64,000 nt of DNA from an uncultured Bdellovibrionales bacterium. Its GTDB lineage: Bacteria > Patescibacteriota > Minisyncoccia > Moranbacterales > UBA1568. The DNA lies in contig CAZUWR010000001.1 in the NCBI GenBank assembly GCA_964624415.1, positions 3,855 to 67,854 on the forward strand, in the 5' to 3' direction. A program made the translations under genes and the position numbers. The notes below the pieces were generated by a model. It was not told the DNA's origin. It did not search any database and saw nothing but the letters and a program-made list of their open reading frames with translations. Shown one piece after another: positions 1 to 64,000 of this stretch. Numbering within the stretch: position 1 is the stretch's first letter; the number at the start of each line of letters is the position of its first letter.

Positions 1-160
1 GGTGGAGGCGCCAGCTGATCGGGTGGCGTCTTTGGAAAAATACCAAGCACCGTCATACTTAGCAGGGTTTCCAATCGGGACTTTTTGAGGTATCGTGAAG
101 AAGTAGGCAGGAATAGGTTTTCATAGTACGGATTTTCATTCGACGTATAAGGATTTTTTT

Positions 161-1261
161 ATGCAATTCGCTCAACTCGACACAATACCACAGGTCGTCA
201 ACGTGCTCAAGGTGCTTTCCACCGGATTAATCGCTTTCATATTAGCTTTCGCTCTCACGCCATTATGGACGCATATTCTCTACAAATATAAAATCGGCAT
301 CAAGATCAAGAGTACGGATGTGAACGGTGAGAAATTGACCTATGTGAGCCAGTTGCATGCAAGCAAGTCAGGTACGCCGACAATGGGCGGGGTTATCGTG
401 TGGTTTTCCGTGTTCGTTCTGGCCTTCGCGTCACATTTTTTATTCCCCCTTATTGCCGAGTGGACGGGTAATAATGGTTGGGCGCGATTGGATTTTCTCC
501 GTCGTTCGCAGGTATGGCTGCCTTTGTTTGTGTTGGTGATGGGTGGGTTGCTGGGACTGCTCGATGACTGGATGAGCGTGCGCGGTATCGGCAAGAACAA
601 AGGTGGTGGTATGCGTTTCGCGATGCGCTTTTGGTGGCTCATCACCATAGCTTCCGCCGGCGCGTGGTGGTTTTATGCCAAGCTTGATTGGAATATACTC
701 CATATTCCCGGAGTGGGTGATTTTACCATCGGTTGGTGGTATATTCCTTTGTTTATTTTCGTCATCTTGTTTTCAGCGATTTCCTCCAATGAAACAGATG
801 GTTTGGATGGCCTCAATGGTGGCGTACTTTTGATCGCCTTCGCTTCATTCGCTCTCATCGCCTTTGCGCAGAATAAGATGGATCTTGCTTCGTTTTGCGT
901 GGCGACGACCGGGGCGCTCCTGGCCTTTTTGTGGTTCAATATCTATCCGGCGCGGTTTTTTATGGGAGACACCGGGGCGATGGCGCTCGGGACGACGCTG
1001 GGCGTGGTAGCGATGCTCACCAATTCCGTGATTGTGCTTTTCATTATTGTGTTTATCTATGTCTTGGAGTCGGGGAGCGCGGTTATTCAGCTCACCAGTA
1101 AACGGTTTTTCCATAAGAAGGTTTTTCTGGCAGCACCGTTGCACCATCATTTCGAGGCTCTGGGATGGCCAGAGCCCAAGGTGGTGATGCGCGCGTGGAT
1201 ATTTACGATTGTGACCGCGATGATCGGGGTTATTATCGGCATCCTCGGCATGGGTCGCTAG
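161..1261 (+). CDS. mraY: phospho-N-acetylmuramoyl-pentapeptide transferase
   Basis: 366-aa polytopic membrane ORF with MraY-type motifs NETDGLDGL, FMGDTGAMALG and APLHHHFE. Confidence 0.9.
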   Translation: MQFAQLDTIPQVVNVLKVLSTGLIAFILAFALTPLWTHILYKYKIGIKIKSTDVNGEKLTYVSQLHASKSGTPTMGGVIVWFSVFVLAFASHFLFPLIAEWTGNNGWARLDFLRRSQVWLPLFVLVMGGLLGLLDDWMSVRGIGKNKGGGMRFAMRFWWLITIASAGAWWFYAKLDWNILHIPGVGDFTIGWWYIPLFIFVILFSAISSNETDGLDGLNGGVLLIAFASFALIAFAQNKMDLASFCVATTGALLAFLWFNIYPARFFMGDTGAMALGTTLGVVAMLTNSVIVLFIIVFIYVLESGSAVIQLTSKRFFHKKVFLAAPLHHHFEALGWPEPKVVMRAWIFTIVTAMIGVIIGILGMGR

Positions 1262-1303
1262 AAAGAGGATTCTTCTATTTGGTACATTATTATAAAAATC
1301 TAT

Positions 1304-2359
1304 ATGAAATTACGAAATATCGGAGAGGTTAAAGAAATTGCGGGCAAGAAGATATTGGTGCGGGTGGATTTCAATATCGAGCTTGATGCCGCGCAGAATG
1401 CTGAAGAGCAATTCAAACTCGATGTCGCTAAAAAAACCATAGATTATCTTTTCAAGCGCGGCGCGGCAGCCATTGCTGTGGCGAGTCACTTCGGTCGTCC
1501 GGATGGTAAGCGTGATGAAAAGTTCTCTTTGCAGCCGCTTACGGATGATGCGCAGCGTGCCTTGGGTCGCCCGGTACGGTTCGTCGCCGATTGTCTCGGT
1601 GAGAATGTTGTCAAAGCGCTGGACGCTCTTCCAGTAGGAGAAGTGCTCCTCTTGGAAAACCTTCGTTTTTACGCCGGTGAGGAGGCGAATGATGTCGATT
1701 TCGCTGTTCGGCTTGCTGGACCGTTCGATATGTTCGTCAATGAAGCCTTCAGTGTCTGTCATCGCGCACATGCTTCCGTCGTAGCAATCACGCAGTACCT
1801 TCCCAGCTATGCCGGCTTCCGTTTGATTGAAGAAGTGGCGCAGTTGGAAACGCTGCGTGTCAGTCCGCAGCACCCGGCGGTCGCGATTATCGGGGGTGCC
1901 AAGATCGAAACGAAACTTCCGATTATCAGGATGTTTGAAAAATTATACGATTCAGTGTTGGTGGGTGGTATGATTGCTAATGAGGCAATCGATCAAAAAA
2001 TAGAGTTCGATAGCAATGTCATTTTGCCGCAGGATTTTGTCGGCGAGGGGCGTTTGGATATCGGAGCGAACACTATCGCGCAGTTTGCGGAAGTGATTGC
2101 GACCGCGAAGACTATCGTATGGAATGGCCCGATGGGTAAGTTTGAAGAGAAGCCCTACGATGCCGGTACGCATGGCGTCTTGCAGGCTATTTTGACCAAC
2201 AAGGATGCGCATGTGGTAATCGGCGGCGGAGAATCGCTCGCGGCGGTGGGACGGGAAAATGCCATCGATCGCATTGGTTTCGTGTCCACAGGAGGAGGAG
2301 CGATGCTGGACTTTTTCGGAGGTGTGACGATGCCGGGACTGGATGTATTGAAGGCTTAG
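1304..2359 (+). CDS. pgk: phosphoglycerate kinase (compact form)
   Basis: 351 aa with KKILVRVDFN, SHFGRPDG, LLENLRFY, WNGPMGKFE and STGGGAML motifs. It is shorter than the roughly 390-400 aa I expect for PGK. Confidence 0.9.
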   Translation: MKLRNIGEVKEIAGKKILVRVDFNIELDAAQNAEEQFKLDVAKKTIDYLFKRGAAAIAVASHFGRPDGKRDEKFSLQPLTDDAQRALGRPVRFVADCLGENVVKALDALPVGEVLLLENLRFYAGEEANDVDFAVRLAGPFDMFVNEAFSVCHRAHASVVAITQYLPSYAGFRLIEEVAQLETLRVSPQHPAVAIIGGAKIETKLPIIRMFEKLYDSVLVGGMIANEAIDQKIEFDSNVILPQDFVGEGRLDIGANTIAQFAEVIATAKTIVWNGPMGKFEEKPYDAGTHGVLQAILTNKDAHVVIGGGESLAAVGRENAIDRIGFVSTGGGAMLDFFGGVTMPGLDVLKA

Positions 2360-2383
2360 CAGAAGCATTTTCTGTTAATGAAC

Positions 2384-2412
2384 TTGACAAGAGGCTTTTC
2401 TTGATGTATAAT
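2384..2412 (+). promoter_or_regulatory. sigma-70-type promoter
   Basis: TTGACA (2384-2389), 17-nt spacer, TATAAT (2407-2412). Confidence 0.6.
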
Positions 2413-2483
2413 GGAAAATCGCCCTGGCAGTGTCTGGAGCGAGTTATTTACCAACAATCACAACTTACCCTAAGGAGGTCATT

Positions 2484-3032
2484 GTGAAAAAATGTGTGAG
2501 AGGAATGCTGATACTTTTGGCATCAGTAAGTTTGATCGGATGTTTTCCGCCGTATGATTTTGAACGCTCGGCCATCGAGAGTTCAAGCCGTTTCGATAAC
2601 AGCTTGATAGTAGATGATTTGGAACGCGAAGCGATGGAGAAGCAAGCTGGTGAAGCGATCATTTATCGCAACGGTGAGTTTGCTTATCAAGTCACACCAT
2701 TGCAAATGCGGTATGACAATCGCACGGGCAAAGTGTGTCGCGATTACCAGACCGATGTCATCTTCCGTGGCGATCAAAAATCCGCAAGGAAAACAGCTTG
2801 CAAGTATAGCGGGCAGTGGTATATCGTCAGTATCGATGGAAGATCCACGATACAGTCACGACCACGGTATGCTGTTGTGCAGAATTGGTATATGAATTAC
2901 GGCTCTCCGGGATTCGGTGTACCGGCATGGGCGCAGGGTTTCGGGTATGTCAGTCCGATGTTCGGCCCCATGTTCGGCGGATATCCCCGTACCGGTTTTG
3001 GAGGCGGGGTATATTTTAACGGACGATGGTGA
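2484..3032 (+). CDS. putative lipoprotein, Gly/Phe-rich C-terminus
   Basis: GTG at 2484 lies 5 nt after AAGGAGG (2472-2478). The signal peptide ends in a lipobox-like LIGC. The upstream ORF-track start at 2430 has no RBS. Confidence 0.6.
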   Translation: MKKCVRGMLILLASVSLIGCFPPYDFERSAIESSSRFDNSLIVDDLEREAMEKQAGEAIIYRNGEFAYQVTPLQMRYDNRTGKVCRDYQTDVIFRGDQKSARKTACKYSGQWYIVSIDGRSTIQSRPRYAVVQNWYMNYGSPGFGVPAWAQGFGYVSPMFGPMFGGYPRTGFGGGVYFNGRW

Positions 3033-3192
3033 AGTATATGAGGCGTTTGGATGGAGTGATATTTGCACAAGCAAGTACGCTTTCATTCCAAACGCTTTTT
3101 TCTTTGGCAAAAAACACGCTGTCGTGCGCAAACAAAGTCTTCTACCGATATATATGCTATACTATGACCGTAATATGTTAAGGAGATAATGT

Positions 3193-4458
3193 ATGTCAAA
3201 GGTACAGACGATTGTAGGACGAGAGATCCTTGATTCACGAGGGAACCCGACCGTGGAAGTGGCAGTAACACTGGAAAGCGGCGTGTCCGCGGTGGCGATG
3301 GTGCCCTCCGGAGCCTCGACCGGCGAGTGGGAGGCAGTGGAGCTGCGTGATGGTGATGCCAAACGCTATGGCGGCAAGGGTGTTTTGAACGCCGTGAAGA
3401 ATGTGAATACGGAATTGGCGCAAGCGGTTATCGGTATGGACGCTTCCGAACAACGAGCGATCGATGAGGCGATGATTGCCGTGGATGGAACGGAAAATAA
3501 AGGACGATTGGGTGCTAACGCCATCTTGGGTGTTTCTTTGGCCGTGGCTCGCGCACATGCCCTCGATTCCAAACAAACCCTGTATACCCATATCAATACG
3601 CTGCTGGCAAATGAGAGCAAAGTTGCTTTGCCGGTGCCGATGTTTAATGTCCTCAATGGCGGTATGCACAGTGACTCCGGTCTTGCGATTCAGGAATTTA
3701 AGATTGTGCCGATCGGTATCAAGCCGTACGCTGAGCAGTTGCGTGCCGGGAGCGAAATCTTTCATGCGCTGAAAAAAATCCTCGAAAAGGACGGTTTTGT
3801 AACCAGTGTGGGCGATGAAGGCGGATTCGCGCCAAGACTCCAGAGCAATGCGCAGGCCTTCGAAGTCATCATCCAGGCTATCAAAGCGGCCGGTTATGAG
3901 CCGGGCACACAGGTGGCGCTCGGCATCGATGCAGCAGCCAGCTCTTTTTACAACGATACCGAAGATCAGTATGTGCTCAAGCCCGAAGGTGTGAATATGT
4001 CTCGTGAGAGTCTGATCGCAATGTATCGTGAGTGGATGAGTAAGTACTTCATCATTTCCATCGAGGATGGTCTGCACGAGAATGACTGGGAAGGCTGGGC
4101 TACGATGAAGGAGAAACTGGAGAAGGAAAATGCCGACATAATGCTTATCGGTGATGATCTACTCGTGACCAATCCGAAACGTTTGGCCCGTGCTATCGAG
4201 GAGAAGTCTTGCAATGCGGTGCTTATCAAGCTCAATCAGATCGGTACGCTGAGCGAAACACTTGAGTGTATCCGTATGGCCCAAGCGAACAACTATCGCG
4301 TGGTGGTGTCGCATCGCTCCGGTGAGACAACGGATGATTTTATCGCCGATCTGGCCGCAGGTACCGGCGCCGGCTTCATCAAAACCGGATCGCTGTCCCG
4401 AGGAGAGCGCCTGGCGAAGTACAATCGCTTGCTCGCGATCGAAACGGAAATCGCGTAA
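3193..4458 (+). CDS. eno: enolase
   Basis: 421 aa with SRGNPTVEV, SHRSGETTD and IKTGSLSRGERLAKYNRLL motifs. AAGGAG lies upstream. Confidence 0.95.
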   Translation: MSKVQTIVGREILDSRGNPTVEVAVTLESGVSAVAMVPSGASTGEWEAVELRDGDAKRYGGKGVLNAVKNVNTELAQAVIGMDASEQRAIDEAMIAVDGTENKGRLGANAILGVSLAVARAHALDSKQTLYTHINTLLANESKVALPVPMFNVLNGGMHSDSGLAIQEFKIVPIGIKPYAEQLRAGSEIFHALKKILEKDGFVTSVGDEGGFAPRLQSNAQAFEVIIQAIKAAGYEPGTQVALGIDAAASSFYNDTEDQYVLKPEGVNMSRESLIAMYREWMSKYFIISIEDGLHENDWEGWATMKEKLEKENADIMLIGDDLLVTNPKRLARAIEEKSCNAVLIKLNQIGTLSETLECIRMAQANNYRVVVSHRSGETTDDFIADLAAGTGAGFIKTGSLSRGERLAKYNRLLAIETEIA

Positions 4459-4486
4459 GCATACCGTATCGGAATCGGTTTCGAAT

Positions 4487-4520
4487 AAGACCCGGGAGCA
4501 ACATATGTTCCCGGGTCTTT
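4487..4520. terminator. hairpin between convergent genes
   Basis: AAGACCCGGGA-loop-TCCCGGGTCTT, an 11-bp stem. The T tract is weak. Confidence 0.5.
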
Positions 4521-4546
4521 AGTTATTTCGATGGTTGTAATGCTAG

Positions 4547-5299
4547 TTAATAGCGAGTGCCTTTTGAACGGAGTTGTTGAGTAAAATAAGCGCGTAATTC
4601 GCCATAGGTTTCGATTGTTTTTGGAAATGTTATCCGCAAACTGCATCCCGGGCAGTGCACTATTTTTGATATACCATTTTCATAGCAAAAAATCAATTCG
4701 GAACCGCAGCCATGATTTTTATGAATCCCTAATACTTTCCCTTTTTTTGGCAGAGGATTCTCATCGCGTGTGTGATCAAATATGCCAGGAAGAAATCGAT
4801 CCGGGGGATTGTTCTTGTCCGGAGGAATTTCCGTCAGACAATCGCCCTCGGATGTGATGCGTATGAGTGGTAACGGTTGCGCACGCAGGATCTCTTCTTG
4901 TGTGCGTGATGCCAACACCTCATTGAGATTTTCTGTGCTGGTTTTTCGGGACACATCTGCCAGGATGCTGAACAGGCAATCCAGCCAACCCGTCATCCAT
5001 GCAGCGTTATCTCCTCTTCCGACACGCAGTATTATTTCATCGGAATACCTTGTTTGTGAAGTAAGAACGCGGAAGGGACAATGCGTGTTCACGGTAGCGT
5101 CCTCATAATCATATCCTCGTATTTCATCCATTTTTCCGACTTCGACATGATTCACATCGAAGCCTGCTGATTGCACGACCTCTAGGAGCAATGCCAGTAC
5201 TTCTTTGGAATAGGTATTCCCCTCTGAGGGACGTGTAAAGAATTTCGCGTAAAATTCTGCGAAACGTTTTGCAATATCGGTAACATTTTGAGTGTTCAT
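4547..5299 (-). CDS. hypothetical protein with C-terminal four-Cys zinc-ribbon-like motif
   Basis: ATG at 5299 is preceded by GGAGGG. The C-terminus reads HGCGSELIFC...HCPGCS. No family recognised. By eye it is AT-richer than its neighbours. Confidence 0.5.
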   Translation of the reverse strand: MNTQNVTDIAKRFAEFYAKFFTRPSEGNTYSKEVLALLLEVVQSAGFDVNHVEVGKMDEIRGYDYEDATVNTHCPFRVLTSQTRYSDEIILRVGRGDNAAWMTGWLDCLFSILADVSRKTSTENLNEVLASRTQEEILRAQPLPLIRITSEGDCLTEIPPDKNNPPDRFLPGIFDHTRDENPLPKKGKVLGIHKNHGCGSELIFCYENGISKIVHCPGCSLRITFPKTIETYGELRAYFTQQLRSKGTRY

Positions 5300-5609
5300 A
5301 TTCCCTCCAAAAGGAATGTAGTTGAAAGAACAAATACGTATCTTGGAAACAAGATAGCTATCAGACTCTAGCATAACAAGGCATATTTGTCCAATTGAAA
5401 GAACCGCCTCGTCCACTTGAGGCGATTTTTGAAGAATGCTATAGTAAAAGCATATCTCGGGTATTTTTTGAGGCAATGTAAGGAAGTCAGTTGTCCTAAA
5501 AAATCAGACAACTAAAATTGGAATGGGAGTGGTAGTGTAGTAAATAAGAAAAACATGAAAGTTTGACACAGCAAGCCGAGAAGTTTCTTATCAAATAAAA
5601 AATAATCGC

Positions 5610-6047
5610 ATGACCTTACATCAACTTCAAAAGATAGGTAACTCCTTAGACTGCCCCGTTGCCATTATTGTAAAAAATGGGAAAATTCTTCATGGTCTCA
5701 GGAATTATACTGAAGACAAGTGGAAAAAAATATCTGTCTGGACGCTTCCGGGAGGTCGATGTGACGAAGGTGAGACATTGGAACAAACTCTTCGCAGGGA
5801 AGTTGAGGAAGAGACCGGTATAACCGAGCTTAAAATTATGGATTATATCGGTGAGACTCCAGGCGCTAAAGAAGGGGATAATGCTTTTATATTTTTTGCA
5901 ACGACTAAACAGGAAGCGATACTTATGGAGCCGGAAAAATTTTCTGAATGGCGATGGGTATCGATTGATGAATACTTGCAAGGAGGCTTGTACAGCTTAA
6001 TGAATCCAGCTGCGCATGTGATGATTAGCAATTACTTAAAGAAATAA
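5610..6047 (+). CDS. NUDIX hydrolase
   Basis: The Nudix box GRCDEGETLEQTLRREVEEETGI matches Gx5Ex7REUxEExGU. Confidence 0.85.
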   Translation: MTLHQLQKIGNSLDCPVAIIVKNGKILHGLRNYTEDKWKKISVWTLPGGRCDEGETLEQTLRREVEEETGITELKIMDYIGETPGAKEGDNAFIFFATTKQEAILMEPEKFSEWRWVSIDEYLQGGLYSLMNPAAHVMISNYLKK

Positions 6048-6051
6048 CCAT

Positions 6052-7056
6052 ATGTCAAAAATCATTTGTATCGGGTCGGCGTCGAAGGATATCTTCTTTC
6101 CTACGGGAGAGGGGATTTTGATGGACACTCCGGAAGATATCACCGCGCAGAAAAAGGTGGCTTTTGAAGTGGGAGCGAAGTATCAGGTGGAAGATCGTTT
6201 TGAGGCAGTGGGCGGTGTGGCGGCCAACTGCGCGCAGGGCTTGGCGCGTTTGGGGCTGGAAGTGTCGACGTATTCGTGTGTGGGCGATGATCAGATCGGC
6301 GATTGGGTGGTGGAGTCGCTACGCGATGAGCATGTCGGGACGGAGTTGGTTGAGCGAAGGCCAGGCGCGCAGACGGACCTTTCGGCTATTTTGGTGTTCA
6401 CTCAAAACGGCGAACGGACGATTTTTTTCAACCGCGATGCCAATGAGCTCTTGCAAGTAGATGGAGAGAAATTATCGGGTGCGGAGTGGATTTTTGTGAG
6501 TGCACTCAATGGGGCATGGCAGGAGAATCTGCGGACAGCAGTGGCTGCCGCACAAGAAAACAACATCAAGCTCGCCCTCAATCCCGGTCAGCGCAATATG
6601 AAAGACGATGTGGCGACAGTACTTGAAGCGGTGAAGGTAGCGGATGTATTGCTCGTGAATAAAGATGAAGCGATAGAGCTCGTGCTCGGCATGGGACAAG
6701 CTTCTTCGGAAGCCTTGCAGGATGAGTTGTTTCTTATTAAGTCATTGCACGCGTATGGCGCGAAAGTGATCGGGATGACGGACGGTATTCGTGGAGCGTG
6801 GGGCTATGATGGCGAGTGTATCATCTTTGTCGATGTGCTCAGGCAGAAGGCGGTCGATGCGACCGGATCGGGTGATGCGTTCGGGAGCGGATTTTTGGCA
6901 GCGCAGATACAGGGGCTCGGATTAGAGCAATCGCTCCGCTTCGGTATCGTGAATGGTGGCAATGTCGTGCGTTTCTATGGCGCCAAGGAAGGATTGCTTC
7001 ATGCGGATGTTATCGAGGCGCTGGCGCAGCAGGTGAATGTTACGACGCTCTTGTAG
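6052..7056 (+). CDS. PfkB-family carbohydrate/nucleoside kinase
   Basis: 334 aa with GGVAANCA in the N-terminal region and the PfkB signature DATGSGDAFGSGFLAA near the C-terminus. Confidence 0.8.
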   Translation: MSKIICIGSASKDIFFPTGEGILMDTPEDITAQKKVAFEVGAKYQVEDRFEAVGGVAANCAQGLARLGLEVSTYSCVGDDQIGDWVVESLRDEHVGTELVERRPGAQTDLSAILVFTQNGERTIFFNRDANELLQVDGEKLSGAEWIFVSALNGAWQENLRTAVAAAQENNIKLALNPGQRNMKDDVATVLEAVKVADVLLVNKDEAIELVLGMGQASSEALQDELFLIKSLHAYGAKVIGMTDGIRGAWGYDGECIIFVDVLRQKAVDATGSGDAFGSGFLAAQIQGLGLEQSLRFGIVNGGNVVRFYGAKEGLLHADVIEALAQQVNVTTLL

Positions 7057-7116
7057 ACGCGTTTTGGTGCTATCAGGCTGGGAATAACCGATTAGAGAGG
7101 CTTTTTTGGTCACTTC

Positions 7117-7145
7117 TTGACAAAATTCGTTTTATGCGCTACACT
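7117..7145 (+). promoter_or_regulatory. sigma-70-type promoter of cspA
   Basis: TTGACA, 17-nt spacer, TACACT. It leaves a 5' UTR of about 75 nt. Confidence 0.6.
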
Positions 7146-7223
7146 GTAGAGGTGTATAGACACGAAAACAGAGTCGAGTTTTTAGCCGTTAGTATATAAA
7201 TAAGAAGTTTTAAGGAAAATCGT

Positions 7224-7421
7224 ATGCAAGGAACAATTAAGACGCTCACAGACAAGGGATTTGGTTTCATTTCTCGCGAAGGTGAGACAAAGGATCTTTT
7301 CTTCCACTCTAAGGAGTTGGTAGGAGTAACTTTCGAGGAATTGAAGGTTGGTGATGTGGTTACTTTCGAGTTGGTAGACACCCAGAAGGGTCCTGCCGCA
7401 ACAAACGTATCCCTCGCGTAA
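7224..7421 (+). CDS. cspA: cold-shock protein (CspA family)
   Basis: 65 aa with the GTIKTLTDKGFGFI RNP-1-like motif, a long 5' UTR after a consensus promoter, and a strong terminator. Confidence 0.9.
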   Translation: MQGTIKTLTDKGFGFISREGETKDLFFHSKELVGVTFEELKVGDVVTFELVDTQKGPAATNVSLA

Positions 7422-7440
7422 GCTTTTATAGCTTGAGAAA

Positions 7441-7471
7441 AAACACTCCCCTCACGGGGGGTGTTTTTTTG
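7441..7471 (+). terminator. intrinsic terminator of cspA
   Basis: ACACTCCCC-TCAC-GGGGGGTGT followed by T7. Confidence 0.8.
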
Positions 7472-7646
7472 ACGCTCATTTTCAAAGAAGCTATACTGAG
7501 AGGAGAAAGACCTTTTGAAAATAAAGTGTATTTCTTTATGAAAAGTATTTTTTCTCAGCCGAGGCGAGTACGCCAATGGCTTAAGAAAAAATCTTTTCAC
7601 AAGAAATACTATTCGAATTGTACGTATCACTAAAATAGTCTCAGCT

Positions 7647-8207
7647 ATGAATGTATCAAAGACAGCAATAGAAGGATTGCTCATTATCGAACCGAAGGCC
7701 TTTGCGGATGATCGGGGGTTTTTTATGGAAGTATATAATCACGATCGGTATGTGGAGGCAGGTATCACCGAACTGTTTGTGCAGGACAATGTCTCGGTGT
7801 CCAAGAAGGGGACACTGCGCGGACTGCATTATCAGGTGCCTCCGTTCGCTCAAGGTAAGCTGGTGCAGGTATTGCGCGGATCGGTACTCGATGTGGCAGT
7901 GGATATCCGAAGCGGCTCACCGACATTCGGGAAATATGTTGCGGTCGAGCTTTCGGCGGAGAACAAAAAACAGTTCTGGATTCCAGCGGGTTTCGCTCAT
8001 GGTTTTGTCGCTTTGGAAGACGAAACGATTTTCAGTTACAAGTGCACCAATCCGTATTCGCCGGAACATGATCGAGGTATTGTGTGGAGTGATTCGGAAA
8101 TCGGTATACAGTGGCCGTTTTCGGTTTCGGAGCTCTTGATTTCCGAGAAAGATGCCGCGCAGCCAAAGCTTAAGGATATCGCACGTGAATTCGTGCAATC
8201 GATTTGA
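7647..8207 (+). CDS. rfbC: dTDP-4-dehydrorhamnose 3,5-epimerase
   Basis: 186 aa with RGLHYQ, GKLVQVLRGSVLDVAVDIR and IPAGFAHGF motifs. Confidence 0.9.
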   Translation: MNVSKTAIEGLLIIEPKAFADDRGFFMEVYNHDRYVEAGITELFVQDNVSVSKKGTLRGLHYQVPPFAQGKLVQVLRGSVLDVAVDIRSGSPTFGKYVAVELSAENKKQFWIPAGFAHGFVALEDETIFSYKCTNPYSPEHDRGIVWSDSEIGIQWPFSVSELLISEKDAAQPKLKDIAREFVQSI

Positions 8208-8258
8208 TTTTTCTCTGCTGTAATCGCTGGGGTATGCATAAGAAAATAGGGGCAAGAA

Positions 8259-8305
8259 TTTTTCAGAACCACATGCGTACTCGCATCGGTCTTGAAAAAT
8301 TACTT
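8259..8305 (+). repeat. intercistronic long-hairpin repeat, copy 1
   Basis: TTTTTCAGAACCACATGCGTACTCGCATCGGTCTTGAAAAATTACTT, between rfbC and rfbB. Confidence 0.6.
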
Positions 8306-8350
8306 GAACATATTTTCTGACACACTTATACGAATAATAATTGTATTTTT

Positions 8351-9331
8351 ATGAAACTTTTAGTCACGGGCGGAGCGGGATTTATCGGGTCCAATTTCAT
8401 CCACTATATCCTCAAGAAATATCCCGAGTACAGCGTGGTCAATCTGGATGCTTTGACGTATGCAGGCAATCCGGAAAACGTGCGGGAGTGGGAAGGTGAC
8501 CCGCGGTATACTTTCGTTAAGGGGGATATTTGCGATGCAGAGCTTGTGGAAAAATTGGTGCAAGGTGTCGATGCTATCGTACACTTTGCTGCCGAGTCGC
8601 ATGTCGATCGCTCTATCTTGGATGCGCATTCATTCGTGCAGACCAATGTGATTGGAACGCAAACGCTTTTGGATGCCGCTCTGCACAATGACAAGAAGCG
8701 TTTTCATCATGTCTCGACCGACGAGGTCTTCGGTGCGCTCAAACCAGAAGATGAGCCGTTTTCAGAGAAGACACCCTATGACCCGCGCAGCCCGTACAGC
8801 GCTTCGAAGGCCGGATCCGATCATCTGGTGCGGGCGTATTTCCACACCCACGGACTACCGGTGACGATTTCCAATTGTTCCAATAATTATGGCCCGTATC
8901 ATTTTCCGGAAAAGCTGATACCACTGGCAATTACTAATCTAATGGAAGGGAAGCAGGTGCCGGTCTATGGCGACGGGATGCAGGTGCGCGATTGGCTTTT
9001 TGTCGAGGATCACTGCCGTGCCATCGATTTGATCGTGCATCAGGGGGCGCTCGGTGAGACCTACTGTGTGGGTGGGGCATCGGAGCGCGCCAATATCGAT
9101 ATCGTGAAGCAGCTGCTCAAGCTTATGGGCAAGGATGAAACGAGTATTGAGTATGTGACCGACCGGCTCGGGCATGATCGGCGCTATGCTATCGATTTTT
9201 CAAAAATCAAAAAAGAACTCGGATGGGAGCCGACCGTGACCCTCGAAGATGGACTCAAGCAGACCGTTGAGTGGTTTACAGAGAACGAAGGCTGGTGGCA
9301 GCGCATCAAGTCGGGGGAGTATAGAAAATAA
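8351..9331 (+). CDS. rfbB: dTDP-glucose 4,6-dehydratase
   Basis: 326 aa with the Rossmann motif VTGGAGFIGSNF, YSASKAGSD (YxxxK) and DRRYAID. Confidence 0.9.
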   Translation: MKLLVTGGAGFIGSNFIHYILKKYPEYSVVNLDALTYAGNPENVREWEGDPRYTFVKGDICDAELVEKLVQGVDAIVHFAAESHVDRSILDAHSFVQTNVIGTQTLLDAALHNDKKRFHHVSTDEVFGALKPEDEPFSEKTPYDPRSPYSASKAGSDHLVRAYFHTHGLPVTISNCSNNYGPYHFPEKLIPLAITNLMEGKQVPVYGDGMQVRDWLFVEDHCRAIDLIVHQGALGETYCVGGASERANIDIVKQLLKLMGKDETSIEYVTDRLGHDRRYAIDFSKIKKELGWEPTVTLEDGLKQTVEWFTENEGWWQRIKSGEYRK

Positions 9332-9340
9332 TGAAATAGT

Positions 9341-9829
9341 ATGCCTGATAAAAATACGGTAGTGTTACTCGAGAAAACATACCAAACAATGGTAAAGAAT
9401 AGCGAAGGAACGAAAATGTTCAACTCTCTTTTTGTTCAAACTAAAGAAACAGGGATGGTTCAGGATATTCTTCAGGACGGAATGTATTCGTGTGCGTTTT
9501 TTGTGAGTACGCTTCTTGTTATGTTTCGTGTTATTGATGAACCTTGCACGACAGTAAACTCATTACAGAAAAAAATTATTCAAGGTAAGCAAAAGTTTTA
9601 CCAAATTTCTCAGCCTGAATGTGGTGATATTGTTTTTTGGGAAGAGATTACTTTTGAGGATGGATCAAAAAACAAGCATGTCGGGCTTGCTCTCAATGCA
9701 CAAGAGGCAGTATCAACCAATTTTAGGGAAAAAAAGGTTTCTAAACATCATATAACCTTTGGAATGGATAAAGAGGGTAATCCAAAAAGAAAGATTATTG
9801 AAATGTATCGGATAAAATTTGAATCATAA
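9341..9829 (+). CDS. hypothetical protein, possible NlpC/P60-like Cys-His hydrolase
   Basis: 162 aa. YSCAFFVS followed by CGDIVFWEE...HVGLAL resembles the Cys...GDxxFx...HVG layout of NlpC/P60 enzymes. This is motif-level evidence only. Confidence 0.35.
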   Translation: MPDKNTVVLLEKTYQTMVKNSEGTKMFNSLFVQTKETGMVQDILQDGMYSCAFFVSTLLVMFRVIDEPCTTVNSLQKKIIQGKQKFYQISQPECGDIVFWEEITFEDGSKNKHVGLALNAQEAVSTNFREKKVSKHHITFGMDKEGNPKRKIIEMYRIKFES

Positions 9830-9835
9830 AAGACT

Positions 9836-10717
9836 ATGATTCAAAAAGTGTTGATTATAGGTGCACAGGGGATGCTCGGACAGGAATTGGTCCGGGTGTT
9901 TTCCGCTGACTTGCGGTATGAGGTGCACGGATGGGACAAAGATGAAATCGATGTGACGGATTTTGTTTCCGCGGAGGAGCAGATTCGCGCGCTCGGCCCG
10001 AGCATTATCCTCAATGCCGTGGCGTATAACGCTGTGGATGCATGCGAGGAAAATGATGAGGAATATGCCAAAGCGATGCTGCTCAATGCTGATGCGCCCA
10101 AGTTCTTGGCAGGCCTGTCCCGGGATATCGGAGCGATATTTGTGCACTATTCGACGGACTATGTTTTTGGCGGCAGTGAGGCGGGAGAAAACAACAAACA
10201 GGGCTTTGATGAAAGTATCGAGCCGATACCGGTGTGTCGGTACGCGGTCAGCAAACGCGAAGGGGAGAAACAAGTGCAGGCAGTGGGCGGAAAGCATTAT
10301 ATCATCCGTCTCTCGAAACTCTTCGGGAAACCAGCCTTGTCCGCAGCGGGTAAAAAGAGCTTCTTTGATGTGATGCTCGTGGCAGGCAAGACGAAGACGC
10401 AGGTCAGTGTGGTGGATGATGAAATGAGTTGTTTTACCTATGCGCCGGATCTGGCTCAAGCAAGCAAAGAACTCGTCGAATCGAGCGATGCGTATGGTGT
10501 GTATCATTTGATCAATGAGTCTCCGGTCACGTGGTTTGAAGGCGTGAAGGAACTGTATAAGCAGGCCGGAATCGCTACCGAGGTCATCCCTGTGACCAGC
10601 GATGCTTTCCCTCGCCCTGCCAAGCGCCCGACTTTTTCGGTGCTGCGCAATACTAAACGCCCACTTCTGCGTTCATATGAAAAAGCTTTGAAAGAGTTCT
10701 TACAGAAAATAGTCTAA
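9836..10717 (+). CDS. rfbD: dTDP-4-dehydrorhamnose reductase
   Basis: 293 aa with VLIIGAQGMLG, YAVSKREGE and C-terminal RPAKRPTFSVL motifs. Confidence 0.85.
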   Translation: MIQKVLIIGAQGMLGQELVRVFSADLRYEVHGWDKDEIDVTDFVSAEEQIRALGPSIILNAVAYNAVDACEENDEEYAKAMLLNADAPKFLAGLSRDIGAIFVHYSTDYVFGGSEAGENNKQGFDESIEPIPVCRYAVSKREGEKQVQAVGGKHYIIRLSKLFGKPALSAAGKKSFFDVMLVAGKTKTQVSVVDDEMSCFTYAPDLAQASKELVESSDAYGVYHLINESPVTWFEGVKELYKQAGIATEVIPVTSDAFPRPAKRPTFSVLRNTKRPLLRSYEKALKEFLQKIV

Positions 10718-10721
10718 AAGA

Positions 10722-10757
10722 AAGGCCTCTTGGAAATTACCGAAGAGGCCTTTTTTT
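10722..10757. terminator. bidirectional terminator
   Basis: AAAGGCCTCTT-loop-AAGAGGCCTTT with flanking A and T runs, between rfbD and the convergent sigma gene. Confidence 0.75.
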
Positions 10758-11640
10758 ACAGCAGATCACTGTATTGGTATCCTAATTCTTGAATTTTTTC
10801 CTGCATTAAAGCGAGTGCGGAATTTATTTTTTGGCGGATACTTTCACCAGAAACAGCATATATTTCCCCAATTTCAGCGTAGGTATGTTTGGAGTAAGTG
10901 TTCAATCCAAACTTTCGACATATCATCTCACGTATATTGGCATCGAATGTCGAGAGTACGTGATTGAGAAGAGTGGTTCTGAGTTCTTGTTTGTCGTTTA
11001 TGTCAGCGCCGATTACCTGTGTTTCTCTCCATTCACCATACTCTGATGAATGCATCAAAAGAGCGTCAAAAGATATCGCATCTTGTAAACATTTGAGAGT
11101 AAGAAGGTTTTGAACCCTATCAGCAGTCATTTTAGCAGAATCAGCCGCAGAATCTTTGTGATTCTTTGCTGCCTGTTCGTTAAGGTATTGAGCTATCTCT
11201 TCATTTGAGACATTTTCTTTGACTCTTTCAAGATAATTGCGCGCTTTAGCAGCTCTGCTTATTTGCAAAAATAAATCATGAGGGACTCCTATGAGGTTTG
11301 ATTGTTTTGCAGTGTCGCAACCGATAGCATCGCGTATCCACCATGTCGCGTAGGTGGCGAAACTAACTTCTTTTTGAGGATCGAATTTTTCTACTGCATT
11401 GATGAGTCCTAGAACACCCATCTGCCAGAGGTCATCTGCTTCAAGTAATCCTCCTTGTGTAGCCCTTTGGTATTTTGTAGTGTACCATATCACTGGTTTA
11501 TTGATGAGTCCGAGATTGGAAACAATCATTTTTTGAAACGCTTTTACATCTCCTTGTTGCGCCTGAATGCAAAGTTCGGTCTGTTCTTCTTGGTTGAGAT
11601 AAAACTTCTTTTTTGTAGCGCGTCTTTTAACGTTACTCAT
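10756..11640 (-). CDS. RNA polymerase sigma factor, sigma-70 family
   Basis: 294 aa. Region 2 reads LGLINAVEKFDPQKEVSFATYATWWIRDAI. The region 4 HTH reads YAEIGEIYAVSGESIRQ. Confidence 0.8.
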   Translation of the reverse strand: MSNVKRRATKKKFYLNQEEQTELCIQAQQGDVKAFQKMIVSNLGLINKPVIWYTTKYQRATQGGLLEADDLWQMGVLGLINAVEKFDPQKEVSFATYATWWIRDAIGCDTAKQSNLIGVPHDLFLQISRAAKARNYLERVKENVSNEEIAQYLNEQAAKNHKDSAADSAKMTADRVQNLLTLKCLQDAISFDALLMHSSEYGEWRETQVIGADINDKQELRTTLLNHVLSTFDANIREMICRKFGLNTYSKHTYAEIGEIYAVSGESIRQKINSALALMQEKIQELGYQYSDLL

Positions 11641-11845
11641 AACAATACTCCTTACGAGGTTGTATTTGGAAAGGTTCTGATGTTTTTCGGTTTAGAGTGT
11701 TGAGACCTCATAGACCTTAAAAGCGGTTTAAGTATACCATTTTTCGAAATCGTCTTCAAGGCGTGTCGAAGGCAGAAAAAAGTGGTATACTGGTTTTGTA
11801 TTCAGGCAATCAGGTCAGTAATTCGTGAGAAATAAGAGTAAAAGT

Positions 11846-13090
11846 ATGTTTACCTATACGGCGATAAAAAAAGAGGATAAAGAGGTATTGAAGGCTATCA
11901 AGGGGGAAATGAAGCGTCAGGAAGAGGGATTGGAGATGATTGCTTCGGAGAATTATGCTTCGGAAGCGGTGATTGAGGCGCTCGGGACGGTTTTGACCAA
12001 TAAATACGCCGAAGGATATCCAGGAAAGCGCTACTATGGCGGACAGGAGTTTACGGATGCGGTGGAAATCTTGGCTATACAGCGAGCGAAGAAGCTCTTC
12101 GGTGCCGAGCATGCCAATGTGCAGCCACTATCGGGTGCGGCAGCCAATATCGCTGCGTATATGGCCGTGCTCGAGCCGGGGGATACGGTGCTCGGGATGG
12201 ATCTTTCGCACGGCGGACACTTGACCCACGGGCATCCGGTGACCTCGATGTCGAAGATCTACAATTTTGTGCGGTACAAAACCGAAGCGGACGGGACTAT
12301 CGATTACAAAAAACTCGAGGCGCTCGCGATGGAAGTGAAACCCAAGCTTATCTTGGCGGGATTTTCTTCGTACACAAGACAGTTGGACTACAAGAAGTTC
12401 GCCGCTATCGGCAAGAAAGTGAAAGCGATCACGATGATGGATATGGCGCATATCGCCGGTTTGGTGGCGGGAAAGGTCGTCGATAATCCGGTCGAGTATT
12501 TCGACATCGTGACCACGACGACACACAAGACACTGCGCGGACCTCGCGGAGGAATGATTTTGTGTCGGGAAAAATTTGCTCAAGCTATCGATAAATCGGT
12601 TTTCCCAGGATTTCAGGGCGGACCGCATATGAATATCATTGCCGCCAAAGCAATCGCTTTCGGAGAGGCTTTGCAGAAGGAATTCAAAAGCTATGCCAAA
12701 CAGACGCTGAAAAATGCCAAAACACTGGAGAATGAGCTGCGTAAGCGCGGATACGAAATCGCTTTTGGCGGGACGGAAAACCATATGGTAGTAGTGGATG
12801 TGTTTGCGACACTCGGTATCGGCGGCAAAGAAGCGCAGCATATTCTGGACGAAATCGGCATCTCGGTGAATAAAAATATGATTCCCGATGATACGCGCAG
12901 CCCGTTTGATCCGAGTGGTTTGCGTATCGGTGTGCCGGCGCTCACGACGCGCGGTATGAAGGAGCGGGAAGTGAAGCTTATCGTGCAGTGGATGGATGAA
13001 GCGCTTCGCGGTCGTGAGGTCAAGAAGGTTTCCCGCGCTTTGCATCGGGAGGTCAAAGATCTGTGCGCGCGATTTCCCCTGTATGCGTAA
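11846..13090 (+). CDS. glyA: serine hydroxymethyltransferase
   Basis: LEMIASENY, YYGG and the PLP-lysine motif TTTTHKTLRGPRGG. ATG at 11846 is preferred over the GTG at 11825 used in the ORF track. Confidence 0.9.
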   Translation: MFTYTAIKKEDKEVLKAIKGEMKRQEEGLEMIASENYASEAVIEALGTVLTNKYAEGYPGKRYYGGQEFTDAVEILAIQRAKKLFGAEHANVQPLSGAAANIAAYMAVLEPGDTVLGMDLSHGGHLTHGHPVTSMSKIYNFVRYKTEADGTIDYKKLEALAMEVKPKLILAGFSSYTRQLDYKKFAAIGKKVKAITMMDMAHIAGLVAGKVVDNPVEYFDIVTTTTHKTLRGPRGGMILCREKFAQAIDKSVFPGFQGGPHMNIIAAKAIAFGEALQKEFKSYAKQTLKNAKTLENELRKRGYEIAFGGTENHMVVVDVFATLGIGGKEAQHILDEIGISVNKNMIPDDTRSPFDPSGLRIGVPALTTRGMKEREVKLIVQWMDEALRGREVKKVSRALHREVKDLCARFPLYA

Positions 13091-13141
13091 TCGATATCCT
13101 TGGTAGTATAAATAAAATTAATCAATTCTCATTGCGTTTTT

Positions 13142-13396
13142 ATGAATCAGGATATACAAAGTATACTTATTTTCACAGCATTTTTCATTTTTTTGAACGC
13201 AGTTTTTTTCGGTGGATTTATGAAGGGGAAGTTTGCCGACAAAGCTTATGATTGGAGAATGAAGCGACATTTGATAGTAGATGGCGTGAGCAAAGAAGAA
13301 TATGTTCGCAGTATAAAGAAAATCATCCCTATTTTGTTGTTTTTTGGAAATATGTTATACGCATTGTTCATCGTCGGTGTTTTATGGAGAGTTTAA
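13142..13396 (+). CDS. small membrane protein, unknown function
   Basis: 84 aa with two hydrophobic segments. AT-rich. No family recognised. Confidence 0.4.
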   Translation: MNQDIQSILIFTAFFIFLNAVFFGGFMKGKFADKAYDWRMKRHLIVDGVSKEEYVRSIKKIIPILLFFGNMLYALFIVGVLWRV

Positions 13397-13556
13397 GTTA
13401 TCGTTGTAGCTTTTTATCAAGTCATATTTGTCAAAAATGGAAAGAAGTGGTACACTTGTTCCAGTAAGAGACGAGTGAAGACTTTCGTGTTGAATTTGTT
13501 TCTTTTTTGCTTTTAATAAGCAGATTTTACTGTATAACCCCGTTAAGTGATATTTT

Positions 13557-13757
13557 ATGCCGGTACAAAAGCAACACCACACCAAAATGCGTCAAAAGCG
13601 CGGACGAGTCGGCCTGAAGGTTGTGCTCAAAAATACGCAGGAATGCCCGAAATGTAAAGCTCCTGTGCTTTCTCACAAGATGTGCCCGAAATGCGGTACC
13701 TATAAGGGAAAAGAGTTTGTCGATACCCTCAAGAAAGTCGCTCCAAAAAAGAAATAA
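13557..13757 (+). CDS. rpmF: 50S ribosomal protein L32
   Basis: 66 aa. MPVQKQHHTKMRQKR N-terminus and a CPKC...CPKC zinc ribbon. Confidence 0.85.
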   Translation: MPVQKQHHTKMRQKRGRVGLKVVLKNTQECPKCKAPVLSHKMCPKCGTYKGKEFVDTLKKVAPKKK

Positions 13758-13774
13758 CAGTTTTTTAAAATACT

Positions 13775-14305
13775 ATGGCAAATCGTCATCTTCAGAGGTC
13801 GCTGGCTATGCAGTCGCTTTTTGAGTGGGATTTTCAAGGTCAAGACAAGAATCGGACGGAGGAAATCGTGGATCGAAACGTTTTGGAGTTCGCTCTCGGA
13901 CTCGAGGATGCTTCATTTACCAAAAAGCTGGTGCAGGGCGTGATGGATCATCAGGAAGCTATCGATGCGATGATTGTACAGTGTGCCCCCGAGTGGCCTT
14001 TGGATCAGGTGACGGTTATCGATCGCAATATCTTGCGCATTGGCATTTACGAATTGGTGCATGGCAGCTATGACGATGCGCCTCCGAAGGTGGCTATCAA
14101 TGAGGCGATAGAGCTTGCTAAGACGTTCGGCGGGGATAACTCAGCCCGTTTTGTCAATGGCGTGCTCGGGACAGTCTATCGCAATATCGGCGAGCCGCTC
14201 AAGGATGACTCGACGTTCAAGCGGAAAATAGCCAAGGGAAAGAAAATGAAGGAGGAGAAAAAGGAAGAGATTGAAGAAGTTGAAACGAAACCAGTTACCG
14301 AATAA
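13775..14305 (+). CDS. nusB: transcription antitermination factor NusB
   Basis: RNILRIGIYEL and AINEAIELAKTFGGDNSARFVNGVLG motifs, plus a Lys/Glu-rich C-terminal tail. Confidence 0.85.
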   Translation: MANRHLQRSLAMQSLFEWDFQGQDKNRTEEIVDRNVLEFALGLEDASFTKKLVQGVMDHQEAIDAMIVQCAPEWPLDQVTVIDRNILRIGIYELVHGSYDDAPPKVAINEAIELAKTFGGDNSARFVNGVLGTVYRNIGEPLKDDSTFKRKIAKGKKMKEEKKEEIEEVETKPVTE

Positions 14306-14309
14306 CAGT

Positions 14310-15002
14310 ATGGATATGTTTAATGCGGACAATGTAGCAAAAAAATTGGGCATCCTTATTCATAATAAGGATCTTTTTCAGATGGCGGTCACGCATCGTT
14401 CGTATCTGAATGAGCATCGTGATCACCCTCTTAATCACAATGAACGGCTTGAATTCTTGGGTGATGCGGTTTTGGAATTGATCGTAACGGAGTATCTGTA
14501 TCACAACTATCCGAATCCGGAAGGGGAATTGACCAGTTGGCGGGCGGCGCTGGTGAACGGCGAAATGCTGGCCGTGGTGGCGCGCAGTATCGGCGTGGAG
14601 GAGTTTTTGATGATGAGCAAGGGCGAGGCCAAAGATACGGGACGAGCGAGGCAATACCTTTTGGCCAATGCGATGGAGGCGATTATCGGGGCCATCTATT
14701 TGGATCAGGGGTATGACGCTGCCAAAGACTTTATCACCAAGACGGTCTTAATTCACCTTGATGAAGTATTGAAGAGCAAGTCCTATGCCGATCCCAAGAG
14801 CCGTTTCCAAGAAGAGGCTCAGGAGCGTATGGGCATCACGCCCAATTATCACGTGTTGCGCGAGAAGGGTCCCGATCACGACAAGCATTTCGTTTCCGGG
14901 GCTTTCCTTGGGGAAGAATTGATTGCGGAAGGCGAGGGTCAATCCAAGCAAGAGGCGCAACGAGAGGCTGCCAAGAACGCCCTGGAGAAGAAGGGGTGGT
15001 AG
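14310..15002 (+). CDS. rnc: ribonuclease III
   Basis: RNase III signature NERLEFLGDAVLE and a C-terminal dsRBD (GPDHDKHF...GEGQSKQEAQREAA). ATG at 14310 avoids overlap with nusB. Confidence 0.9.
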   Translation: MDMFNADNVAKKLGILIHNKDLFQMAVTHRSYLNEHRDHPLNHNERLEFLGDAVLELIVTEYLYHNYPNPEGELTSWRAALVNGEMLAVVARSIGVEEFLMMSKGEAKDTGRARQYLLANAMEAIIGAIYLDQGYDAAKDFITKTVLIHLDEVLKSKSYADPKSRFQEEAQERMGITPNYHVLREKGPDHDKHFVSGAFLGEELIAEGEGQSKQEAQREAAKNALEKKGW

Positions 15003-15052
15003 GGGTTTGGTGAAGTAGTATTTTTAACAACCAAAGTGAGAGAGGTGGGAAA

Positions 15053-15292
15053 ATGAAACAAGATGTGATGGCGTTTTTGTATTATGCGATTGGCAGGATA
15101 TTCTTTCAGAAGAAGGTGTATCCACCGCAAATGGGCACTATCGACTATTATATAGCCAATTTTCGAGAGGCTTATATCAACTGGCTCCGAAGCGAACTCG
15201 AGCGAGAAGACCCTGTTTTTAGGGAGCAGCAAGAAATGAGGGTCTTTGCGAATGCAGTAAAATCCGCGGAGAATCCAAGTAGCGGTAAATAG
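15053..15292 (+). CDS. hypothetical protein
   Basis: 79-aa ORF with GGTGGG upstream of the ATG and a clean terminator downstream. No family recognised. Confidence 0.4.
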   Translation: MKQDVMAFLYYAIGRIFFQKKVYPPQMGTIDYYIANFREAYINWLRSELEREDPVFREQQEMRVFANAVKSAENPSSGK

Positions 15293-15350
15293 CAGTCCAG
15301 TGGATGAATATTACCCTAACTGGAATTGAAAGTAACCTTTACGATTGTAG

Positions 15351-15382
15351 AGGCTGGTATGCAATATGACCAGCCTTTTTTT
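15351..15382 (+). terminator. intrinsic terminator
   Basis: AGGCTGGT-loop-ACCAGCCT followed by T7. Confidence 0.75.
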
Positions 15383-15446
15383 CTTTGCTTTTCTTCTCAG
15401 TCATAATAAGGTACACTGAAATAAAGTCATTTGTGGCCATTTTTCT

Positions 15447-17738
15447 ATGTATCTCAAAAAACTTGAAATTTCCGGGTTCAAATCATTCGCCAACAAAACT
15501 GTGTTGGATTTTTCGTGTGACGGCAAGAGCGGCATCACGGCGGTGGTGGGGCCCAATGGGTCGGGAAAGTCCAATATCGCAGACGCTATCCGTTGGGCGC
15601 TCGGCGAGCAATCGCTCAAGAATTTGCGCGGGAAAAAATCCGAGGACGTCATTTTTGCCGGCTCGGGTTTGAAGGCGCGTTTGGGCAGCGCCTCGGTGAC
15701 GCTTCATTTCGACAATACCGACAAACGCATCCCGCTTGAGTTCGCGGATGTCGCTATCACCCGGAAACTCTTCCGGAGCGGAGAGAGTGAATACCTCATC
15801 AATGGCAGTCGTGTACGCCTTTTGGATATCGTGGATGTTTTGGCCAAGTCCGGTATCGGCAAAGACAGCTACTGCGTCATCACACAGGGTATGTCGGACG
15901 CTATCCTCAATGCCTCGCCTCTGGAACGGCGTGGGATATTTGAGGATGCGGCGGGCGTGAAGCATTATCAGATTCAAAAAGAACGATCGCTTCGCAAAAT
16001 GGAGAGCACGAAGGACAATCTGATACGGGTGGACAGCCTGCTTTTGGAAATCGAACCGCATTTGAAGAATCTCAAGCGTCAAGCGGAAAAAGCATCGCAG
16101 GGCAAGGATGTGGCAGCGTTGCTCCGTGCCAAGCAGCTGCAACTCTTCGGTTTTTTGTGGCATCGTTTCGATAGCGAGCGCTCCGGATTGGCGAGTGAGC
16201 GCGATGCATTGACGGCTAAGCTTGCTTTAATCGAAGCTCAGGTTCAGGCGCTTGATGTATCGCTTGCCAATGAATCGATACAGGCGGAAGACCAGGGCGC
16301 TATCAATGCCCTCGAGCGGCGTATCCGGGATACGCGTATCCATCTCAATGATGCAGAGCGCAATATTGCTATTGTGGACGGACGCATACAAATTGAGCAG
16401 GAACGCCGCGCGCCCAAAGAAGTGACGCAGAGCACCCCTGTTGATTTGGCCTATGTGCGGACGCGTTTGGCGGAGTTTCGCAAGGATCAGGAAACATTGA
16501 TTACTCGGCTGGGCAATGTCGAAGACCTTTCGGAGCTTCAGGATTTGAAAGAATTGGCACGAGTCATTCAGACGCGGATGTTTGAGTTGCATGAGGACGC
16601 AGGCAAAGGCGTCATCGTGACCAAGCAGACGATTACGCTGCCGGAAGAAGAGCTGCGAGCGAGCGATGTCCGGCTGGCCGAGCTTCAGTCTAAGAAAGCT
16701 ACCTTGAAACAGGAAAGCGAAGTATTCAGGAAAGAAATAGGTGAGAGTGAGACAGCTATCGCCGATGAACGAGAAAAGAGCCGGGCGAGTCGTGAGAAGT
16801 TTTTTGCTTTGGAAAAGCAGGCTCGCGAGAAGCATCACGAGCTCACTCTTCTGAAGGATGCGCTCAATGAAGCCAAGGTGCGATTGGCGCGCGTGGAAGT
16901 GCGCGAGGAAGATCTGATGGCGCAGATTAAAGAAGAGCTCGCATTGGAACCGTCGCAATTGAAGCATGATGGCGCAGCGGTCGATAAGGAAAGTATGGAG
17001 CGCGATATCGCACGTCTGAAGGTACAGCTCGAGCATATCGGCACTATCGATCCTCTGATCGTAGACGAGTATCAGGAAACACAGCAACGTTTCGAATTTT
17101 TGACCCAGGAATCGGCTGATCTGAAAAAGGCGATGGAGGCTTTACGAGAAGTGGTGCGCGAAATGGACGAGCGTATCCGCAAGGAATTCGATGTGGCTTT
17201 CAAACAGATTAGTACGGCTTTCGAGCACTATTTCTCTCTTATCTTCGGTGGAGGAAAGGCGCAGCTCGCGAGAGTACGCATCACCTCCAGGCTAAAGGAT
17301 CAGGAAGCGGATATTTCCGACGATGCCGTAGCCGATGAAACTGCCGAAACACAAGGGGATGAAAGCGCAATGCAAACGGGTATCGAAATTTTTGCGTGTC
17401 CTCCGGGGAAAAAGATTGCCAACCTCGCGATGCTTTCGGGCGGGGAGCGCTCGCTTACGTCGCTCGCCTTGCTGTTTGCCATTATCTCTCACAATCCGCC
17501 GCCATTTGCCGTGCTCGACGAGGTGGAGGCTGCTTTGGATGAGGCGAATTCACGAAAACTCAGCCGTGTTTTGCAGGAGCTTTCGCATCACACGCAATTC
17601 GTCGCCATCACGCACAATCGCGAGACCATGCGCCAGGCAACGCTCTTGTACGGTGTGACGATGGGTGAAGACGGTATTTCCAAGCTACTCTCCGTCCGTC
17701 TCGATCAGGTCGCTGATGATGGGAAAGTATTAGGGTAA
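15447..17738 (+). CDS. smc: SMC-family chromosome partition ATPase, short form without recognisable hinge
   Basis: N-terminal MYLKKLEISGFKSF and Walker A GPNGSGKSN. C-terminal signature LSGGERSLTSLALLFAI and Walker B FAVLDEVEAALD. Only 763 aa. Confidence 0.85.
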   Translation: MYLKKLEISGFKSFANKTVLDFSCDGKSGITAVVGPNGSGKSNIADAIRWALGEQSLKNLRGKKSEDVIFAGSGLKARLGSASVTLHFDNTDKRIPLEFADVAITRKLFRSGESEYLINGSRVRLLDIVDVLAKSGIGKDSYCVITQGMSDAILNASPLERRGIFEDAAGVKHYQIQKERSLRKMESTKDNLIRVDSLLLEIEPHLKNLKRQAEKASQGKDVAALLRAKQLQLFGFLWHRFDSERSGLASERDALTAKLALIEAQVQALDVSLANESIQAEDQGAINALERRIRDTRIHLNDAERNIAIVDGRIQIEQERRAPKEVTQSTPVDLAYVRTRLAEFRKDQETLITRLGNVEDLSELQDLKELARVIQTRMFELHEDAGKGVIVTKQTITLPEEELRASDVRLAELQSKKATLKQESEVFRKEIGESETAIADEREKSRASREKFFALEKQAREKHHELTLLKDALNEAKVRLARVEVREEDLMAQIKEELALEPSQLKHDGAAVDKESMERDIARLKVQLEHIGTIDPLIVDEYQETQQRFEFLTQESADLKKAMEALREVVREMDERIRKEFDVAFKQISTAFEHYFSLIFGGGKAQLARVRITSRLKDQEADISDDAVADETAETQGDESAMQTGIEIFACPPGKKIANLAMLSGGERSLTSLALLFAIISHNPPPFAVLDEVEAALDEANSRKLSRVLQELSHHTQFVAITHNRETMRQATLLYGVTMGEDGISKLLSVRLDQVADDGKVLG

Positions 17739-17744
17739 ATAAAA

Positions 17745-17780
17745 CCCCCCTCAGTCAGTGACTGAGGGGGGGGTTTTGTT
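17745..17780. terminator. bidirectional terminator after smc
   Basis: AAAACCCCCCTCAGTC-AGTG-ACTGAGGGGGGGTTTT. Confidence 0.8.
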
Positions 17781-17794
17781 GAGGTGAGAAAAAA

Positions 17795-18712
17795 TTAGAT
17801 TTTATCTTGCGGCCAATGGATGAACCAGGCGGGGACTTTTTCGATGAACGGATTGTGTACACTGATAGTAAGCTCACCGTCGTGAAAAGTCTTTTTCATC
17901 ATGAGTTCTTTTTGCCAAAACACAGAGCTTTCATCTATCATTTTAAAGGTATTTTCAATTCCTCTTTCAAAGGTATTTTCTTCAGTGGTATGTATAGACT
18001 CAGTATCTTCAGTGATAGCATATCTCAATAAAACATCTATGTAATTACCTGGAAATGACATATCTGATGAAAAATCGCTGTTTTCATGTTGCGGTGTGAT
18101 ATTTTCTACAGCGACACAATGCCATATCAGCATCAATTCCCACAGAGCCTTCGCCACCTTGGCCGTCCGATCAATTTTCGCTTCGACTTCAGCGATAACG
18201 CTCAAGAACCAATCGATATCTTCCTTTATCCCCGCAATCAAATCGTCCGTCTGCGCTTTGAAATGAGCGTACGAAGAGTAACTAGTTGGACACAGACTTG
18301 CTACAGAGAGCGCATTCTTCACATCCGTTTCCAAATTGCTGAGACCTTCTTTATCGAAACCGATACATTCAAGCGGATACTTCTCGAAAGATTCCCGCTT
18401 GGCATACGCATTTTTCAGTTCTTCCTCCCGGTATGTTTTTACGCTTTGAAATTCGCGAAGCGTTTTTAGTATTTTGGCATCGGCTAAAATATACCAACAC
18501 ACAATAAAAAAGAGCAGACACATTACCAAAATGGGAATCAGTGCCGATTTTATGGAATCTGCAAGCGCAATTTTACCTGACATGATAATCATTGGTACTA
18601 AAAAGAGTAGTACCGCGAGTAGATCTAAGCGAGGGTGTTTGTTCTTGAATGTCCATAAGGTTATTCTGACCTTCCAGATCAAAGCCGACAGTTTTTTAAG
18701 CAGAGTATTCAT
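17795..18712 (-). CDS. hypothetical membrane protein
   Basis: ATG at 18712 is preceded by GGAGG. Two N-terminal TM segments are followed by a soluble domain of about 230 aa. No family recognised. Confidence 0.5.
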   Translation of the reverse strand: MNTLLKKLSALIWKVRITLWTFKNKHPRLDLLAVLLFLVPMIIMSGKIALADSIKSALIPILVMCLLFFIVCWYILADAKILKTLREFQSVKTYREEELKNAYAKRESFEKYPLECIGFDKEGLSNLETDVKNALSVASLCPTSYSSYAHFKAQTDDLIAGIKEDIDWFLSVIAEVEAKIDRTAKVAKALWELMLIWHCVAVENITPQHENSDFSSDMSFPGNYIDVLLRYAITEDTESIHTTEENTFERGIENTFKMIDESSVFWQKELMMKKTFHDGELTISVHNPFIEKVPAWFIHWPQDKI

Positions 18713-18903
18713 GATGCCTCCAATGAGCATATTTGCGTAGGAACTAGTTTGTTGCCATATTTCGCAACGATTCATACTACCATATCAAGCGGAAAAGTCA
18801 AGGACAGAGCCTAGAGAGAACGATTTTTGACATATACACAGCACTCCATTTCTTCCATTCTTTTTTTATGGTAGACTGAAAAGAGTTACAATAAAGCTTT
18901 CTT

Positions 18904-19557
18904 ATGCATCGATTGGCCACCCTCAAAACCGCCTACTTCTTCTTAATGTATGCACTGGTACTGATTATTGTCCTGACACCCTTCCTAATACGAGGCGGCG
19001 TCTCTATTTTTTCCGAAGAGTTTGTGGAAGGAGGGCTTATTCTGTGTCTTTTAGCGGTCGGAGTGGGCATTAATTTTTTTTATGAGAGGGAATTGGACAA
19101 GCAAGAGCAATCCCTTCAGGATGCCTGGAAGCATATCGGCGCAGTCAATCTTTTAGTGGAACGGTTTCGGCTCGCTTTGACCGATGACACGGAGTATCCG
19201 AAAAACAAGAAAGAACTCCAGCTCTTTACGGCAATGATGCTCGGGAAAATACGCGGTGTCGTGCCTTGCGATGCCTTACTGCTTCGTGTGGTGGAAACGC
19301 AGACGCTCAAGACGATGTTTGAGTACAGTGAAGGTGAGGAGGTTGCTGTCCCGAAAATAGGGAATAAGGAATTGGTGAAGGAAATCAACCCTTTAGCAGA
19401 AGATATCGTTTCATCACAGTCCGATGAGGTCAAGATCAAGACCTTTGTCGTGTTCTCATCGACCGATACCACTCTGACCGAAGACCGGAGGATGTTGATA
19501 CAAAAAATCGTCAATGATTTTACTACCGTATACGTTATTTCCACGTATATACTTTAA
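18904..19557 (+). CDS. hypothetical membrane protein
   Basis: 217 aa with two N-terminal TM segments and a soluble C-terminal domain. It is divergent from the previous gene. Confidence 0.5.
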   Translation: MHRLATLKTAYFFLMYALVLIIVLTPFLIRGGVSIFSEEFVEGGLILCLLAVGVGINFFYERELDKQEQSLQDAWKHIGAVNLLVERFRLALTDDTEYPKNKKELQLFTAMMLGKIRGVVPCDALLLRVVETQTLKTMFEYSEGEEVAVPKIGNKELVKEINPLAEDIVSSQSDEVKIKTFVVFSSTDTTLTEDRRMLIQKIVNDFTTVYVISTYIL

Positions 19558-19578
19558 TACCTATCTCTCGATATTCGT

Positions 19579-20292
19579 ATGAACGATGTTTTGAAGAACA
19601 GAAGGAAAGATATCATCGTTTCCGTGGATGATTTCGGTATACGCCAGGTAGCGGAGGCTATCTTGCCGCTTGCCCAGAAAGGGAAGTTGGATCGAGTCTC
19701 CGTATTGGTCAATTATGTCGCCTCCAAAGAGCAAGCAGAGGCGCTTTTGGCGACAGGTGTCAAGATCGATCTGCATATGGAATTGATTAAACTGGTGAAA
19801 AGCGGTGAAAAAATGGAAGAGGGTGCTATATTTCGTGGGTTGAATTTTGTCATCCGGTATATGCTTGGATTCATCAAAGAGATTGATGTTGAGCGGTCAT
19901 GGACGCAGCAGATAGAGCGTTTTCATGAGCTCTTCGGACGCTATCCCGACGGTCTCAATTCTCACGAGCACCTTCACTATTTTCCAAAATTTTTCCGCAT
20001 CGCGGTGGCATTAGGTGCCCGGTATGAGATTCCTTTTGTGCGCTTTGCCCGGAAAAGCGTCGTAAGGCGACCTTTTGTCGTGGTTTCCCGGGTCATTGAT
20101 TTCTTTTGGAAGGCTGATAATAAACATTACAGCGAGCAGCGTCGTCCGAGAGATGCAGCGGATTTCTTTGTCAGCTATGACTGGTTGGATGATTTTGATG
20201 ATTTTTTGCTTCATTTGCCGCACGGGACCACGGAGATAGTTTTCCATCCCGAGCGCCCTGCCGAAGCAGCTGTCATAGAGAAGTATTTTTAG
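19579..20292 (+). CDS. YdjC/ChbG-like carbohydrate deacetylase
   Basis: N-terminal IIVSVDDFGI and later LNSHEHLHYFP resemble YdjC-family metal-binding motifs. Confidence 0.55.
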   Translation: MNDVLKNRRKDIIVSVDDFGIRQVAEAILPLAQKGKLDRVSVLVNYVASKEQAEALLATGVKIDLHMELIKLVKSGEKMEEGAIFRGLNFVIRYMLGFIKEIDVERSWTQQIERFHELFGRYPDGLNSHEHLHYFPKFFRIAVALGARYEIPFVRFARKSVVRRPFVVVSRVIDFFWKADNKHYSEQRRPRDAADFFVSYDWLDDFDDFLLHLPHGTTEIVFHPERPAEAAVIEKYF

Positions 20293-20315
20293 CAGTTGAT
20301 GTGTAAATAAGGGGT

Positions 20316-22184
20316 ATGTTGCAGTTATTGAAGAGAATCAAAAGTGAATGGATACTTTTTTGCCTTGTCATTGCTTTGGGTATTTTCGTACGATCCTATC
20401 ATTTTTCGGATTGGCTTCACTTCGAGATAGATCAGTCGTATGATACGCGATTAGTCTCTCCCGGTGTCGAAAACGGCATCAGTAGCCTTCCTTTGCTTGG
20501 TCCGACGGCTGGTGGAGGCAGGACTTTGCGTCTCGGACCCGCTTTCTATTATCTTGAGTATCTTAGCGCGAAAGTATTCGGCAACACGCCTTCCGGACAT
20601 GCCGGTATAGTCTTGGTGCTTTCGCTGCTTTCTTTGCCGCTTTTTTATCTCCTGTGCCGGCGGTATTTTTCGCGGTACCTCGCGCTCAGCTTGCTGGCGA
20701 TTTTTTCGGTTTCTTTGTATATGGTTCTGTATTCGCGATTTTCGTGGAGCCCCAATGTGCTGCCATTTTTCATGATGCTGATTATGTATGCGCTCTTGCG
20801 AAGCGTATCTTTCGATGAAAAAAGACGCGAAGTATGGTTTCTGACAGCGGTAGCAGCGGTTGCAATCATTACGCAGATACATTTCAATGCGTTTTTTATC
20901 GTACCGCCGGTTGTAGCGATTTTCCTTATGATTAAGCGACCGCGTTTCGGATGGCAGACATGGCTTTCGGCGGTCGCAATCGTCTTAGTGGTATATGCGC
21001 CGGTGATTATCAGCGATATCAAGATGAACGGACAAAACACGATGTATTTTGTTGAAAGACTTGAATTTGGAGGGCAACACAATACGAAAGCACTGGAAAA
21101 GTTGGTTCAGATAACGCAGTATCATGCTGCCGATTATTTTTTGATTGATACGGGTATCGATAAGATCAATGGAAAAAAACTGATAGGGTATGGATGGCAA
21201 CCGCGAGGAATACTTCCTTGGAGACTTATCGCGCTTGCGCTTTTATTCGGTGAGCTGTATGTGCTTACCAGCAATATCCGCAAAGAAAAGGATACACACA
21301 GAAAAGATTTTCTTATTTTCTGCGGACTGCTTTTCTCTCTTTCGTTTCTCTATTTCTTCTCGCTTGCCAAGAGCGGATTCAATATTTATCCGCGATTCTT
21401 TCTTTTGGTCAGTCCATTGGCGATTATACTGCTCGGACTAATGCTTGAGACGCTGCACCCGGAAAGAAATCGGAAGCGGTTGGCGGTGTTTGCGGCAGTT
21501 ATAGCGCTTCTTGTCACATCCAATCTTTATAAGATTAATACATATTTTTCCCAACTGTCGCATACGCAAGAGCAGCCAAGTAAAGTGATGACTGAGGATG
21601 TGCTCCCTAATACGGCGCGTGCAACGCTGTCGGAGCAGCTGGCGGTCGTTGATTTCATCCAGTCCAAGCAAGAGGAGAATGGTTTCCCGGTCTATATCAA
21701 TGCGAAACATGAGTATGAGCCGGTATTTTGGTATCATCTGGAAAGGCGCGGCATCGCGTTTCATGAATCCATCAAAAACGATGTCGCTTATCGGGAGGCG
21801 AACTATTTTCTTATCACCTTTGCCGACAAAGGATTGAAGAGCTATGCATCGCGTTTCACGATCGCGGACAAAAAAACATGTGGTGTATTCAGCGTGTATA
21901 TGCTACGTCCGAATACGGAGAGTATCACCGCAGAGCGACAAACATCGGTAGGGGAAACGCCTATACAAACCCTGCAGATAAACGAGCTTTTCACCTGGAA
22001 TAAGTTGAGGTCATCATGGAATGCTGCGACGGATGCGGCTATCGAGGCGAAAATCCAGCAAGCGGAAACAACAGATATTCAAAATGATGTGACTCAAGGA
22101 CTTTCCAGTAGTGATGAAAACACGAACGGAGATGGCTCTGGTTCTCCTGATACTCCCATCGGTGCAGTCGATGATCTGGAGTAG
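20316..22184 (+). CDS. GT39/ArnT-like polytopic glycosyltransferase
   Basis: 622 aa with about 10 or more TM segments, then a soluble C-terminal domain and an acidic low-complexity tail. The topology is typical of lipid-carrier-dependent glycosyltransferases. The family call is motif-weak. Confidence 0.5.
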   Translation: MLQLLKRIKSEWILFCLVIALGIFVRSYHFSDWLHFEIDQSYDTRLVSPGVENGISSLPLLGPTAGGGRTLRLGPAFYYLEYLSAKVFGNTPSGHAGIVLVLSLLSLPLFYLLCRRYFSRYLALSLLAIFSVSLYMVLYSRFSWSPNVLPFFMMLIMYALLRSVSFDEKRREVWFLTAVAAVAIITQIHFNAFFIVPPVVAIFLMIKRPRFGWQTWLSAVAIVLVVYAPVIISDIKMNGQNTMYFVERLEFGGQHNTKALEKLVQITQYHAADYFLIDTGIDKINGKKLIGYGWQPRGILPWRLIALALLFGELYVLTSNIRKEKDTHRKDFLIFCGLLFSLSFLYFFSLAKSGFNIYPRFFLLVSPLAIILLGLMLETLHPERNRKRLAVFAAVIALLVTSNLYKINTYFSQLSHTQEQPSKVMTEDVLPNTARATLSEQLAVVDFIQSKQEENGFPVYINAKHEYEPVFWYHLERRGIAFHESIKNDVAYREANYFLITFADKGLKSYASRFTIADKKTCGVFSVYMLRPNTESITAERQTSVGETPIQTLQINELFTWNKLRSSWNAATDAAIEAKIQQAETTDIQNDVTQGLSSSDENTNGDGSGSPDTPIGAVDDLE

Positions 22185-22223
22185 GAAAGGTATAATTTCG
22201 ATAGCATATAAAGAATTACGCGT

Positions 22224-23324
22224 ATGAAATCGTTGGTCATCAAAGTTGTGGTATGGATAGCCATTGTAAATATTTTTGCGTTCGTGGCGCTCAACCGATT
22301 CAATCTCAATGCCGATACGGCCTATCGTTGGATTTCTCCCTCGCAGTTTCCTGCAGTGCAGAGTTTCGATTTCGTGAATATGCACAATCGGTGGGATTCG
22401 TACTGGTATCTGGATATCATCCAAAACGGGTACTATTTGAAGCAGGATAATACGCTTTCCAATGTCGTCTTTTTTCCCTTGTATCCGATGTTGATGAAAC
22501 TGGTCGGGACGATTCTTTTTGGGCACTTTATCTTGGCCGGGTGGCTGATCAGTAGCGTTTCGCTGGTACTGGCCTGCACGTACCTGTATCGGATCATACG
22601 CGAGTTTCATCCTGATATCGATCCGGAGCTTCCAGTACTTCTGATGCTCGTCTTTCCAACCGCTTTTTTCCTTAACGTCGTGTATACGGAAGCCTTGTTC
22701 CTGCTACTGACAACCGGGTGTTTTTACTACACATTGCGCCGGCAATTCTGGCATGCGGGAGCCTTTGCTCTTTTCGGTGCATTGACACACAGCAACGGTG
22801 TTTTTCTGGCACTGCCTATTTTCTGGGAGACGGTCCAGCTACATGGATGGAAATCGCTTTTCACGCAGAGAATTTTTCCGATGGCGCTCGCTCCGATAGG
22901 GATGATCTCATTTCTCGCTTTCGATTATTTCAAATTTCACGACCCGCTTTTGTTCTTCAAGATCGAGAGCGCCTGGGGACGATCGTTTTCTATTAATTAT
23001 GATCATTTCTCGCTTTTTTCGCATCCGTCGATTATCAATATGGGTATCGATATCGTATTTACGATACTTATTATCACAGCGGTAGTGCTGGTATACCAGC
23101 GTCTTTCGAGGATGTATGCCGTATTTATGTCATTGACCGTTTTCGCCGCGCTCTCATCGGGGACGCTGATGAGTATCGGCCGCTATAGTCTCGCTTTGTT
23201 TCCACTTTTCATCCTTCTTGCCACCATCAAGAACAAAACCGTTCTGCAGGCGTGGATTTTCGGTTCAGCTCTTTTTCTTGCGATGGACATCACGCTCTTT
23301 GTGACGAATTATTGGGCAGGGTAG
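22224..23324 (+). CDS. PIG-V-like / GT-C mannosyltransferase-family membrane protein
   Basis: 366 aa, polytopic. The RWDSYWYLDIIQNGY motif is characteristic of the PIG-V-type mannosyltransferase family, as I remember it. Confidence 0.5.
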   Translation: MKSLVIKVVVWIAIVNIFAFVALNRFNLNADTAYRWISPSQFPAVQSFDFVNMHNRWDSYWYLDIIQNGYYLKQDNTLSNVVFFPLYPMLMKLVGTILFGHFILAGWLISSVSLVLACTYLYRIIREFHPDIDPELPVLLMLVFPTAFFLNVVYTEALFLLLTTGCFYYTLRRQFWHAGAFALFGALTHSNGVFLALPIFWETVQLHGWKSLFTQRIFPMALAPIGMISFLAFDYFKFHDPLLFFKIESAWGRSFSINYDHFSLFSHPSIINMGIDIVFTILIITAVVLVYQRLSRMYAVFMSLTVFAALSSGTLMSIGRYSLALFPLFILLATIKNKTVLQAWIFGSALFLAMDITLFVTNYWAG

Positions 23325-23668
23325 AAAATGATACCGGCTGTTCCTATGAATGTGAAAATTTTCGTAATACGGCGGATATTCATAGTTTCTTCATATTGGA
23401 TAAGTAAACTATATTCAGTAGACTTTTTACGAGTATGTGAATTATGAAAATTGAAACCGCTTATTCGAAATCAAATCGAACAGTCGAGTATAAGGATGCA
23501 ACAAAAAATGTTAAACAAGGTGCCTGAGATAACATTGTATTTTTTGGGTTATCAAGGTGTTGTGTGCGACGGTGGGTGAGACTATTTCCGATTTCCCTAA
23601 TGTCAAAAAGACGGGAGCATATTAGTATGGAGGTATTGTATCGGGTAATCAGTAAGCCGTTTTGTTTT

Positions 23669-24115
23669 ATGAAAAAATATGCCTACATCATGACACTTGC
23701 AGGGATGGCGTTTATCAATGCGGCTTACCTGAGTTACAAGGCCTATGTGTTTCAATATGTGAGCAAGGTTGATTTCTCGACCTTCTGCAGTTTCTCGGGC
23801 ACTAATTCGTGCTCCAATGTCTTAGCGAGTCCGTATTCTTTGGTATTCGGTATCCCATTCCCATGGATCGCTCTGATCGTCTATCCTGTCTTATTTTTCT
23901 TGGCTTGGCAAGGCTTCCGGAAATCCTCGTATGCTCAGGCGGAGATCTTGGCTGTGTTAGCGGGTCTTGGGATGTGCTTCAACGGGTTTATCATTTATAG
24001 AGAGATCACTATCATTCACGCGTACTGCCTCTTATGCCTTCTTTGTTCTATAATCATTATAACTATCTTTACGCTCTCATTGCTTCTCTTACGCGAAGCG
24101 AAACGGCTGCTTTAA
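23669..24115 (+). CDS. vitamin K epoxide reductase (VKOR) family protein
   Basis: Four TM segments, a loop Cys pair (CSFSGTNSC) and a CLLC redox motif in the last TM. ATG at 23669 is preferred to the longer track ORF. Confidence 0.7.
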   Translation: MKKYAYIMTLAGMAFINAAYLSYKAYVFQYVSKVDFSTFCSFSGTNSCSNVLASPYSLVFGIPFPWIALIVYPVLFFLAWQGFRKSSYAQAEILAVLAGLGMCFNGFIIYREITIIHAYCLLCLLCSIIIITIFTLSLLLLREAKRLL

Positions 24116-24126
24116 AAAGATTGCAT

Positions 24127-24792
24127 ATGCGTATCCTTATTGTGGAAGATAATCAAAAATTGGCGACCTATCTGAAGAAAGCTTTGGAAAGCCAAAGCTA
24201 TGCTGTCGATGTGGTGCATGATGGAATAAAAGGAGAAATTCGCGCAAGGTGCGGCGAATACGATGCTGTCATTTTGGATGTGATGCTACCAGAAAAAGAT
24301 GGTATCGCTGTTTGTAAAGGTTTACGCGAAGGGAACATCAATATGCCGGTACTGATGCTCACTGCCAAAGGGGACATTGGCGATAGGGTTGAGGGATTGG
24401 ATAGTGGTGCCGATGATTATCTGGTAAAACCCTTTGAGTTGGAAGAATTGTTGGCACGTATCCGAGCACTGCTTCGCCGACCTCAGGAGAAATATCCAGA
24501 GATTTTGACAGTGCGGGATATTATAATCAATAACGCTACTCGTTCGGTTGAGAAAAACGGGAAAATGATTTTGCTGACACTCAAAGAATATGCGGTATTG
24601 GAATATCTTATACTTAATAAAGGCCGAGCGATGACGAGAGAGCAGATATTGGAACATTGTTGGGATTTCGCGTTCGATTCTTTCAGTAATATCGTGGATG
24701 TGTATATCAAACAGGTAAGAAAAAAACTCAATGACAAAGATGGAATATATATTAAGACCGTTCGAGGTATTGGTTACAAGTTTGAGGATTAG
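24127..24792 (+). CDS. OmpR-family response regulator
   Basis: MRILIVEDN receiver start, DVMLP phospho-acceptor region and a C-terminal winged helix (VRGIGYKF). Confidence 0.9.
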   Translation: MRILIVEDNQKLATYLKKALESQSYAVDVVHDGIKGEIRARCGEYDAVILDVMLPEKDGIAVCKGLREGNINMPVLMLTAKGDIGDRVEGLDSGADDYLVKPFELEELLARIRALLRRPQEKYPEILTVRDIIINNATRSVEKNGKMILLTLKEYAVLEYLILNKGRAMTREQILEHCWDFAFDSFSNIVDVYIKQVRKKLNDKDGIYIKTVRGIGYKFED

Positions 24793-25780
24793 CGCTATCA
24801 ATATAGCAAGAATCAAACTGACGATTTTTTATGAAGCGGTCGTTTTTTTGATACTAGCGCTTTTCAGTGTTGGCGTATACGGGCTCTTCGATAAATCGTT
24901 GGGTGAGGATTTGGGATATCCTCAGTTAGGTATCGGTATTCAGTTGCTGGGACATACCAAGACAGAGCTCGCCAAGGATATCATTGTGGAGGAAAAACAG
25001 AGATTGTTAGTTATTCTCCTGCTATTGGATGGCGTTATTCTTGTAGTTGCCGGAGGAATGAGCTTTGTTTTGGCAGGATATACATTGAAACCGATTCAGG
25101 AAAGTTATGATCGCCAGAAGAAGTTTTTGGCCGACGCTGCTCATGAGTTTCGGACGCCGCTTTCGGTAATGAAGACAGGTATGCAGGTCGCACTCAAAGA
25201 AAGGTTGAATCATGATGGGTATGCACGGATCATGAAAGAGTCCGTCGAGGAAATCGATTTTCTGAACGCGATGGTCGATGACCTTCTCTTTTTGGCGAAG
25301 AGCGACTATTCGAAAAAAACACCATTTACCGAGGTTGATTTTGAGGCGATGATTGAAAAACAGGTCACAGTTATGCAATCGTATGCGAAAGAGAAGCAGG
25401 TTACGCTAACGATTGAAGGGCTCGAGGGTATGAGGGTGTTTGGCAATGAGGCGCATCTGAAACGGCTTCTGACAAATCTGATACACAATGCCATCGATTA
25501 TAATATTCCCGGGGGGAAGGTAGGCGTTTCCTGCTGGAAGGATAGGCATTGGGCACACTTAACAGTGTTTGATACCGGCGTCGGTATTTCGCAGGGCAAT
25601 CTGAAACATATATTCGATCGATTTTATAAGGCGGATTCTTCCCGCGCGAAAAAATCAGGCGGGGCGGGTCTGGGGCTGTCTATCGTACAAGGAATCGTCA
25701 GATCCCATCATGGGCAGATTCATCTTGAGAGTATTGTTGGACAAGGAACAACCGTATTCATAATGTTGCCATTGGCGTAA
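24782..25780 (+). CDS. sensor histidine kinase
   Basis: Two TM segments, H-box HEFRTPLSV, N-box NLIHNAIDYN, G1 DTGVGIS and G2 GGAGLGLSIV. The start is uncertain: TTG at 24782 or ATG at 24731, both overlapping the regulator. Confidence 0.85.
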   Translation: MRISAINIARIKLTIFYEAVVFLILALFSVGVYGLFDKSLGEDLGYPQLGIGIQLLGHTKTELAKDIIVEEKQRLLVILLLLDGVILVVAGGMSFVLAGYTLKPIQESYDRQKKFLADAAHEFRTPLSVMKTGMQVALKERLNHDGYARIMKESVEEIDFLNAMVDDLLFLAKSDYSKKTPFTEVDFEAMIEKQVTVMQSYAKEKQVTLTIEGLEGMRVFGNEAHLKRLLTNLIHNAIDYNIPGGKVGVSCWKDRHWAHLTVFDTGVGISQGNLKHIFDRFYKADSSRAKKSGGAGLGLSIVQGIVRSHHGQIHLESIVGQGTTVFIMLPLA

Positions 25781-25906
25781 TGATCCCAGAGAGAATATCT
25801 TCATGTGATTTTCATCTTTGCGTTCTATACTGTCTTATGTAATCCTTTATACGGAGTTGTTGATGTGTAACATAATACGGTTATGCGCGGCGGACTCATA
25901 AGAAGT

Positions 25907-26239
25907 ATGAATAAGAAAAAAGCGATGATGGTAGGCGGACTGGCAATGGCCATTATGTTGTCGAGCAATGTTCTCGGTGCCCATGCTTCGACGACGAAAA
26001 GCACGAGCGACAAAACCGAAAAAGGAACAGTCGTATCGGTCTCTTCGGATTCATTTGATCTGAAGGCGAACAATAAGACTTATACGGTAAAAACGAGTGA
26101 TACGACGGTATTTAAGGATAAGAAGGGCGCTACCACTATGAAGTTGAGCGACATCAAAAAAGGCGACACCGTAAAGGCGAAGGGTGTTTTGACCAAGATG
26201 AAGCTGTCTGCCAAAAGCGTAACCGAATTTTCTCGGTAA
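25907..26239 (+). CDS. secreted small protein (DUF5666-like pattern)
   Basis: Signal peptide MNKKKAMMVGGLAMAIMLSSNVLGAHA. It shares the pattern GxVxS...SFxxK...T.V...SD(I/L)..G..V..G with the C-terminus of the protein at 39260-39748. Confidence 0.55.
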   Translation: MNKKKAMMVGGLAMAIMLSSNVLGAHASTTKSTSDKTEKGTVVSVSSDSFDLKANNKTYTVKTSDTTVFKDKKGATTMKLSDIKKGDTVKAKGVLTKMKLSAKSVTEFSR

Positions 26240-26342
26240 GTAGCTCCCGGAAGAGTTTATACAGGGAGTGATGTTTATGCATTACACTCCCTGTGTTTTC
26301 TATTCAGAAAGATGTCTTTTTAGAACCAAAAAACTGCGCATA

Positions 26343-26371
26343 TTGACAGTTTTGAGGCTATAGAGTAGACT
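26343..26371 (+). promoter_or_regulatory. sigma-70-type promoter of rpsP
   Basis: TTGACA, 17-nt spacer, TAGACT. Confidence 0.5.
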
Positions 26372-26408
26372 AGGGGAAGACTTTAAACGGTGTAATCGAT
26401 AGTATATT

Positions 26409-26729
26409 ATGTTGACGATTCGTTTCAATCGAACAGGGAAAAAGAACCATGCCCAATTCCGCGTGGTAGTACAGGAACACACGGTGGCTCCCGGAGGACG
26501 CCATGTCGAGGTGCTCGGAAGCTATGATCCCCATCAGAAAAAGGCTGTACTGAAGGCAGAACGTATCACTTATTGGTTGGGACAGGGTGCTCAGATGTCC
26601 GATTCCGCGTTCAACTTATGCGTCAAAGAAGGTGTGGTCAAGGCCGACAAGAAACGCGCTGTGAAAATAGCTCGTCCGGTCAAGGCGGTTGAAGAAGCCC
26701 CAGCTCCTGTGGCTGAAGTAAAAGCATAG
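26409..26729 (+). CDS. rpsP: 30S ribosomal protein S16
   Basis: MLTIRFNRTGKKNHAQFRVVV N-terminus, 106 aa. Confidence 0.9.
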   Translation: MLTIRFNRTGKKNHAQFRVVVQEHTVAPGGRHVEVLGSYDPHQKKAVLKAERITYWLGQGAQMSDSAFNLCVKEGVVKADKKRAVKIARPVKAVEEAPAPVAEVKA

Positions 26730-26916
26730 AGAGGCTTCTGTCATTGTGGACAGAGTGCTGTATCGAGGTTTTCCCGGTACACTACCTTGTTCAGAATGAT
26801 AGAGTACAATCGAATATTTTCCGTAGATCCAAGGCATTTGTAAGTCCTTGAGAGGAAGTGCCGATAAACGAATCTCTAGAGGGATAGTATATCGGGTCGA
26901 GCTCTTGCTCTTATGT

Positions 26917-26944
26917 ATCTGCGGAAAAGAACGCAGATTTTTTA
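26917..26944 (+). terminator. intrinsic terminator/attenuator upstream of rplJ
   Basis: ATCTGCG-GAAAAGAA-CGCAGAT followed by T6. It lies 190 nt after the rpsP stop and 57 nt before the rplJ ATG. Confidence 0.65.
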
Positions 26945-27000
26945 ATGGAATAAAACTTTCTCATTTGGCACTCAAATGAAAAAGTTTTAAAGAAGAATGT

Positions 27001-27522
27001 ATGCAAACAAAAGTACAGAAAGAAGAATTGATTGCTCGTATCGTCGAGAAAATCACCGCTTCGAAAGCTATGGTGTTTGCTGATTTCAAGGGATTGACCG
27101 TGAAGGAAGTGACAACGCTCAAGCGAGAGTTGCGCACGACCGGATCCAGTATGGTCGTTCTGAAGAAAACATTACTCAATATCGCTTTGGAAAAGGCTGG
27201 TGTTGAGGTTAATGGTCGCAAATTGCATGGTCAGGTAGCAGTTGCTTTCTCTGCTGACGAGGTATCTGCCGCAAAGGCGGTCGCCAACTTTGCCAAGCCG
27301 TTCAAGGATAAGAAGATTATCGTTGGGGGATCATTGGGAACGAAGGCGTTGTCAGTTGAGGAGGTGAAGGCTTTGGCACTTCTGCCAACGCAAGACGAGA
27401 TGCGCGCCAAGCTCTTGGGAACATTGCAGGCGCCTATTGCCAGCTTTGTCCGCGTATTGGATGGCAATATCAGTGGTTTTGTCCGCGTGTTGCAAGCAGT
27501 TGCTGATAGCAAGACCGCATAG
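27001..27522 (+). CDS. rplJ: 50S ribosomal protein L10
   Basis: 173 aa. The K-E-E-L-I...VFADFKGLTV motif, and its position directly upstream of rplL. Confidence 0.85.
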   Translation: MQTKVQKEELIARIVEKITASKAMVFADFKGLTVKEVTTLKRELRTTGSSMVVLKKTLLNIALEKAGVEVNGRKLHGQVAVAFSADEVSAAKAVANFAKPFKDKKIIVGGSLGTKALSVEEVKALALLPTQDEMRAKLLGTLQAPIASFVRVLDGNISGFVRVLQAVADSKTA

Positions 27523-27585
27523 CAGGAAGGATTTACGCGTTTGAACGTGGTTTTATAAAGGATAATTTATTGTAAGTATAATCGT

Positions 27586-27987
27586 ATGACTGAAGAGAAA
27601 AAAGACGTAGTAGTGCCGGCAAAGTTCGAGAAGATCGTTGCTGAGATCGAAAAGATGAGCGTGCTTGATTTGTCTGAGCTCGTGAAGGTGCTTGAGGACA
27701 AGTTCGGTGTTAGCGCTGCTGCTCCTGTTATGATGGGTGCTGCTCCTGCTGCTGCCGCTGAAGCCGCTGAAGAGAAGAGCGATTTCGATGTTGAATTGAC
27801 TGCTGCCGGTGCTCAGAAGATTAATGTTATCAAAGCTGTCCGTGAAATCACCGGACTTGGTTTGAAAGAAGCTAAGGACCTTGTTGACGCTGCTCCAAAG
27901 GTAATCAAGGAGAAGGTTGCTAAGACCGATGCTGAAACCATGAAGAAGAAGTTGGAAGAAGCTGGTGCTACCGTAGTATTGAAATAG
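27586..27987 (+). CDS. rplL: 50S ribosomal protein L7/L12
   Basis: Ala-rich hinge ([13 protein letters not shown]) and a C-terminal domain [20 protein letters not shown]. Confidence 0.95.
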
Positions 27988-28025
27988 TCTTTACTTTCAA
28001 GTATCAGTCTCAATCGCGCATAAAA

Positions 28026-28056
28026 GACGAGCCTTTCGGCTCGTCTTTTTGTTGTT
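28026..28056 (+). terminator. intrinsic terminator of rplL
   Basis: GACGAGCC-TTTC-GGCTCGTC followed by a T run. Confidence 0.8.
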
Positions 28057-28107
28057 TTTATGGTATCATTAAGACATATCGTTTTTATTTTCTAACACTT
28101 TATTCTC

Positions 28108-28749
28108 ATGGAATTTTTCGGATTCAACCTTATCGATTTTGTGAAAGCAGCAGGGTATACGGGCGTCTTTGCGGTTATCTTTGCTGAGACCGGACTCTTT
28201 TTGGGATTTTTTTTACCGGGAGATAGTCTTTTATTTGTCGCGGGTTTTCTTGCGTCACAAGGACTGCTCAATATCTGGGTACTGACCATTTTGCTTTTTG
28301 TGGCAGCGGTAACCGGCAATATCTTGGGATATGCTTTCGGGTACAAGATCGGCCCGGCAATTTTCAATAAGGAAGACTCGCTTCTTTTCAAACAGTCTCA
28401 CGTACGGAAGGCCCAACTTTTCTATGACAGGTACGGCGGGAAGGTGGTTATGATTGCAAGGTTCATTCCCATTGTCCGTACCTTTGCTCCGATTTTGGCC
28501 GGCGTAGCACAGATGAAAAAATCGGTATTTCTCTTTTACAATATTGTAGGGGCTTTGGTGTGGACACTCGGATTGACCCTGCTTGGCTTTTGGCTGGGGA
28601 ATGTGATTCCCAATATCGACCACTATCTGTTGCCGATTGTCGGGGCGATTATTGTCGCGTCTATCCTTCCGGGTGTTATAGGGTATTTCCGAGAGCGAAA
28701 CAAAACTCGCAACACGGTCGACGAAACCATCACTGGCGAAACGTCTTAA
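28108..28749 (+). CDS. DedA-family membrane protein
   Basis: ETGLFLGFFLPGDSLLFVAGFLA and RFIPIVRTFAP motifs. Confidence 0.85.
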   Translation: MEFFGFNLIDFVKAAGYTGVFAVIFAETGLFLGFFLPGDSLLFVAGFLASQGLLNIWVLTILLFVAAVTGNILGYAFGYKIGPAIFNKEDSLLFKQSHVRKAQLFYDRYGGKVVMIARFIPIVRTFAPILAGVAQMKKSVFLFYNIVGALVWTLGLTLLGFWLGNVIPNIDHYLLPIVGAIIVASILPGVIGYFRERNKTRNTVDETITGETS

Positions 28750-28918
28750 TCAACTGGTTTGAGGTATATAAAAAGGCCTCACGTTCCCTTGATTCTCTAC
28801 ACCCACTCTGGGTCAGGAATCCTTTGAAATGAAGCCTCTCGGAGGTCGGCTGGGTACTTCTCAGACCACTGCCTCCTCTACCTCGTGATACGCATATATT
28901 TCCATTTTATTTCACCCT

Positions 28919-29488
28919 ATGCCATTTGATGCATTGTTTGAAAGCAAGTCAGATGAGGAAATTGCGGAACTTGTTCCTGATAACAAGGAGTATTTCGGCG
29001 TGATTATCCGTCGGTATGAGGGTAAGTTGATGCGCTATGTAAAACGTATCGGCGGAGGGAGGCAGGAGTCGGTCGAGGATGTCGTGCAGAATATTTTTAT
29101 TAAGGCATACGTAAATATAGAGAGTTTTCGGAAGGGACAGAAGTTCTCGAGCTGGCTATACGGTATCGCCCATAATGAATGTATCGATTACTGGCGTCGG
29201 AATAAGAAACACACCAATATTTCTTTGGATGAAAATGTTGAGTTGGCAGCGGTTTTAGCCTCGAGCGAAGATATCGAGCACGATCTTTTTGTGAAAGAAG
29301 AAGGCTTGCTGGTAAGGAAGGCGCTTGATCAGTTGCCGGTGAAATTCAAAGAAGTGCTGGTATTGCGGTACTTGGAAGATAAGGATTATCAGGAGATAAG
29401 CGATATTCTCAAAAAACCGGTTTCAACGGTCGGCACGCTTATTCATCGGGCGAAGGCTTTGCTTAAGCAACTTATCAAGAATACGTAA
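28919..29488 (+). CDS. ECF-type RNA polymerase sigma factor
   Basis: 189 aa. Region 2 reads FSSWLYGIAHNECIDYWRR. Region 4 reads VLVLRYLEDKDYQEISDILKKPVSTVGTLIHRAK. Confidence 0.85.
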   Translation: MPFDALFESKSDEEIAELVPDNKEYFGVIIRRYEGKLMRYVKRIGGGRQESVEDVVQNIFIKAYVNIESFRKGQKFSSWLYGIAHNECIDYWRRNKKHTNISLDENVELAAVLASSEDIEHDLFVKEEGLLVRKALDQLPVKFKEVLVLRYLEDKDYQEISDILKKPVSTVGTLIHRAKALLKQLIKNT

Positions 29489-29941
29489 ATGGACCTCGAA
29501 CACAAGATACTGCAAAAAATCGAAAAGGAAAATATCCGCACTCGGTCACGGTGGTTTTTTTATGGAAAAGATGGTGGTAAAATCGCTATCGCGCTTATTT
29601 TGATTGCTGTCTCAGCCATATTTTGCGGGATATCGATTGCCTTGACCGTTCATCTGGCCAGGGAGATTTCTTTCGCGAATTTTCCGTACAGTTTGGTCAT
29701 ATTCTCTATGATTGCGGCATTTTTAGCTTATGAATCATTCGTTCGATCATTTTCTTTTTATAAAACGCAGATATCATTCGGTGTCGCGATTTTGTGTTTG
29801 ATCACATTCTCATTCGGATATGCTTTATTCACTTTCGGCCACGCAGAGCGATTGGAGCGGCGATTTCAGCATTCACCCGTTTATCATCGGGCGGTACCGC
29901 ATTCATTTCCGGAACACGAGCGATTTGAGAGAAGGGATTGA
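29489..29941 (+). CDS. putative membrane anti-sigma factor
   Basis: The ATG abuts the sigma stop (TAAATG). 150 aa with 3-4 TM segments. The call rests on position only. Confidence 0.4.
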   Translation: MDLEHKILQKIEKENIRTRSRWFFYGKDGGKIAIALILIAVSAIFCGISIALTVHLAREISFANFPYSLVIFSMIAAFLAYESFVRSFSFYKTQISFGVAILCLITFSFGYALFTFGHAERLERRFQHSPVYHRAVPHSFPEHERFERRD

Positions 29942-29998
29942 ATTTGGTATACTGAAAAAAGAATACGACGGTTTCAACTAGCAATATAAAATACTTCT

Positions 29999-30394
29999 AT
30001 GGCAAATATACAAGCGCGTCTTTTATTAACCCTTATCACTTTGGTAGCATTTACGGGGCCGTTTATCGGCGTTATGATCCTTGAGAATGTGAAGCGTGAT
30101 ACTAAATTGATCGCCAATCAGGAAGCAGTCGCATCCGTGAAAAAAGATACTGATGCGGCTCGGTATGAGTATTATTTGGGTATAGCAGAGCAGCGGGAAG
30201 TGCTTCGGAAATCGATGGCGGATGCGAAAACCGAGTATGATAAGCTCATTTCCGACCAACCCCAGCTGGTTAAAGACAACCAAAAAACTGTGACTCAGAC
30301 GACGACGGTACCGGTAGTGACACAAAAGGTGACAAGCGTTCCCGTGACAACCTATAGCGCGCCAAAGAGCTCCACCAAGACGAAGACTTCATAA
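29999..30394 (+). CDS. membrane-anchored protein with Thr/Val-rich tail
   Basis: 131 aa with an N-terminal TM, a coiled segment and the TVTQTTTVPVVTQKVTSVPVTT low-complexity C-terminus. Confidence 0.45.
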   Translation: MANIQARLLLTLITLVAFTGPFIGVMILENVKRDTKLIANQEAVASVKKDTDAARYEYYLGIAEQREVLRKSMADAKTEYDKLISDQPQLVKDNQKTVTQTTTVPVVTQKVTSVPVTTYSAPKSSTKTKTS

Positions 30395-30402
30395 AGATAC
30401 CT

Positions 30403-30912
30403 ATGATGATGCCTATGCGATTTTCATTGAAAGCATTTCTTTTTTTCGTAAGCGCCTCGATACTGGGTGTTGTTTCGGGTAATTTTGTGTCGAAATCTTT
30501 GTGGTATCAAGGCCCGGTCGTTTCCGTGGCATCGGCTGAAGATGATGAGTATGAAAATGAAAGTGATGATGATAATCGTTCGTCATCTTCCGGTACGTCG
30601 ACATCAGGCTCGAAAGCTACAGCGACAACTACGATGAAGCAAGTGGTACAGAATGTCACGACGTATAAGCAGGTCACCACAACCACAGAGGTTACTCCTG
30701 AAGAATATCAGAGGGATACGGATGGCGATGGGCTAGTGGATGCCATTGATCCCAATCCTTCCGTCAAGCAGAATGAGTTTTTTACTGATATTGATGGAGA
30801 TGGTGTCCCAAATGCCTTCGATAAGCACCATGATGAGGATGATTTTGCGTTTTTTGATGATATGGATACCGATACAAATAACAACGGCATACTCGATTCG
30901 TATGAGCAGTAA
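30403..30912 (+). CDS. secreted/anchored protein with thrombospondin-type-3-like Ca-binding repeats
   Basis: N-terminal hydrophobic segment, a Ser/Thr-rich linker and the repeats DTDGDGLVDAIDPNP, DIDGDGVPNAFD and DTDTNNNGILD. Confidence 0.55.
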   Translation: MMMPMRFSLKAFLFFVSASILGVVSGNFVSKSLWYQGPVVSVASAEDDEYENESDDDNRSSSSGTSTSGSKATATTTMKQVVQNVTTYKQVTTTTEVTPEEYQRDTDGDGLVDAIDPNPSVKQNEFFTDIDGDGVPNAFDKHHDEDDFAFFDDMDTDTNNNGILDSYEQ

Positions 30913-30929
30913 TGGGTGAGTAATATTGT

Positions 30930-31856
30930 ATGGATGAATGGACGAGTGTCAGAAAAGAAGTGTTTGGGGATATTATGAACACGGACATTGTCTGTGAAAT
31001 TATGTGTATGAGGGGCGATGAGGACCAGGCCAAGCTTCTACTGGAAGAAACTTTCACGATGTTTCGTGATTTCGAGTCGCGGTATAGCCGATTTGTCAAG
31101 GAGAATGAATTGTGGCAGCTCAATATCAGCGAAAAAATAGCGGTTTCCGAGGAATTGTTCGAGATATTGCGTGAGGCGAAGCGGTATTATGAGATGACAG
31201 GAGGTATTTTTGATCCCAGTATACTGCAAGCGCTCGAGTCTTCCGGGTATGTTGGCGCGTACGATAGCCATTTTTTCTCTCAAGAACAGTGCGATTTTTC
31301 GCAAGTCATACTCGATGAATCAAAACTAATTATAACAAAACCCAAAAACCTGATGATTGATTTGGGGGGTATTGGTAAAGGATTCATAGTAGATAAGGCC
31401 GCACGCTTTCTTGGTACGCATTTTGAAAACGTGTTGGTTGATGCAGGTGGGGACATTGCGGTGCGAGGAGTGAATGTCAAGGAAGGGTATGCCTATTGGG
31501 CTGTTGATATTGAAGATCCAGAGCATCCGGAAGGATCCGTAGCGCTGCTTCTTTTGAAAGACTGCGCTGTGGCGACATCCGGCAGGAACCGCAAACGCTG
31601 GGTACAGGATGGTCGGACAAAGCATCATATTATCGATCCAGCGACCGGAGTGAGTGCTTCAGAGGAACTGCTCTCAGTGAGCGTCATCGCTCCGAACGCT
31701 ATAGAAGCCGATGTGTTTGCTAAGACGCTGTTTATCGCCGGCAAAGAAAAAGGGATGGCGATGGCCGAAGATTTGAAACTGCCGGCTGTATTCATCGACA
31801 AGGAAGGTCTGGTCACACGTAATCATTATACACAAACCTATGTTTGGAAACCGTAA
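30930..31856 (+). CDS. apbE: FAD:protein FMN transferase (ApbE family)
   Basis: DLGGIGKGF, VATSG and HHIIDPATG motifs. No obvious signal peptide or lipobox. Confidence 0.8.
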   Translation: MDEWTSVRKEVFGDIMNTDIVCEIMCMRGDEDQAKLLLEETFTMFRDFESRYSRFVKENELWQLNISEKIAVSEELFEILREAKRYYEMTGGIFDPSILQALESSGYVGAYDSHFFSQEQCDFSQVILDESKLIITKPKNLMIDLGGIGKGFIVDKAARFLGTHFENVLVDAGGDIAVRGVNVKEGYAYWAVDIEDPEHPEGSVALLLLKDCAVATSGRNRKRWVQDGRTKHHIIDPATGVSASEELLSVSVIAPNAIEADVFAKTLFIAGKEKGMAMAEDLKLPAVFIDKEGLVTRNHYTQTYVWKP

Positions 31857-32295
31857 TATTTTTTCTTTAAGTTCACATTTACTCATTATTGCGGCAGTGT
31901 TTGCGATGAGCACATGTACGACGCATGCCGCACTCAAAGATAGCGATGTGGACGGTATCACCGATGAGGCGGAAACCGCCACCTATAACACCAATCCGCA
32001 GAAAAGCGATACGGACGGTGATGGTTTTGATGATGGATATGAGGTGGTCAACCACACTGATCCGCTCGATGCAAAAAGCACGCCGTTTGCGGTACCGGAA
32101 ACTTCTTCCGGCGTGGTTCGCATCGCGCATTCCATACCGAACACGTGGCTGCTGGGTATACTTGGCGGAATGACAGTCATAGTTTTGCTCTCAGTGATGT
32201 TGCTGAGGCGTTTTCGCCCTCAAACGGAATCAGCTGTAGCGGCGCCAACACCAATACCATCGGTATCGGCATCGACACCACCCACTGTACAATAG
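31840..32295 (+). CDS. surface protein with Ca-binding DxDxDG repeats and C-terminal TM anchor
   Basis: Signal-like N-terminus, DSDVDGITDEAE and DTDGDGFDDGYE repeats, and the TM segment WLLGILGGMTVIVLLSVML. Confidence 0.55.
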   Translation: MFGNRNIFSLSSHLLIIAAVFAMSTCTTHAALKDSDVDGITDEAETATYNTNPQKSDTDGDGFDDGYEVVNHTDPLDAKSTPFAVPETSSGVVRIAHSIPNTWLLGILGGMTVIVLLSVMLLRRFRPQTESAVAAPTPIPSVSASTPPTVQ

Positions 32296-32359
32296 GACTC
32301 TTTGTATCGGCGTGATATACTAAACGAGTCAATAATTCATATATAATAGAGTTACATTT

Positions 32360-32635
32360 ATGGAAAAGAAAAATGTGGGAAAATGCGATCGAATGATACG
32401 CATCGTAGTCGGTATCGTATTGATTGTTCTGGCATTCAATGTGCTCAAAGGATTATTCTCAGCGCTCGCTTATCTGGTGGCGGCAATCGTTTTGGTGACC
32501 GGCTTGGCAAGGTACTGCCCGATGTATAGGGTTTTTGGTTGTGACTCAACTAAGTGCTGCTGCAAGATGTGCGGATCGTGCAAGAATGAGAATAAAGATG
32601 TATCGGTAGAGGAAGAGAAGAAAATGCAGGAGTAA
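32360..32635 (+). CDS. DUF2892 (YgaP-like) membrane protein with Cys-rich tail
   Basis: GKCDRMIRIVVG...LARYCPMYRVFG pattern, and the C-terminal CDSTKCCCKMCGSC. Confidence 0.6.
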   Translation: MEKKNVGKCDRMIRIVVGIVLIVLAFNVLKGLFSALAYLVAAIVLVTGLARYCPMYRVFGCDSTKCCCKMCGSCKNENKDVSVEEEKKMQE

Positions 32636-32795
32636 TGTGTCTGATATAAGTAACCATCTATAATCTTTTCGTTTTTTGCTTTTGTATAGTGTTCTTTCGA
32701 ACTGCCGGGTCAAAGACGAAAGGTGAGAAAAAATACTATCAAAAGCCAAAAAACCAAGAGGTAGAAGATTTTGAACAGTTGCTAAGAGTATTATT

Positions 32796-33146
32796 ATGAA
32801 AAAATACACGGGCAGTTGCCACTGCGGAGCAGTTCGATATGAGGTTGAAACGGATCTGGCAAAGGTTATCTCCTGCAATTGTTCGCATTGTCATAAGAAA
32901 GGATTTCTGCTTCATTTTGTGCCTGCGACGCAGTTCATCCTGCTTTCCGGGGAAGAGAATCTGACGGATTATCGGTTCAATACCGAAAAGATTGCGCACT
33001 TGTTTTGCAAGACATGCGGGGTGCAGTCATTTGGAAGAGGCGCGGGCAAGGATGGCGTGCCTATGGTGGCGGTAAACGCGCGTTGTCTGGATAATGTAGA
33101 TACCGACACACTGGAAGTCACTAAGGTGGATGGCAAGAGTATGTGA
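32796..33146 (+). CDS. GFA/CENP-V family zinc protein
   Basis: GSCHCGAVRYEV, CNCSHCHKKG and FCKTCG Cys clusters typical of the glutathione-dependent formaldehyde-activating (GFA) fold. Confidence 0.75.
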   Translation: MKKYTGSCHCGAVRYEVETDLAKVISCNCSHCHKKGFLLHFVPATQFILLSGEENLTDYRFNTEKIAHLFCKTCGVQSFGRGAGKDGVPMVAVNARCLDNVDTDTLEVTKVDGKSM

Positions 33147-33148
33147 CC

Positions 33149-33244
33149 TTGACAAAAGTCAATTATGGGTGTATAAAGAAATGTCTTATCAGTGAGATGC
33201 CTTACTGATCGAAAGACCAATGAAATTGAAATGAGGAGAAAAAG
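33149..33244 (+). promoter_or_regulatory. promoter plus conserved hairpin leader, copy A
   Basis: TTGACA (33149-33154), 17-nt spacer, TATAAA, then GTCTTATCAGTGAG...ACTGATCGAAAGACCAATGAA and a GAGGAG RBS. It is about 80 percent identical by eye to copy B. Confidence 0.6.
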
Positions 33245-33415
33245 ATGGCCCTGTTACCGTATCCCATTGAGTGTCTTATTTGTAAATACATGAAAATGGA
33301 GGATCCTTGCCCTAGGTGTAAGGGCGAGCGTTCAGAAGATCGAGAACCTTCTGATGTCGAGATACAAAAACAACTCTTTGAACAGGATGTTGAGGAGGTT
33401 GCACAAAATTGTTAA
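33245..33415 (+). CDS. 56-aa zinc-ribbon-like acidic protein (not in ORF track)
   Basis: ATG at 33245 lies 7 nt after GAGGAG. The protein is MALLPYPIECLICKYMKMEDPCPRCKG followed by an acidic tail. It has its own consensus promoter with leader, and a terminator. Confidence 0.5.
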   Translation: MALLPYPIECLICKYMKMEDPCPRCKGERSEDREPSDVEIQKQLFEQDVEEVAQNC

Positions 33416-33423
33416 AAGGGTTC

Positions 33424-33460
33424 GCGTCGGAAGGTATATGCCATTCGACGCGCTTTTTTA
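33424..33460 (+). terminator. intrinsic terminator
   Basis: GCGTCGGA-loop-TTCGACGC followed by GCTTTTTT. It overlaps the nrdG stop codon. Confidence 0.65.
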
Positions 33461-34168
33461 TTCCCGGATACTGATGGAATCGAGATAGGGAAGCATTGTT
33501 TTTCGGATGGCATGCAGGTCGAGCTTATGTGTACCGATACGCTCGCGGAGGGTTTCGTCGGCAATTTTGAGCGGGCGGAAAGCCTGGAGGACATAGCTTT
33601 CGGCGCCGGCGATCCACTGCGCGATATCGAGGAAATCTTCGGGCGTGTGGATGCTGGGGACGACGGTGGTACGAAATTCATACGGCATACCGGAGGACAT
33701 CAGCAGTTTCACGGACTTCTCGAAGCGTTTGATGGGGATGGATGTGACACCGGATGCGAGCGGATACTTTTTTTGGCTGTGCTTGATATCCATCGCCCAA
33801 AAGTCCACCAAACCCGTGGCGAGGAGCGCTTCCACCTTGTCGGGGAAGATGCCGTTGGTATCGAGCTTGACGAGAAAGCCAAGGTCTTTGACACGGCGGA
33901 TGAAGTCGAGCAGGTCGGCGTGCAAGGTGGGCTCGCCGCCGGTAATGACCACGCCCTCGAGCAGTCCTTGGCGGGTCGCGAGAAATTCGAAAAACTCCTC
34001 TTCGCGATTGACGGTGAACAATTCCGAGGGACTGCCCGGGACGGCAGTGATGAGCTCGGGGTTGTGGCAATAGGGGCAACGAAGCGCGCAACCGGGCGTG
34101 AACACGATAGTGGCCAAGTGATCAGGGTAGTCGATAAGGGTGAGCGGTTCGAAGCCAGCGATACGCAT
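33458..34168 (-). CDS. nrdG: anaerobic ribonucleoside-triphosphate reductase activating protein (radical SAM)
   Basis: GCALRCPYCHNPEL is a CxxxCxxC cluster. GGEPTL motif. Adjacent to nrdD. Confidence 0.9.
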   Translation of the reverse strand: MRIAGFEPLTLIDYPDHLATIVFTPGCALRCPYCHNPELITAVPGSPSELFTVNREEEFFEFLATRQGLLEGVVITGGEPTLHADLLDFIRRVKDLGFLVKLDTNGIFPDKVEALLATGLVDFWAMDIKHSQKKYPLASGVTSIPIKRFEKSVKLLMSSGMPYEFRTTVVPSIHTPEDFLDIAQWIAGAESYVLQAFRPLKIADETLRERIGTHKLDLHAIRKTMLPYLDSISIRE

Positions 34169-34172
34169 AGGA

Positions 34173-34261
34173 TTGACAAAAGTCGGTTACGGGTGTATAA
34201 TACGGTGTCTTATCAGTGAGGAATCTGACTGAGGAAAGACCAATGAACGAGGAGAGTACAA
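34173..34261 (+). promoter_or_regulatory. promoter plus conserved hairpin leader, copy B
   Basis: TTGACA (34173-34178), 17-nt spacer, TATAAT (34196-34201), then GTCTTATCAGTGAG...ACTGAGGAAAGACCAATGAA and a GAGGAG RBS. Confidence 0.6.
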
Positions 34262-34630
34262 ATGAATATAGCTTTTTTACAAGTACCAGAGATTGACGAT
34301 TTGGCCGCTTTTGAGGATTGGCTCAAAGGAGAGGGGTATTTTCTCTCACAGATAGCTATAGAAGCCACTGTGAAAGAAATGATAGAGATCGAGCATACAC
34401 CGTGTATCGTCGTGTCAGTAGATGATATTAGTTTAGATCCTAGTTTACTAGTGCTAGACTGTCACAATCAAAGATTTATTATTTGGAGCACTCTCGAAAA
34501 TGAACTTGCGAATATTTCTGATATGTTTGGCTACTCTTATTGGGTGGCGGTGAATGTGGAAAATCAAGAACAGGATCCTTTAACTGAATCAGATGATAAG
34601 GATGATTTGGAAAATTATCTTTGGAATTGA
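34262..34630 (+). CDS. hypothetical acidic protein
   Basis: 122 aa with GAGGAG RBS, a consensus promoter with leader, and a terminator. No family recognised. Confidence 0.5.
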   Translation: MNIAFLQVPEIDDLAAFEDWLKGEGYFLSQIAIEATVKEMIEIEHTPCIVVSVDDISLDPSLLVLDCHNQRFIIWSTLENELANISDMFGYSYWVAVNVENQEQDPLTESDDKDDLENYLWN

Positions 34631-34637
34631 CGCCCGC

Positions 34638-34680
34638 GCGCCGGAGAGAGGTTAGCAACCTTTCTCCCGGCGCTGTTTTT
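34638..34680 (+). terminator. intrinsic terminator
   Basis: GCGCCGGAGAGAGGTT-AGCA-AACCTTTCTCCCGGCGC followed by a T run. It sits between the 122-aa ORF and the nrdD stop. Confidence 0.7.
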
Positions 34681-34686
34681 TTATCC

Positions 34687-36900
34687 TCACATCCGTGTCG
34701 CTTCCGCAGTGGCGAGAGAGATGTCCGAGACATACTCATTGCGATCGCCATACTCGGCGCGCTTGCCATTGTTCCACTGCTCGACGGGGCGGATATAGCC
34801 CACGACGCGTGAGTAGACTTCGGCTGGGCGCTCGCAGTGCGGGCAGATCGGTTGTTCGCCGGTCAAGTAGCCGTGCTCGGCGCAGATGCTGAAGGTCGGT
34901 GTGAGGGTGAAGTATGGCAGACTGTATTTTTCGGTGATAAGCTTGACCAGTTTTTTGGCTGTTTCGATGCCGTTGATTTTCTCTCCCAAAAATCCGTGTA
35001 GCACCGTGCCTCCCGTGTAGAGGGTTTGGAGGCCGTCTTGCAGATCGAGCGCTTCGAAGATATCGCTCGTGTGCCCCACGGGAATATGCGATGAGTTGGT
35101 GTAGTATGGGGCGGTTTGCTCGGATTGTACGGAAGCCTCATTGGCCACGATAATGTCTGGGTGGAATTTCTTGTCCAAAAGAGCGAGGCGATAAGCGGTG
35201 CCTTCGGCCGGTGTGGCTTCGAGGTTGTAGAGATTGCCGGTTTCTTTCTGATAGCCTTCCAGACGCTTGCGCATATGCGTGAGGATTTTTTTCGCGAAGG
35301 CTTGGCCTTTGGCGGTAGTGATATCGACTTGCGCGCCGAGGAGATTTTGGATGGCTTCGTTGGTGCCGACCAAACCGATAGTGCCGAAGTGATTTTGCCA
35401 GTAGGTGCCGAAGCGTTCCTTGATAGCGGAGAGGTAGAATTTGGTGTAGGGGTACAGACCCTTGTCCGTGAGGCGCTCGACGACGGTGCGCTTCATCTCA
35501 AGGCTTGTCTTGGCAAGGTCCATCTGATGGTCGAGTCGCGCGAAGAAGTCTTTTTCACTGGAAGCAAGATAGCCCAGGCGAGGAAGGTTGATGGTCACCA
35601 CACCAATGGAACCGGTGAGGGGATTGGCGCCGAAGAGTCCGCCACCGCGCTTGCGCAGTTCGCGATTATCGAGGCGCAATCGACAACACATACTGCGTGC
35701 ATCATCGGGATGCATATCCGAATTGACGAAGTTGGCGAAGTATGGGATGCCGTATTTGACCGTCATCTCCCACACGGGATTGAAGCTCTTGTCGTCCCAA
35801 TCAAAGTCCTTGGTGATATTGTAGGTCGGAATCGGGAAAGTGAAGATGCGTCCCGAGGCATCGCCTTCTGTCATCACTTCGGCGAAGGCGCGGTTGATCA
35901 TCGCCATTTCTTTGGGAAAATCGGCGTAGGTTTCTTTCTGGACTTCGCCTCCGCGGACGACATGTTCTTTGGCGAGCATCGCGGGCGCGGTGATGTCCAT
36001 CGTGATATTGGAAAACGGTGTCTGGAAGCCGACGCGCGTGGCGACATTCATATTGAACACGAAGGATTGGATGTCTTGCTTGACCTGCGCGTAACTGAGT
36101 TTGTCGTAGCGGATGAACGGGGCGAGCAGGGTGTCGAAACTCGAGAAGGCCTGCGCTCCGGCCACTTCGCCTTGGAGAGTGTAGATGAAATTGACCATCT
36201 GCCCGAGGATGGCGCTGAAGTGTTTGGCGGGTTTGCACGCCACCTTGCCTGGGACACCGGTGAAGCCGCGACGGATAAGGTCTTGCAGATCCCAACCGCA
36301 ACAGTATGCGGCGACGAGCTGCAAATCGTGGATGTGCAGGTCGCCCGATTCGTGCGCTTCGCGGATATCGGCCGTGTAGATGCGATTCATCCAGTACTTG
36401 GCACTGATAGCAGACGAAACATAGTTGTTCAGTCCCTGGAGAGAATAAGCCATATTGGCATTTTCTTTGACCTTCCAGTCGAGATTGCCGAGATAGTTGT
36501 CGATGAGCGAGACAGCATTGTCCAGAGCGGTTTCCGCTTCGCGTGCTTGACGCCTTTGCTCGCGGTAGAGGATGTAGGCTTTGGCGGTTTCTTCGAAGTC
36601 CAGTATCATCAGGACTTTTTCGGTGCAGTCCTGTACATTCTCGATAGTCGGCACAAAGGATTTCTTGGTGGCTTTGTGAAAGGTGCGCGCCTGTTTGTCT
36701 AGGAGTGCGACGACTTTTTTTGAAATACGTCGCGCATCCTTAAGAGATCCTTCCTGAGTAGCTTTGAAAGCCTTGCTGACGGCTTGGGTTATTTTGTCCG
36801 CTTTGAAAGAAACTCTGCGGCCGTCGCGTTTGATGAGGTGTTTGACACAGACGGCTTTGGACGAAACAGTGGCGGACGGCGTGGCGATAGTGCGTGGCAT
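34687..36900 (-). CDS. nrdD: anaerobic ribonucleoside-triphosphate reductase (class III) with N-terminal ATP-cone
   Basis: ATP-cone VIKRDGRRVSFKADKI, C-terminal zinc site CPHC and the glycyl-radical motif SRVVGYIRPV. ATG at 36900 is preferred to the track start at 36960. Confidence 0.9.
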   Translation of the reverse strand: MPRTIATPSATVSSKAVCVKHLIKRDGRRVSFKADKITQAVSKAFKATQEGSLKDARRISKKVVALLDKQARTFHKATKKSFVPTIENVQDCTEKVLMILDFEETAKAYILYREQRRQAREAETALDNAVSLIDNYLGNLDWKVKENANMAYSLQGLNNYVSSAISAKYWMNRIYTADIREAHESGDLHIHDLQLVAAYCCGWDLQDLIRRGFTGVPGKVACKPAKHFSAILGQMVNFIYTLQGEVAGAQAFSSFDTLLAPFIRYDKLSYAQVKQDIQSFVFNMNVATRVGFQTPFSNITMDITAPAMLAKEHVVRGGEVQKETYADFPKEMAMINRAFAEVMTEGDASGRIFTFPIPTYNITKDFDWDDKSFNPVWEMTVKYGIPYFANFVNSDMHPDDARSMCCRLRLDNRELRKRGGGLFGANPLTGSIGVVTINLPRLGYLASSEKDFFARLDHQMDLAKTSLEMKRTVVERLTDKGLYPYTKFYLSAIKERFGTYWQNHFGTIGLVGTNEAIQNLLGAQVDITTAKGQAFAKKILTHMRKRLEGYQKETGNLYNLEATPAEGTAYRLALLDKKFHPDIIVANEASVQSEQTAPYYTNSSHIPVGHTSDIFEALDLQDGLQTLYTGGTVLHGFLGEKINGIETAKKLVKLITEKYSLPYFTLTPTFSICAEHGYLTGEQPICPHCERPAEVYSRVVGYIRPVEQWNNGKRAEYGDRNEYVSDISLATAEATRM

Positions 36901-37016
36901 AATTGTGTTTTTATTAGGCAACCTGATGAATAAATTCCCCCAATAAACATTTTTCAACACGACGTCTTGTGGTAAAAAATGAAGAAACGCTACGACAGGT
37001 AGTGGTTTCTGACTCT

Positions 37017-37044
37017 ATTATAGTCCTCTTGAGAAACTGCGCAA
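37017..37044 (-). promoter_or_regulatory. candidate nrdD promoter
   Basis: On the minus strand: TTGCGC, 16-nt spacer, TATAAT. It lies about 115 nt upstream of the ATG at 36900. Confidence 0.35.
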
Positions 37045-37111
37045 GTTTGGCTTTGCAGGGCTTAGGGTGTAAGATGGAAGGGAACTTCGTAACCATTTTT
37101 GTATCAATCAT

Positions 37112-37552
37112 ATGGAGATAAAAGAACTCGGACACATCGTTTTGTACGTGACCAATTTGGCTCGTTTGGCCGATTTTTACCGAGATACCCTAGGGTTTCG
37201 GGAAATCTCCCGCGACCGGCAGACAGCGCTTTTTTCCTCCGGTCGTACGCATCACGAGTTGCTCTTGATCGAAATCGGGGGCGCGCCGAAAAGCAAGCAC
37301 GGCGTCGAGCCCGGACTCTACCATATCGGGCTGAAAATAGGGGATAGCACGGAGAGTGTGAAGCAGGCCTACCAGGAATTGACAGAAAAGGGCGTGACCA
37401 TCGTCGGATCCGCCGATCACAGTGTTACTCACAGCCTCTATATTCTCGATCCTGACGGCAATGAACTGGAACTGTATGCTGATGTGTCCGATGAGTGGAA
37501 AACGAACCCCAAGGCCATTCTGAAACCGACGCAGTACCTTTCTTTGGAATAA
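37112..37552 (+). CDS. VOC-family (glyoxalase/bleomycin-resistance/dioxygenase fold) protein
   Basis: 146 aa. LGHIVLYVTNLARLADFYRDTLGF and YHIGLKI motifs. Confidence 0.7.
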   Translation: MEIKELGHIVLYVTNLARLADFYRDTLGFREISRDRQTALFSSGRTHHELLLIEIGGAPKSKHGVEPGLYHIGLKIGDSTESVKQAYQELTEKGVTIVGSADHSVTHSLYILDPDGNELELYADVSDEWKTNPKAILKPTQYLSLE

Positions 37553-37556
37553 TCGT

Positions 37557-38132
37557 ATGATTTACACAGAGAAAATACTGCGAGCAATCAAATTCGCTAT
37601 CAAGACGCACGACGTCTATCAGAAGCAGACCCGCAAAGGAAAGGGTATTGCGTATATCACGCATCCTTTGACTGCAGGGATTATCCTCTCGAGCGCTGGT
37701 GCCTCCGAGGATGTGGTGGTGGCGGGGATTTTGCACGATACCATCGAAGATAGTATTTCCGAGAAAAAAGTGACCGAGGCGATGCTTTCAGAGCGATTTG
37801 GTGCGCATGTATCGCAATTGGTCTCAAGCGTAACAGAACACGATAAGGATTTGTCCTGGGATGAACGCAAGCAGGCAGCGCTCGAACATATCACACACTT
37901 TTCGCATGATTCGCTTCTGGTGAAATCGGCGGATATCGTCAGTAATGTGTCCGAGCTTATTGATGATTACGCACGGCATAAGGATGCGGTATTTTCCCGC
38001 TTCAATGCTCCGAAAGAAAAAGTGCTCAGACACCAAATAGCGATTATTGATGCCATTCTTTTGTGTTGGCCGGACAATCCTTTGGCGGCGGACCTGGCAT
38101 ATTTGCAGGATGGCTTGAGGATGATGCAATGA
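37557..38132 (+). CDS. HD-domain hydrolase of the RelA/SpoT (p)ppGpp-hydrolase type
   Basis: HPLTAGIIL...VVAGILHDTIEDS matches the SpoT-type HD motif. 191 aa, so a stand-alone small hydrolase. Confidence 0.7.
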   Translation: MIYTEKILRAIKFAIKTHDVYQKQTRKGKGIAYITHPLTAGIILSSAGASEDVVVAGILHDTIEDSISEKKVTEAMLSERFGAHVSQLVSSVTEHDKDLSWDERKQAALEHITHFSHDSLLVKSADIVSNVSELIDDYARHKDAVFSRFNAPKEKVLRHQIAIIDAILLCWPDNPLAADLAYLQDGLRMMQ

Positions 38133-38219
38133 GATCGTTTGCGATAAGGAAAAAGATTGACACTCGTTTTGATGTGGCGTACGATGGGAGCAGTTCTTTT
38201 TGAGAGGGTAGGTATAGGT

Positions 38220-38876
38220 ATGAAAAGGGTTATTGTAACCTGCGGCCCGCGTGGGGCTGGAAAATCAACGTTTTGTGATGCTGTAGCAGAAGCGTATCCT
38301 CATATACGCATAGTCAGCCGGGATGCGATCTCTTTAGAGCGTTTTGGAACCGTCTGTTTGGATCCACGTTCCGGATTGCAAGAGCGCGTGATGAAGCTGT
38401 CATATGCGGCAGTGCAGAATATTTTATCGGATACGTTTAGTGACAGTTTTATTATCTTCGATTGTTGGAACGGGTTTCCTCAGCAGCGCAGACAGATAGT
38501 GCGCAAACTCAGAAGACTAGGGGCTGAGAGCGTATGGGCATGGTATTTTATAACGCCGGTGGAGGTGTGTTCTGATTGGTTTTGCAAGCGTGAGTCTTTG
38601 GAGTACGGAGCACTGAGTGCAGAAGTTCTCGCGCAAAGATGCGTTGTGGGCTATGATCTGTTTCATGGTCAAGCGTATGATTTGAAGGAACAGTGCGATA
38701 CTTTGCTCGATAATAAGTACGAGGCTGGCTTGCCGCGAAGCTGCTCTGATGATGACGCATTCGATTATGTGCAATGCATCAACCCTGCGCAGAATCTATC
38801 ATTATTATCGGAGGTCTTACTCCCTATGAATCATAGTGGCATAAGCGGTTTTCACGATTATGCCAACATACATTAA
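38220..38876 (+). CDS. P-loop kinase-like ATPase (AAA_33/zeta-like)
   Basis: MKRVIVTCGPRGAGKST Walker A, then SRD and IIFDCWN (Walker B-like). ATG at 38220. Confidence 0.55.
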   Translation: MKRVIVTCGPRGAGKSTFCDAVAEAYPHIRIVSRDAISLERFGTVCLDPRSGLQERVMKLSYAAVQNILSDTFSDSFIIFDCWNGFPQQRRQIVRKLRRLGAESVWAWYFITPVEVCSDWFCKRESLEYGALSAEVLAQRCVVGYDLFHGQAYDLKEQCDTLLDNKYEAGLPRSCSDDDAFDYVQCINPAQNLSLLSEVLLPMNHSGISGFHDYANIH

Positions 38877-38940
38877 TATATAGCTAGAGCACAATGGTGC
38901 CCTAGCTATTTTTTGTAAAAGAGTATCATTTGTAGGGATG

Positions 38941-39108
38941 TTACATTCCCCGAGCAAACTTATACGCGAAGTAGATGCCGGCGATGCCTCCGACACCGCT
39001 CCAAAAGACGGATTCCATCGAGAAAGCGCTACCACCCCACAAAAGAGGGAGGACACTGCCCGCGTAGGTGCCGATCATACCCCCCGTCATAACAATGGTT
39101 TTTTGCAT
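38941..39108 (-). CDS. 55-aa two-TM small membrane protein
   Basis: MQKTIVMTGGMIGTYAGSVLPLLWGG...GVGGIAGIYFAYKF. The 115-aa track ORF was trimmed because its 5' end overlaps the 39260 gene start. Confidence 0.45.
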   Translation of the reverse strand: MQKTIVMTGGMIGTYAGSVLPLLWGGSAFSMESVFWSGVGGIAGIYFAYKFARGM

Positions 39109-39259
39109 ATCGCAAGTGTTAATACGTATGCTTTCAGTATAGCGTGATGCGGCTTTTGTGTCTAAAAGATGAGAAAGCGTGAGATTTTTCCCCTGCGGAT
39201 GCGTATGAGACTGTGTGGCAGATACAGAGTCTGGCACGTTAATATAATGTAATACAGAG

Positions 39260-39748
39260 ATGAGTATGAATAAGAAACAAGTAATCATCGCTTTTGTCGG
39301 CGGTGTGTTGGTTTTGGTAGTCGGTGTTGGCGCTGGCTTTTACGGTGGGATGAAGGCATCGTCTAAGCGCAGCGCGTTTGCTGGCATATCACAGAATGAG
39401 GGAGGATATTCTCGCGGTATGATGAATGGTCAGGGCCCTCAACAGGGTCGCCAGTGGAGCAATGATGCCGATGGTCAGCGAGGAGCTGGTCGTCAGGGCG
39501 GTATGATGGGTAATCGCGGCGGTCTGCTGATGGGAGAAATCGTCTCCAAGGATGATAAGAGCTTCAATGTGAAGATGGCGGATGGAAGTTCGAAAATCAT
39601 CTTTTACGCGGATGCGACTACGGTGGGCAAGTCGACACCGGCAACCGCTTCCGATCTTTCGGTCGGGCAGCAGGTGAGGATCAATGGTCAGGATAATGCC
39701 GATGGCAGTGTCCTCGCACAGAATATCCAGATTACGCAGGGACAGTAA
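39260..39748 (+). CDS. secreted Gly/Gln-rich protein with DUF5666-like C-terminal domain
   Basis: N-terminal TM or signal segment, a GGMMGNRGG low-complexity region, and a C-terminal pattern shared with the protein at 25907-26239. Confidence 0.55.
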   Translation: MSMNKKQVIIAFVGGVLVLVVGVGAGFYGGMKASSKRSAFAGISQNEGGYSRGMMNGQGPQQGRQWSNDADGQRGAGRQGGMMGNRGGLLMGEIVSKDDKSFNVKMADGSSKIIFYADATTVGKSTPATASDLSVGQQVRINGQDNADGSVLAQNIQITQGQ

Positions 39749-39785
39749 TTGTATTCCCGCTCTCCATTTGGAGTGTAGAGAATAA

Positions 39786-39820
39786 CCAAAAAACCACCTT
39801 TTCGGAGCGTGGTTTTTTGG
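39786..39820. terminator. bidirectional terminator
   Basis: CCAAAAAACCAC-loop-GTGGTTTTTTGG between convergent genes. Confidence 0.75.
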
Positions 39821-39826
39821 TGTAGT

Positions 39827-40660
39827 TTATTTGTCGGATTCCGATTCAATGAGATTTATCGGTTCTATGTCGTGACGAAACTCAAGCGCTGCCAGTGTTG
39901 TTTTATCAAACTTCGTTACCGCTCCAATAGCATTGCGCAATTTTTTTCTTCGTAAAGTAAGACTATTAAATTGTTCTTCGGTTAGATCTCCATTTGAATT
40001 CCATTGTCTCAGAGATTCTCCGGGTGTTATTTTACTCAGAGTTTGTATTTGTGTAGTAATACTGTTAAGAAGAGGCTTTACTTCTTCTCGGATCGATCTG
40101 GCGAGTTCGATATTTGTTTGCTCTCGAGCTATCACATCGTCGAGGTTTGTGGATCCGAAAATTTGCTCCGCTTCAGTGAGTACGTTTTCTAAATGAGTAA
40201 TAGCAAGCTCGATGCTTTCTGCGTCGATATTTTCGTTTGGCAATTCCGTCTCTTGTGATACTTTTTGAGATAATTCATTCGTTTTTTTATCGATATTTTT
40301 AGCAATATCTGTCCATGACTCAGTGGTTTCATCATACTCAGATATATTTTCTGCACTGCACGGATAGCCAGTCTCCAATGTTCCTACATAGTATGCGACA
40401 TCAATACAGGTTTGCGCCGATTGAGTTTCTAAATAATCGCCTTTGCGTTTGTAGGTATATTGTGAAGCATCGCCGGCTTCGTCTACGGTCGCAACTTCGT
40501 AAAGATACACGCCTTTTTCATCTTCAAGCGTGCGCAACACTTCGAAATTTTCTTGACCGATAAGACTTTCCATCTTTACTTTGATTTCCTCCAAAGAGGG
40601 GATGTGAGGTTCTGTTTCGATGTTTGGCGTTGGGTTTTCAAAAGGATTTCCAAAAGACAT
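39827..40660 (-). CDS. hypothetical acidic protein
   Basis: 277-aa uninterrupted ORF. No family recognised. AT-richer by eye. Confidence 0.5.
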   Translation of the reverse strand: MSFGNPFENPTPNIETEPHIPSLEEIKVKMESLIGQENFEVLRTLEDEKGVYLYEVATVDEAGDASQYTYKRKGDYLETQSAQTCIDVAYYVGTLETGYPCSAENISEYDETTESWTDIAKNIDKKTNELSQKVSQETELPNENIDAESIELAITHLENVLTEAEQIFGSTNLDDVIAREQTNIELARSIREEVKPLLNSITTQIQTLSKITPGESLRQWNSNGDLTEEQFNSLTLRRKKLRNAIGAVTKFDKTTLAALEFRHDIEPINLIESESDK

Positions 40661-40705
40661 AGGCGTATATGGAAGGAAGTTATGCGAGAGGGAAGCGACT
40701 TAAAC

Positions 40706-40861
40706 TTAGCTATGAAGCATGATAAAAGCGACAAGCTTGGGTACCCAGAACTTGGTCGTGGCCAAAAGCCCAATACCGAGGATGATGAGAACAAGCAGAA
40801 TGATCTGCAAGGTGCTCGGATGCGCGTGCTCGCAGTTTTCTTGTTGGCAGTTGAGGTGCAT
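40706..40861 (-). CDS. possible 51-aa single-TM protein (not in ORF track)
   Basis: MHLNCQQENCEHAHPSTLQIILLVLIILGIGLLATTKFW... No clear SD sequence. Confidence 0.25.
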   Translation of the reverse strand: MHLNCQQENCEHAHPSTLQIILLVLIILGIGLLATTKFWVPKLVAFIMLHS

Positions 40862-40880
40862 AGAGGTTATTGTTAGTTTT

Positions 40881-41552
40881 TTAAAGCCTAATTCTTGCTA
40901 ATTTTTTTAATTTTTGACCTATAACACTGAATGAGATGTTTAAATTTAAGTCTTTTATGTGTTGTTTGGCGTCATTAATTGGCTTCATTGGCTTATAATC
41001 AGCGATATATTGTCTTTGCATAAAAGCGTCGTCAAATATCTTTGTTCTTTGAAAAAAATCATTAATTTTTTCTTCCGCATTTCCAGGTGAGTCAATAAAC
41101 TCTTTTGTATAGTCAGCAAAAATTCTGTATTTATTGGCCCTTATTTGCTCTTCGTTTTTCTGAAAAAACGTTTTATTATATCTTATCGCCTCATCAATTA
41201 GTGCACATTTATTATAGAAATCGGTTATTGTATCCCATTCATCCCTATCGAAATCTTTGATAAATTGGTACTTATATTTACTCCAACTTTCTGTTTGCAT
41301 TGGATATATATTTTCTAATAGGAATGACGGTTCTTGATCAAGAGTGTCCTTGATTATTCTTAATGTTTTTTCCGCACTTCTTAATTCATAAAAGATAGTA
41401 TTTGCTGCTGCTCTTTTGTGATCACCTTGCTGTATGCGATAGAGTAAAAAAATTCCTAATCCTACAATAGCAACAAAGAAATTCGAGTCAAAAAATCGGA
41501 TTAAGACTGTAAATAATTCTGAATGAAGAATACTGGAAAGTACTTGAACCAT
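40881..41552 (-). CDS. hypothetical protein with N-terminal TM segment
   Basis: 223 aa. Strongly AT-rich by eye. It lies immediately 3' of tRNA-Gln. No family recognised. Confidence 0.5.
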   Translation of the reverse strand: MVQVLSSILHSELFTVLIRFFDSNFFVAIVGLGIFLLYRIQQGDHKRAAANTIFYELRSAEKTLRIIKDTLDQEPSFLLENIYPMQTESWSKYKYQFIKDFDRDEWDTITDFYNKCALIDEAIRYNKTFFQKNEEQIRANKYRIFADYTKEFIDSPGNAEEKINDFFQRTKIFDDAFMQRQYIADYKPMKPINDAKQHIKDLNLNISFSVIGQKLKKLARIRL

Positions 41553-41609
41553 TTTATAGAATCATAGTGTTTATGGTTTGTTGGTGTTTACACACAAGGA
41601 TATTGTTGT

Positions 41610-41680
41610 TGGGGAGGAAGGGATCGAACCTTCGCATGGGGGCTTCAAAGGCCCCTGCCTTACCGCTTGGCTACTCCCCA
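41610..41680 (-). tRNA. tRNA-Gln (anticodon UUG), CCA not encoded
   Basis: The reverse complement reads TGGGGAG-TA-GCCAAGCGGTAAGGCA-G-GGGGC-CTTTGAA-GCCCC-CATGC-GAAGG-TTCGATC-CCTTC-CTCCCCA. It has a 7-bp acceptor stem, a GGTTCGATCC T-arm and the anticodon loop CU-UUG-AA. Confidence 0.9.
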
Positions 41681-41707
41681 ATAATGACTTTTTCTCTTAT
41701 AGACAAA

Positions 41708-41734
41708 GATCCTTCGACTACGCTCAGGATGACA
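41708..41734 (+). repeat. GTCATCC...GGATC palindromic element, half copy
   Basis: GATCCTTCGACTACGCTCAGGATGACA is identical to 59188-59214. It is intergenic, between dnaX and tRNA-Gln. Confidence 0.65.
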
Positions 41735-41843
41735 ATCATGAGTTTTTTGTAAATATTCAGAGAAGAGACTCTGAAACGACCTGCCCGAAATGCAACGCAT
41801 AACTTTGCAGGCGGGGTTCAGAATAACATCCTCATTTCAAAAA

Positions 41844-43493
41844 TCAGGCGACGATCTCACCACCGAGAATGCTCATCGCTTCGGTCAAAATCGGGCTGAT
41901 CGGAGCTTGCGCGACGGGTGCTGATTGAGGTGTCGCGCTCTCGTCCAAGACCACTTTGATCTTTGTTTTTGACTCTAAAATTGTATCAAAAGCGCTCTCT
42001 ACTGTCAATTTGTTCTCGACGGCATTGATTTTGTCTTTGTACATCGGGAACTTGGCGCCGAGCACGACACTACCGCCATCGCCGATATACAAGGGTCTGC
42101 AATTGCCGAGAGTGAGGGCGAGCGAGGAGTTGAGCTCGCGCACTTTGGCGATGATAGATTGCCAGTGGTCTTTGACCGTGTCTATGCTTACGGCAGCTGT
42201 TTCTGTGGGTGCAGTTGTTGGTATGACCGGTTCGGCGGCTGGCGAGGTGAGGGGTTGTGTGCCGATTACATAGGGGGCTGCGGGTTCTTTAACAAGCGAT
42301 GCTTGAGTAAGTGTTGTTTGTTGTTTGTTGTTTGTTGTTAATTGTTGACTGTTCTCCGTTTTCTGTTTATTGTTCACTGTTTGCTGTTGATTGCTCACGG
42401 ACTCAGGCACAAGAAACTTGACCACAGCGATTTCGAGCGGGAACTGGGCGATGGAGGCAATACGGATTTCTTTGCGCGCCGATGAGAAGAGATCGATGAG
42501 CGTGATGATCCCGGAGGTGGTGAGGCTTTCCGCACAAGCGGTGAGCGTATCGATGTGCTCTCGCGTCATTTCGAGGGCGAGGGTGTCGGCAAGGGTGCGG
42601 TCGACACTGATAAGAAGCATCTGCCGAAGCGAGTGTAGGAGGGAATTGACGAAGATATACAGATCGGCACCAGTTTCCACCAGTTGATTGATAAGGGCGA
42701 TAGCATTTTCCATCTCCCCGTGCGTGAGATGCGCCAGAAGCGTATCGACTTTTTGTTGATCGGTGATGCCGAGTATGGAGGAGACTTCGTCGGTCGTGAT
42801 AGTTTTGTCTTCGAGACTGATGACCTGCGTGAGGAGGGATTCGGCATCGCGCATACCACCCTCGGCGGCAAGGGCGATCATCTCGAGCGCAGGCTTGTCG
42901 ATAGCTACTCCCTCGCTTGCAGCGATACCGGCGAGCTTTTCGATGATATGATCGAGCGGAAGGCGTGAGAAATCGAAGCGCTGGCAGCGGGAAAGGATGG
43001 TCTCGGGGACTTTGTGTAAAGAGGTGGTAGCGAGAATGAAGATGACATGCTTGGGTGGCTCCTCGAGTGTCTTAAGGAGCGCGTTGAAAGCGCCGATGGA
43101 GAGCATATGTACTTCATCGATGATATAGACCTTGAAGGGCGCTTGTGTTGGGAGGAGTTTGATAGAGTCGCGCAGTTCGCGAATATTGTCCACGCCGGTA
43201 TTGGAAGCGGCATCGATTTCAATTACATCAAGCGAGCTTCCGCTCGCCATAGCGAGGCAGTGAGCGCACTGAAGACAGGGTTCCACACCTTTCCGATCAA
43301 GACAGGTGACTGCTTTTGCCAAAAGCCTGGCAGTGGTGGTTTTACCGGTACCGCGCGGCCCCGTAAAGAGATAAGCCTGGCCGAGGCGATCGTTTTTGAG
43401 GGCATTGGTGATGGTTTTGATGATATGGGTTTGCCCGATGACATCGGAAAATTGTTGCGGGCGGTATTTGCGGTACAGTGTATTGGTAGACAT
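41844..43493 (-). CDS. dnaX: DNA polymerase III subunit gamma/tau
   Basis: YRKYRPQQFSDVIGQ, Walker A GPRGTGKTT, zinc module CLQCAHC, DEVHMLS and SRC motifs. Gln/Asn/Thr-rich linker after domain III. The start is ATG at 43493 or TTG at 43508. Confidence 0.9.
   Translation of the reverse strand: MSTNTLYRKYRPQQFSDVIGQTHIIKTITNALKNDRLGQAYLFTGPRGTGKTTTARLLAKAVTCLDRKGVEPCLQCAHCLAMASGSSLDVIEIDAASNTGVDNIRELRDSIKLLPTQAPFKVYIIDEVHMLSIGAFNALLKTLEEPPKHVIFILATTSLHKVPETILSRCQRFDFSRLPLDHIIEKLAGIAASEGVAIDKPALEMIALAAEGGMRDAESLLTQVISLEDKTITTDEVSSILGITDQQKVDTLLAHLTHGEMENAIALINQLVETGADLYIFVNSLLHSLRQMLLISVDRTLADTLALEMTREHIDTLTACAESLTTSGIITLIDLFSSARKEIRIASIAQFPLEIAVVKFLVPESVSNQQQTVNNKQKTENSQQLTTNNKQQTTLTQASLVKEPAAPYVIGTQPLTSPAAEPVIPTTAPTETAAVSIDTVKDHWQSIIAKVRELNSSLALTLGNCRPLYIGDGGSVVLGAKFPMYKDKINAVENKLTVESAFDTILESKTKIKVVLDESATPQSAPVAQAPISPILTEAMSILGGEIVA
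42313..42352 (+). repeat. heptanucleotide tandem repeat plus A/C-rich element in the dnaX linker
   Basis: (GTTGTTT)x3 plus GTTGTTA at 42313-42340. The segment 42320-42352 matches dnaE 61738-61767. Confidence 0.65.
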
Positions 43494-43592
43494 AAGGAAT
43501 AGGGTCAAAAATCAAAGCATATACACCTAGTATAGCATATGCAAAACCTCCCTGTTCAGGAGGCTTTGTAGAAAGATGATATGTCTGCGCTC

Positions 43593-44201
43593 TTATCGTT
43601 TGAATACCCAGAGTTTGTACCCGATGAAGTTCCAGGTCAGGACGAGTATGGAAGCGGTGGCGGAAGCGATGGAAGCCCAGGCTTTGTCGGTGATATTTCC
43701 GGGAGAGGTGACGATGTTGATCATTATCCAGGTGATACCGGCATTGATAACGAGGCCGACGATACTGACGAGCCAGAATTGGAGCACTTCTTTGCTCTTC
43801 GCCTCGCCTTGTTTTTCAAATGACCAGTACTTGTTCCAGATAAAGCTATTGATGATAGCAGCATTGACCGAGACGATTTTGAATCCGAGTATCGCGTTTC
43901 CGGTCGCGATATCCGTCATATAGATGAAAACATTGAAAATACCCAAATCAATAATGGTATTGGTCACGCCGATGATGCCGAATTTGCTGAGTTGGAAAAA
44001 AAACCTGAGGCGGTTGATGCGAGAGGCGATGAAATACGCGAGACTGATGCCGAGTGTGGCGAGAAGCGCGATGATAAAAACGAAAGCGAGATAGGGGATA
44101 GGAATTTTTGATCCGAGATTGGTGATGATGATAGGAGCTAAAAGTCCGATAAAGGCGCCGTTGATAGCGGCGAATGACAGGTCACGGAGGCGTAGGGTCA
44201 T
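43593..44201 (-). CDS. GtrA-family membrane protein
   Basis: 202 aa with 4-5 TM segments and a KFGIIGVTNTIIDLGIFNVF motif. Confidence 0.7.
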   Translation of the reverse strand: MTLRLRDLSFAAINGAFIGLLAPIIITNLGSKIPIPYLAFVFIIALLATLGISLAYFIASRINRLRFFFQLSKFGIIGVTNTIIDLGIFNVFIYMTDIATGNAILGFKIVSVNAAIINSFIWNKYWSFEKQGEAKSKEVLQFWLVSIVGLVINAGITWIMINIVTSPGNITDKAWASIASATASILVLTWNFIGYKLWVFKR

Positions 44202-44259
44202 AGCGGTGAGGGTAAGTGTGATGAGTTAGGGATGAGGATGAGAGTGATGTGCTGTATTA

Positions 44260-45075
44260 CTATTCGCTTTTTTTCATTTCATTTTCGATTTCTTCAAGAT
44301 CCTTGACCCACTCATCGACGACCGCCTGCTTGTCTTCATCAGGAGCAGCTTCTTTGGCTTTGGATTTCTTGGCTGGTTTGGCTTTTTCTTCTGTTTCTTC
44401 TGGGTCGGTGGCTTCCGTATGAGTCGGCGCATCATCGTGCAAGTCTTCTTTCCACGCATGCATATCTTGCGGAGCAGCGTGCTCTCGAGGAGGCATCCAA
44501 TGCGACATTTTTTGGCTGCCTTTCTGGAGGATGTTTTCGATCGATGCCCAGGTGGCCTCGGTATCGCGCGGGAAGACGATAGCGACTTCATCGCCCGGCT
44601 CGCCCTTGAAATATGTGACGGATGCGAGAAGGACTTTGTATGGCCGTCCATCAGCGAGGATGCAGTAGTTGCCGTTTTCATCCTGACTGATGATACCCAA
44701 AGCGTGCTTGCGCTCGACTGGGCCGATCTGCTTGTAGATGAAAGAACCTTCGGGAGTGATGGTCAATTTGAGTACATCGCCTTCGATGAGTTTTGATTTG
44801 GAAGCGTAGTTGGCAGGGACAGGGTATTGCTTGCCATCGGTACCGAGCATGATCTGCCCGTCAAACATGCCTTCAACGACGGTGCCATCGGTCACTTCTT
44901 CTACCTTTCGTTTGCGACCGACTTTCTTCTTGCCTTCAATCTGAAGCAGCATGGCCTTGGCGCCCTGTATGGTTTTTTCCGCGCTGTTGATCATATCGCG
45001 CAGAGCCTGAATTTTTTGAGTAGCCTCTTTTTCTTTGGTTTCCGCGTCTTGAGGCGCATCGTTGTGTTGTATCAT
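44260..45075 (-). CDS. hypothetical protein (coiled N-terminus, beta-rich core, Lys/Glu-rich tail)
   Basis: 271-aa ORF. The core reads GKQYPVPANYASKSKLIEGDVLKLTI. No family name recognised. Confidence 0.5.
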   Translation of the reverse strand: MIQHNDAPQDAETKEKEATQKIQALRDMINSAEKTIQGAKAMLLQIEGKKKVGRKRKVEEVTDGTVVEGMFDGQIMLGTDGKQYPVPANYASKSKLIEGDVLKLTITPEGSFIYKQIGPVERKHALGIISQDENGNYCILADGRPYKVLLASVTYFKGEPGDEVAIVFPRDTEATWASIENILQKGSQKMSHWMPPREHAAPQDMHAWKEDLHDDAPTHTEATDPEETEEKAKPAKKSKAKEAAPDEDKQAVVDEWVKDLEEIENEMKKSE

Positions 45076-45247
45076 CTTGTTTGCGGCGAATCACTTTTCA
45101 TTTCTCTAAAGTATGAAAAGCGTCTGCTTTTTTATTTTTATTTTACATATTCAGTATAGCATATTCTCTCTCAAGCGAGCAAGAGAATTTTAGTATAGAG
45201 TTTGCGACGGTAAATTTTGTAATGTATAGTGAAGTTAATTATTTATT

Positions 45248-47218
45248 ATGAATTATATGTATACACGAAGAGTATTATTGGCAGGCATCGGAGTATGTGT
45301 AGGTCTGTTTATTCTGGCGTGGTTTTGGGTAGCTCGATCGATATTTTTTCGCTCTACCGATATGACTATTCCTACGCAGAACATCTCTTCAGTTCACGTA
45401 CCTTCCTCAACGAAGGATGTAGAAAATATAACGGTGCCTGTTGGTGAATCCTCTGCATACGCACCTCCGGAAATGAAAACCTTCACAGAGTTTTCCAAGG
45501 ACGATATCCGTAAGGGGCAAGTGACATGGCAGGAACCTCAGGATATGGGTGATTTGGGGTGGACCTCTCACGATGTGTATACTGGAAAATATCAGAGTAA
45601 GAATGGGTATGCTTACTCCGGGGGTGTTAAATATTTGAAAGTTGGTACAGTGAAAGAGGGGATGTACACCGGGTCTGAAGTCATCGTCGTTTTTTCTTGG
45701 CTCTACACCGGAGATTTTCCAAGGGGTGAGTCGCCTGATATTCAGCATTACTTACGAAAAGATGGTAAGGTAACGCTGCTTACACATGCTGCTACGGCTA
45801 ATGGAGTCGAAGTTCCTTTGCCGACTTCAGATGTTAAGGCTGATGATTCCTCTCAAGATGATGATGCAAAAGCATTAATCCTGAAAGCTTCGAATGAAGT
45901 TGTTGATAATGAAACAAGAATTGAGGATTTAGCTCTGTATCCAACCGAATTCCAGGGTAGGAATAGCCGTGAAACATTTGTTAATAATGGGTATGCTGAT
46001 AGAGCGGTTTTTTCAAGTAAGGGTCTTAAGCTAGCGTTTGAAAGTTTGGAATTTGGACAGGTGTGGATGACGGATACGTCGTTCAAGGGAGAAATCCGCA
46101 CAGAGTTAAATAGTTATCAGGGTCGCGTGTATGATTCTAAGCCAGATAAAGATGGTAAAGACACTTTTAAAAGAGTAAAGAAGTATTACGATCCAGTTGT
46201 ATCGGGTGGATTTTATCTGAAACGTCCGGATGGTATTATGGAGGCGTACCGTTTGAAGTTCGATATTTTCGATATATTTGATCGACAAGGTGTACTCCAG
46301 GCGACATGGAATGATGGCTCAAAGAACACAACTTCGTATGAAGAATATCCGGGAGGATGTGGTATGACGGAGTATGTGTACGATAAGACAAACAGTGTCA
46401 GTATTAAAAAGGATTTAGTGATAATCGGAAAGACGGAGCAAGGAGATCTTTTGTATGGGTATAGGGAAAGCAATTCTGCATTGAAAAAGTATTTTGATGA
46501 AACATACTTACCGTCCCTTGGCAGGCAATCAAGTGCGGATTTGGGCATGGACAGAAATCAGCTTTGGAAAGAATTTCTGCAGAAGCGCCCAATAGTGTTG
46601 TGGCAGGATTCTTTTGGCCGCTTACTGGCGTTCTATAATACTGATACCATACCTTTGGCTGAATGCGGTAAACCGGTAGTATATCTGTACCCGGAAAAGA
46701 GTGCGGATGTTTCGGTAAGAGTCTTTCCGAGCGAAGGTGTGAGTGTTTCTGATCCTGCTTACAATGATGGTTGGGATGTTGTGGCGCAGCCAGATGGTAC
46801 CCTTATGAATAAGATGGATGGAAAAAATTACCCCTATCTATTTTGGGAAGGCGGAAGTGATACGCTTTACCAGACTCCTGAACAAGGATTTGTGGCTGCA
46901 AAAGAAGATCTGAGTGTATTTTTTGATGAGAAATTAAGCCAGCTTGGACTCTCAGCTAAAGAATCATCTGATTTCAAAGAATTTTGGATTCCGAAGATGA
47001 CCGAGAAAAGTAAGCCTTACTATTTCATTACTTTTCTTTCTCGTGCACAAATTGATAGATTGGCTCCTCTTGCAATAAATCCGAAGCCAGATACGATTAT
47101 CCGTGTCATGATGGATTATGAAGGACTGGATTCGTGGAAGGCTGTGCCGGGTTATGCTATCAAAACACCGAAGAGAGAAGGGTTTACCGCGGTTGAATGG
47201 GGGGGAAGAATGAAATAA
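45248..47218 (+). CDS. large membrane-anchored extracytoplasmic protein, unknown function
   Basis: 656 aa with an N-terminal TM. The conserved-looking C-terminal block reads KPVVYLYPE...YLFWEG...FWIPKM. Confidence 0.55.
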   Translation: MNYMYTRRVLLAGIGVCVGLFILAWFWVARSIFFRSTDMTIPTQNISSVHVPSSTKDVENITVPVGESSAYAPPEMKTFTEFSKDDIRKGQVTWQEPQDMGDLGWTSHDVYTGKYQSKNGYAYSGGVKYLKVGTVKEGMYTGSEVIVVFSWLYTGDFPRGESPDIQHYLRKDGKVTLLTHAATANGVEVPLPTSDVKADDSSQDDDAKALILKASNEVVDNETRIEDLALYPTEFQGRNSRETFVNNGYADRAVFSSKGLKLAFESLEFGQVWMTDTSFKGEIRTELNSYQGRVYDSKPDKDGKDTFKRVKKYYDPVVSGGFYLKRPDGIMEAYRLKFDIFDIFDRQGVLQATWNDGSKNTTSYEEYPGGCGMTEYVYDKTNSVSIKKDLVIIGKTEQGDLLYGYRESNSALKKYFDETYLPSLGRQSSADLGMDRNQLWKEFLQKRPIVLWQDSFGRLLAFYNTDTIPLAECGKPVVYLYPEKSADVSVRVFPSEGVSVSDPAYNDGWDVVAQPDGTLMNKMDGKNYPYLFWEGGSDTLYQTPEQGFVAAKEDLSVFFDEKLSQLGLSAKESSDFKEFWIPKMTEKSKPYYFITFLSRAQIDRLAPLAINPKPDTIIRVMMDYEGLDSWKAVPGYAIKTPKREGFTAVEWGGRMK

Positions 47219-47225
47219 AGCGGAT

Positions 47226-48836
47226 ATGAAAATATTGAGTGACCGCAAAATCATATACTATCTGTTGTTGGCTGGTGGCATAATCGCTACCAGCCTTTCG
47301 TACGCTTTTTTGAAAAGTGTTGATATTCAATCAAGCCTTACAAATGGAACGGAAAAAAAGAGCAGTGAACAATCTTTGTCAATCGTTTCTTTTATTACGC
47401 CCCATCATCTCGCTGCTAAAGAGTTTATGCATAAGATTTTTCATGATGTCAGCGATGCGGTCGGAGGTGATTCAATCGATCGTGTTATCTTGATAAGTCC
47501 GAATCATTTTAATATCGGAAAAAGTTGGGTGATCGGTTCTGAAAAAAGTTGGGAGACTCCCTTTGGTATGTTGTATGCGGATGCTGGTATGAGCAGTCAT
47601 CTTAAGGATGGGGTTTTTTTTGGCCAAGATATTTTTGAGCGTGAACATGGGATAAGGAATATCCTACCCTTCGTAAAAGAGTATTTTCCACAGGCTGCTG
47701 TAGTACCATTGGCTTTACGCGATGGATTTTCTGATGAAGGGGTAGATGCATTAGCACAAAGACTTGCACAATTATCAAGTCCGCATACGATCCTCATTGT
47801 TTCAGCTGACTTTTCTCATTACTTAGACTGGAATTTTTCTCGTTTTCATGATGCTAAAGCTAAAGAGATTCTCAGTCGTATGGATATGGATCATATCGGG
47901 TTACTGGACGTGGATTGCGCATCATGTTTGCGTGTCGCTATGCAATATTCAAGAATTCGCCATGCTGATCATTTTCAATTTGTTTCCCGATCGAGTTCTT
48001 TGGAGCTGGCTGGGTCAAATAGAGTCGGCGAAGAAACAAGTCATATAACCGGGTATTTTTCTTCGCAACTATCGCAGTCAGATGATGCATTGGATACAAC
48101 ACGTCTTCTGTTTTCCGGACAAGTCACACCGCAGGCCATGACTGAAAGTGCAAGAAGAATGTTTATGGGTCAAGATTTCAATATTTTTGAACAGGATGGC
48201 AGTATTGTATCGAATGTTTTCGATGACACTTCTTACAACTCGTCTTTGCATGTTTTGCAAAATTATTCACTGATGGATGATAAAGAATTATCTTCCGCAC
48301 GGATAATACACGGAAAACGGTTTGTGTTTGTTGATGCTGATATGCGAATTTCCGATGATGCCTCCGCGCAACGCGTATTGAATGAGGTGAGCGAGGCAAA
48401 ACAGCACAGTGATTTTGTGGTGGCTTTGTGGAGCAAAGATAAACAATCCCGAGGTTCTATGGGAAATGCTGACGCACAAAGGAAGCAGGCTCATGATCTT
48501 ATCGATGCAGGAGCGGATGTTGTGATTGGTTTGCGGGCTCAGAATTTTGAACCGATCGAGATATATAATAATAAAGCGATTTTTTCTTCTTTGGGCTATA
48601 ATGCCTCGCAGTGTAGGCTTTACAATCGTATGTGTGCAGGCGTGCAACTAGGGATAGGTTTTTCTTCGGATGCGATAGAATATGTTCTTATGCCCATTAT
48701 GAAGCAAAAAGATGGGCAAATTGTATTAGCAAAAAGTCCGGAAAGGGATATTATCCTTAAAAAGTTATCGGATACAAGGATCAGTAATTCGATGAAGCAA
48801 TCACTGCAAGAGGGGATGTTTACCTTACATAAATAG
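47226..48836 (+). CDS. Memo/AmmeMemoRadiSam-B-like domain fused to degenerate CapA-like (metallophosphatase) domain
   Basis: N-terminal TM. The Memo-like motifs are FITPHHLAA, ILISPNHF, EHGIRNILPF and VSADFSHYL. The C-terminal AHDLIDAGADVVIGLRAQNFEPIEIYNNKAIFSSLG resembles CapA, but GLRAQN stands where GHHPH is expected. Confidence 0.5.
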   Translation: MKILSDRKIIYYLLLAGGIIATSLSYAFLKSVDIQSSLTNGTEKKSSEQSLSIVSFITPHHLAAKEFMHKIFHDVSDAVGGDSIDRVILISPNHFNIGKSWVIGSEKSWETPFGMLYADAGMSSHLKDGVFFGQDIFEREHGIRNILPFVKEYFPQAAVVPLALRDGFSDEGVDALAQRLAQLSSPHTILIVSADFSHYLDWNFSRFHDAKAKEILSRMDMDHIGLLDVDCASCLRVAMQYSRIRHADHFQFVSRSSSLELAGSNRVGEETSHITGYFSSQLSQSDDALDTTRLLFSGQVTPQAMTESARRMFMGQDFNIFEQDGSIVSNVFDDTSYNSSLHVLQNYSLMDDKELSSARIIHGKRFVFVDADMRISDDASAQRVLNEVSEAKQHSDFVVALWSKDKQSRGSMGNADAQRKQAHDLIDAGADVVIGLRAQNFEPIEIYNNKAIFSSLGYNASQCRLYNRMCAGVQLGIGFSSDAIEYVLMPIMKQKDGQIVLAKSPERDIILKKLSDTRISNSMKQSLQEGMFTLHK

Positions 48837-48930
48837 CTTGTTTGGTTATAGTAGTTAAGTGCCCCTCTCAGTTTTTGAGTATAAAAATAGCGGCTCAACA
48901 TACACAATCGTATGTTTCGCCGCACTCATT

Positions 48931-49272
48931 TCAATCTTCGCAGATAGTTCGTTTATTGCATTGTCGCCATTGGAGCACACATTTTTCTAGAACATCCAAA
49001 TAGTGTCGGACACAAATACCCTTACCACCCGATTCCAGGTCTAAAGGATTGCCTCTGGTGACCTGAAAGCTATTATCGTCATCCGGCGTCTCATGACAGA
49101 TGATTTTACCTTTGACTACGACGTAGCAGGCACCGCCGCCCATCATACCAATGTATGGTCCTGGCACCTCGACGGTTTGCCCTGGCGGAATCGCAACATC
49201 TTCGCCGTATCCTACTCTGGTATCAAAGCAGAACGCGATGATTGCATAACCCGTGTTATTTGTGACTTGCAT
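48931..49272 (-). CDS. hypothetical Cys-rich protein
   Basis: 113-aa ORF with 8 Cys. No family recognised. Confidence 0.4.
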   Translation of the reverse strand: MQVTNNTGYAIIAFCFDTRVGYGEDVAIPPGQTVEVPGPYIGMMGGGACYVVVKGKIICHETPDDDNSFQVTRGNPLDLESGGKGICVRHYLDVLEKCVLQWRQCNKRTICED

Positions 49273-49502
49273 CTGTATCTTCTCTGAAAATGTCGGTAAC
49301 TTTCCGACAGCGTATTGTAGGACAGTAAGCCTTCGATGTCAATATATGGGGTATAGCGTGTTTCGTTTGACAATAAGGAATGATTGGAGTACACTGGTGA
49401 ATAGAAAAGCCTGTGGGGGCTTTTTAAAAAACCCAAATTTCCATATTTCCGTAAAGTGGCTTATACAAGCATTTTATAGACATATCGGACCCAATACACG
49501 CT

Positions 49503-49691
49503 ATGAGCAACATCCTGAAGTTTATACAAGAAGCGAAAGTCGAGCTGATGAAGGTCACCTGGCCAAACAAGCAGCAGATCATCCAAAGCACGGTGCTGGT
49601 GGTCGGTTTGACCTTTGTGATGGCGGTTTTCCTCGGAGGACTGGACTATGGTTTTGGATATATTCTCAAATCATTTATCACCACAAAGTAG
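49503..49691 (+). CDS. secE: preprotein translocase subunit SecE
   Basis: 62 aa with FIQEAKVELMKVTWPNKQQ followed by a single TM. It lies directly upstream of nusG. Confidence 0.85.
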   Translation: MSNILKFIQEAKVELMKVTWPNKQQIIQSTVLVVGLTFVMAVFLGGLDYGFGYILKSFITTK

Positions 49692-49748
49692 GACTTTTGA
49701 ATTTGGCACCTAATACATCGGTTTAAACATATTTTTAAATAACATCGT

Positions 49749-50294
49749 ATGGCAAAGCAAACTCAACATCACGGACGCGCCTGGTATGTGCTCCATACCT
49801 ATTCGGGATACGAGGACAATGTGTCCCGCAACCTCAAGCAGCGTATCGAATCTATGGATATGCAGGAGCTCATCTTCGATGTCATCGTCCCGAAGGAGAA
49901 GAAGATCAAGATCAAGGCGGGTAAGCGCACAGTGATCGAGGAGCGCATTTATCCGGGGTATGTGCTGGTGGATATGGTGGTGACGGACGCATCCTGGTAT
50001 GTGGTACGCAATACGCCAAATGTGACCGGTTTCATCGGACTGGGTACGACACCGACACCGGTAGACCCACGAGAAATCGAGCAGCTCAAGAAGCGTATGG
50101 GTGTGGAAGAGCCGAAGTACAAGATGGACGTCAAGCTCAATGATCCTGTCAAAATCACCGAAGGACCGTTCAAGAACTTCGAGGGCAAGATTCAGGAAGT
50201 GGACGAAGAGCGAGGCAAGGTTAAAGTGTTGGTTTCCTTGTTCGGACGTGAGACACCGGTTGAATTGGACTTCCTCCAGATTAAAAAGGTGTAA
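49749..50294 (+). CDS. nusG: transcription termination/antitermination factor NusG
   Basis: The NGN domain start WYVLHTYSGYE and a C-terminal KOW (GPFKNFEGKIQEVD). Confidence 0.9.
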   Translation: MAKQTQHHGRAWYVLHTYSGYEDNVSRNLKQRIESMDMQELIFDVIVPKEKKIKIKAGKRTVIEERIYPGYVLVDMVVTDASWYVVRNTPNVTGFIGLGTTPTPVDPREIEQLKKRMGVEEPKYKMDVKLNDPVKITEGPFKNFEGKIQEVDEERGKVKVLVSLFGRETPVELDFLQIKKV

Positions 50295-50339
50295 TGACAG
50301 TATTTCAGGTATAATAAGGTTTGCTAAAGAATTAAAGTT

Positions 50340-50765
50340 ATGGCGAAGAAAATCAAGACGATTATCAAGTTGCAAATCCAGGGCGGAAAGGCGAATCCAG
50401 CTCCTCCAGTCGGACCAGCACTCGGTCAGCACGGTCTCAATATCCAGGATTTTTGCGCGAAGTTCAATGACGCGACCCGGGATAAGATGGGCGATGTGAT
50501 TCCTGCAGAAATCACCGTATACGATGATCGCACTTTCACGTTCGTACTCAAGACTCCTCCTGCTGCTGAGCTGCTCAAGAAGGCTGCCAAGGCAACTAAG
50601 GGTGCTGCTAATCCGCTCAAAGAAAAGGTGGGAACGGTTACAACAGAGCAGTTGCGAGAAATCGCGGAGACCAAGATGGAGGATTTGAACGCGAACGATG
50701 TGGATATGGCGATGCGAATCGTCGCCGGAACTGCCCGTTCGATGGGTATTAAGGTAAGCGAGTAG
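50340..50765 (+). CDS. rplK: 50S ribosomal protein L11
   Basis: [24 protein letters not shown] motif. Confidence 0.95.
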
Positions 50766-50795
50766 TTTTTGTAAGTAATTTTCTTGTGAAAAAGA

Positions 50796-50843
50796 TTTTT
50801 TCATGACCACATGTGTACTCACATCGGTCTGGAAAAAATACTT
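50796..50843 (+). repeat. intercistronic long-hairpin repeat, copy 2
   Basis: TTTTTTCATGACCACATGTGTACTCACATCGGTCTGGAAAAAATACTT, between rplK and rplA. The inner stem ATGTG/CACAT differs from ATGCG/CGCAT in copy 1. Confidence 0.6.
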
Positions 50844-50942
50844 TTTTAGCAAGAAAATAGCAACATTAAATATTGAGGAAGAGATTAATTTTTATCACAG
50901 TGGGAGCTTCGTTCGGCGAGGCGTCTGTACCACAACAAACAT

Positions 50943-51632
50943 ATGATACGAGGAAAAAAATACCGCGCAGCCGTTGAGAAGATCGAGAAGGAAAAAGACT
51001 ATTCTTTGGAAGAAGCTTTGACTTTCGTGAAGAGCAATGTGCTTGCAAAATTCGACGAGTCTGTTGAAGTGCACTTTAAGCTCGGCATCAACCCAAGCAA
51101 GGGTGAGGAGCAGGTCCGCTCTACCGCTATTTTGCCGCACGGTGTCGGACGATCCAAGAAGGTGGCCGTCATCACGACGACCAAGATGTCTGAGGCCAAG
51201 GAGGCTGGCGCCGATCTGATCGGTGGCGAAGAATTGATCGAGGATATCAAAAACGGGAAAGTGGTCGCCGGTGTCGATTTTGATATCGTTGTGGCTACTC
51301 CGGAAGCGATGCCGAAGCTCGCGAGTGTCGCGAAAATCCTCGGACCGAAAGGTTTGATGCCGAACCCGAAGACGGAAACGGTGACGACCAAGGTCAAGGA
51401 CGTCGTGGATGCCTTGAAGAAGGGAAGTAAGGTAAGCTTCAAAAACGACAAGAGCGGAAACATCCATCAGGTGATCGGTAAGCTTTCATTTGATGTCGCG
51501 CAGCTCAAAGACAATTATCAGGCAGTATTCGATGTTCTGCAAAAAGCCAAGCCCGAGACGATGAAGGGTTGCTATATCCAGTCTATCGCTCTGTGCTCGA
51601 CTATGGGACCGGCTGTCAAAATCAAGGCGTAA
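50943..51632 (+). CDS. rplA: 50S ribosomal protein L1
   Basis: 229 aa with KLGPKGLMPNPK-type and GKLSF motifs. It follows rplK. Confidence 0.9.
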   Translation: MIRGKKYRAAVEKIEKEKDYSLEEALTFVKSNVLAKFDESVEVHFKLGINPSKGEEQVRSTAILPHGVGRSKKVAVITTTKMSEAKEAGADLIGGEELIEDIKNGKVVAGVDFDIVVATPEAMPKLASVAKILGPKGLMPNPKTETVTTKVKDVVDALKKGSKVSFKNDKSGNIHQVIGKLSFDVAQLKDNYQAVFDVLQKAKPETMKGCYIQSIALCSTMGPAVKIKA

Positions 51633-51642
51633 CGTTTGGCGC

Positions 51643-51702
51643 TGTCATACTGAGCGTAGTCGACCGCGTGTCGCCTTTAGCTTTAGCGGTGGCACAAGGA
51701 TC
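51643..51702 (+). repeat. GTCATCC...GGATC-family element, opposite orientation, interrupted
   Basis: TGTCATACTGAGCGTAGTCGA, then 32 nt, then AAGGATC. It lies downstream of rplA. Confidence 0.5.
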
Positions 51703-51748
51703 TTAAGTTGATAGAAGATGTCAAAATGAATTCGGCATGACAGACAAG

Positions 51749-51776
51749 AATCGCTCTTTTGGGAGCGGTTTTTTGT
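51749..51776 (+). terminator. intrinsic terminator of rplA
   Basis: AATCGCTC-TTTTGG-GAGCGGTT followed by a T run. Confidence 0.65.
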
Positions 51777-51863
51777 TGACAATCAAGTGATAGTGGGTAA
51801 TAATGGAATATCCATTCGTGGATAGGCAGACAGTTATTTTCAAATTAAATAGAGGGGGATGAT

Positions 51864-52190
51864 ATGGATGATAGATTATCTGAGGAAATAGTGTCTCATA
51901 AAGAGTGCCAGCGATTGTTCTACGAAGCTATTTTACGGGTCTTGGGAGAAAAACAGGTAAACAGACTTTCCTATACGGAAGTCCAGAGAATATTTGTAGA
52001 AAGTGGTTTTTGTAAGATATCTGGACATAGGGGCTCTCAGTTGGCGATTGTTTTATATGCCGGAAAAGTTTCAAGAAGTCGCAAGAAGGTATATTTTGAA
52101 GAACTGGGTATATGCGAACGCGCATATACCTTTAATGTGGCGATAATTCGTCAAAAACTTGAAATTGAGGAGATACAAAATGAAAAATAA
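51864..52190 (+). CDS. hypothetical protein
   Basis: 108-aa ORF with a GGGGGA RBS. It overlaps the next gene by 11 nt. No family recognised. Confidence 0.4.
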   Translation: MDDRLSEEIVSHKECQRLFYEAILRVLGEKQVNRLSYTEVQRIFVESGFCKISGHRGSQLAIVLYAGKVSRSRKKVYFEELGICERAYTFNVAIIRQKLEIEEIQNEK

Positions 52191-52947
52191 TCCATATATC
52201 GGAGTAACTGGTTTTATGCAGAGAGGGGAAGTGGATGCAGTTCTCCAATCTGTTCCCGAAGAAGCGAAGCGATGGCTGATGATCGGCGTCCTGGTCAGCT
52301 CCAAAACGCTCGATGGTGTTCCGAATAAGTGGCCGGGAAGATATCCGAGTGTCGATACGATTGCAGGAATTTTTCACGAACATCCGGCGGCGTTTAATCT
52401 CGTCCATTTTTCTACCGATACGCCCGAGCGATTGCTTGAGCAGATGGTGAGAATTACAGAATTGGGTGGCGAGCATTTCCATGGCTTTCAGTTGAATATG
52501 AAATGGCCGGATTCTGGAATTATCCGTAGATATAAGGATGAGTTCCCTGATAAAGCTATCGTGCTTCAATGCGGTCACTCGGCCTTGAAGGCGGTTGGTT
52601 TTAATCCATCACGACTTTCTGCGGCGGTGAGAAATTACGAGGGTATCTGCGACTATGTACTCATTGATCTTAGTGGCGGCCTTGGAAAACCGCTGGATGT
52701 TTATGATAGTGCCCGGTACTTGGCCTATTTGAATGTTGATATCTCGATGAATCTGGGAATTGCCGGTGGATTGAACGCGGATACGCTTACCGAATTGTTT
52801 GTGCCGATTGCGAGGGCATTTCCAAATATAAGTATAGATGCGGAGGGGAAGCTTCGTACTGATACTGACAATCTCGATATTCAAAAGGCAAAAGCCTTTG
52901 TCTCTTCTGCTTATGATATTTGTAGCAAGTATGATGATGAATTCTAA
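52180..52947 (+). CDS. TIM-barrel protein resembling phosphoribosylanthranilate isomerase (TrpF-like)
   Basis: ATG at 52180 follows GAGGAG. The pattern GVTGF...HGFQLN...VLIDLSGGLGKPLD...LGIAGGLNADTL...SIDAEG parallels the PRAI layout (QLHG, D..GG.G, LAGGL). This is motif-level evidence only. Confidence 0.4.
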   Translation: MKNNPYIGVTGFMQRGEVDAVLQSVPEEAKRWLMIGVLVSSKTLDGVPNKWPGRYPSVDTIAGIFHEHPAAFNLVHFSTDTPERLLEQMVRITELGGEHFHGFQLNMKWPDSGIIRRYKDEFPDKAIVLQCGHSALKAVGFNPSRLSAAVRNYEGICDYVLIDLSGGLGKPLDVYDSARYLAYLNVDISMNLGIAGGLNADTLTELFVPIARAFPNISIDAEGKLRTDTDNLDIQKAKAFVSSAYDICSKYDDEF

Positions 52948-53125
52948 ATAGCTGCCAATGAGCGGTACGGTCGAAAGCGAGGTGTCTTATATAAGCACCT
53001 TGCTTTTTTCTTTCTACTCGAAAGTGAGAGCATCTTTTCGCCTGATGAGGGCGGTTTTTTGTTTTGTCCGGATATGATACAATAGGTGAGTAGAGTCAAA
53101 TATAAGCCTTTAAAGAGATACTGCT

Positions 53126-53806
53126 ATGGCGCATTTTGAGATAGAAATCAAAAGTTTACTGGGTGATGTGGCTAATGCCGACGCTTTTCGCGAGAAGCTT
53201 TTCGCCTTGCCGGACGGCGCGAAATTGAAAGGGAAAAACTCCCAATTGAATCACTACTTCATCCTGGACGATGCTCAGACATTGCTTGATGCCGTGGCGC
53301 ATTTTTTTTCCGAGGAACATCAGGCGAGTTTGAAAAAAGTTTTGCTAGAAGGAAAGAAGCATTCTATTCGGACACGCGAAGTCGATGGGAAAGTCCTGCT
53401 CGTCGTGAAAGCATCCATTGGTGATGATGGATCGAGCTCGAACGGCATATCGAGAATGGAATTTGAGCAGGAAGTCCCGGGCGTTTCTTTGGTGGCATTG
53501 GACGAGGTGCTCTTGAAGGCTGGTCTGAAGTATCAGGCGAAGTGGTCTCGGGAGCGCGAGGAATACACGCTGGGCGATGTGTCTGTGTGTCTGGATAAGA
53601 ATGCCGGCTACGGGTATCTGGTCGAATTTGAGAAGGTGATCCACGATGCGAGCGAAGCGGAGGAGACAAAGCGATCGCTCTTTGAGTTGATGGAGAAGCT
53701 TGATGTCGAAGAATTACCGCAGGATCGATTGGAGAGGATGTTCGCCCATTACAATGCGCACTGGGATGAATACTACGGGACAGATAATGTGTTTACTATA
53801 GAATAA
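53126..53806 (+). CDS. CYTH-domain protein (class IV adenylate cyclase / triphosphatase fold)
   Basis: N-terminal ExExK motif (HFEIEIKS) and later acidic strands (FEQEV, LVEFEKV). Confidence 0.65.
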   Translation: MAHFEIEIKSLLGDVANADAFREKLFALPDGAKLKGKNSQLNHYFILDDAQTLLDAVAHFFSEEHQASLKKVLLEGKKHSIRTREVDGKVLLVVKASIGDDGSSSNGISRMEFEQEVPGVSLVALDEVLLKAGLKYQAKWSREREEYTLGDVSVCLDKNAGYGYLVEFEKVIHDASEAEETKRSLFELMEKLDVEELPQDRLERMFAHYNAHWDEYYGTDNVFTIE

Positions 53807-53834
53807 ACAATAAATCATTTATTACAGTACGACT

Positions 53835-54398
53835 ATGTTTCTTTCGGATATCGATATACGCAAAGCGGTTGAGGATGGACGGATAACTATCAAGGATTTC
53901 GATGAGACGCGGTTGCAGCCGGCCAGTTACGATGTGCTCTTGGGGAATAAGTTTGTGATCACCGATGCTCACTCTACGGAGGCGATCGATCCAGTGAAAA
54001 AGGTTTTTCCCAAGACACGGGAGATTATCGTGGAGGACGGCGAGAGTTTCGTGCTGCATCCGCATATGTCGGTGCTCGGTACGCTCAAAGACTATGTCGG
54101 CACAAAAGAATTCCTCATTCAGCTGTCGGGCAAGAGCAGCTTGGCGCGTATAGGCCTGGCGGTGCACAATACGGCTGGCATCATCAATCCGGGTCATTTC
54201 CTGCATATGACGCTCGAGCTCGCCAATTTCAATACCGTGCCGATTATTTTGCGGCCTGGTATGCCGATCGCGCAGTTCACTTTCTCGGAACTGACGCATT
54301 CGGTGCAGCACGATTACAGCGAGGTCGGTCGGTTTAACGGCGATAACTGGAAAAAGAATTTCGCCCCTCCGAAGAAAAGAAAAGCCGTCAAAAAATAA
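53835..54398 (+). CDS. dcd: dCTP deaminase
   Basis: MFLSDIDIRKAVEDGRITI, LQPASYDVLLG, GKSSLARIGL and ELAN motifs. Confidence 0.9.
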   Translation: MFLSDIDIRKAVEDGRITIKDFDETRLQPASYDVLLGNKFVITDAHSTEAIDPVKKVFPKTREIIVEDGESFVLHPHMSVLGTLKDYVGTKEFLIQLSGKSSLARIGLAVHNTAGIINPGHFLHMTLELANFNTVPIILRPGMPIAQFTFSELTHSVQHDYSEVGRFNGDNWKKNFAPPKKRKAVKK

Positions 54399-54417
54399 CT
54401 GATTTTCAAACACCATT

Positions 54418-55413
54418 ATGACTCCAAATAAACATCCTGAGCAGCAGTATCTGGATCTGTTGCAAGACATTCTCGACAATGGCATCAAACAGACGGATAA
54501 AGGCACGGGCGATGTGACATACAGCGTCTTTGGTCGGCAGATCCGATTCGATTTGAAAGACGGGTTCCCATTGCTCACAACCAAGAAAGTGTATTGGAAG
54601 GGTGTGCTGCATGAGTTGTATTGGTTCTTGTCAGGACAATCGAATGTGGAATACCTCATCGATAACGATGTGCATATTTGGGATGATTATCCATACAAGA
54701 TATATCGTGAGCGTGTGCTCAAAGAGGGTTTGCAAGAAATGACCAAAGAGGAATTTGTGGAGAAGGTAAAGACTGACGATGTGTTTGCAGAGAAGTATGG
54801 CACTCTGAAGCATATCTACGGTGAAATGTGGCGGCACTGGCCAGCTAAGGACGGCCGCGGAATCGACCAGCTTCGTTGGGCGGTCAACGAAATCACACAG
54901 GATCCGGATTGTCACAATGCTATTGTGAATTCATGGAATCCTGAATACTTGTACGCGATGGCAAAACCGGAAGAAGCATCGCGATTCCCGATCTGCCACA
55001 GTATGTATCAGCTCAATGTCAAAGATGGCAAAGTATCGCTTCAACTCTATCAACGATCGGCTGATATGTTTTTGGGTGTGCCGTTCAATATCGCCAGCTA
55101 TGCTTTGCTTGTATTGATTATTGCGCGAGCGACAGGTTATGAGCCTGGGGAATTCATCCACACGTTTGGGGATGTGCATATTTACGGTGATCATATCGAG
55201 CAGGTAAAAGAACAATTGGCGCGCAATCCTCATCCGTTTCCAACAGTAAATATCAGTGAAGACGTGAAAGATATCGATGACTTCCGACCTGAACACGCTA
55301 CGCTTTCGAACTATGTCTCGCATGACCCTATCAAAGCGAAGCTTGCCGCAGTGGGTGGTGTGACGACCGATGACTGGAAGCAGCATGTTGGTAAGAAAGA
55401 TAAAAATGCCTAA
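54418..55413 (+). CDS. thyA: thymidylate synthase (ThyA, long form)
   Basis: DRTGTG-like KGTGDVTYSVFG, active-site PICHSMYQ, LYQRSADMFLGVPFNIASYALL and GDVHIY motifs. There is an internal insert and a C-terminal extension of about 20 aa. Confidence 0.9.
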   Translation: MTPNKHPEQQYLDLLQDILDNGIKQTDKGTGDVTYSVFGRQIRFDLKDGFPLLTTKKVYWKGVLHELYWFLSGQSNVEYLIDNDVHIWDDYPYKIYRERVLKEGLQEMTKEEFVEKVKTDDVFAEKYGTLKHIYGEMWRHWPAKDGRGIDQLRWAVNEITQDPDCHNAIVNSWNPEYLYAMAKPEEASRFPICHSMYQLNVKDGKVSLQLYQRSADMFLGVPFNIASYALLVLIIARATGYEPGEFIHTFGDVHIYGDHIEQVKEQLARNPHPFPTVNISEDVKDIDDFRPEHATLSNYVSHDPIKAKLAAVGGVTTDDWKQHVGKKDKNA

Positions 55414-55434
55414 GTTTGTATCAAAAGAACCTCT

Positions 55435-55929
55435 ATGAGACTTTCTATCATCGCCGCCATCGGCAAGCATCGCGAACTGGGCAAAAACAATGCGCTTCTG
55501 TGGGATATACCCGAGGATATGCGTCATTTTCGCGAGCTCACCACCGGGCATACGGTGCTGATGGGGCAGAAGACCTATGAATCCATCGGAAGGCCTCTGC
55601 CGAATCGCCGCAATATCATCCTGACGATAGACAAAAGTTTCACGGCCGAGGGGTGCATCATTTGCTATTCGCTGGAAGAAGCCTTGGCGAAAGCGCGGGA
55701 AATTGAGCCGGAAGAGGCGTTTGTTATCGGCGGAGGCTCAGTCTATGCGCAGGCGCTCCCTTTCGCGGAGAGACTGTACCTGACCCTGGTGGATGGTACA
55801 TTCGAAGCAGATGTCTTTTTCCCTTATTACAAAGCCTTTTCTCGGGTTATCGAGCGCAGGGATGGTGGTGATGAGAATTATAAGTATTCCTTTATTGTAT
55901 TGGAAAAGGTGGTTAAAGATTGTAAATAA
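55435..55929 (+). CDS. folA: dihydrofolate reductase
   Basis: IIAAIGKHRELGKNNALLWDIPEDMRHFRELTTGHTVLMGQKTYESIGRPLPNRRNIILT. Confidence 0.9.
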   Translation: MRLSIIAAIGKHRELGKNNALLWDIPEDMRHFRELTTGHTVLMGQKTYESIGRPLPNRRNIILTIDKSFTAEGCIICYSLEEALAKAREIEPEEAFVIGGGSVYAQALPFAERLYLTLVDGTFEADVFFPYYKAFSRVIERRDGGDENYKYSFIVLEKVVKDCK

Positions 55930-55953
55930 GCTCTAGTTGTGATATTTTAGGAA

Positions 55954-56277
55954 GTGAAGACCCTGTTAAATTTGAGGTGTATATGTATGGGAGAATTGGT
56001 TTGGAGAAGAATTATTGTTATATCATTGGTGAGTGTGATTATAGGTGGTTTTGCCGAAATCATTCTTATGCCAGTATTTTATAGGATCAGCTACTCTTTT
56101 GGTGGAGTGACCATGTTTTATTTTCCAGTTATTGCGAGTATACTTGGCGCTGTCATCTTATCATGCAGGAAGACTGATCGACACCGCATTCTTACTGGTA
56201 TCGTAACCTTTCTCATTTCGATCGCACTATTTTTTTTGTCTTTTCCTATCCTTTGGTATCTTTATTTTGGACTTTAG
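55954..56277 (+). CDS. small membrane protein, unknown function
   Basis: Three TM segments. The start is uncertain: GTG at 55954 or ATG at 55987. Confidence 0.4.
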   Translation: MKTLLNLRCICMGELVWRRIIVISLVSVIIGGFAEIILMPVFYRISYSFGGVTMFYFPVIASILGAVILSCRKTDRHRILTGIVTFLISIALFFLSFPILWYLYFGL

Positions 56278-56304
56278 TTTTATTAAGCTGTTATCTGAAC
56301 TTTT

Positions 56305-57774
56305 ATGAAATACACACCTGTCATCGGCATGGAAGTGCATGTCGAATTGAAGACCAAATCCAAGATGTTTTGCTCGTGCAAGAACGGCTTGGGACTGGAG
56401 AAAACCCCCAATGTCAATATCTGCCCCGTGTGCACCGCGCAGCCGGGGACACTGCCCGTGCCCAATCGCCAGGCGATAGAATTCGTGCAGAAGGCCGGAC
56501 TGGCACTCAATTGTGATATACGCCTCTTGTCGAAATTCGATCGCAAGAACTATTTTTACCCGGATATTCCCAAGGGCTATCAGATTTCCCAGTACGATGA
56601 GCCGCTGTGCGAGAAAGGCGTCATCAGTATCGACGGGAAGGACATCCGCATCACGCGTATCCATATGGAGGAGGATACCGGGAAATCCAATCATCCCAAT
56701 GGCGCAGACTATACACTGGTAGATTTCAATCGTGCCGGTGTGCCGCTGATGGAATTGGTGACCGAGGCAGACTTGTCGAATGGCAAGGAAACTCGCGCTT
56801 TCTGTCAGCGCCTGCAGCAGACGCTGCGCTATATCGGTATCTCGGATGCGGATATGGAGAAAGGGCAGATGCGTTGCGAGGTGAACATATCCCTCCACAA
56901 GGAGGGTGCCGATCGCTTGAGCGGTACCAAAGCGGAGATCAAAAATATCAATTCATTCCGCGCTGTCGAACGGGCTATCGATTTCGAAATCAAGCGCCAG
57001 TCGGAGCTTTTGGATGCGGGAGAAAAAGTGGTGCAAGAAACTCGCGGGTGGGATGAAAACAAGAGCGCGACCGTCTCGCAGCGCAAGAAGGAATCCGCGC
57101 ATGACTATCGCTACTTCCCGGAGCCGGATATCCCGCCGCTTCACTTCACGCAAGACTATGTGGAGGCATTGCGCGCTTCTTTGCCGGAGCTTCCGCAGGC
57201 CAAAGAAGTGCGTTTCCAGGAGGAATACAAGCTCAATGTCGATGACGCGATTATGCTCGCTTCCGATAAGGATTTGGCGGCATATTTTGAAAATGTCATT
57301 ACCGAACTTTCAGCCAAGATCGATGCCAAAGAAGTGAGCGCGACCCTGGAGAAACTTGTCAAGCTCACCGCTAACTATATCATTTCAGAACTGCGCAAGC
57401 ACTTTATCAAGACCGGCGAAACCATCCGCGATATCCGTATCACTCCCGAGAACTTCGCCGAGCTCATCGGTTTCATCGGGGATGGCAAGATCAACTCCAG
57501 TGCCGCCCAGACGGTACTTGAAATTATGTATCAGGGTGAGGATAGCGATCCATCGCATATCATCGAGGAAAAAAACCTGGGACAGATGAGTGATGCCTCT
57601 GCGCTCGAAACCGTCGTAGATGCTGTCTTGGCAGCCAATCAGCAGTCGGTGGAGGACTACAAGAATGGCAAACAAGCGGCCTTCCAGTTCCTTATCGGGC
57701 AGGTGATGAAGGAAACCAAAGGCAAGGCCAATCCGCAGGTGGCGGGCGAATCGCTCAAGAAGCGTCTTCAGTAG
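56305..57774 (+). CDS. gatB: Asp-tRNA(Asn)/Glu-tRNA(Gln) amidotransferase subunit B
   Basis: PVIGMEVHVELKTKSKMFCSC, NRAGVPLMELVTE and C-terminal GKANPQ motifs. Confidence 0.9.
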   Translation: MKYTPVIGMEVHVELKTKSKMFCSCKNGLGLEKTPNVNICPVCTAQPGTLPVPNRQAIEFVQKAGLALNCDIRLLSKFDRKNYFYPDIPKGYQISQYDEPLCEKGVISIDGKDIRITRIHMEEDTGKSNHPNGADYTLVDFNRAGVPLMELVTEADLSNGKETRAFCQRLQQTLRYIGISDADMEKGQMRCEVNISLHKEGADRLSGTKAEIKNINSFRAVERAIDFEIKRQSELLDAGEKVVQETRGWDENKSATVSQRKKESAHDYRYFPEPDIPPLHFTQDYVEALRASLPELPQAKEVRFQEEYKLNVDDAIMLASDKDLAAYFENVITELSAKIDAKEVSATLEKLVKLTANYIISELRKHFIKTGETIRDIRITPENFAELIGFIGDGKINSSAAQTVLEIMYQGEDSDPSHIIEEKNLGQMSDASALETVVDAVLAANQQSVEDYKNGKQAAFQFLIGQVMKETKGKANPQVAGESLKKRLQ

Positions 57775-57851
57775 ATGTGCGATACAAAGAATACAAAAAC
57801 CGCTTTCCGGCTCAGGAGAGCGGTTTTTAAGTACACTTTTGTCACTATCTC

Positions 57852-57880
57852 TTGACAAAATGAGGAGAGGGTGCTATAGT
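57852..57880 (+). promoter_or_regulatory. sigma-70-type promoter
   Basis: TTGACA, 17-nt spacer, TATAGT. Confidence 0.55.
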
Positions 57881-57939
57881 GAAGGAGCAGTACCCAAAAG
57901 ACAATAATTACATAAAAATCAAAAAACAGGAGAAGTGCT

Positions 57940-58038
57940 ATGAGCACGTTTTTAGAATTAGTATTTCTAGGGGTTATTTTTTTCTTTGTATTGAAGGCGC
58001 ATAAAAATAATACGGCGCCCTTAAATACTGATGAGTAG
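57940..58038 (+). CDS. possible 32-aa single-TM peptide (not in ORF track)
   Basis: AGGAG lies 6 nt upstream. The peptide is MSTFLELVFLGVIFFFVLKAHKNN... It lies downstream of a TTGACA-17-TATAGT promoter. Confidence 0.35.
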   Translation: MSTFLELVFLGVIFFFVLKAHKNNTAPLNTDE

Positions 58039-58047
58039 GAGAACGAA

Positions 58048-58224
58048 ATGACTGTAAAACAAATACTGGCTAAATTTTCAGCAAAAGAAGAGGGTGATAA
58101 TGGGAATTTTGGACTGGAAGATGCTCAAGAGCACAATGTCCAAGAGCATCAAAAAACTCTTCCCGCATTGCTCTTGCGGGATGCTGAAAATTTCAAAGAT
58201 TACCAGTGGCAACACTTTTTTTAA
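58048..58224 (+). CDS. possible 58-aa acidic protein (not in ORF track)
   Basis: AGGAG overlaps the stop of the preceding peptide, so the two are translationally coupled. A GC hairpin lies downstream. Confidence 0.35.
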   Translation: MTVKQILAKFSAKEEGDNGNFGLEDAQEHNVQEHQKTLPALLLRDAENFKDYQWQHFF

Positions 58225-58275
58225 ATAGAGCTAGGCGCCGCGTACTGAACTTCAGTCCGGCGCCAAAAATTTTAT

Positions 58276-58303
58276 TTGACAACTTTCTTAGGAGGAGTAT
58301 ACT
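58276..58303 (+). promoter_or_regulatory. sigma-70-type promoter
   Basis: TTGACA, 16-nt spacer, TATACT. Confidence 0.5.
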
Positions 58304-58309
58304 TGAAAC

Positions 58310-58382
58310 TAATGAAAAGAAAGCTCAACATTTTAGCAGTCTATACGAAGTGATATCATCACCCCTGTGGGTGATTTTTTTT
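58310..58382 (+). ncRNA. candidate ~75-nt small RNA or attenuator
   Basis: The segment lies between the promoter at 58276-58303 and the intrinsic terminator at 58358-58382. The only ORF is 13 codons and has no SD within the predicted transcript. Confidence 0.3.
58358..58382 (+). terminator. intrinsic terminator
   Basis: ATCACCC-CTGT-GGGTGAT followed by T8. Confidence 0.75.
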
Positions 58383-58447
58383 GAGCCGATTTTCGCACTT
58401 GTTGTTTAACAACAGAATAATCAAATATTGAGTAAGGAGAATGTGTT

Positions 58448-58741
58448 ATGAATGATTCTAAAATGAGACAACCATCATTAAACTTTCTGGTAGAATCTCC
58501 AGCTTGTGACCTGATGCCCGATGGTGGTTGGTGTGATGTGCCTTTTCTACGGAGTTTACTCCCTTCAGAGCAAAGATGTAATTGCGCAAAGTACGGAAAG
58601 TGCATTATACGGGAATTGCCAAAAATCGATAATCATTCTATGGTTACGATACTTTTTTATAATCAAGCACAGGGAACCCCTGTTCCTGTTGATAAAATTC
58701 GATCAGCAATCAGTTTATATTGTGAAGCTCACAGTGTTTGA
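58448..58741 (+). CDS. hypothetical Cys-rich small protein
   Basis: 97 aa with 7 Cys. AAGGAG RBS and a bidirectional terminator downstream. Confidence 0.45.
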   Translation: MNDSKMRQPSLNFLVESPACDLMPDGGWCDVPFLRSLLPSEQRCNCAKYGKCIIRELPKIDNHSMVTILFYNQAQGTPVPVDKIRSAISLYCEAHSV

Positions 58742-58751
58742 ATGGCACAAT

Positions 58752-58783
58752 AAAAGGTGATGATATAAAATTCATCACCTTTT
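58752..58783. terminator. bidirectional terminator
   Basis: AAAAGGTGATGA-loop-TCATCACCTTTT between the 97-aa ORF and convergent miaA. Confidence 0.75.
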
Positions 58784-58789
58784 AGCTTT

Positions 58790-59779
58790 TTAGAAGAAGA
58801 TCTCTGTTTCCGAGGCAGCCTCTATCCAGTGGATATCAGCGCCCTGTTTTTCCCATCGGCGCAGCCAAGTGCGCTGTCTTTTGGCATAGTGGACGATGTC
58901 GAAGAAAAGTTTTTCTTTCATTGTCGGTTCGTCGATGTTTCCCTGCAAGAAGCGAGCTATCCATCGGTATTCAAGACCGAAGGCCTCCAGTTTTTCCCAT
59001 GCCGCGCCATGCTCGTGGAGGCGCCGCACTTCTTCGATCATGCCCTGATCGAAGCGTTCGTCCAGGCGTTTTCGTATATTCGCATCCAGGATGTCTTTTG
59101 GAGGATTGAACGCGATAATGAAATAGTTGCTTTGATTGATATATTGAGGTTTGGGATGTGTCATTCCGATCGTAGCGGAGGAATCCGAGATCCTTCGACT
59201 ACGCTCAGGATGACATATCATGGGGTTGCTCTGCAGTGAAGGGACTTTTCCAAGTGATTGTACGATTTCCAGAGCCCGGATAAGCCGGATGGGATTGTTT
59301 CTATCGATAGTTAGGGCTCTTTCCGGATCGATGGCTTGCAGTTTTGCAAAGAGTTCTTGGATAGAAAGGTGCGAAAGTTCTTTGCGCAGTATGAGATCGG
59401 GCAAGACCTCCGGGAAGGATTGGTTATCGATGAGCGCCTGCGCCCAAAAAAGCGTACCTCCGCAGAGGATGGGGAGTTTGCCGCGGCTTCGGATGTCTCG
59501 GATGATTGCTTGGGCATCACATTTGAAGTCCGTGACATTGTACTCCTCGTGCGGCTCGCGAATATCGAGGAGGTGATGCTGAGCGAGCGACTGCTCTTCG
59601 GTAGTCACCTTACCCGTCCCGATATCCATTCCGCAGTACACCTGTCGGCTGTCGGCTGAAATAATCTCGCCATCGTATTTGAGGGCCAGTGAAATTGCCA
59701 AAGAAGACTTGCCCGAGGCTGTCGGCCCGACGATGGCAAGGGTTTGTGATCTGTCGAATTTTCTTGACGTATGATTCAT
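58790..59779 (-). CDS. miaA: tRNA dimethylallyltransferase, carrying an in-frame 57-nt palindromic element
   Basis: P-loop GPTASGKSS, SADSRQVY, GGTLFW and RLIRALEI motifs. The segment CHPERSRRISDSSATIGMT is encoded by the repeat at 59158-59214. Confidence 0.9.
   Translation of the reverse strand: MNHTSRKFDRSQTLAIVGPTASGKSSLAISLALKYDGEIISADSRQVYCGMDIGTGKVTTEEQSLAQHHLLDIREPHEEYNVTDFKCDAQAIIRDIRSRGKLPILCGGTLFWAQALIDNQSFPEVLPDLILRKELSHLSIQELFAKLQAIDPERALTIDRNNPIRLIRALEIVQSLGKVPSLQSNPMICHPERSRRISDSSATIGMTHPKPQYINQSNYFIIAFNPPKDILDANIRKRLDERFDQGMIEEVRRLHEHGAAWEKLEAFGLEYRWIARFLQGNIDEPTMKEKLFFDIVHYAKRQRTWLRRWEKQGADIHWIEAASETEIFF
59158..59214 (+). repeat. 57-nt palindromic element (two inverted GTCATYC...GGAWTC arms) inside miaA
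   Basis: TGTCATTCCGATCGTAGCGGAGGAATC-CGA-GATCCTTCGACTACGCTCAGGATGACA. Its length is divisible by 3 and the reading frame is preserved. Confidence 0.7.
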
Positions 59780-59806
59780 AGTATGTTAGTATAGGCTATT
59801 CAGAAT

Positions 59807-59873
59807 GGAAATGCAAGCGGTTTTCTGAACGTAGAAAAAGTACTTGCTGAACGGGCTGAAGTTTGGCTCTTTA
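59807..59873 (+). promoter_or_regulatory. conserved structured 5' leader, copy 1 of 3
   Basis: GGAAATGCAAGCGGTTTTCTGAACGTAGAAAAAGTACTTGCTGAACGGGCTGAAGTTTGGCTCTTTA. It aligns with 61042-61107 over its whole length and with 60733-60774 over the 5' core. Confidence 0.5.
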
Positions 59874-59896
59874 TCAATTGAATACGAGGTAATGAT

Positions 59897-60280
59897 ATGC
59901 ATACTGTAGCGCAAAAATTGGCATTGCTAACAGCCATCGTAACGGTGATAGGAGGAGTTACAGCAAGTCTGTATTATAGGCAAGTATGGATACTACCTTT
60001 GACTGTGTTTGTCATGAGGGGAACAGAGATGCTTCTTCATATTGAAACAGAGATGACATTGATATATTCTTCGGAGGAACTCGGAAAAAGGGTTGCTCGA
60101 TGGATATTTATCTTGACTGTTCTTGCGGCGGTAATCGGTATTTTTGATACCACTACAGCAGGTATAGTCTGTTTTGTAATGATATTTCTCGTCTCATGTA
60201 AACTCGCTCAAACTCTGGCAATCTACATCAAAAAATATGATCAAATTTACGATTTCCACAAGGTTTTTAGTGAGGAATAA
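59897..60280 (+). CDS. hypothetical 4-TM membrane protein
   Basis: 127 aa, preceded by conserved leader copy 1 and a GAGG RBS. Confidence 0.45.
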   Translation: MHTVAQKLALLTAIVTVIGGVTASLYYRQVWILPLTVFVMRGTEMLLHIETEMTLIYSSEELGKRVARWIFILTVLAAVIGIFDTTTAGIVCFVMIFLVSCKLAQTLAIYIKKYDQIYDFHKVFSEE

Positions 60281-60291
60281 GGAGTAGTGTG

Positions 60292-60591
60292 ATGAAGAGA
60301 AAACAAAAAACGAAAACAAAAAAATGCATATCTATCTCCGAGGAGTATTTTCAGGAACTCCTAAACTTTCTTCAAAAATCGTATAAGAACTTACTCGAAT
60401 ACGCGTTTTATAAAGAGGCTGAGATCTTTTTGGGCGCTATAAAAGCCATGAAGAAAGGGTGTTTCGGAAAGGCAAAAAAACTTTTTCAAAGGTTAACTGC
60501 CGATGTCCAAAGAACTCTTAGCGAAGGGTATCAGGAGGATGATTACATGCGATCAGTACGTAATCTTAAGCCCGCGATAGATGAATTGTGA
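60292..60591 (+). CDS. hypothetical Lys-rich helical protein
   Basis: 99 aa. AAGGAG lies 7 nt upstream of the ATG at 60292. Confidence 0.4.
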   Translation: MKRKQKTKTKKCISISEEYFQELLNFLQKSYKNLLEYAFYKEAEIFLGAIKAMKKGCFGKAKKLFQRLTADVQRTLSEGYQEDDYMRSVRNLKPAIDEL

Positions 60592-60687
60592 TTTGAAAGA
60601 TGAAGATGTAAAGCCGAAACGTCAATGACGGAGTAGGCTTTTATACTACCCGAAAATGCTTCTTTGAGCCGTATTTGTCAGATATGA

Positions 60688-60716
60688 TTGACAAATGTTG
60701 CGGCGTATGCTATACT
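60688..60716 (+). promoter_or_regulatory. sigma-70-type promoter
   Basis: TTGACA, 17-nt spacer, TATACT. Confidence 0.55.
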
Positions 60717-60732
60717 GGGTTTTTCACGTCAG

Positions 60733-60795
60733 CAATGCGGGCAGTTTTCCCAAGACGGAAAAGCGCTTGCGAACTAACCTGAAAACAGGTTTTTT
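60733..60795 (+). promoter_or_regulatory. conserved structured 5' leader, copy 2 of 3, ending in an intrinsic terminator
   Basis: CAATGCGGGCAGTTTTCCCAAGACGGAAAAGCGCTTGCGAAC, followed by AACCTG-AAAA-CAGGTT-TTTTT. Confidence 0.5.
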
Positions 60796-60819
60796 GAAAC
60801 TCTTATGGAGGATGCAGCT

Positions 60820-60972
60820 ATGACGCTGTCAACAATACTGATATGGGTAGTTTTCCTTTTTATTGTCTATTTATTTTATCTGGCGATGAAGGGAACGAAA
60901 CCAGTAGGGTGTTCTGTGTGGGTACAAATGAATAAATATGCCCCGCACAAAACCGATACCACGTTCGATTAA
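60820..60972 (+). CDS. possible 50-aa single-TM peptide (not in ORF track)
   Basis: GGAGGA RBS. The peptide is MTLSTILIWVVFLFIVYLFYLAMKG... It lies downstream of a promoter and leader copy 2. Confidence 0.4.
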   Translation: MTLSTILIWVVFLFIVYLFYLAMKGTKPVGCSVWVQMNKYAPHKTDTTFD

Positions 60973-61041
60973 AATCAGTAGTCGACGACGGAGGTCTCAT
61001 ATTCTTACATCAAGAAGAGGCCTCCGAAAATTATTCACACC

Positions 61042-61107
61042 GGAAATGCGAGCGGTTTTCCGAAACGGAACAAATGCTTGCCGACCGGGCTGAAGTTTGG
61101 CTCTTTA
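61042..61107 (+). promoter_or_regulatory. conserved structured 5' leader, copy 3 of 3
   Basis: GGAAATGCGAGCGGTTTTCCGAAACGGAACAAATGCTTGCCGACCGGGCTGAAGTTTGGCTCTTTA. Confidence 0.5.
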
Positions 61108-61129
61108 AAAATTTTACGAGGATATGATT

Positions 61130-61411
61130 ATGAATGTTGTATTTATGATAGAGTGTATAACACTTTGCGTAATGGGTCATGGACACGGATATGCTATGAA
61201 TTGGCTGGTAATTGAGGATATGACAGAAAATGATTTTAAAGACGAAAATATTCAAGAATGGATTCTATTGAATATTTTCAAAAAAGGAACAATACCAATT
61301 GGCCAGGATATTGTGACCGTGAAAAAATCGATGTTTTCTGATGGGCATGAAGTTGACGGATTCAGTGAATCCAAGAGCTTTAAGGTGAAGTTTTCACTAG
61401 AAAGAGTGTAG
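61130..61411 (+). CDS. hypothetical protein
   Basis: 93 aa (95 aa if translation starts at 61124). It is preceded by leader copy 3, whose RBS-to-ATG spacing matches copy 1. Confidence 0.4.
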   Translation: MNVVFMIECITLCVMGHGHGYAMNWLVIEDMTENDFKDENIQEWILLNIFKKGTIPIGQDIVTVKKSMFSDGHEVDGFSESKSFKVKFSLERV

Positions 61412-61427
61412 TCAGCGATAAAGTCGC

Positions 61428-61459
61428 AAGAGCCTGCTTAAACATAAAAGCAGGCTCTT
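61428..61459. terminator. hairpin between convergent genes
   Basis: AAGAGCCTGCTT-loop-AAGCAGGCTCTT, a 12-bp stem. Confidence 0.55.
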
Positions 61460-61476
61460 AAAAATGTGCAAAAAAC

Positions 61477-64000
61477 CTACTCCACACTGGCAACTCCGGC
61501 AATATCCGCGAGTTGTTTTTTTGTATCTTCGGTCGCTTCGATGGTGTGCGGGGTGTGTATGGTGGCGCCCTGGACGCGGACATAGACGGGCGTCTCGCCC
61601 TTGGGGAGACGGGCGAGGGTAGCGGAGACGGTTTCGAGGAGCTGTTTGCTTACAGCGCTGTCTTGGAGAGTGATGGTGAGGCGGAGATTTTTACCGGATC
61701 CCGCATCAAGTACGGGATGACTTAGATGATGTTGTCCGTTGGTTGTTGGTTGTTGATTGTTGACTGTCTGTGGTTCGTTTTTCGCTCGTGTCAAGAGGAC
61801 TCGCTTGAAAGTCTCGACGGACTGCAAATCGACTTTCTCGGCATCCTCGGCGAGTATTTTTGGGACGCCGTCTTCATTGGAAAGTCTGCCCTGCACGATG
61901 ACGAGTTCGTCTTCTATCCACATACCGCCGGTTTTTTCTACAGCGCGCGGGAAGACGAGCACTTCGACGCGCCCGGTCAGGTCTTCGAGGCTGACGAAAA
62001 ACATTTCTTGCTGGCGTTTGGTGTAGGTTTTGCGCACGGTGCTGATGACACCGCCCACTTTGACGCTGATACCGCTCTCTCGCTTTTCCAAATCATGAAT
62101 CGGAATGGTAATCTGATCGAAGTATTCCTTGAAATCGCTGACCGGATGATCGCTGACATAGAGGCCGAGGAGTTCCTTTTCCCACTTGAGCTTTTGTTTT
62201 TTCTCGATAGGTGGCACGTTTTCGAGGCGTAGCTCGGAGGTTTCGATCGGCATGCTTCCGAAGAGGCTGTCGGTGTGAGTTTCTTTTATCTTCTGCAGAT
62301 TGCGGGAGTGTTTGAGGATTTTGTCGATGCTGGCAAGGAGCTGACTGCGCTCGCCGAAAGCATCGAGGGCGCCCACTTTTGAGAGAGCTTCGAGGGATTT
62401 CTTGTTGAGGTCTTTGGTCTGGACACGCTCGACGAAATCGGCGATGGAGCGGAACTTTCCACCGCGCTTGCGCTCTTTGACGATTTCTTCAGCAGCTACT
62501 TTGCCGACGTTTTTGATGGCATTGAGTCCGAAGCGGATACGCTCTTTTCCTTCGGCATCCGGGACAACGGCAAATTCCTCGAAGCTTTCATTGACATCCG
62601 GTGGCAAGACCTCGATGCCCATCTCGCGGCATTCATTGACCTCGATAGCGATGCGATCCGTCGTGTCCTGGTCGGAGGTGAGGAGGGCGGCCATAAAGGA
62701 TGCCGGGTAATGTGCTTTAAGGTAGGCGGTCTGATAGCCGATGAGCGCATAGCAGGCAGCGTGCGAACGGTTGAAACCATATCCGGCGAACGGTTCGATA
62801 AACGCGAAGACTCCCTCGGCTATATCTTTGCTGATGCCTTGCTCACCGCAACGCGCCACGAATTTGATGCGCTGCTCTTGAATGAGCTCGAGGATTTTTT
62901 TGCCCATCGCTTTGCGAAGCACATCGGCTTCGCCGAGGGTGAAGCCGGCCAGGTCGCGGGCGATTTGCATCACTTGCTCCTGATAGACGGCCACGCCATA
63001 GGTAGTGGCGAGTATCGGTTCAAGTTTCGGGTGCAGGTACTTCACGGTTTTGCGTCCGTGTTTGCCATCGATAAAATCAGGGATCCAGTCCATCGGTCCC
63101 GGACGGTAGAGGGCGACCATAGCGATGATGTCTTCGAGGACGGTCGGCTTAAGCTGGCGCAGGTAGCGCTTCATACCATTGCTTTCCAGCTGGAAGACGC
63201 CGGTCGTGTGGGCCTTTTGGAGTAGCTCATAGGTTTTTTCGTCATCGATAGGGAGGCGATCCATAATGTCGGAAATGGAAGCGGTCTTCGGGTCAAGGCC
63301 GATACGGATGATGAGTTCGTCGAGTTTGCCCAATGCGCGGATGATGCGGATGGTGTTTTGCATGATGGTGAGGTTTTTGAGTCCCAAAAAGTCCATCTTG
63401 AGCAAGCCGATCTTTTCCACGGCGCTGAATTTGGTGGAGGAAGCATACTGTGTCACGGTGCCTTCTCGTGTGCCGGAGATTTTTTGGATGGGGGTGTATT
63501 CGGTGACCGGGTCTTTGGTGATCACCACGCCGCAGGCATGCATCGAGGCATGGCGCGCGAGACCTTCGAGGTTTTTGGCCACGTCGATGAGCTTGCGCGC
63601 TTCCGGATCCGCATCGTAGAGTTTTTTGAAATCCACCGCTTCTTCGAGCGCTTTTTTCATCGTGGAAAACATCGGGATGAGTTTGGCGACTTGATCGCAG
63701 AGCGCATACGAATAGCCCAGTGCACGACCCGTGTCGCGGATAGCCGCGCGCGCCGCCATTGTTCCGAAGGTGATGATCTGTGCGACGTGATCGTGGCCGT
63801 ATTTTTCGCGGACATAGTTGAGCACATCATCGCGACGATCATCGGCGAAGTCCATATCGACATCGGGCATCGAGATACGTTCCGGATTGAGGAATCGCTC
63901 GAAGAGGAGATCGTATTCGATTGGATCCATGTTGGTGATACCGGTGAGGTAGGCGACGAAACTTCCCGCCGCCGAGCCGCGTCCCGGCCCCACCATGATC
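61477..64000 (-). CDS. dnaE: DNA polymerase III alpha subunit (5'-truncated by window edge)
   Basis: GPGRGSAAGS, MPDVDMDF, FNRSHAACYA and HhH/OB regions. The C-terminal extension contains repeat-derived NNQQPTTN and SHPVLDAGSGK. Confidence 0.9.
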   Translation of the reverse strand, partial: IMVGPGRGSAAGSFVAYLTGITNMDPIEYDLLFERFLNPERISMPDVDMDFADDRRDDVLNYVREKYGHDHVAQIITFGTMAARAAIRDTGRALGYSYALCDQVAKLIPMFSTMKKALEEAVDFKKLYDADPEARKLIDVAKNLEGLARHASMHACGVVITKDPVTEYTPIQKISGTREGTVTQYASSTKFSAVEKIGLLKMDFLGLKNLTIMQNTIRIIRALGKLDELIIRIGLDPKTASISDIMDRLPIDDEKTYELLQKAHTTGVFQLESNGMKRYLRQLKPTVLEDIIAMVALYRPGPMDWIPDFIDGKHGRKTVKYLHPKLEPILATTYGVAVYQEQVMQIARDLAGFTLGEADVLRKAMGKKILELIQEQRIKFVARCGEQGISKDIAEGVFAFIEPFAGYGFNRSHAACYALIGYQTAYLKAHYPASFMAALLTSDQDTTDRIAIEVNECREMGIEVLPPDVNESFEEFAVVPDAEGKERIRFGLNAIKNVGKVAAEEIVKERKRGGKFRSIADFVERVQTKDLNKKSLEALSKVGALDAFGERSQLLASIDKILKHSRNLQKIKETHTDSLFGSMPIETSELRLENVPPIEKKQKLKWEKELLGLYVSDHPVSDFKEYFDQITIPIHDLEKRESGISVKVGGVISTVRKTYTKRQQEMFFVSLEDLTGRVEVLVFPRAVEKTGGMWIEDELVIVQGRLSNEDGVPKILAEDAEKVDLQSVETFKRVLLTRAKNEPQTVNNQQPTTNGQHHLSHPVLDAGSGKNLRLTITLQDSAVSKQLLETVSATLARLPKGETPVYVRVQGATIHTPHTIEATEDTKKQLADIAGVASVE
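61695..61720 (+). repeat. GTCATCC...GGATCC hairpin element inside dnaE
   Basis: GGATCCCGCATCAAGTACGGGATGAC has an ATCCCG/CGGGAT stem. It encodes SHPVLDAGS on the minus strand. Confidence 0.55.
61738..61767 (+). repeat. A/C-rich element in dnaE shared with dnaX
   Basis: On the coding strand, ACAGTCAACAATCAACAACCAACAACCAAC compares with ACAGTCAACAATTAACAACAAACAACAAAC in dnaX. Confidence 0.6.

Follow-up and report, generated by a model that had tools for sequence, protein, structure and literature searches.

The miaA gene of a Patescibacteriota (candidate phyla radiation) genome carries an in-frame 57-nt palindrome that is probably a gene-less, MITE-like pair of inverted hairpin units, derived from a GIY-YIG (Ssn-type) cassette and landed without harm in the disordered linker that joins the swinging domain of MiaA to its core. 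The analysis covered a 64,000-nt stretch of contig CAZUWR010000001.1 (assembly GCA_964624415.1), referred to as the window, and the coordinates of all features are collected in Table 1. The MiaA ORF had 7998 homologs with PF01715/PF01745, and the invariant catalytic columns were retained in its product (alignment A1). An initial annotation of this DNA had reported an element of 57 nt, or 19 codons, that keeps the frame and encodes CHPERSRRISDSSATIGMT after the RALEI helix; all of this was seen in the 329-aa ORF, in which the element was also free of stop codons. The sequence at 59159-59215, TGTCATTCCGATCGTAGCGGAGGAATC-CGA-GATCCTTCGACTACGCTCAGGATGACA, is an imperfect palindrome, and the position given previously (59158-59214) was thus one base off. 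What had been described as two inverted arms of one motif are inverted copies of a 26-nt GTCAT-hairpin-ATC unit. The label "essential" had been attached to miaA without evidence; the gene is dispensable in E. coli.

Table 1. Coordinates of miaA, its insertion and the further repeat units of the window.
Feature	Position	Strand	Remark
miaA CDS, insertion host	58790..59779	-	ORF, 329 aa, intact
57-nt composite, T-(unit A)-TCG-(inverted unit B)-A on the coding strand	59159..59215	-	residues 189-207
Unit B (left arm of the initial annotation), GTCATTCCGATCGTAGCGGAGGAATC, inverted relative to unit A	59160..59185	+	canonical form GTCATTCCGACCGTAGCGGAGGAATC
Spacer between the inverted units, 3 nt	59186..59188	.	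occupies the place of the GIY-YIG gene in full cassettes
Unit A (right arm of the initial annotation), GTCATCCTGAGCGTAGTCGAAGGATC, sense orientation of miaA	59189..59214	-	exact copy at 41708
Solo unit, same as unit A, intergenic	41708..41733	-	28 nt upstream of tRNA-Gln
tRNA-Gln	41608-41680	-	neighbour of the solo unit
Degenerate long-loop unit, GTTAT-TCTGAAC...GTTTCAGA-G	41769..41827	-	second repeat family nested inside
Long-loop unit downstream of rplA, GTCATACTGAGCGTAGTCGA-(32-nt nested hairpin)-AAGGATC	51644..51702	+	
Single unit GTCATCCCGTACTTGATGCGGGATC in the dnaE C-terminal linker, in frame	61697..61721	-	peptide SHPVLDAGSG

Alignment with orthologs identified the 19-aa segment as an insertion. 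In a syntenic relative (L002), in which the dnaE-miaA-gatB-rplA order is conserved, the MiaA site was empty (PITKN followed directly by HHTDNTD, versus PSLQSNPMI-19 aa-HPKPQYINQSN in the window), and the insert was likewise missing from the homologs P0003 and P0005 to P0012 and from most close homologs; filled and empty linkers differ too strongly from one another for the insertion boundaries to be placed with single-base precision. With the gene intact and in frame and the syntenic site empty, the earlier view of an insertion without disruption of miaA was borne out. The solved MiaA structure of B. halodurans (2QGN) showed 18 gap columns across the insert, and the linker measured 49 aa compared to a modal length of 21-25 aa in 112 relatives, in agreement with the longer linker, relative to E. 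coli MiaA, that the annotation had proposed. Of the excess length, 19 aa are the element, and the few other residues reflect the usual variation of the linker. No homologous peptide was found without the repeat, and the repeat itself was found elsewhere, in hundreds of genomes and metagenomes. An independent ENA assembly (L001) contained the element at the same codon with 3 substitutions in 57 nt, and therefore the element is not an assembly artefact. The AF2 model of MiaA had a mean pLDDT of 84, and values below 50 were limited to residues 1-3 and 182-215, the latter being the sole low-confidence internal segment; the insert was predicted to be disordered (pLDDT, 36-44). Different unit pairs occupied the same linker, in frame, in the MiaA proteins of L123, L125 and L126, those of L123 and L126 being decayed versions, and a second MiaA linker site was occupied in frame in L001 and L126. 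The insertions examined at the DNA level were in frame and stop-free in 6/6 cases. In-frame units were also present within PolA, AlaRS and UvrD of other lineages. We propose that the miaA element survives because it is in frame, stop-free and structurally harmless.

Each 26-nt unit runs from GTCAT through a stem of 5 bp and an apical mini-hairpin to ATC. Its parts are a GTC box that lies single-stranded on the 5′ side, a basal stem of 5 bp (AT-YCY/RGR-AT), the apical GAGCGTAGYCGA, which we read as tandem G·A pairs with a C(GTA)G triloop, and a 3′ C; GTCAT units are also named by the types CCTGAGCGTAG and TCCGACCGTAG. The inverted arms of the miaA element are 26-31 nt in length, and the inverted repeat reaches approximately 4 nt beyond the element on each side (GATGT.../...ATATC, with one mismatch). 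Unit B was found in its canonical form GTCATTCCGACCGTAGCGGAGGAATC in L001 and 73 metagenome stretches; the copy in the window has a C>T exchange relative to this form, resulting in a T·G wobble. The 57-mer folded into one long hairpin with -28.6 kcal/mol as RNA in a 93-nt context (z = -3.9) and -13.1 kcal/mol as DNA (z = -3.4), a value equalled by 0/200 shuffles. Nearest-neighbour folding of unit A alone gave -1.5 kcal/mol (z = 0), which was no better than shuffles, and the putative hairpin of a single unit rests on covariation, not on predicted energy. Among the matches listed, which comprised 127 copies, pair 6-23 was C-G in 79, T-A in 47, T·G in 1 and C·A in 0 copies, and pair 8-21 was C-G in 88, T-A in 38, T·G in 1 and C·A in 0 copies (Fisher p ~1e-31 to 1e-34); the search pattern had allowed every base combination at the tested stem pairs. 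Pair 11-18 was swapped between the two subfamilies (G-C versus C-G), and the base at position -1 was T or C in 96% of the copies. This conservation shows an oriented unit composed of a 5′ GTC(A/T)Y box and a hairpin with maintained pairing, as is required of an Ssn-related motif (SRM), a family to which the NTS/dRS3 repeats of Neisseria belong.

The repeat family was not restricted to the candidate phyla radiation. The degenerate 26-nt pattern was detected at no fewer than 120 loci (at least 15 phyla) in species-representative genomes, and the exact 26-mer of unit A was a common variant, accounting for 14 of the 127 copies among the matches listed, across phyla. Gene-less unit pairs are common: the end of an inverted partner lay within 120 nt of 56/194 units, compared to 2 in shuffles. 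About 70% of the units had no recognisable partner within this distance, and a truncated unit started 20-26 nt upstream of 18/194 units. The exact composite of units A and B, 3 nt apart, was present in 0/75 metagenome copies of unit B; this composite was found in miaA of the window lineage only and is not itself a multi-copy MITE. Viral contigs yielded only 10 matches in 2.9 million, and phage carriage is therefore no major feature of the family. Within the window, the 27-nt right arm had one further exact copy (0 expected from 100 shuffles), namely, the intergenic match at 41708-41734 that had already been noticed. The degenerate arm pattern occurred at 3 places only (0 expected), and in-frame units within conserved genes made up 3 of the approximately 6 units of the window.

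The GTCAT units were linked to GIY-YIG genes by their genomic surroundings. Among the 120 loci listed, 5 had a PF01541 GIY-YIG ORF of ~95 aa located 6-59 nt from the unit, and each of the candidate-phyla GIY-YIG genes that were examined (4/4; L201, L203, L205 and L207) had an inverted GTCAT unit on either side. The resulting layout, [GTCAT-unit>]-gene-[<unit-ATGAC], was also present in L088 and corresponds to the NTS-ssnA-NTS arrangement (PMC11893778). The cassette of L203 displayed perfect 26-nt terminal repeats (GTCATTCCGAGCGAAGCCGAGGAATC), one of them 9 nt and the other 1 nt away from the ORF, and the two end units of the L201, L205 and L207 cassettes were non-identical. The cassette protein, a putative member of the Ssn clade (CDD cd10448, GIY-YIG_unchar_3), matched PF01541 (E = 5e-17), with UPF0213 proteins as the nearest solved structures. 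A search by regular expression and a home-made HMM revealed no GIY-YIG gene in the 64-kb window or in the miaA loci of the relatives (L001, L002 and L123-L127). In the proposed origin of the miaA element, the parent would be a GIY-YIG gene of ~95 aa between a unit pair, of which the miaA copy would have kept the ends and a 3-nt spacer. A cognate nuclease, located elsewhere in the genome or formerly present, may have spread the pair via single-stranded DNA. The insert would then be translated as a neutral surface loop, as the conservation of the frame suggests, and its low nucleotide divergence could reflect hairpin constraint or homogenisation by other copies.

We know of no demonstration that hairpins are mobilised by Ssn enzymes. 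These GIY-YIG enzymes act on single-stranded DNA, in which they bind such hairpins and the adjoining 5′ flank and cut close by; sequence-specific binding and cleavage are known for the Neisseria and Wolbachia enzymes only, and the effects reported for Ssn are limited to cleavage and an influence on transformation (Chenal et al. 2025, PMC11893778, who described the NTS-ssnA-NTS layout). The units of miaA resemble SRM/NTS repeats in the 5′ (C/T)GTCAT box, the short hairpin and the ATC tail (NTS consensus, CGTCATTCCCGCGMAVGCGGGAATCYRG), and in their dispersed, cross-phylum distribution; units of their class, in inverted orientation, enclose a small single-domain GIY-YIG gene in other candidate-phyla loci. 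They differ in the stem (AT-YCY/RGR-AT with the apical GAGCGTAGYCGA, compared to a GC-rich perfect stem in SRMs) and in location, since NTS are reported to lie rarely within genes (2% in N. meningitidis), whereas half of the roughly 6 units here are in frame. Further differences are that no ssn gene is present in the 64-kb window and that PMC11893778 does not mention candidate-phyla bacteria. Neither miaA arm matched the published SRM pattern HGTCWY-N(0-2)-YYVSBRH-N(0-5)-WNVSBRG-N(0-2)-RNCYNB because the stem CCT/TCC is followed by GA; the dnaE unit (61694-61722) fits the published strict SRM pattern. The published motif appears too narrow, as it misses a very widespread GAGCGTAG-type subfamily in at least 15 phyla.

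Other repeat systems were compared with the miaA element. The Rickettsia palindromic elements (RPEs; Ogata et al. 2000, 2002, as reviewed in PMC10969869) are likewise palindromes that lie in frame in unrelated conserved genes and are translated into an extra peptide at a fold-compatible position. The miaA palindrome lies in frame in a conserved gene whose orthologs are without it, and, in the AF2 model, the insert appears to sit in a loop that is compatible with the fold, both as required of an RPE. It is set apart by length and host, since RPEs are Rickettsia-specific families of ~100-150 bp with no identified mobilising enzyme, whereas the miaA element comprises 57 nt, occurs in candidate phyla and consists of two 26-nt units that are common to many phyla and have the GIY-YIG cassette as parent architecture. 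Classical bacterial MITEs are non-autonomous derivatives of insertion sequences. With MITEs, such as the Correia elements, the miaA element shares terminal inverted repeats, small size, the lack of coding capacity and ends in common with a gene-carrying parent; however, this parent encodes a GIY-YIG nuclease instead of a DDE transposase, and the structured hairpin termini also occur singly. RAYTs are IS200/IS605-like Y1 transposases, and REPs are extragenic by definition. The REP/BIME-RAYT system is similar in that its repeats are hairpins with a short, conserved box of single-stranded DNA at the 5′ side and are often arranged as inverted pairs; they flank a domesticated nuclease gene with chemistry presumed to act on single-stranded DNA. 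The box is GTCAT here and GTAG there, and the enzyme is GIY-YIG (PF01541) instead of an HUH Y1 transposase. Identity with REP/RAYT was rejected on the grounds of the GTCAT box, the intragenic copies and the adjoining GIY-YIG gene. Of the former designation "REP/MITE-like," the dispersed repeat and the MITE-type ends were retained; the REP assignment was dropped in favour of self-contained GTCAT-hairpin-ATC units. A target-site duplication, for which a check had been suggested, was not evident at the miaA element, where the flanks (T...A) are palindromic and no exact excision footprint marks the boundaries, nor was one seen at most pairs; the 3-nt flank match observed in 2/4 cassettes (AGT and AAT) is not general. 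We found no published description of a miaA-type insertion, the nearest literature being the Ssn paper (PMC11893778) and the RPE reviews.

Sequence divergence bears on the question of why the element is kept. A comparison of the window with L001 gave a difference of 5.3% (3/57 nt) within the element versus 19.2% in the remainder of miaA (P = 0.0026), and of 10.5% versus 35% at third-codon positions, figures that compare two sequences only. All three differences concern family-variable or wobble-compatible positions, and the linker residues flanking the insert are among the most diverged of the protein. These data would be consistent with a domesticated cis-element that is kept for a locus function of its DNA or RNA structure, either as an Ssn-type cleavage site limiting the recombination of incoming single-stranded DNA, a role that has been proposed for the NTS of Neisseria, which modulate transformation (PMC11893778), or as an mRNA hairpin for translation or stability. 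However, we consider such a function unlikely, as gene conversion from other genomic copies or a later re-insertion would leave identical traces, the element is missing from close relatives, and the decayed versions in L123 and L126 are expected of neutral passengers. The descent of the pair from a single cassette has also to be weighed against a separate arrival of the arms as two solo units in opposite orientation, for example, if units insert beside units. The arms belong to different subfamilies, solo units are present at 41708 and in dnaE, most units stand without a near partner, and the truncated starts upstream of other units suggest unit-adjacent events. This scenario is nevertheless improbable: the non-identical ends of three of the cassettes mean that gene loss should yield heterogeneous pairs, a single event is more parsimonious than two independent in-frame insertions at a distance of 3 nt, and both arms are found in L001, with no intermediate state.

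A selected addition to MiaA, in which the 19 residues would contact tRNA or a partner and the palindrome would be incidental, could be envisaged from the preserved frame and from the position of the insert, a hinge that follows the swinging (insertion) domain, which in E. coli MiaA moves on tRNA binding. We regard this as very improbable, since the peptide is predicted to be disordered and is absent from most relatives, unrelated peptides derived from other unit types occupy the same linker, identical DNA occurs in non-coding sequence, and the motif is conserved at the DNA level in all reading frames and across phyla. Repeats can cause mis-assembly, an a priori possibility that, together with chance and with a removable intron- or intein-like sequence, we judge to be next to negligible. 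Chance is opposed by the expectation of 0 matches, and a chimera is opposed by the insert in the independent L001 assembly with its three substitutions. An Rfam search of the whole window at gathering thresholds returned the tRNA-Gln only and no family at the miaA insert, which argues against an intron; a spliced element need not be in frame and stop-free, as 6/6 insertions were, and 19 aa are far too short for an intein.

In-frame palindromes have been known mainly from Rickettsia, without a known mobilising enzyme. The miaA case ties one of them to the ends of GIY-YIG cassettes and thereby indicates a candidate enzyme, namely, an Ssn-type nuclease with single-stranded DNA as its substrate. 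It would also extend the Ssn hairpin family to the candidate phyla radiation and to coding sequence. As a tentative generalisation, GTCAT-hairpin pairs might be non-autonomous miniatures of GIY-YIG (Ssn-type) cassettes that are themselves mobile via single-stranded DNA. They would thus be a general, cross-phylum source of protein-coding palindromes, which have settled time and again in the disordered linkers of housekeeping proteins (in the candidate phyla radiation, MiaA and DnaE; elsewhere, PolA, AlaRS and UvrD). Their nucleotide sequence would then be constrained even in genes, and such cassettes could represent the missing mobiliser of the Rickettsia/Wolbachia coding palindromes. Length variation at the two MiaA linkers and the DnaE C-terminal linker in these genomes results largely from GTCAT-unit elements, with consequences for alignments, phylogenies and structure prediction. 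The elements also explain many spurious "hypothetical protein" calls, recognisable by the peptides HPERS..., ...GMT and ...DDK, and their insertion points constitute natural permissive sites of the host enzymes for extra sequence.

The remaining units of the window displayed further variants of the family. The single dnaE unit was absent from the DnaE of L002, and the DnaE of L123 contained a different pair at the same place. The repeat downstream of rplA had been annotated as a third, interrupted copy at 51643-51702; it is indeed a copy, but instead of being interrupted it belongs to a long-loop subfamily, which was also encountered in metagenome locus L151, where this variant has a repeat of the unit-B type as its partner. 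A weak inverted partner of the rplA unit is possible at ~51717-51741. The second repeat family nested in the degenerate long-loop unit, at 41780-41815, reads CCTGCCCGAAATGC.ACGCATAAC.TTGCAGGCGGG and recurs in frame in the DnaE of L123.

The 57-nt palindromic element lies in miaA. Homologs of the miaA product number in the thousands and carry PF01715/PF01745, and those with names belong to Candidatus Moranbacteria, Patescibacteria and similar groups, which places the organism in the candidate phyla radiation. The initial annotation had quoted the element correctly and was right about its reading frame; its coordinates (59158-59214) had to be shifted one base rightward (see table). In an alignment of 28 homologs, the encoded 19-aa segment was present only in the MiaA of the window and in P0002 (82% identity) and was missing from P0003 and P0005-P0012. 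L002, the contig of P0003, shares the gene order dnaE-miaA-gatB...rplA-rplK-nusG-secE with the window, and its MiaA linker joins PITKN directly to HHTDNTD, whereas PSLQSNPMI and HPKPQYINQSN flank the 19 aa in the window. The linker usually measured 21-25 aa in 112 relatives compared to 49 aa in the window, and gaps lie opposite the insert in the alignment of the solved Bacillus halodurans MiaA (2QGN). The segment is thus an insertion, as had been proposed. An assembly artifact was ruled out, since L001 (the contig of P0002, an independent ENA assembly) carries the element at the identical codon with 3 substitutions. Judging from the homolog alignment, in which the full set of invariant catalytic columns is kept, the miaA product of the window looks functional. 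An AlphaFold2 model built on this alignment had a mean pLDDT of 84; residues 182-215, which enclose the insert (189-207), formed its sole low-confidence internal segment.

Coordinates of the genes and repeat copies in the window
Feature	Position	Strand	Remark
tRNA-Gln(UUG)	41608-41680		sole tRNA gene in the window
Solo copy of the right arm	41708-41734		exact second copy of the 27 nt
Second palindromic family	41780-41815		nested in a degenerate GTTAT unit
Copy downstream of rplA	51643-51702		
miaA	58790-59779	minus	ORF with PF01715/PF01745 homologs; 329-aa MiaA
57-nt element in miaA	59159-59215		encodes CHPERSRRISDSSATIGMT in frame, after the RALEI helix
dnaE	61477-63996		hosts a single GTCAT unit
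Single GTCAT unit GTCATCCCGTACTTGATGCGGGATC	61694-61722	minus	in frame (SHPVLDAGSG), DnaE C-terminal linker

Each arm of the element constitutes a self-contained, oriented unit of 26 nt, GTCAT-YCY-GAGCGTAGYCGA-RGR-ATC. A degenerate arm pattern, run against a single genome for each species, matched at least 120 loci, and the matches listed came from Alpha- and Gammaproteobacteria, Clostridia, Bacteroidota, Acidobacteriota, Chloroflexota, Verrucomicrobiota, Planctomycetota, Patescibacteria and Saccharibacteria, Actinomycetota, Spirochaetota, Melainabacteria, Gemmatimonadota and others. The pattern itself placed no constraint on which of the four Y/R combinations occurred at positions 6/23 and 8/21. 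Among the matches listed (127 copies), pair 6/23 was C-G in 79, T-A in 47, T·G in 1 and C·A in none (Fisher p ~1e-34); the corresponding counts for pair 8/21 were 88, 38, 1 and 0 (p ~1e-31). This covariation identifies the unit as a conserved hairpin preceded on the 5′ side by a GTC box that is single-stranded; the support is comparative rather than energetic, and the nearest-neighbour folding energy of unit A (the right arm) alone gave no signal (z = 0). The complete 57-mer folds into one long hairpin (RNA z = -3.9), with a DNA fold of -13.1 kcal/mol that 0 of 200 shuffles equalled. We infer that the apical part of the unit comprises tandem G·A pairs and a C(GTA)G triloop. Pair 11-18 is C-G in the subfamily of unit B (the left arm), whose canonical type GTCATTCCGACCGTAGCGGAGGAATC was present in 73 metagenome stretches, and G-C in the other subfamily; in the window a C>T change produces a T·G wobble, while L001 retains the canonical C. 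In 18 of 194 copies (L014, L017, L048, L049, L060, L062, L065, L081, L088, L104, L139, L159, L184 and others), the complete unit is preceded at a distance of 20-26 nt by a truncated unit start (GTCATYYYSR...), with a pyrimidine-rich stretch in between; this arrangement may have been left by cleavage, repair or nested insertion.

Among the matches listed, a GIY-YIG ORF of ~95 aa (PF01541, E = 5e-17) was located 6-59 nt from a unit in 5 of 120 genome loci. A search with the protein returned ~4000 relatives, the best from Patescibacteria, Parcubacteria, Magasanikbacteria, Doudnabacteria and Paceibacterota. Inverted units bracket the gene in all four candidate-phyla contigs examined: the L203 cassette ends in two inverted 26-nt repeats without a mismatch, GTCATTCCGAGCGAAGCCGAGGAATC, one separated from the start codon by 9 nt and the other from the stop codon by 1 nt, and unlike unit subtypes occupy the two ends in L201, L205 and L207. 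The miaA element, [GTCAT-unit>]-3 nt-[<unit-ATGAC], shows precisely this cassette layout minus the gene. Gene-less unit pairs are common; an inverted partner end lay at most 120 nt away in 56 of 194 units compared to 2 in shuffles. No GIY-YIG ORF was found in the 64-kb window or in the miaA loci of relatives. The miaA element probably consists of the two hairpin ends of a GIY-YIG cassette without the gene, which entered a disordered MiaA linker in frame and have been tolerated in it. The cassette of L201/L202 (3001-3300, a Patescibacteria genome) sits among eight small arrayed T4SS_pilin-like (PF18895) genes, reminiscent of the way in which NTS cluster near genes for surface proteins in Neisseria. 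Numerous candidate-phyla GIY-YIG homologs are known solely from contigs of ~0.5-1.5 kb, a pattern that fits a breakup of short-read assemblies at multi-copy cassettes or at the repeats flanking them.

The observation of the initial annotation was confirmed, and its interpretation as a REP/MITE-like element is supported with refinements. A REP/RAYT identity was rejected, given the 5′ GTCAT box and the neighboring GIY-YIG gene; the MITE-like part holds, the element relating to the cassette as a MITE does to its insertion sequence. The target-site duplication check revealed no consistent duplication at the miaA copy, the cassettes or the other units examined, and flanks were typically T...A. A 3-nt flank match (AGT, AAT) in 2 of 4 cassettes was not general; the L203 cassette (~2890-3350) is framed by a 17-nt direct repeat, ATAATTTGTATAAATTA, at distances of 3 nt and ~24 nt from its two ends. 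By anatomy, the element would group with the Ssn/NTS-SRM system. The NTS repeat of Neisseria reads CGTCATTCCCGCGMAVGCGGGAATCYRG, and small GIY-YIG genes (ssnA, cd10448) carry a degenerate Ssn-related motif (SRM) on their flanks and encode enzymes that cut single-stranded DNA beside the hairpin and require its 5′ flank; mobilization of hairpins by these enzymes is a hypothesis only (Chenal et al. 2025, PMC11893778). The miaA element differs in that its subfamily falls beyond the published motif, neither arm matching the strict SRM pattern (which the dnaE unit matches), and in its coding context, which is rare for NTS (2% in genes in N. meningitidis; PMC11893778). Rickettsia palindromic elements (RPEs) are likewise in-frame palindromes at fold-compatible sites of conserved genes (PMC10969869); compared to these, the miaA element is shorter, its units cross phyla and its parent architecture is identifiable. 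Our literature search found no description of such insertions in candidate-phyla bacteria or of a link between RPEs and GIY-YIG nucleases. Wolbachia reportedly contains coding palindromes as well (Ogata and colleagues). An active Ssn and SRM pair is known from Wolbachia (PMC11893778), and together these could offer a lead to an RPE-Ssn connection.

The same MiaA linker carries the unit pair TGTCATCCCGCACTTGATGCGGGATCC-25 nt-GGATCCCCGATCGAGTCGGGGATGACA in L125 and decayed pairs in L126 and L123, and a second site, after GTGKV (site 1), carries pairs in L001 and L126. At the DNA level, all 6 MiaA insertions are in frame and stop-free and read as xGT CAT CCx. Among the best 120 homologs, the linker exceeded 30 aa in ~27 of 112 and site 1 was expanded in 38 of 119, many expanded proteins containing unit-type peptides (SHPELVEGS...RRLTQNDN, CHPGLDPGS...LRGNDN, VIASEAKQS, IPAFAGMT). 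Insertion points shift by a few residues among lineages, and selection for permissive loops offers the best explanation of the hotspots. At site 1, the MiaA of L001 (962-2062) has a long 'xRD...(F/Y)LSEGI' form and a second pair, TGTCATCCTGAGCTTGTCGAAGGATC-17 nt-GATCCCTCGACTACGCTCGGGATGACA, whereas the window has a short 9-aa form despite the 82% identity, which suggests recombination within miaA between lineages. Coding insertions extend beyond the candidate phyla radiation, since in-frame units or pairs occur in PolA (L121, Bacteroidales UBA1173; between the exonuclease and polymerase regions), AlaRS (L161) and a UvrD-type helicase (L144), each with Pfam domain matches on either side, and an in-frame pair in a Verrucomicrobia helicase-like ORF (L042, outside the Pfam scan). 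Units within open frames of ≥150 codons numbered 29 of 181, an upper bound because GC-rich genomes yield spurious frames. The GatB of L002 (7747-9249; 91% identical to that of the window) contains an 11-aa insertion, SVPSEAGAKAH (GTGCCGTCCGAAGCCGGAGCGAAGGCGCAT), with no recognizable GTCAT unit in it.

The copies of the element in the window and L001 are separated by 3 substitutions in 57 nt (5.3%) compared to 19.2% in the remaining miaA (P = 0.0026), and third-codon differences amount to 10.5% versus 35%; the flanking linker residues are strongly diverged. For these two sequences, the low divergence points either to a constraint on DNA or RNA structure or to homogenization by other copies. The exact copy of the 27-nt right arm was found where the initial annotation had placed it (chance expectation, none), 28 nt upstream of tRNA-Gln(UUG), and the copy downstream of rplA proved real. 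The solo and miaA copies have a flank in common (ATGACA-ATCATG and ATGACA-T-ATCATG); the repeated segment is therefore slightly longer than 27 nt. The position of the dnaE unit is empty in the syntenic DnaE of L002, and the DnaE of L123 carries another unit pair there. The window also contains a palindromic repeat of a second family, CCTGCCCGAAATGC(A/T)ACGCATAAC(T/G)TTGCAGGCGGG. In the DnaE of L123 (aa 838-849 and C-terminal linker), this family is represented by an isolated in-frame insertion of 36 nt, PARNATHNVAGG, and by a copy nested inside a unit, PARNASHNDAGG.

Follow-up and report, generated by a model that had tools for sequence, protein, structure and literature searches.

An apparently undescribed leader RNA with a conserved fold heads unrelated small genes at a variable locus of Moranbacteria

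In the pbuE (ydhL) adenine riboswitch, the 3' strand of the closing helix P1 in the 5' UTR also provides the 5' arm of a terminator, so that formation of P1 means read-through, and ON-type riboswitches such as pbuE combine covarying helices with conserved unpaired junction nucleotides. The LoaP dfn/mln leaders (PMC12691694) and the put RNAs of HK022 have a conserved promoter-proximal hairpin common to several transcription units, with an intrinsic terminator between this hairpin and the first gene, and act processively on RNA polymerase, either via the dedicated NusG paralogue LoaP or directly (put). Integron arrays collect small genes, unrelated and for the most part ORFan, at a single chromosomal site, with a content that varies between close relatives, and the attC sites between these genes are imperfect hairpins in which an unpaired spacer separates a conserved outer stem from an inner stem with a variable tip. 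In the E. coli ompA 5' UTR and the B. subtilis aprE leader, a stabilising stem-loop begins within 0-2 nt of the 5' end and forms a stable hairpin upstream of an accessible ribosome-binding site; to our knowledge, such 5' stabilisers do without a conserved loop sequence and do not recur as modules before many genes. Gene regulation in the Patescibacteria (candidate phyla radiation) is, as far as we know, almost wholly uncharted, with few structured regulatory RNAs described. The leader reported here shares the overlap of P1 and terminator and the conserved unpaired nucleotides with pbuE, the promoter-proximal hairpin and subsequent terminator with the LoaP and put RNAs, the helix at the (here predicted) 5' end and the hairpin ahead of the ribosome-binding site with ompA and aprE, and the stem, spacer, stem and tip arrangement with attC, in an island whose cargo resembles that of an integron array.

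The window analysed, a stretch of 64,000 nt from a member of the Moranbacteria (candidate phyla radiation), contains three small genes that are each headed by an untranslated folded RNA of about 100 nt (Table 1). A first-pass annotation of this DNA had proposed a structured 5' leader, in the sense direction, ahead of unrelated small ORFs, and its statements on the sequence were all verified. The shared core, AATGCRRGCRGTTTTC, has exactly three matches in the 64 kb (at 59810, 60734 and 61045, + strand), and shuffled sequences gave 0.42 matches even with two mismatches allowed. The 3' block common to copies 1 and 3, CGGGCTGAAGTTTGGCTCTTTA, occurs only at 59852 and 61086 (chance expectation 0). 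A covariance model run on the window with filters off gave the three copies 68-81 bits, against 13 bits for the best match elsewhere. A weak match at 57783-57862 consists of an ordinary terminator with a promoter, downstream of gatB, and was rejected as a leader copy. The conserved segments held up and their limits were shifted, with the block starting about 10 nt further upstream than had been proposed, at TATTCA (59797, 60721 and 61032). The promoter and the terminator described for copy 2 are both present, the latter with a run of four T, and copy 1 has a promoter as well. As had been claimed, the three downstream ORFs are mutually dissimilar, and the likeness ends at the start codons.

Table 1. 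Coordinates of the leader copies and of the island that contains them (positions in the window).
Feature	Position	Strand	Remark
miaA (tRNA dimethylallyltransferase)	58790..59779	-	island left border; homologues PF01715/PF01745, named MiaA, Moranbacteria
Promoter, cassette 1	59764..59792	+	TTGACG-17-TAGTAT; -10 box ends 6 nt ahead of P1
Leader copy 1	59797..59896	+	covariance model 72.7 bits; folding z -2.4
Copy 1 P1	59799-59808 with 59851-59860	+
Copy 1 internal loop AAAU	59809-59812	+
Copy 1 P2	59813-59819 with 59841-59847	+
Copy 1 P3	59821-59827 with 59832-59838	+
Copy 1 terminator-like hairpin and U tail	59853-59873	+
Copy 1 ribosome-binding site	59886-59889	+	GAGG
Cassette 1 cargo	59897..60591	+	two ORFs, neither of known family
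127-aa protein	59897-60280	+	cassette 1; 4 predicted TM segments
99-aa basic protein	60292-60591	+	cassette 1
Cassette terminator	60610..60660	+	AAAGCCGAAACGTCAATGACGGAGTAGGCTTTT and tail ATACTACCCGAAAAT; conserved
Promoter, cassette 2	60688..60716	+	TTGACA-17-TATACT, TG ahead of -10 box; 11/12 matches
Leader copy 2	60721..60819	+	covariance model 67.7 bits
Copy 2 P1	60723-60732 with 60774-60783	+	weak
Copy 2 P2	60737-60743 with 60764-60770	+
Copy 2 P3	60745-60750 with 60757-60762	+
Copy 2 terminator	60776-60781 with 60786-60791; T run to 60795	+	strong; AACCTG-AAAA-CAGGTT-T4
Copy 2 ribosome-binding site	60807-60812	+	GGAGGA
Cassette 2 cargo (ORF2)	60820..60972	+	50-aa single-TM peptide
Hairpin after ORF2	60989..61026	+	CGGAGG...CCTCCG; no U tract
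Leader copy 3	61032..61129	+	no promoter of its own; covariance model 80.8 bits; folding z -4.1
Copy 3 P1	61034-61043 with 61085-61094	+
Copy 3 P2	61048-61054 with 61075-61081	+
Copy 3 P3	61058-61062 with 61066-61070	+
Copy 3 terminator-like hairpin and U tail	61087-61107	+
Copy 3 ribosome-binding site	61117-61121	+	GAGGA
Cassette 3 cargo (ORF3)	61130..61411	+	93-aa protein, hydrophobic N-terminus; no known family
Inverted repeat	61428..61459	.	perfect, 12 bp, between ORF3 and convergent dnaE; probably a bidirectional terminator
dnaE 3' part (DNA polymerase III alpha)	61477..63996	-	island right border; syntenic genes carry PF07733 and related domains

The leader RNA forms a rod of about 62 nt, composed of P1 (UUCAG.../...CUGAA, up to 10 bp, with CTGAA invariant), an asymmetric internal loop (AAAU opposite NNA), P2 and a variable hairpin, P3. 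The outer GCRRGC/GCTTGC helix and the inner hairpin of the first-pass annotation were reproduced in each window copy; the helix P1, formed by the upstream block with CTGAA, had been missed. The alternation of A-U and G-U pairs that this annotation had put forward for the outer helix is present in the window, where the variation is one-sided, and double compensatory changes occur only in related genomes. In total, 15 copies of the leader were found in nine related Moranbacteria genomes; each lies in the variable island bounded by dnaE and miaA, on the strand of the ORF. When aligned with MAFFT, which is structure-naive, 86.4% of the cells pair, versus 29-55% for slid partners. Compensatory double changes were present at nine pairs, the covariation score was matched by 1 of 500 shuffles, and the same helices were predicted independently by RNAalifold. 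The rod is the minimum-energy structure in all 13 full copies (z-scores of -2.3 to -7.8). The excess of G:U over A:C pairs (33 versus 9) indicates the sense strand, which the covariance model scored at 58-83 bits, compared with 16-25 bits for the antisense strand. These comparisons show that compensatory substitutions preserve the sense-strand fold. Because the related genomes keep the fold through compensating mutations, a real gene-control element is suspected, and the leader looks like one that has so far gone undescribed. The copies share recent ancestry, and those within a genome are often closer to each other than to copies in other genomes; across genomes, leader identity is 60-91%, and that of the flanking miaA and dnaE DNA 67-81%. 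The apparent conservation is inflated by the 41 identical nt common to the copies L016a and L016c.

The position of the leader in its predicted transcript is nearly constant. In 14 of the 15 copies, a TTGACN-17-(-10) promoter is followed by exactly 6 nt before P1, which would place the transcription start at P1 or 1 nt ahead of it and the opening of P1 at the first or second transcribed nucleotide. At the other end, the 3' strand of P1 (GGSCUGAA) doubles as the 5' arm of a small hairpin with a U-rich tract behind it, so that P1 and the leader terminator are mutually exclusive. The terminator layout noted for copy 2 proved real and wider than claimed, as a U-tailed hairpin overlapping P1 was found in 11 of 13 complete copies, including copies 1 and 3 (GGGCUGA-AGU-UUGGCUC, then UUUA). 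It is absent from the full copies L011 and L016b and from the diverged orthologous leader L013b, is weak in most copies (-5 to -7 kcal/mol, in a register that is not strictly conserved), and is strong in copy 2, L024a and L016c. In most copies the rod is stabler than the alternative terminator by about 4 kcal/mol or more, and its formation thus needs no ligand. P1 is weakest in the copies with the strongest terminator hairpin, and the minimum-energy fold of copy 2 uses the terminator and not P1.

The best reading, in which we place about even confidence, is that of a new cis-acting leader whose P1 would be both antiterminator and 5' cap, as one module of a promoter-leader-terminator cassette. 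The predicted order of the unit is promoter, leader, terminator-like hairpin, A/U-rich spacer and ribosome-binding site, and it would drive genes for small membrane or secreted proteins that evolve fast. When P1 is closed, the rod would act as an antiterminator and as a cap shielding the mRNA 5' end from 5'-dependent decay. The default state of most copies would then be ON, and a weak P1 combined with a strong terminator (window copy 2 and L024a) would move the default towards termination. The internal loop, the AAAU/NNA sequence of which is kept in 14 copies, and its closing base pairs are most likely the putative binding site of a trans-acting factor that would set this balance; a protein is a more likely candidate for this factor than a metabolite. 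Against this reading, copy 3 has no promoter, and the rod there would sit inside a longer transcript and not at its 5' end. In the miaA-proximal copies, the sequence conservation could partly serve the overlapping divergent miaA promoter; a minus-strand role as miaA promoter was set aside as an account of the element, being applicable to these copies only.

A purely structural role in 5' stabilisation or RNase processing, without any switching, appears rather doubtful. The rod would then protect the 5' end, copy 3 would be an RNase III-type cleavage site releasing a hairpin-capped mRNA, and the U-tailed hairpin would be incidental. The promoter spacing, which would leave at most 1-2 unpaired 5' nucleotides, is consistent with such a role, as are the dominance of the rod over other folds and the three copies that lack the terminator-like hairpin. 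Furthermore, the diverged leaders L013a and L013b retain the 5'-terminal pairing despite the loss of the conserved sequence. However, stabilisation leaves unexplained the strong conservation of loop and stem sequences (GAAAUGC, AC and CUGAA), the presence of the U-tailed hairpin over the P1 3' strand in most complete copies and the inverse relation between the strength of P1 and that of the hairpin. In contrast to ompA and aprE, the leader additionally overlaps a terminator-like hairpin. 

The riboswitch reading suggested by the first-pass annotation was not supported. In an ON-type small-molecule or ion riboswitch similar to that of pbuE, a ligand in the AAAU/NNA loop would stabilise P1-P2 and block the leader terminator. 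This reading is possible but unlikely. The conserved unpaired nucleotides between covarying helices agree with it, and the mutual exclusion of P1 and terminator amounts to a competing expression platform, one that in copy 2 and L024a lies near or on the terminator side and could be tipped by a ligand. Rod-shaped hairpin aptamers exist (the NMT1/xanthine and folE/THF-II motifs, from a literature search). No known Rfam family matches the leader: the whole window gave a single tRNA (41609-41680) at the gathering thresholds of Rfam 15, and a permissive scan of 59700-61500 (E up to 10) gave sub-threshold snoRNA/sRNA noise, none of it on the leaders. A literature search found no description of the motif. 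A hit to Rfam, similarity running into the ORFs, or a lack of copies and covariation in related genomes had been named beforehand as evidence against a new element; the leader has no counterpart in Rfam 15, the likeness breaks off at the start codons and covarying relatives exist, so that the proposal of a new element, as distinct from a riboswitch, withstood all three.

Against a riboswitch stands the distribution of the leader, which is confined to a single locus in a single small clade and was not found in relatives with MiaA 58-59% identical. The strict core pattern of the first-pass annotation, too stringent to catch the related genomes, had eight scattered, chance-like matches in 185,579 species representative genomes (596 Gb). 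With a broader pattern, a metagenome scan recovered one true additional related locus (L018) and one chance match (L019). In viral contigs, the strict pattern gave a single chance match, and all 78 seed matches to TTCAGNNNGGAAATGCAAG failed the covariance model, which doubled as a negative control; a comparison with phage and plasmid collections gave no match to the island. In comparison with pbuE, the leader is a plain rod with no three-way junction or known aptamer fold, has no coherent gene association and has a P1 that is stable without ligand in most copies. Its ORFan cargo includes no transporter, enzyme or shared metabolic theme that would provide the recurrent gene association of a riboswitch, and the promoter and cassette terminator are conserved together with it. 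In L013b, the rod is kept with P1 rewritten as UCAAAUUG/UAAUUUGA and with the conserved loop sequence lost, which counts against a conserved ligand pocket; L106 has AAAGG instead of AAAUG. The leader is probably not a metabolite-sensing riboswitch.

The gene content of the dnaE-miaA island differs in all related genomes examined. At its left border, the miaA start codon falls within the -35/spacer region of the divergent cassette 1 promoter. The divergent miaA promoter has TATACT 8 nt ahead of the ATG, and its TTGCAT is the reverse complement of ATGCAA. The cargo consists of unrelated, lineage-restricted small membrane or secreted proteins; they form at least six unrelated ORFan families, for which neither Pfam, PADLOC nor PHROGs gave an assignment, and have no common metabolic theme. 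The 127-aa protein found only itself among 5.8 billion proteins, and homology searches with this protein and with cargo family A returned essentially the query and its closest relatives. The description of the 93-aa protein as soluble is doubtful in view of its hydrophobic N-terminus. The ORF2 peptide is 48% identical to the peptide downstream of L013b, and the hairpin that follows ORF2 adjoins dnaE in L013, where cassette 3 is missing. The 26-nt core of the cassette terminator, GCCGAAACGTCRATGACGGAGTAGGC, is the same in four genomes, where it adjoins unrelated cargo. A type I toxin-antitoxin locus was rejected: only ORF2 (50 aa, one TM) is toxin-like, the other cargo having 93-179 aa, no antisense promoter was found except that of miaA, and the antisense strand scores poorly.

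This arrangement could also be read as a DNA-level repeat with no RNA function, in which recent duplicates or gene-conversion tracts would serve as recombination scaffolds or attC-like folded single-stranded sites. Promoter, leader and terminator are indeed conserved together around unrelated cargo, the identical tract of L016a and L016c points in the same direction, and copy 3 resembles a duplicate, confined to the leader, of the copy-1/L012 type (80% identity to copy 1 and 86-91% to L012). The succession of stem, unpaired spacer, stem and variable tip is superficially attC-like. We nevertheless regard this reading as very unlikely, as the helices are preserved by compensatory double changes and G:U is favoured over A:C on the transcribed strand, a bias that fits RNA. 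The RYYYAAC/GTTRRRY core sites that define attC are absent, the P1 strands being TTCAG/CTGAA, and the hairpin lies 5' of the ORF, inside the transcript. The eight neighbourhoods with gene tables had no integrase or other recombinase among the genes called up to about 5-10 kb from the island (called neighbours were RNase HII, DnaE, MiaA, GatB, thymidylate-metabolism genes, L1/L11 and NusG). Unlike integron cassettes, those of the island have a sigma-70-type promoter and a terminator, with copy 3 as the only one lacking its own promoter.

Processive antitermination of the LoaP/dfn or HK022 put type, in which the rod would modify RNA polymerase to pass the leader and inter-cassette terminators, is highly improbable. 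A conserved promoter-proximal hairpin with an intrinsic terminator between it and the first gene recalls the dfn leader (PMC12691694), and copy 3 would rely on read-through out of cassette 2. Against this, the island has no specialised NusG paralogue beside it, only the housekeeping secE-nusG-rplK cluster about 8 kb away, and the overlap of P1 and terminator already accounts for local antitermination. The LoaP element is a short UNCG hairpin, unrelated to the rod in sequence and shape, and in the leader the hairpin itself overlaps the terminator. Attenuation by an upstream ORF, with the AUG of GAAAUGC starting a short peptide (MQAVF.../MRAVF...) that controls terminator formation, is extremely improbable: 14 of 15 copies carry the AUG, and in window copies 2 and 3, L012 and L016c its frame runs to the UGA of CUGAA (13-15 codons), but a suitably spaced Shine-Dalgarno sequence is lacking, the reading frames range from 5 to 25 codons with a variable stop position, L106 has no AUG, and the substitutions track base-pairing and not codon third positions. 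Also set aside were a CsrA-type site, since copy 2 lacks its GGA, a K-turn or a sarcin-ricin loop, neither of which fits the sequences, and MiaA substrate mimicry, which is pure speculation.

Read as an antiterminator and 5' cap, the leader is a compact, covariation-backed element and a common control point for several small membrane or secreted proteins that are unrelated and evolve fast. Because the conserved leaders and terminators flank unrelated cargo, they probably serve as homology arms in cassette replacement. A bolder version of this idea, which we consider improbable, assumes an ultrasmall bacterium with natural competence, in which leader and terminator would form a 'plug-in' platform that captures genes without a recombinase: strains would exchange unrelated host-interaction genes through homologous recombination within the non-coding flanks, and all captured genes would come under one RNA switch sensing a ligand specific to the candidate phyla radiation or a host-contact factor at the AAAU/NNA loop. 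If the leader answers a signal, it would mark, in an episymbiotic lineage, a co-regulated group of genes that are candidates for host interaction. The leader could also furnish a native expression or regulation module for the genetic tools under development in Patescibacteria, and its conserved flanks around unrelated cargo suggest a simple way in which reduced genomes test new genes.

The similarity of the three window copies was found to begin at TATTCA. Reading of positions 59000-62400, together with repeat and pattern searches, bore out the three related plus-strand segments described in the first-pass annotation and moved their start about 10 nt upstream. The core AATGCRRGCRGTTTTC had three sites and no other in the 64 kb (0.42 matches in shuffled sequence, two mismatches permitted), and the 22-mer CGGGCTGAAGTTTGGCTCTTTA had only two. 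Each copy folds with the outer and inner helices originally drawn, the perfect promoter reported ahead of copy 2 was recovered by a consensus scan, and similarity among the three downstream ORFs was, as claimed, undetectable. The suspected novelty held in that no Rfam 15 family matched the leaders.

An island of 1.7 kb, bordered by miaA on one side and the 3' end of dnaE on the other, contains the three copies. The organism was placed by its MiaA homologues in Moranbacteria, within Patescibacteria; the sequence derives from an NCBI contig of 272 kb, to which a single Logan contig is identical. Relatives were collected as contigs encoding the closest MiaA homologues (74-58% identity), and L018 was obtained by a metagenome pattern scan. 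The order dnaE, variable small ORFs, miaA is kept in these loci, and the small ORFs differ from genome to genome. Leaders were found on the ORF strand of the islands of L011, L012, L016 (three), L018, L020, L023 (two and a remnant), L024 (two) and L106, and a strongly diverged one in L013; they were absent from L107 and L108 (MiaA 58-59% identical). Including the window, 9 genomes or strains carry 15 copies in all. With a covariance model trained on 13 copies, every copy reached 58-83 bits in the sense orientation, versus 16-25 bits in antisense. With filters off, the model returned only the three copies in the window (next match 13 bits); unrelated viral loci with the seed word, 687 kb in all, gave no match.

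Features of the island, its surroundings and related loci
Feature	Locus	Position	Strand	Sequence or remark
miaA	window	58790-59779	-	island border
dnaE 3' end	window	61477 onward	-	island border
Leader copy 1	window	59797-59896	+	core at 59810; 22-mer at 59852
Leader copy 2	window	60721-60819	+	core at 60734
Leader copy 3	window	61032-61129	+	core at 61045; 22-mer at 61086
Promoter, cassette 1	window	59764-59792	+	TTGACG-17-TAGTAT, consensus scan
Promoter, cassette 2	window	60688-60716	+	TTGACA-17-TATACT, consensus scan
Divergent promoters	window	59779-59816		overlapping -10 boxes: TAGTAT (59787-59792, +), TATACT (59793-59788, -)
Alternative hairpin	window copies 1, 3; L012			GGGCUGA-AGU-UUGGCUC-UUUA
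Alternative hairpin	window copy 2			AACCUG-AAAA-CAGGUU-UUUU
Alternative hairpin	L024a			GACCUGA-AAUC-UCAGGUU-UUUU
Cassette terminator, full 33-nt form	window	60610-60642	+
Cassette terminator with tail	window	60610-60660	+
Cassette terminator with tail	L012	5124-5149	-
Cassette terminator with tail	L024	4761-4786	-
Cassette terminator with tail	L106	1622-1647	-
Cargo	window		+	127-aa protein (4 predicted TM segments), then 99-aa basic protein
Cargo	window		+	50-aa TM peptide
Cargo	window		+	93-aa protein, N-terminus hydrophobic
Palindromic insert in miaA	window	59155-59222	-	GTCATCCTGAGCGTAGTCGAAGGATC and degenerate inverted partner
Identical palindromic copy	window	41708-41733
Second small-ORF run, gatB to miaA	window	57800-58790	+	TTGACA-type promoter near 57852
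Leader and following ORFs	L011	37-813	-
Leader L016a	L016	9981-9880	-
Leader L016c	L016	8786-8700	-

In a structure-naive MAFFT alignment (A2), the leader forms a rod of three helices. P1 pairs columns 3-12 with 55-64 (UUCAGNNNGG against CCNNNCUGAA), an internal loop places AAAU opposite NNA, P2 joins GCRRGYR to YRCYUGC, and P3 is a hairpin of variable sequence. Paired cells amounted to 86.4%, versus 29-55% when the 3' partners were slid by 1-3 columns, and double changes occurred in 9 of 22 pairs. Among 500 column shuffles, a single one reached the observed covariation score; because shuffling takes no account of the common ancestry of the copies, these statistics are suggestive rather than final. 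RNAalifold independently returned the same helices (9 of 20 pairs compensated), and the rod was the minimum-energy structure in all 13 full copies (z-scores -2.3 to -7.8). Compensation is clear in L016a (GCAGGUG/CACCUGU), in L018 and L020 (GCAAGU/AUUUGC) and in P1 of L016a and L016c (UUAG/CUGG), and P3 alternates between UUUUCC/GGAAAA, UCUC/GAGA and GUGCC/GGCGU. A diverged orthologue, L013b, lying ahead of a homologue (48% identity) of the 50-aa peptide, was missed by the covariance model; it nevertheless retains the rod, its P1 being rewritten as UCAAAUUG/UAAUUUGA (z -2.9). G:U pairs far outnumbered A:C (33 versus 9), which identifies the sense strand as the one that folds. The P3 arms are pyrimidine-rich on the 5' side (UUUYCC, UCUC) and purine-rich and Shine-Dalgarno-like on the 3' side (GGAAAA, GGAAG, GAGAG) in all copies, which may reflect either an anti-SD/SD-mimic arrangement or no more than common ancestry. 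L024b contains UUCCCAU, complementary to its own ribosome-binding site AUGGGGA.

In 14 of the 15 copies, exactly 6 nt separate P1 from the end of a TTGACN-17-(-10) promoter, and the predicted transcript start therefore falls at P1 or 1 nt earlier. The sole exception, copy 3, lacks a promoter, its rod lying directly 3' of the hairpin of the 50-aa peptide gene. The 3' strand of P1 (GGSCUGAA) doubles as the 5' arm of a hairpin with a U-rich tract in 11 of 13 complete copies, so that the two structures cannot coexist. The rod is energetically favoured in most copies (copy 3: domain -24.5 kcal/mol, with a P1 share of about -10, versus about -6 for its competitor); copy 2, at minimum energy, forms the terminator instead of P1. 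Across copies, weak P1 helices go with strong terminators. Sequence comparison establishes the predicted secondary structure, strand, position and alternative hairpin of the leader.

We infer that the leader acts in cis as RNA: the closed rod would keep the leader terminator from forming and cap the 5' end, and a trans-acting factor recognising the conserved loop would probably shift the balance. The small-molecule riboswitch initially proposed is possible but unlikely: the layout matches that of ON switches such as pbuE, but a distribution limited to a single locus in a single clade, ORFan cargo, a P1 that is stable without ligand and an L013b that has lost the loop sequence all speak against it. 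The leader might instead serve only as a stabiliser or a processing site, work at the DNA level as a recombination scaffold, or be a LoaP/put-like processive antitermination site (PMC12691694); uORF attenuation is a further rival to the proposed cis-acting rod. Judged from the alignments and folds, the leader is a genuine, previously undescribed structured motif with covariation support and a narrow distribution, and it is best placed as a putative new member of the broad class of cis-regulatory leader RNAs rather than as an established riboswitch.

Between genomes the leader is 60-91% identical, compared with 67-71% for flanking miaA and 76-81% for dnaE. Such identity, comparable to that of flanking coding DNA, is not what intergenic sequence evolving neutrally would be expected to show; conservation extends to the promoter spacer. 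The miaA promoter on the minus strand has TATACT 8 nt before the ATG and TTGCAT 17 nt further upstream. This short distance suggests that the miaA mRNA is probably leaderless and that the divergent promoters compete; the cassette -35 box falls within miaA codons 3-5. The overlap may add constraint to miaA-proximal leaders and cannot explain the distal copies.

The miaA gene also carries an in-frame palindromic element that adds about 27 aa (MICHPERSRRISDSSATIGMTHPKP) and resembles those of Rickettsia. The element is missing from closer MiaA homologues; P0003 carries it together with a further insert, and dnaE is followed by similar elements in L012 and L016. The second run of small family-less ORFs (32-97 aa) contains no leader copy, and relatives too have variable small ORFs in the matching region. 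In L011 the leader is followed by an ORF of the recurring cargo family A, cut off after 14 codons, and a 258-aa ORF with a weak match to the terminase large subunit nuclease domain (PF17288, E=0.02, below threshold), possibly what is left of a phage at this hot spot.

No island protein matched Pfam, PADLOC or PHROGs, and the 127-aa protein had no homologue among 5.8 billion proteins. The cargo families are lineage-restricted, the commonest (a TM segment and a roughly 100-aa domain) having just 4 cluster representatives among 1.84 billion. The 26-nt core of the cassette terminator (GCCGAAACGTCRATGACGGAGTAGGC) is identical in the window, L012, L024 and L106, versus 67-81% identity of flanking coding DNA; the sequence reads AAAGCCGAAACGTC(A/G)ATGACGGAGTAGGCTTTT, followed by an A(A/T)A(A/C)TA...CGAAAA tail. 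Variants with compensated inner stems occur in L016, L018 and L020. The cargo between leader and shared terminator is unrelated in four genomes (127+99, 162, 129 and 154 aa). Within one genome, L016a and L016c agree over 41 identical nt on their 5' side, which take in the promoter spacer, -10 box, P1 5' strand and GAAATGCAGG, and also in the P1 3' strand; their distal hairpins are completely different, each perfect, and it looks as if the flanks had been homogenised and the interior exchanged. This modular cassette architecture around the leader is a more unusual aspect than the leader itself.

Follow-up and report, generated by a model that had tools for sequence, protein, structure and literature searches.

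Two DNA-level additions lengthen a disordered linker upstream of the conserved C-terminal domain of a Moraniibacteriota DnaE

The stretch of DNA analysed here, a 64,000-nucleotide window from a member of the Moraniibacteriota (CPR), ends within dnaE and also carries dnaX, miaA and a tRNA-Gln (Table 1). The dnaE product matched the Pfam entries DNA_pol3_alpha, finger, HHH_6 and OB fold and, in the PDB, the Pol III alpha subunits of Taq, E. coli and M. tuberculosis with E values of 1e-156 to 1e-184. An independent Logan assembly of SRR12487045 showed 0 mismatches to the window over 59188-63522, so the sequence of the dnaE region is not an assembly artefact; the exact DnaX protein of the window is present in Logan SRR12487045 as well.

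Table 1. Features of the window bearing on the dnaE linker
Feature	Position	Strand	Basis or remark
dnaE (DNA polymerase III alpha), 3' part	61477..64000	(-)	translation, Pfam, PDB matches; stop codon 61477-61479, continues past window end
Conserved DnaE C-terminal domain, ~70 aa, beta-alpha-beta-beta-alpha-beta	61480..61689	(-)	homolog alignment, AlphaFold2, Foldseek
Disordered DnaE interdomain linker EPQTVNNQQPTTNGQHHLSHPVLDAGSGK, 29 aa, both elements inside	61690..61776	(-)	pLDDT, homolog alignments
25-nt palindromic unit GTCATCCCGTACTTGATGCGGGATC, read (S)HPVLDAG(S)	61697..61721 (61696-61721 with extra C)	(-)	sequence search, fold
dnaE array, 6 A/C-rich heptanucleotide units, encodes TVNNQQPTTNGQHH	61726..61767	(-)	TRF, ACANNNA x4 scan
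miaA element, 57-nt imperfect palindrome, two inverted GTCATYC..GRATC units, in frame, read CHPERSRRISDSSATIGMT	59159..59215	(-)	
dnaX (clamp-loader tau/gamma subunit), 549 aa from ATG	41844..43493	(-)	Pfam DNA_pol3_delta2, lid, gamma3
dnaX linker array, ~13 heptanucleotide units, encodes SNQQQTVNNKQKTENSQQLTTNNKQQTT	42308..42394	(-)	TRF, ACANNNA x4 scan
dnaX 30-mer matching dnaE 61738-61767 at 27/30, out of frame	42323..42352	(-)	
Second copy of array head in dnaX, ACAGTGAACAAT, same frame as dnaE	42369..42380	(-)	
Intergenic GTCATCCTGAGCGTAGTCGAAGGATC repeat copy, between dnaX stop and tRNA-Gln	41707..41734	(-)	28-nt exact repeat
tRNA-Gln	41608-41680		

An initial annotation of this DNA had described a DnaE C-terminal extension built from two repeat elements. 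We found instead that the last ~70 aa form a conserved domain and that both elements are confined to the 29-aa linker, which lies between the OB-fold module and this domain. The domain is kept in 11 CPR homologs, with G212 and T227 invariant, and was found in ~50 of 80 GTDB CPR loci; 27 of the 80 CPR DnaE genes stop directly after the OB fold. AlphaFold2 predicts it to be folded (pLDDT ~90), and Foldseek returned the Taq alpha-tau_c complex 4iqj among its top matches, over ~250 columns; the alignment of E. coli Pol III alpha with the window DnaE stops at residue 1082 of 1160. In being folded, in following the OB fold and in closing the DnaE chain it has the properties of a Pol III alpha C-terminal domain, which measures ~70-110 aa, and its position is equivalent to that of the tau-binding domain, which it probably is. 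It is a conserved protein sequence and does not derive from repeats. The linker itself received AlphaFold2 pLDDT values <50 (tail residues 153-181), and its length and sequence are hypervariable in every homolog alignment.

The closest relatives, L084 and L085, came from a JGI metagenome scan, the best GTDB species representatives reaching ~40-43% identity in the tail. Their DnaE proteins are 91-92% identical to that of the window over ~800 aa, and three proteins at this level of identity carry three unrelated linkers. The L085 linker is 63 nt shorter than that of the window and has neither array nor hairpin; the L084 linker likewise has no counterpart of the array and no hairpin at the window's position, and bears a copy of the hairpin family elsewhere. 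The window linker thus exceeds that of a 91%-identical ortholog by ~63 nt, and the surplus consists of two independent DNA-level additions. Ortholog alignment, which the initial annotation had proposed for delimiting the insertions, served that purpose, and its view that lineage-specific DNA-level additions are tolerated in the linker was borne out: the tract is absent from the 91-92% DnaE orthologs, and DnaX orthologs at 72% (L086), 66% and 59% identity have no Q/N/T tract. At the dnaE array site, L085 contains a short A/C-rich seed, CCTCCGATACAAACCGCACCAAATCAA (27-nt core), which favours local expansion over import. The peptide LESEPLADQ of P0001/L083, the closest single-contig ortholog, was considered as an ancestor of SHPVLDAGS and rejected, as there is no DNA similarity and closer orthologs lack the peptide.

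On the coding strand, the dnaE array reads ACAGTCA, ACAATCA, ACAACCA, ACAACCA, ACGGACA, ACATCAT; TRF reported period 7 with 4.3 copies and 91% matches at 61738-61767, and the ACANNNA x4 scan matched 61733-61767. The larger dnaX array consists of GCAATCA, ACAGCAA, ACAGTGA, ACAATAA, ACAGAAA, ACGGAGA, ACAGTCA, ACAATTA, three copies of ACAACAA and ACAACAC, with TRF calls of (TGTTGTT) x4.0 at 100% (42312-42339) and of period 21 x2.7 and period 7 x6.6 (both 42343-42398). The unit common to both is the 7-nt ACANNCA, present six times in dnaE and 13 times in dnaX. In a perfect heptamer array all three frames give an identical cyclic 7-aa peptide; the period of 7 aa in the protein merely follows from the repeat in the DNA. 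These tracts resemble slippage-expanded low-complexity linkers in being lineage-specific, length-hypervariable, Q/N/T-biased, predicted to be disordered and absent from close orthologs. Typical coding repeats, however, have periods of 3n, whereas the DNA period is 7 here and 14 in the DnaE linker of L003, and slippage of a single unit would shift the frame. Other CPR DnaE linkers contain short non-triplet tandem repeats too: (CAACAAACAACTGA) x2.6 at 100% in L003, (ACAAGGA) x5.4 in L014 and two arrays in L061. A CsrA-like reading (ACARGGA) of the L014 units and a primase-site reading of ACAGTC found no support and were dropped.

The stretch ACAGTCAACAATCAACAACCAACAACCAAC of dnaE (61738-61767) is identical to dnaX at 27 of 30 positions, the figure given by the initial annotation, although the dnaX segment begins at 42323 and not at 42320. 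The reading frames differ, as had been reported (codon phase 1 in dnaE and 2 in dnaX; peptides TVNNQQPTTN and NSQQLTTNNK). The conclusion drawn from this, that the similarity is one of DNA and not of protein, does not follow: with a period indivisible by 3, two arrays of this kind can be aligned in frame as well as out of it, and the frame difference is uninformative on transfer. In-frame matches do exist, the second copy of the array head giving QTVNNKQ in DnaX against QTVNNQQ in DnaE. How strong the match appears depends on the null. A dinucleotide shuffle of the whole window is too lenient for low-complexity DNA and was replaced by local shuffles, Markov and heptamer-profile nulls. Mononucleotide shuffling and a Markov-1 model each reached 27/30 in 0 of 300 trials, Markov-2 in 1 of 300 and Markov-3 in 2 of 300. 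Two independent arrays drawn from one heptamer profile reached it in 20 of 1000 trials and contained an exact 12-mer in 334 of 1000, whole-unit resampling reached 27/30 in 110 of 1000, and permutation of the unit order in just 3 of 1000. Set against low-complexity sequence, the comparison by which the initial annotation proposed to judge the match, it therefore beats composition and Markov nulls but is marginal (P ~0.02) against arrays of the same heptamers. The array in the DnaE linker of the unrelated genome L003, whose DnaE tail is ~40% identical, matches the window dnaX at 26/30 and dnaE at 24/30, and such similarity hence arises without transfer within a genome. With this and the ~2% of the heptamer null, the notion of one dispersed element or insertion common to dnaE and dnaX is not supported. 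The 64-kb window contains no other copies of the shared stretch, and the flanks of the two arrays show no similarity.

The hairpin unit, GTCATCC..GGATC read as SHPVLDAGS, is present as first described, one nucleotide from the original placement at 61695-61720. Its fold, a stem of 8 bp around a loop of 5 nt, has a dG of -5.5 kcal/mol and a z of -2.4, and 6 of 200 shuffles fold equally well. Searching 370 kb, we found six matches to the GTCATCC..GGATC pattern against 0.6 expected. Copies of the family include one in the L084 DnaE linker (GTCATCCTGAACTCGTTTCAGGATC, read GHPELVSGS) and one in L007 miaA (SHPELVEGS), both 25 nt long as in dnaE; the miaA and intergenic copies of the window measure 26 nt. 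The L084 unit has the length, termini, frame and fold of the dnaE hairpin, the two sharing the structure ....((((((((.....)))))))).... and differing in the stem by changes that keep pairing (C:G versus T:A, T:G versus A:T); the L007 copy folds only weakly, with a 5-bp stem. The centres (CTTG in dnaE and L007, CTCG in L084) all conform to YTYG, and the His-Pro frame (xGT-CAT-CCx) is common to all four intragenic copies. These likenesses make it plausible that the dnaE hairpin belongs, as a diverged copy, to a palindromic repeat family that inserts in frame.

The interior of the dnaE hairpin is mostly unlike the window's own two family copies; by hand count the unit is 18/25 identical to L084 and 17/25 to L007. 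That its variant has a single copy in the 64 kb, even at 3 mismatches, and that its interior is no more than 68-72% identical to other members count against this assignment. The hairpin architecture had been likened to that of the miaA element: the termini are indeed equal, but the 26-nt miaA unit by itself folds no better than shuffles (z 0.15), and it is the 57-nt inverted pair that folds well (-13.1 kcal/mol, z -3.4). The 28-nt family copies coincide exactly with breaks between Logan unitigs, which is the behaviour expected of multi-copy DNA: L001 ends exactly at the intergenic repeat, and L002 starts at 59188, inside the miaA element. A generic search for GTCAT plus a hairpin was unspecific (15 matches versus ~7 in shuffles), and terminus-defined patterns were used in its place. 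Rfam matched no family in 61400-61900, and neither the sequence itself (GTCATCCTGAGCG and the like) nor palindromic repeats of CPR bacteria led to anything relevant in the literature searched.

We favour, with a probability of roughly two in three, ordinary fast evolution of a disordered spacer as the source of the linker lengthening, with an array of local origin, a hairpin from a small repeat family and a likeness to dnaX that reflects the same class of heptamers. The array would have grown locally, by slipped-strand or tandem duplication, from an A/C-rich seed already in the linker, and the hairpin unit would have come from a small palindromic family that is dispersed in the genome and the clade and repeatedly turns up within genes, in frame. 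What allows both additions to stay is that they bring no stop codon into the frame in use and leave the frame downstream intact, that they contribute only polar residues compatible with disorder (T, N, Q, P, H, S, G) and that the spacer is unconstrained in sequence; a function beyond that of a tolerated spacer is unlikely for either. The dnaE tract resembles dnaX because the dnaX linker bears a larger array of the same heptamer class. Against local growth stands the unit order ACAGTCA, ACAATNA, ACAACNA, ACAACNA, which is common to dnaE and copy B of dnaX. A 7-nt array in an essential reading frame would, moreover, need to grow in three-unit steps or through compensated frameshifts.

An alternative for the hairpin is that the dnaE unit is an accidental palindrome in a fast-evolving linker, with 12 terminal bases in common with the family by chance. 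That only GTCATCC and GGATC are shared with the window's own copies would fit such an accident, as would a termini pattern expected 0.22 times per window by chance, the uniqueness of the variant in 64 kb, the 6 of 200 shuffles that fold as well and the different, weak fold of the miaA unit. Chance accounts poorly, however, for the L084 copy, which agrees in its 25-nt length, CTTG/CTCG loop, 8-bp stem register and His-Pro frame and whose stem changes preserve pairing, and for the L007 copy, which, despite its weak 5-bp fold, has the length, termini, His-Pro frame and central TTG in common with it. The hairpin is also missing at its position in the 91-92% orthologs, and the L084 linker has gained a family copy at another position. 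We therefore regard an accident as unlikely, though it retains some weight. Somewhat less likely still is that the dnaE and dnaX tracts are homologous, a block of ~28-42 nt (ACAGTCA-ACAATNA-ACAACNA-ACAACNA) having been copied from one linker to the other, whether through ectopic recombination, through gene conversion or with a small mobile module, before the copies diverged. The 27/30 match with its exact 12-mer head, the 0-2 of 300 under composition and Markov nulls, a unit order matched in just 3 of 1000 permutations and the lack of either tract in the closest orthologs all speak for copying. They are offset by the heptamer-profile null (P ~0.02, with an exact 12-mer in 33%), the 11% of unit resampling, the 26/30 match of the unrelated L003 DnaE array to dnaX, the dissimilar flanks, the A/C-rich seed at the homologous L085 dnaE position and the absence of further copies in 64 kb.

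Two readings that assign a role to the tracts fare much worse. Maintenance at the protein level, as a short linear motif (QTVNNxQ / QQxTTN) of the alpha and tau linkers with a shared binding partner or a tuning effect on the alpha-tau tether, is hardly credible. In-frame matches between DnaE QTVNNQQPTTNGQ and DnaX QTVNNKQKTENSQ, and between NQQPTTNGQ and SQQLTTNNKQ, are what such a motif would leave, and both tracts lie just upstream of domains known to bind each other in E. coli and Taq, but the peptides are missing from the 91-92% DnaE orthologs and the 72% DnaX ortholog, the region is predicted to be disordered (pLDDT <50), and selection on protein does not create a 7-nt DNA periodicity; the ortholog comparison largely refutes it. 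Extremely improbable, too, is a frameshift or phase-variation switch in which gain or loss of a single 7-nt unit, or slippage on the tract, would leave both tau (then gamma-like) and alpha lacking their C-terminal domains. In E. coli gamma is made from dnaX by programmed ribosomal frameshifting (A AAA AAG) and in Thermus by transcriptional slippage, at the equivalent point of dnaX; as in those genes, a repetitive A-rich tract lies just past DnaX domain III, where tau and gamma diverge there. Arrays of a non-triplet unit directly upstream of both C-terminal domains would suit a switch, as would the natural end of 27 of 80 CPR DnaE genes right past the OB fold and the stops that, read by eye from the sequence, close both alternative frames ~7-24 codons past the tracts. 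Off-frame stops so near are expected by chance, however, and although a non-triplet unit in a reading frame is typical of phase-variable repeats, the long perfect tract is lacking: the arrays are short and imperfect, with perfect units of <=4.0 in dnaX and ~2 in dnaE. A slippery heptamer (X XXY YYZ) is present in neither tract, nor is any homopolymer of >=7 nt; 42296-42404, read for such a heptamer or an A run of >=9, contained none, no downstream stimulatory structure lies by the tract, and, unlike in E. coli and Thermus, a similar tract is also found in dnaE. At the level of assemblies, the window and the independent Logan unitigs of SRR12487045 agree exactly across both tracts.

The hairpin family has parallels among known repeats. 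Rickettsia palindromic elements (RPEs) are selfish palindromic repeats of ~100-150 bp, specific to Rickettsia and inserted in frame in protein-coding genes (PMC10969869). The family described here is likewise a dispersed palindromic repeat found in frame in unrelated housekeeping genes (dnaE and miaA, both also in relatives), where it lengthens the protein by a few residues at a place whose structure tolerates them, and it varies in presence among close relatives; it differs in unit size (25-26 nt, or 57 nt when paired) and in its Moraniibacteriota (CPR) host, and has no sequence relationship to RPEs. With REP/BIME and Neisseria dRS3 elements it has in common a 20-40 nt unit with conserved termini around a stem-loop, and copies that are multiple, assembly-breaking and biased in orientation relative to transcription. 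REPs are extragenic by definition and linked to RAYT (IS200/IS605-like Y1) transposases, whereas of the six GTCATCC..GGATC matches, which include one in L019, at least four lie inside open reading frames, the dnaE and miaA copies among them.

If the linker is a fast-evolving spacer, as we favour, then even in a reduced CPR genome the interdomain spacers of core replisome subunits turn over fast, and in the annotation of CPR proteins xHPELVxGS, TTNNKQQ and similar peptides are to be taken as footprints of DNA repeats, not as motifs. The case also cautions that out-of-frame likeness between low-complexity, non-triplet tracts is no evidence for a shared mobile element; knowledge of the Pol III mechanism is unaltered by these findings. 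A bolder reading, which we rate as very improbable, is that ACANNNA arrays are a recurrent, non-random feature of the linkers before the interacting alpha and tau C-terminal domains in Moraniibacteriota, acting at the level of nucleic acid. Were it true, unit slippage could cause frameshifting to a gamma-like tau and to an alpha without its C-terminal domain, uncoupling the polymerase from the clamp loader, or a translational pause could help co-translational alpha-tau assembly.

Besides dnaE and dnaX of the window, the dnaE genes of L003 and L014 carry arrays of the ACANNNA type. All three matches of the ACANNNA x4 scan over 370 kb of CPR DNA, a sample centred on dnaE, fell in DnaE or DnaX linkers, a restriction that looks non-random and counts against purely local growth. 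Among ~180 TRF arrays, period 7 was mildly enriched, with 24 arrays versus ~14 each for periods 6, 8, 10 and 11.

Two lineage-specific additions sit within a disordered spacer of dnaE: a tandem repeat whose period is not a multiple of three, and a palindromic unit that shows features of a repeat family. The initial annotation regarded the C-terminal extension of DnaE as built from repeats, but the tail contains a conserved folded domain and the repeats are confined to the linker before it. The OB fold occupies residues 645-721 of the DnaE fragment (Pfam), and the final ~70 aa are conserved among 11 CPR homologs, in which G212 and T227 never vary. AlphaFold2 modelled this domain as beta-alpha-beta-beta-alpha-beta (pLDDT ~90), whereas tail residues 153-181 upstream of it (EPQTVNNQQPTTNGQHHLSHPVLDAGSGK; window 61690-61776) had pLDDT <50; array and hairpin both lie wholly inside this disordered linker. 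The top Foldseek matches were to the Taq alpha-tau_c-DNA complex, across all 250 residues. Alignments end at residue 1082 in E. coli Pol III alpha (1160 residues) and at 1104 in Taq alpha (1220 residues), both short of the C-terminus, so a C-terminal domain of such size is expected. These models predict an unexceptional DnaE tail, a disordered linker followed by an ordinary domain. Patescibacteria DnaE shows two architectures in 80 GTDB loci, one stopping directly after the OB fold (27/80), the other with a linker of 10 to >100 aa and the ~70-aa domain (~50/80). At residue ~575 of the fragment (HTDSLFGSM), TDSLFG stands where homologs carry Q-x-SLF, the position of their internal beta-clamp-binding motif, with Gln replaced by Thr.

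On the coding strand, the dnaE region reads AAAAACGAA, CCACAG, the heptamer array (ACAGTCA ACAATCA ACAACCA ACAACCA ACGGACA ACATCAT), CTAA, GTCATCCCGTACTTGATGCGGGATC, CGGT and AAAAATCTCCGC, translated as KNEPQTVNNQQPTTNGQHHLSHPVLDAGSGKNLR. The sequences first reported are present, at positions 1-3 nt away from those originally assigned. The window is identical to an independent Logan assembly (SRR12487045) over 59188-63522 and 41708-49914, so the flagged sequence is real.

Positions of repeats and gene parts in the window and in related dnaE loci
Feature	Locus	Position	Strand	Description
dnaE 3' part	window	stop 61477-61479	minus	gene continues past window end
Hairpin unit GTCATCCCGTACTTGATGCGGGATC	window, dnaE	61697-61721	minus	located by sequence search
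30-mer	window, dnaE	61738-61767	minus	27/30 to dnaX 42323-42352; period 7, 4.3 copies, 91% matches (TRF)
Heptamer array	window, dnaX	42312-42339		(TGTTGTT) x4.0, 100% (TRF)
Heptamer array	window, dnaX	42343-42398		period 7 x6.6, period 21 x2.7 (TRF)
TGTCATCCTGAGCGTAGTCGAAGGATCT copy 1	window	41707-41734		intergenic, dnaX / tRNA-Gln
TGTCATCCTGAGCGTAGTCGAAGGATCT copy 2	window	59188-59215		within miaA
57-nt imperfect palindrome	window, miaA (58790-59779, minus)	59159-59215		two inverted units, in frame, read CHPERSRRISDSSATIGMT
46-nt direct repeat	window	59834-59879; 61068-61113		GAAMAARTRCTTGCYGAMCGGGCTGAAGTTTGGCTCTTTA..., 85% identity, copies 1234 nt apart
60-nt repeat	window	33149-33208; 34173-34232		78% identity, starts TTGACAAAAGTC...GGGTGTATAA
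Nested hairpin	L084, DnaE linker	~2232-2300		GAGATGCTGAAAC...GTTCAGCATAAC, read EMLKQ...VQHN, inner palindrome
Tandem repeats	L003, DnaE linker	1980-2144		AGAATAA x3.7, 14-nt unit x2.6, 8/16/24-nt CCATTCA-type array
Tandem repeat	L014, DnaE linker	1653-1694		ACA(A/G)GGA x5.4
Tandem repeats	L061, DnaE linker	1918-1999		CAGCAAT x4.9, CCGAAAG/CTGACAG x2.6
Family unit	L007, miaA	2359-2383		miaA downstream of dnaE; VVSHPELVEGSS, just after GTGKVT motif

The window comes from a Candidatus Moraniibacteriota (CPR) bacterium, and a scan of JGI metagenomes yielded two close relatives, L084 and L085. Despite 91-92% pairwise identity over ~800 aa of DnaE, the three linkers are unrelated. That of L085 consists only of CCTCCGATACAAACCGCACCAAATCAA (PPIQTAPNQ), with neither heptamers nor hairpin; it is 63 nt shorter than the window's, a gap almost fully explained by the 42-nt array and 25-nt hairpin. 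Both elements are also missing in the next ortholog, L083/P0001 (59% identity). L084 carries a GTCATCCTGAACTCGTTTCAGGATC unit (GHPELVSGS) immediately 3' of AAAAACGAA, and the window its hairpin close to the linker 3' end; given these different positions, insertion of such units into the linker has probably happened at least twice. L084 has a second hairpin element, nested, which appears to belong to a different small repeat family, possibly bearing an insertion of its own. By these comparisons, DnaE linker turnover is very fast. DnaX orthologs (72, 66 and 59% identity) have P/T/S-rich linkers unrelated to the window's, 69 nt shorter in the 72% ortholog. That DNA-level additions are tolerated in linkers is the part of the initial annotation's interpretation that holds.

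The hairpin had been likened to the miaA element, whose unit TGTCATCCTGAGCGTAGTCGAAGGATCT occurs as two exact 28-nt copies in the window. The resemblance extends to the termini, all that the dnaE unit has in common with these copies; a miaA-type unit alone folds no better than shuffles. The 57-nt miaA palindrome does fold (-13.1 kcal/mol, z -3.4), and the Pfam IPPT match in miaA, 263 aa against a 243-position model, is consistent with a ~19-aa insertion. CATGAT(A)T precedes both TGTCATCCTGAGCGTAGTCGAAGGATCT copies. Logan unitigs L001 and L002 (SRR12487045) terminate exactly at the two copies, which implies further genomic copies, as expected for multi-copy DNA. Closer counterparts of the dnaE unit are GTCATCCTGAACTCGTTTCAGGATC in L084 and GTCATCCTGAGCTTGTCGAAGGATC inside miaA of L007, another Moraniibacteriota genome, which are likewise 25 nt long and share its termini and His-Pro frame. 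The dnaE and L084 units form their stem (8 bp) and loop (5 nt) in the same register, with stem changes that keep pairing. Six matches to the GTCATCC..GGATC pattern were counted in 370 kb, where 0.6 would be expected. From sequence, we put the probability that the dnaE hairpin belongs to this family at about 0.75, short of proof because its variant is single-copy within the 64-kb window. The L007 unit occupies another site than the window's miaA insertion, so miaA was struck independently in two lineages.

The frames of the 30-mer do differ as claimed (phase 1 for dnaE, phase 2 for dnaX), from which the initial annotation concluded that the stretch is maintained or propagated as DNA and not as protein. 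Whichever frame is used, however, a perfect heptamer array encodes one cyclic peptide of 7 aa (TTNNKQQ for ACAACAA), and shifting an alignment by one unit shifts the frame by one, so arrays of one unit can be aligned in and out of frame. The dnaX units are GCAATCA ACAGCAA ACAGTGA ACAATAA ACAGAAA ACGGAGA ACAGTCA ACAATTA ACAACAA ACAACAA ACAACAA ACAACAC, and an in-frame match exists at 42369-42380 (ACAGTGAACAAT, phase 1: QTVNNKQ vs DnaE QTVNNQQ); the frame inference therefore fails. The 7-nt period and the absence from close orthologs make a better argument for a DNA-level origin. Other CPR DnaE linkers (L003, L014, L061) have non-triplet tandem repeats of their own.

The match itself is real, exceeding nulls of composition (at least 27/30 in 0/300 mononucleotide shuffles of each tract) and of tract-trained Markov order 1 (0/300), order 2 (1/300) and order 3 (2/300). 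Two independent arrays drawn from a pooled heptamer profile reached 27/30 in 20/1000 trials and an exact 12-mer in 334/1000; whole-unit resampling reached 27/30 in 110/1000 and unit-order permutation in 3/1000. As an empirical control we used the DnaE linker of L003, a Moraniibacteriota genome with a DnaE tail ~40% identical to the window's; its array, (CAACAAACAACTGA) x2.6 at 100%, matches the dnaX array at 26/30 and the dnaE array at 24/30. Judged by null models and control, the match mostly reflects two arrays of one unit class and does not support the shared element first proposed. Direct copying between dnaX and dnaE, which the data do not require, is unlikely.

We propose that slipped-strand or tandem duplication enlarged an A/C-rich seed, such as the one in L085, into the dnaE array. 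Units made only of A and C would contain no stop codon whichever frame is read, and their codons would specify T, N, Q, K, P and H alone, allowing survival in the spacer; the hairpin unit would have arrived through the spreading of its family and been tolerated for the same reasons. Either addition would be explicable without any function. A nucleic-acid-level role of the arrays, for example the production of truncated alpha and tau by frameshifting, would fit the finding that all ACANNNA x4 arrays in 370 kb (a sample biased to dnaE loci) lie in DnaE/DnaX linkers (window dnaE, window dnaX and L014, with L003 a near miss), but the arrays show neither a slippery motif nor a long perfect run of units, the assemblies show no polymorphism, and we consider such a role very improbable.

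Additions of this kind are ordinary; what is new is the host. Like the Rickettsia palindromic elements, in-frame insertions in housekeeping genes (PMC10969869), the dnaE hairpin type sits in frame in such genes, but at one fifth of their length and with no sequence relationship to them. Its form recalls the small palindromes of the REP and dRS3 types, from which it differs in its intragenic location. As for the array, only its period of 7 sets it apart from other simple-sequence expansions in disordered linkers. Rfam gave no family match at the flagged dnaE region, and a sequence-based literature search found nothing for these repeats.

Two further repeats were seen in the window. The 46-nt copies lie within a poorly coding stretch in the miaA-dnaE interval, and the 60-nt repeat looks like a duplicated promoter and leader ahead of two adjacent genes.
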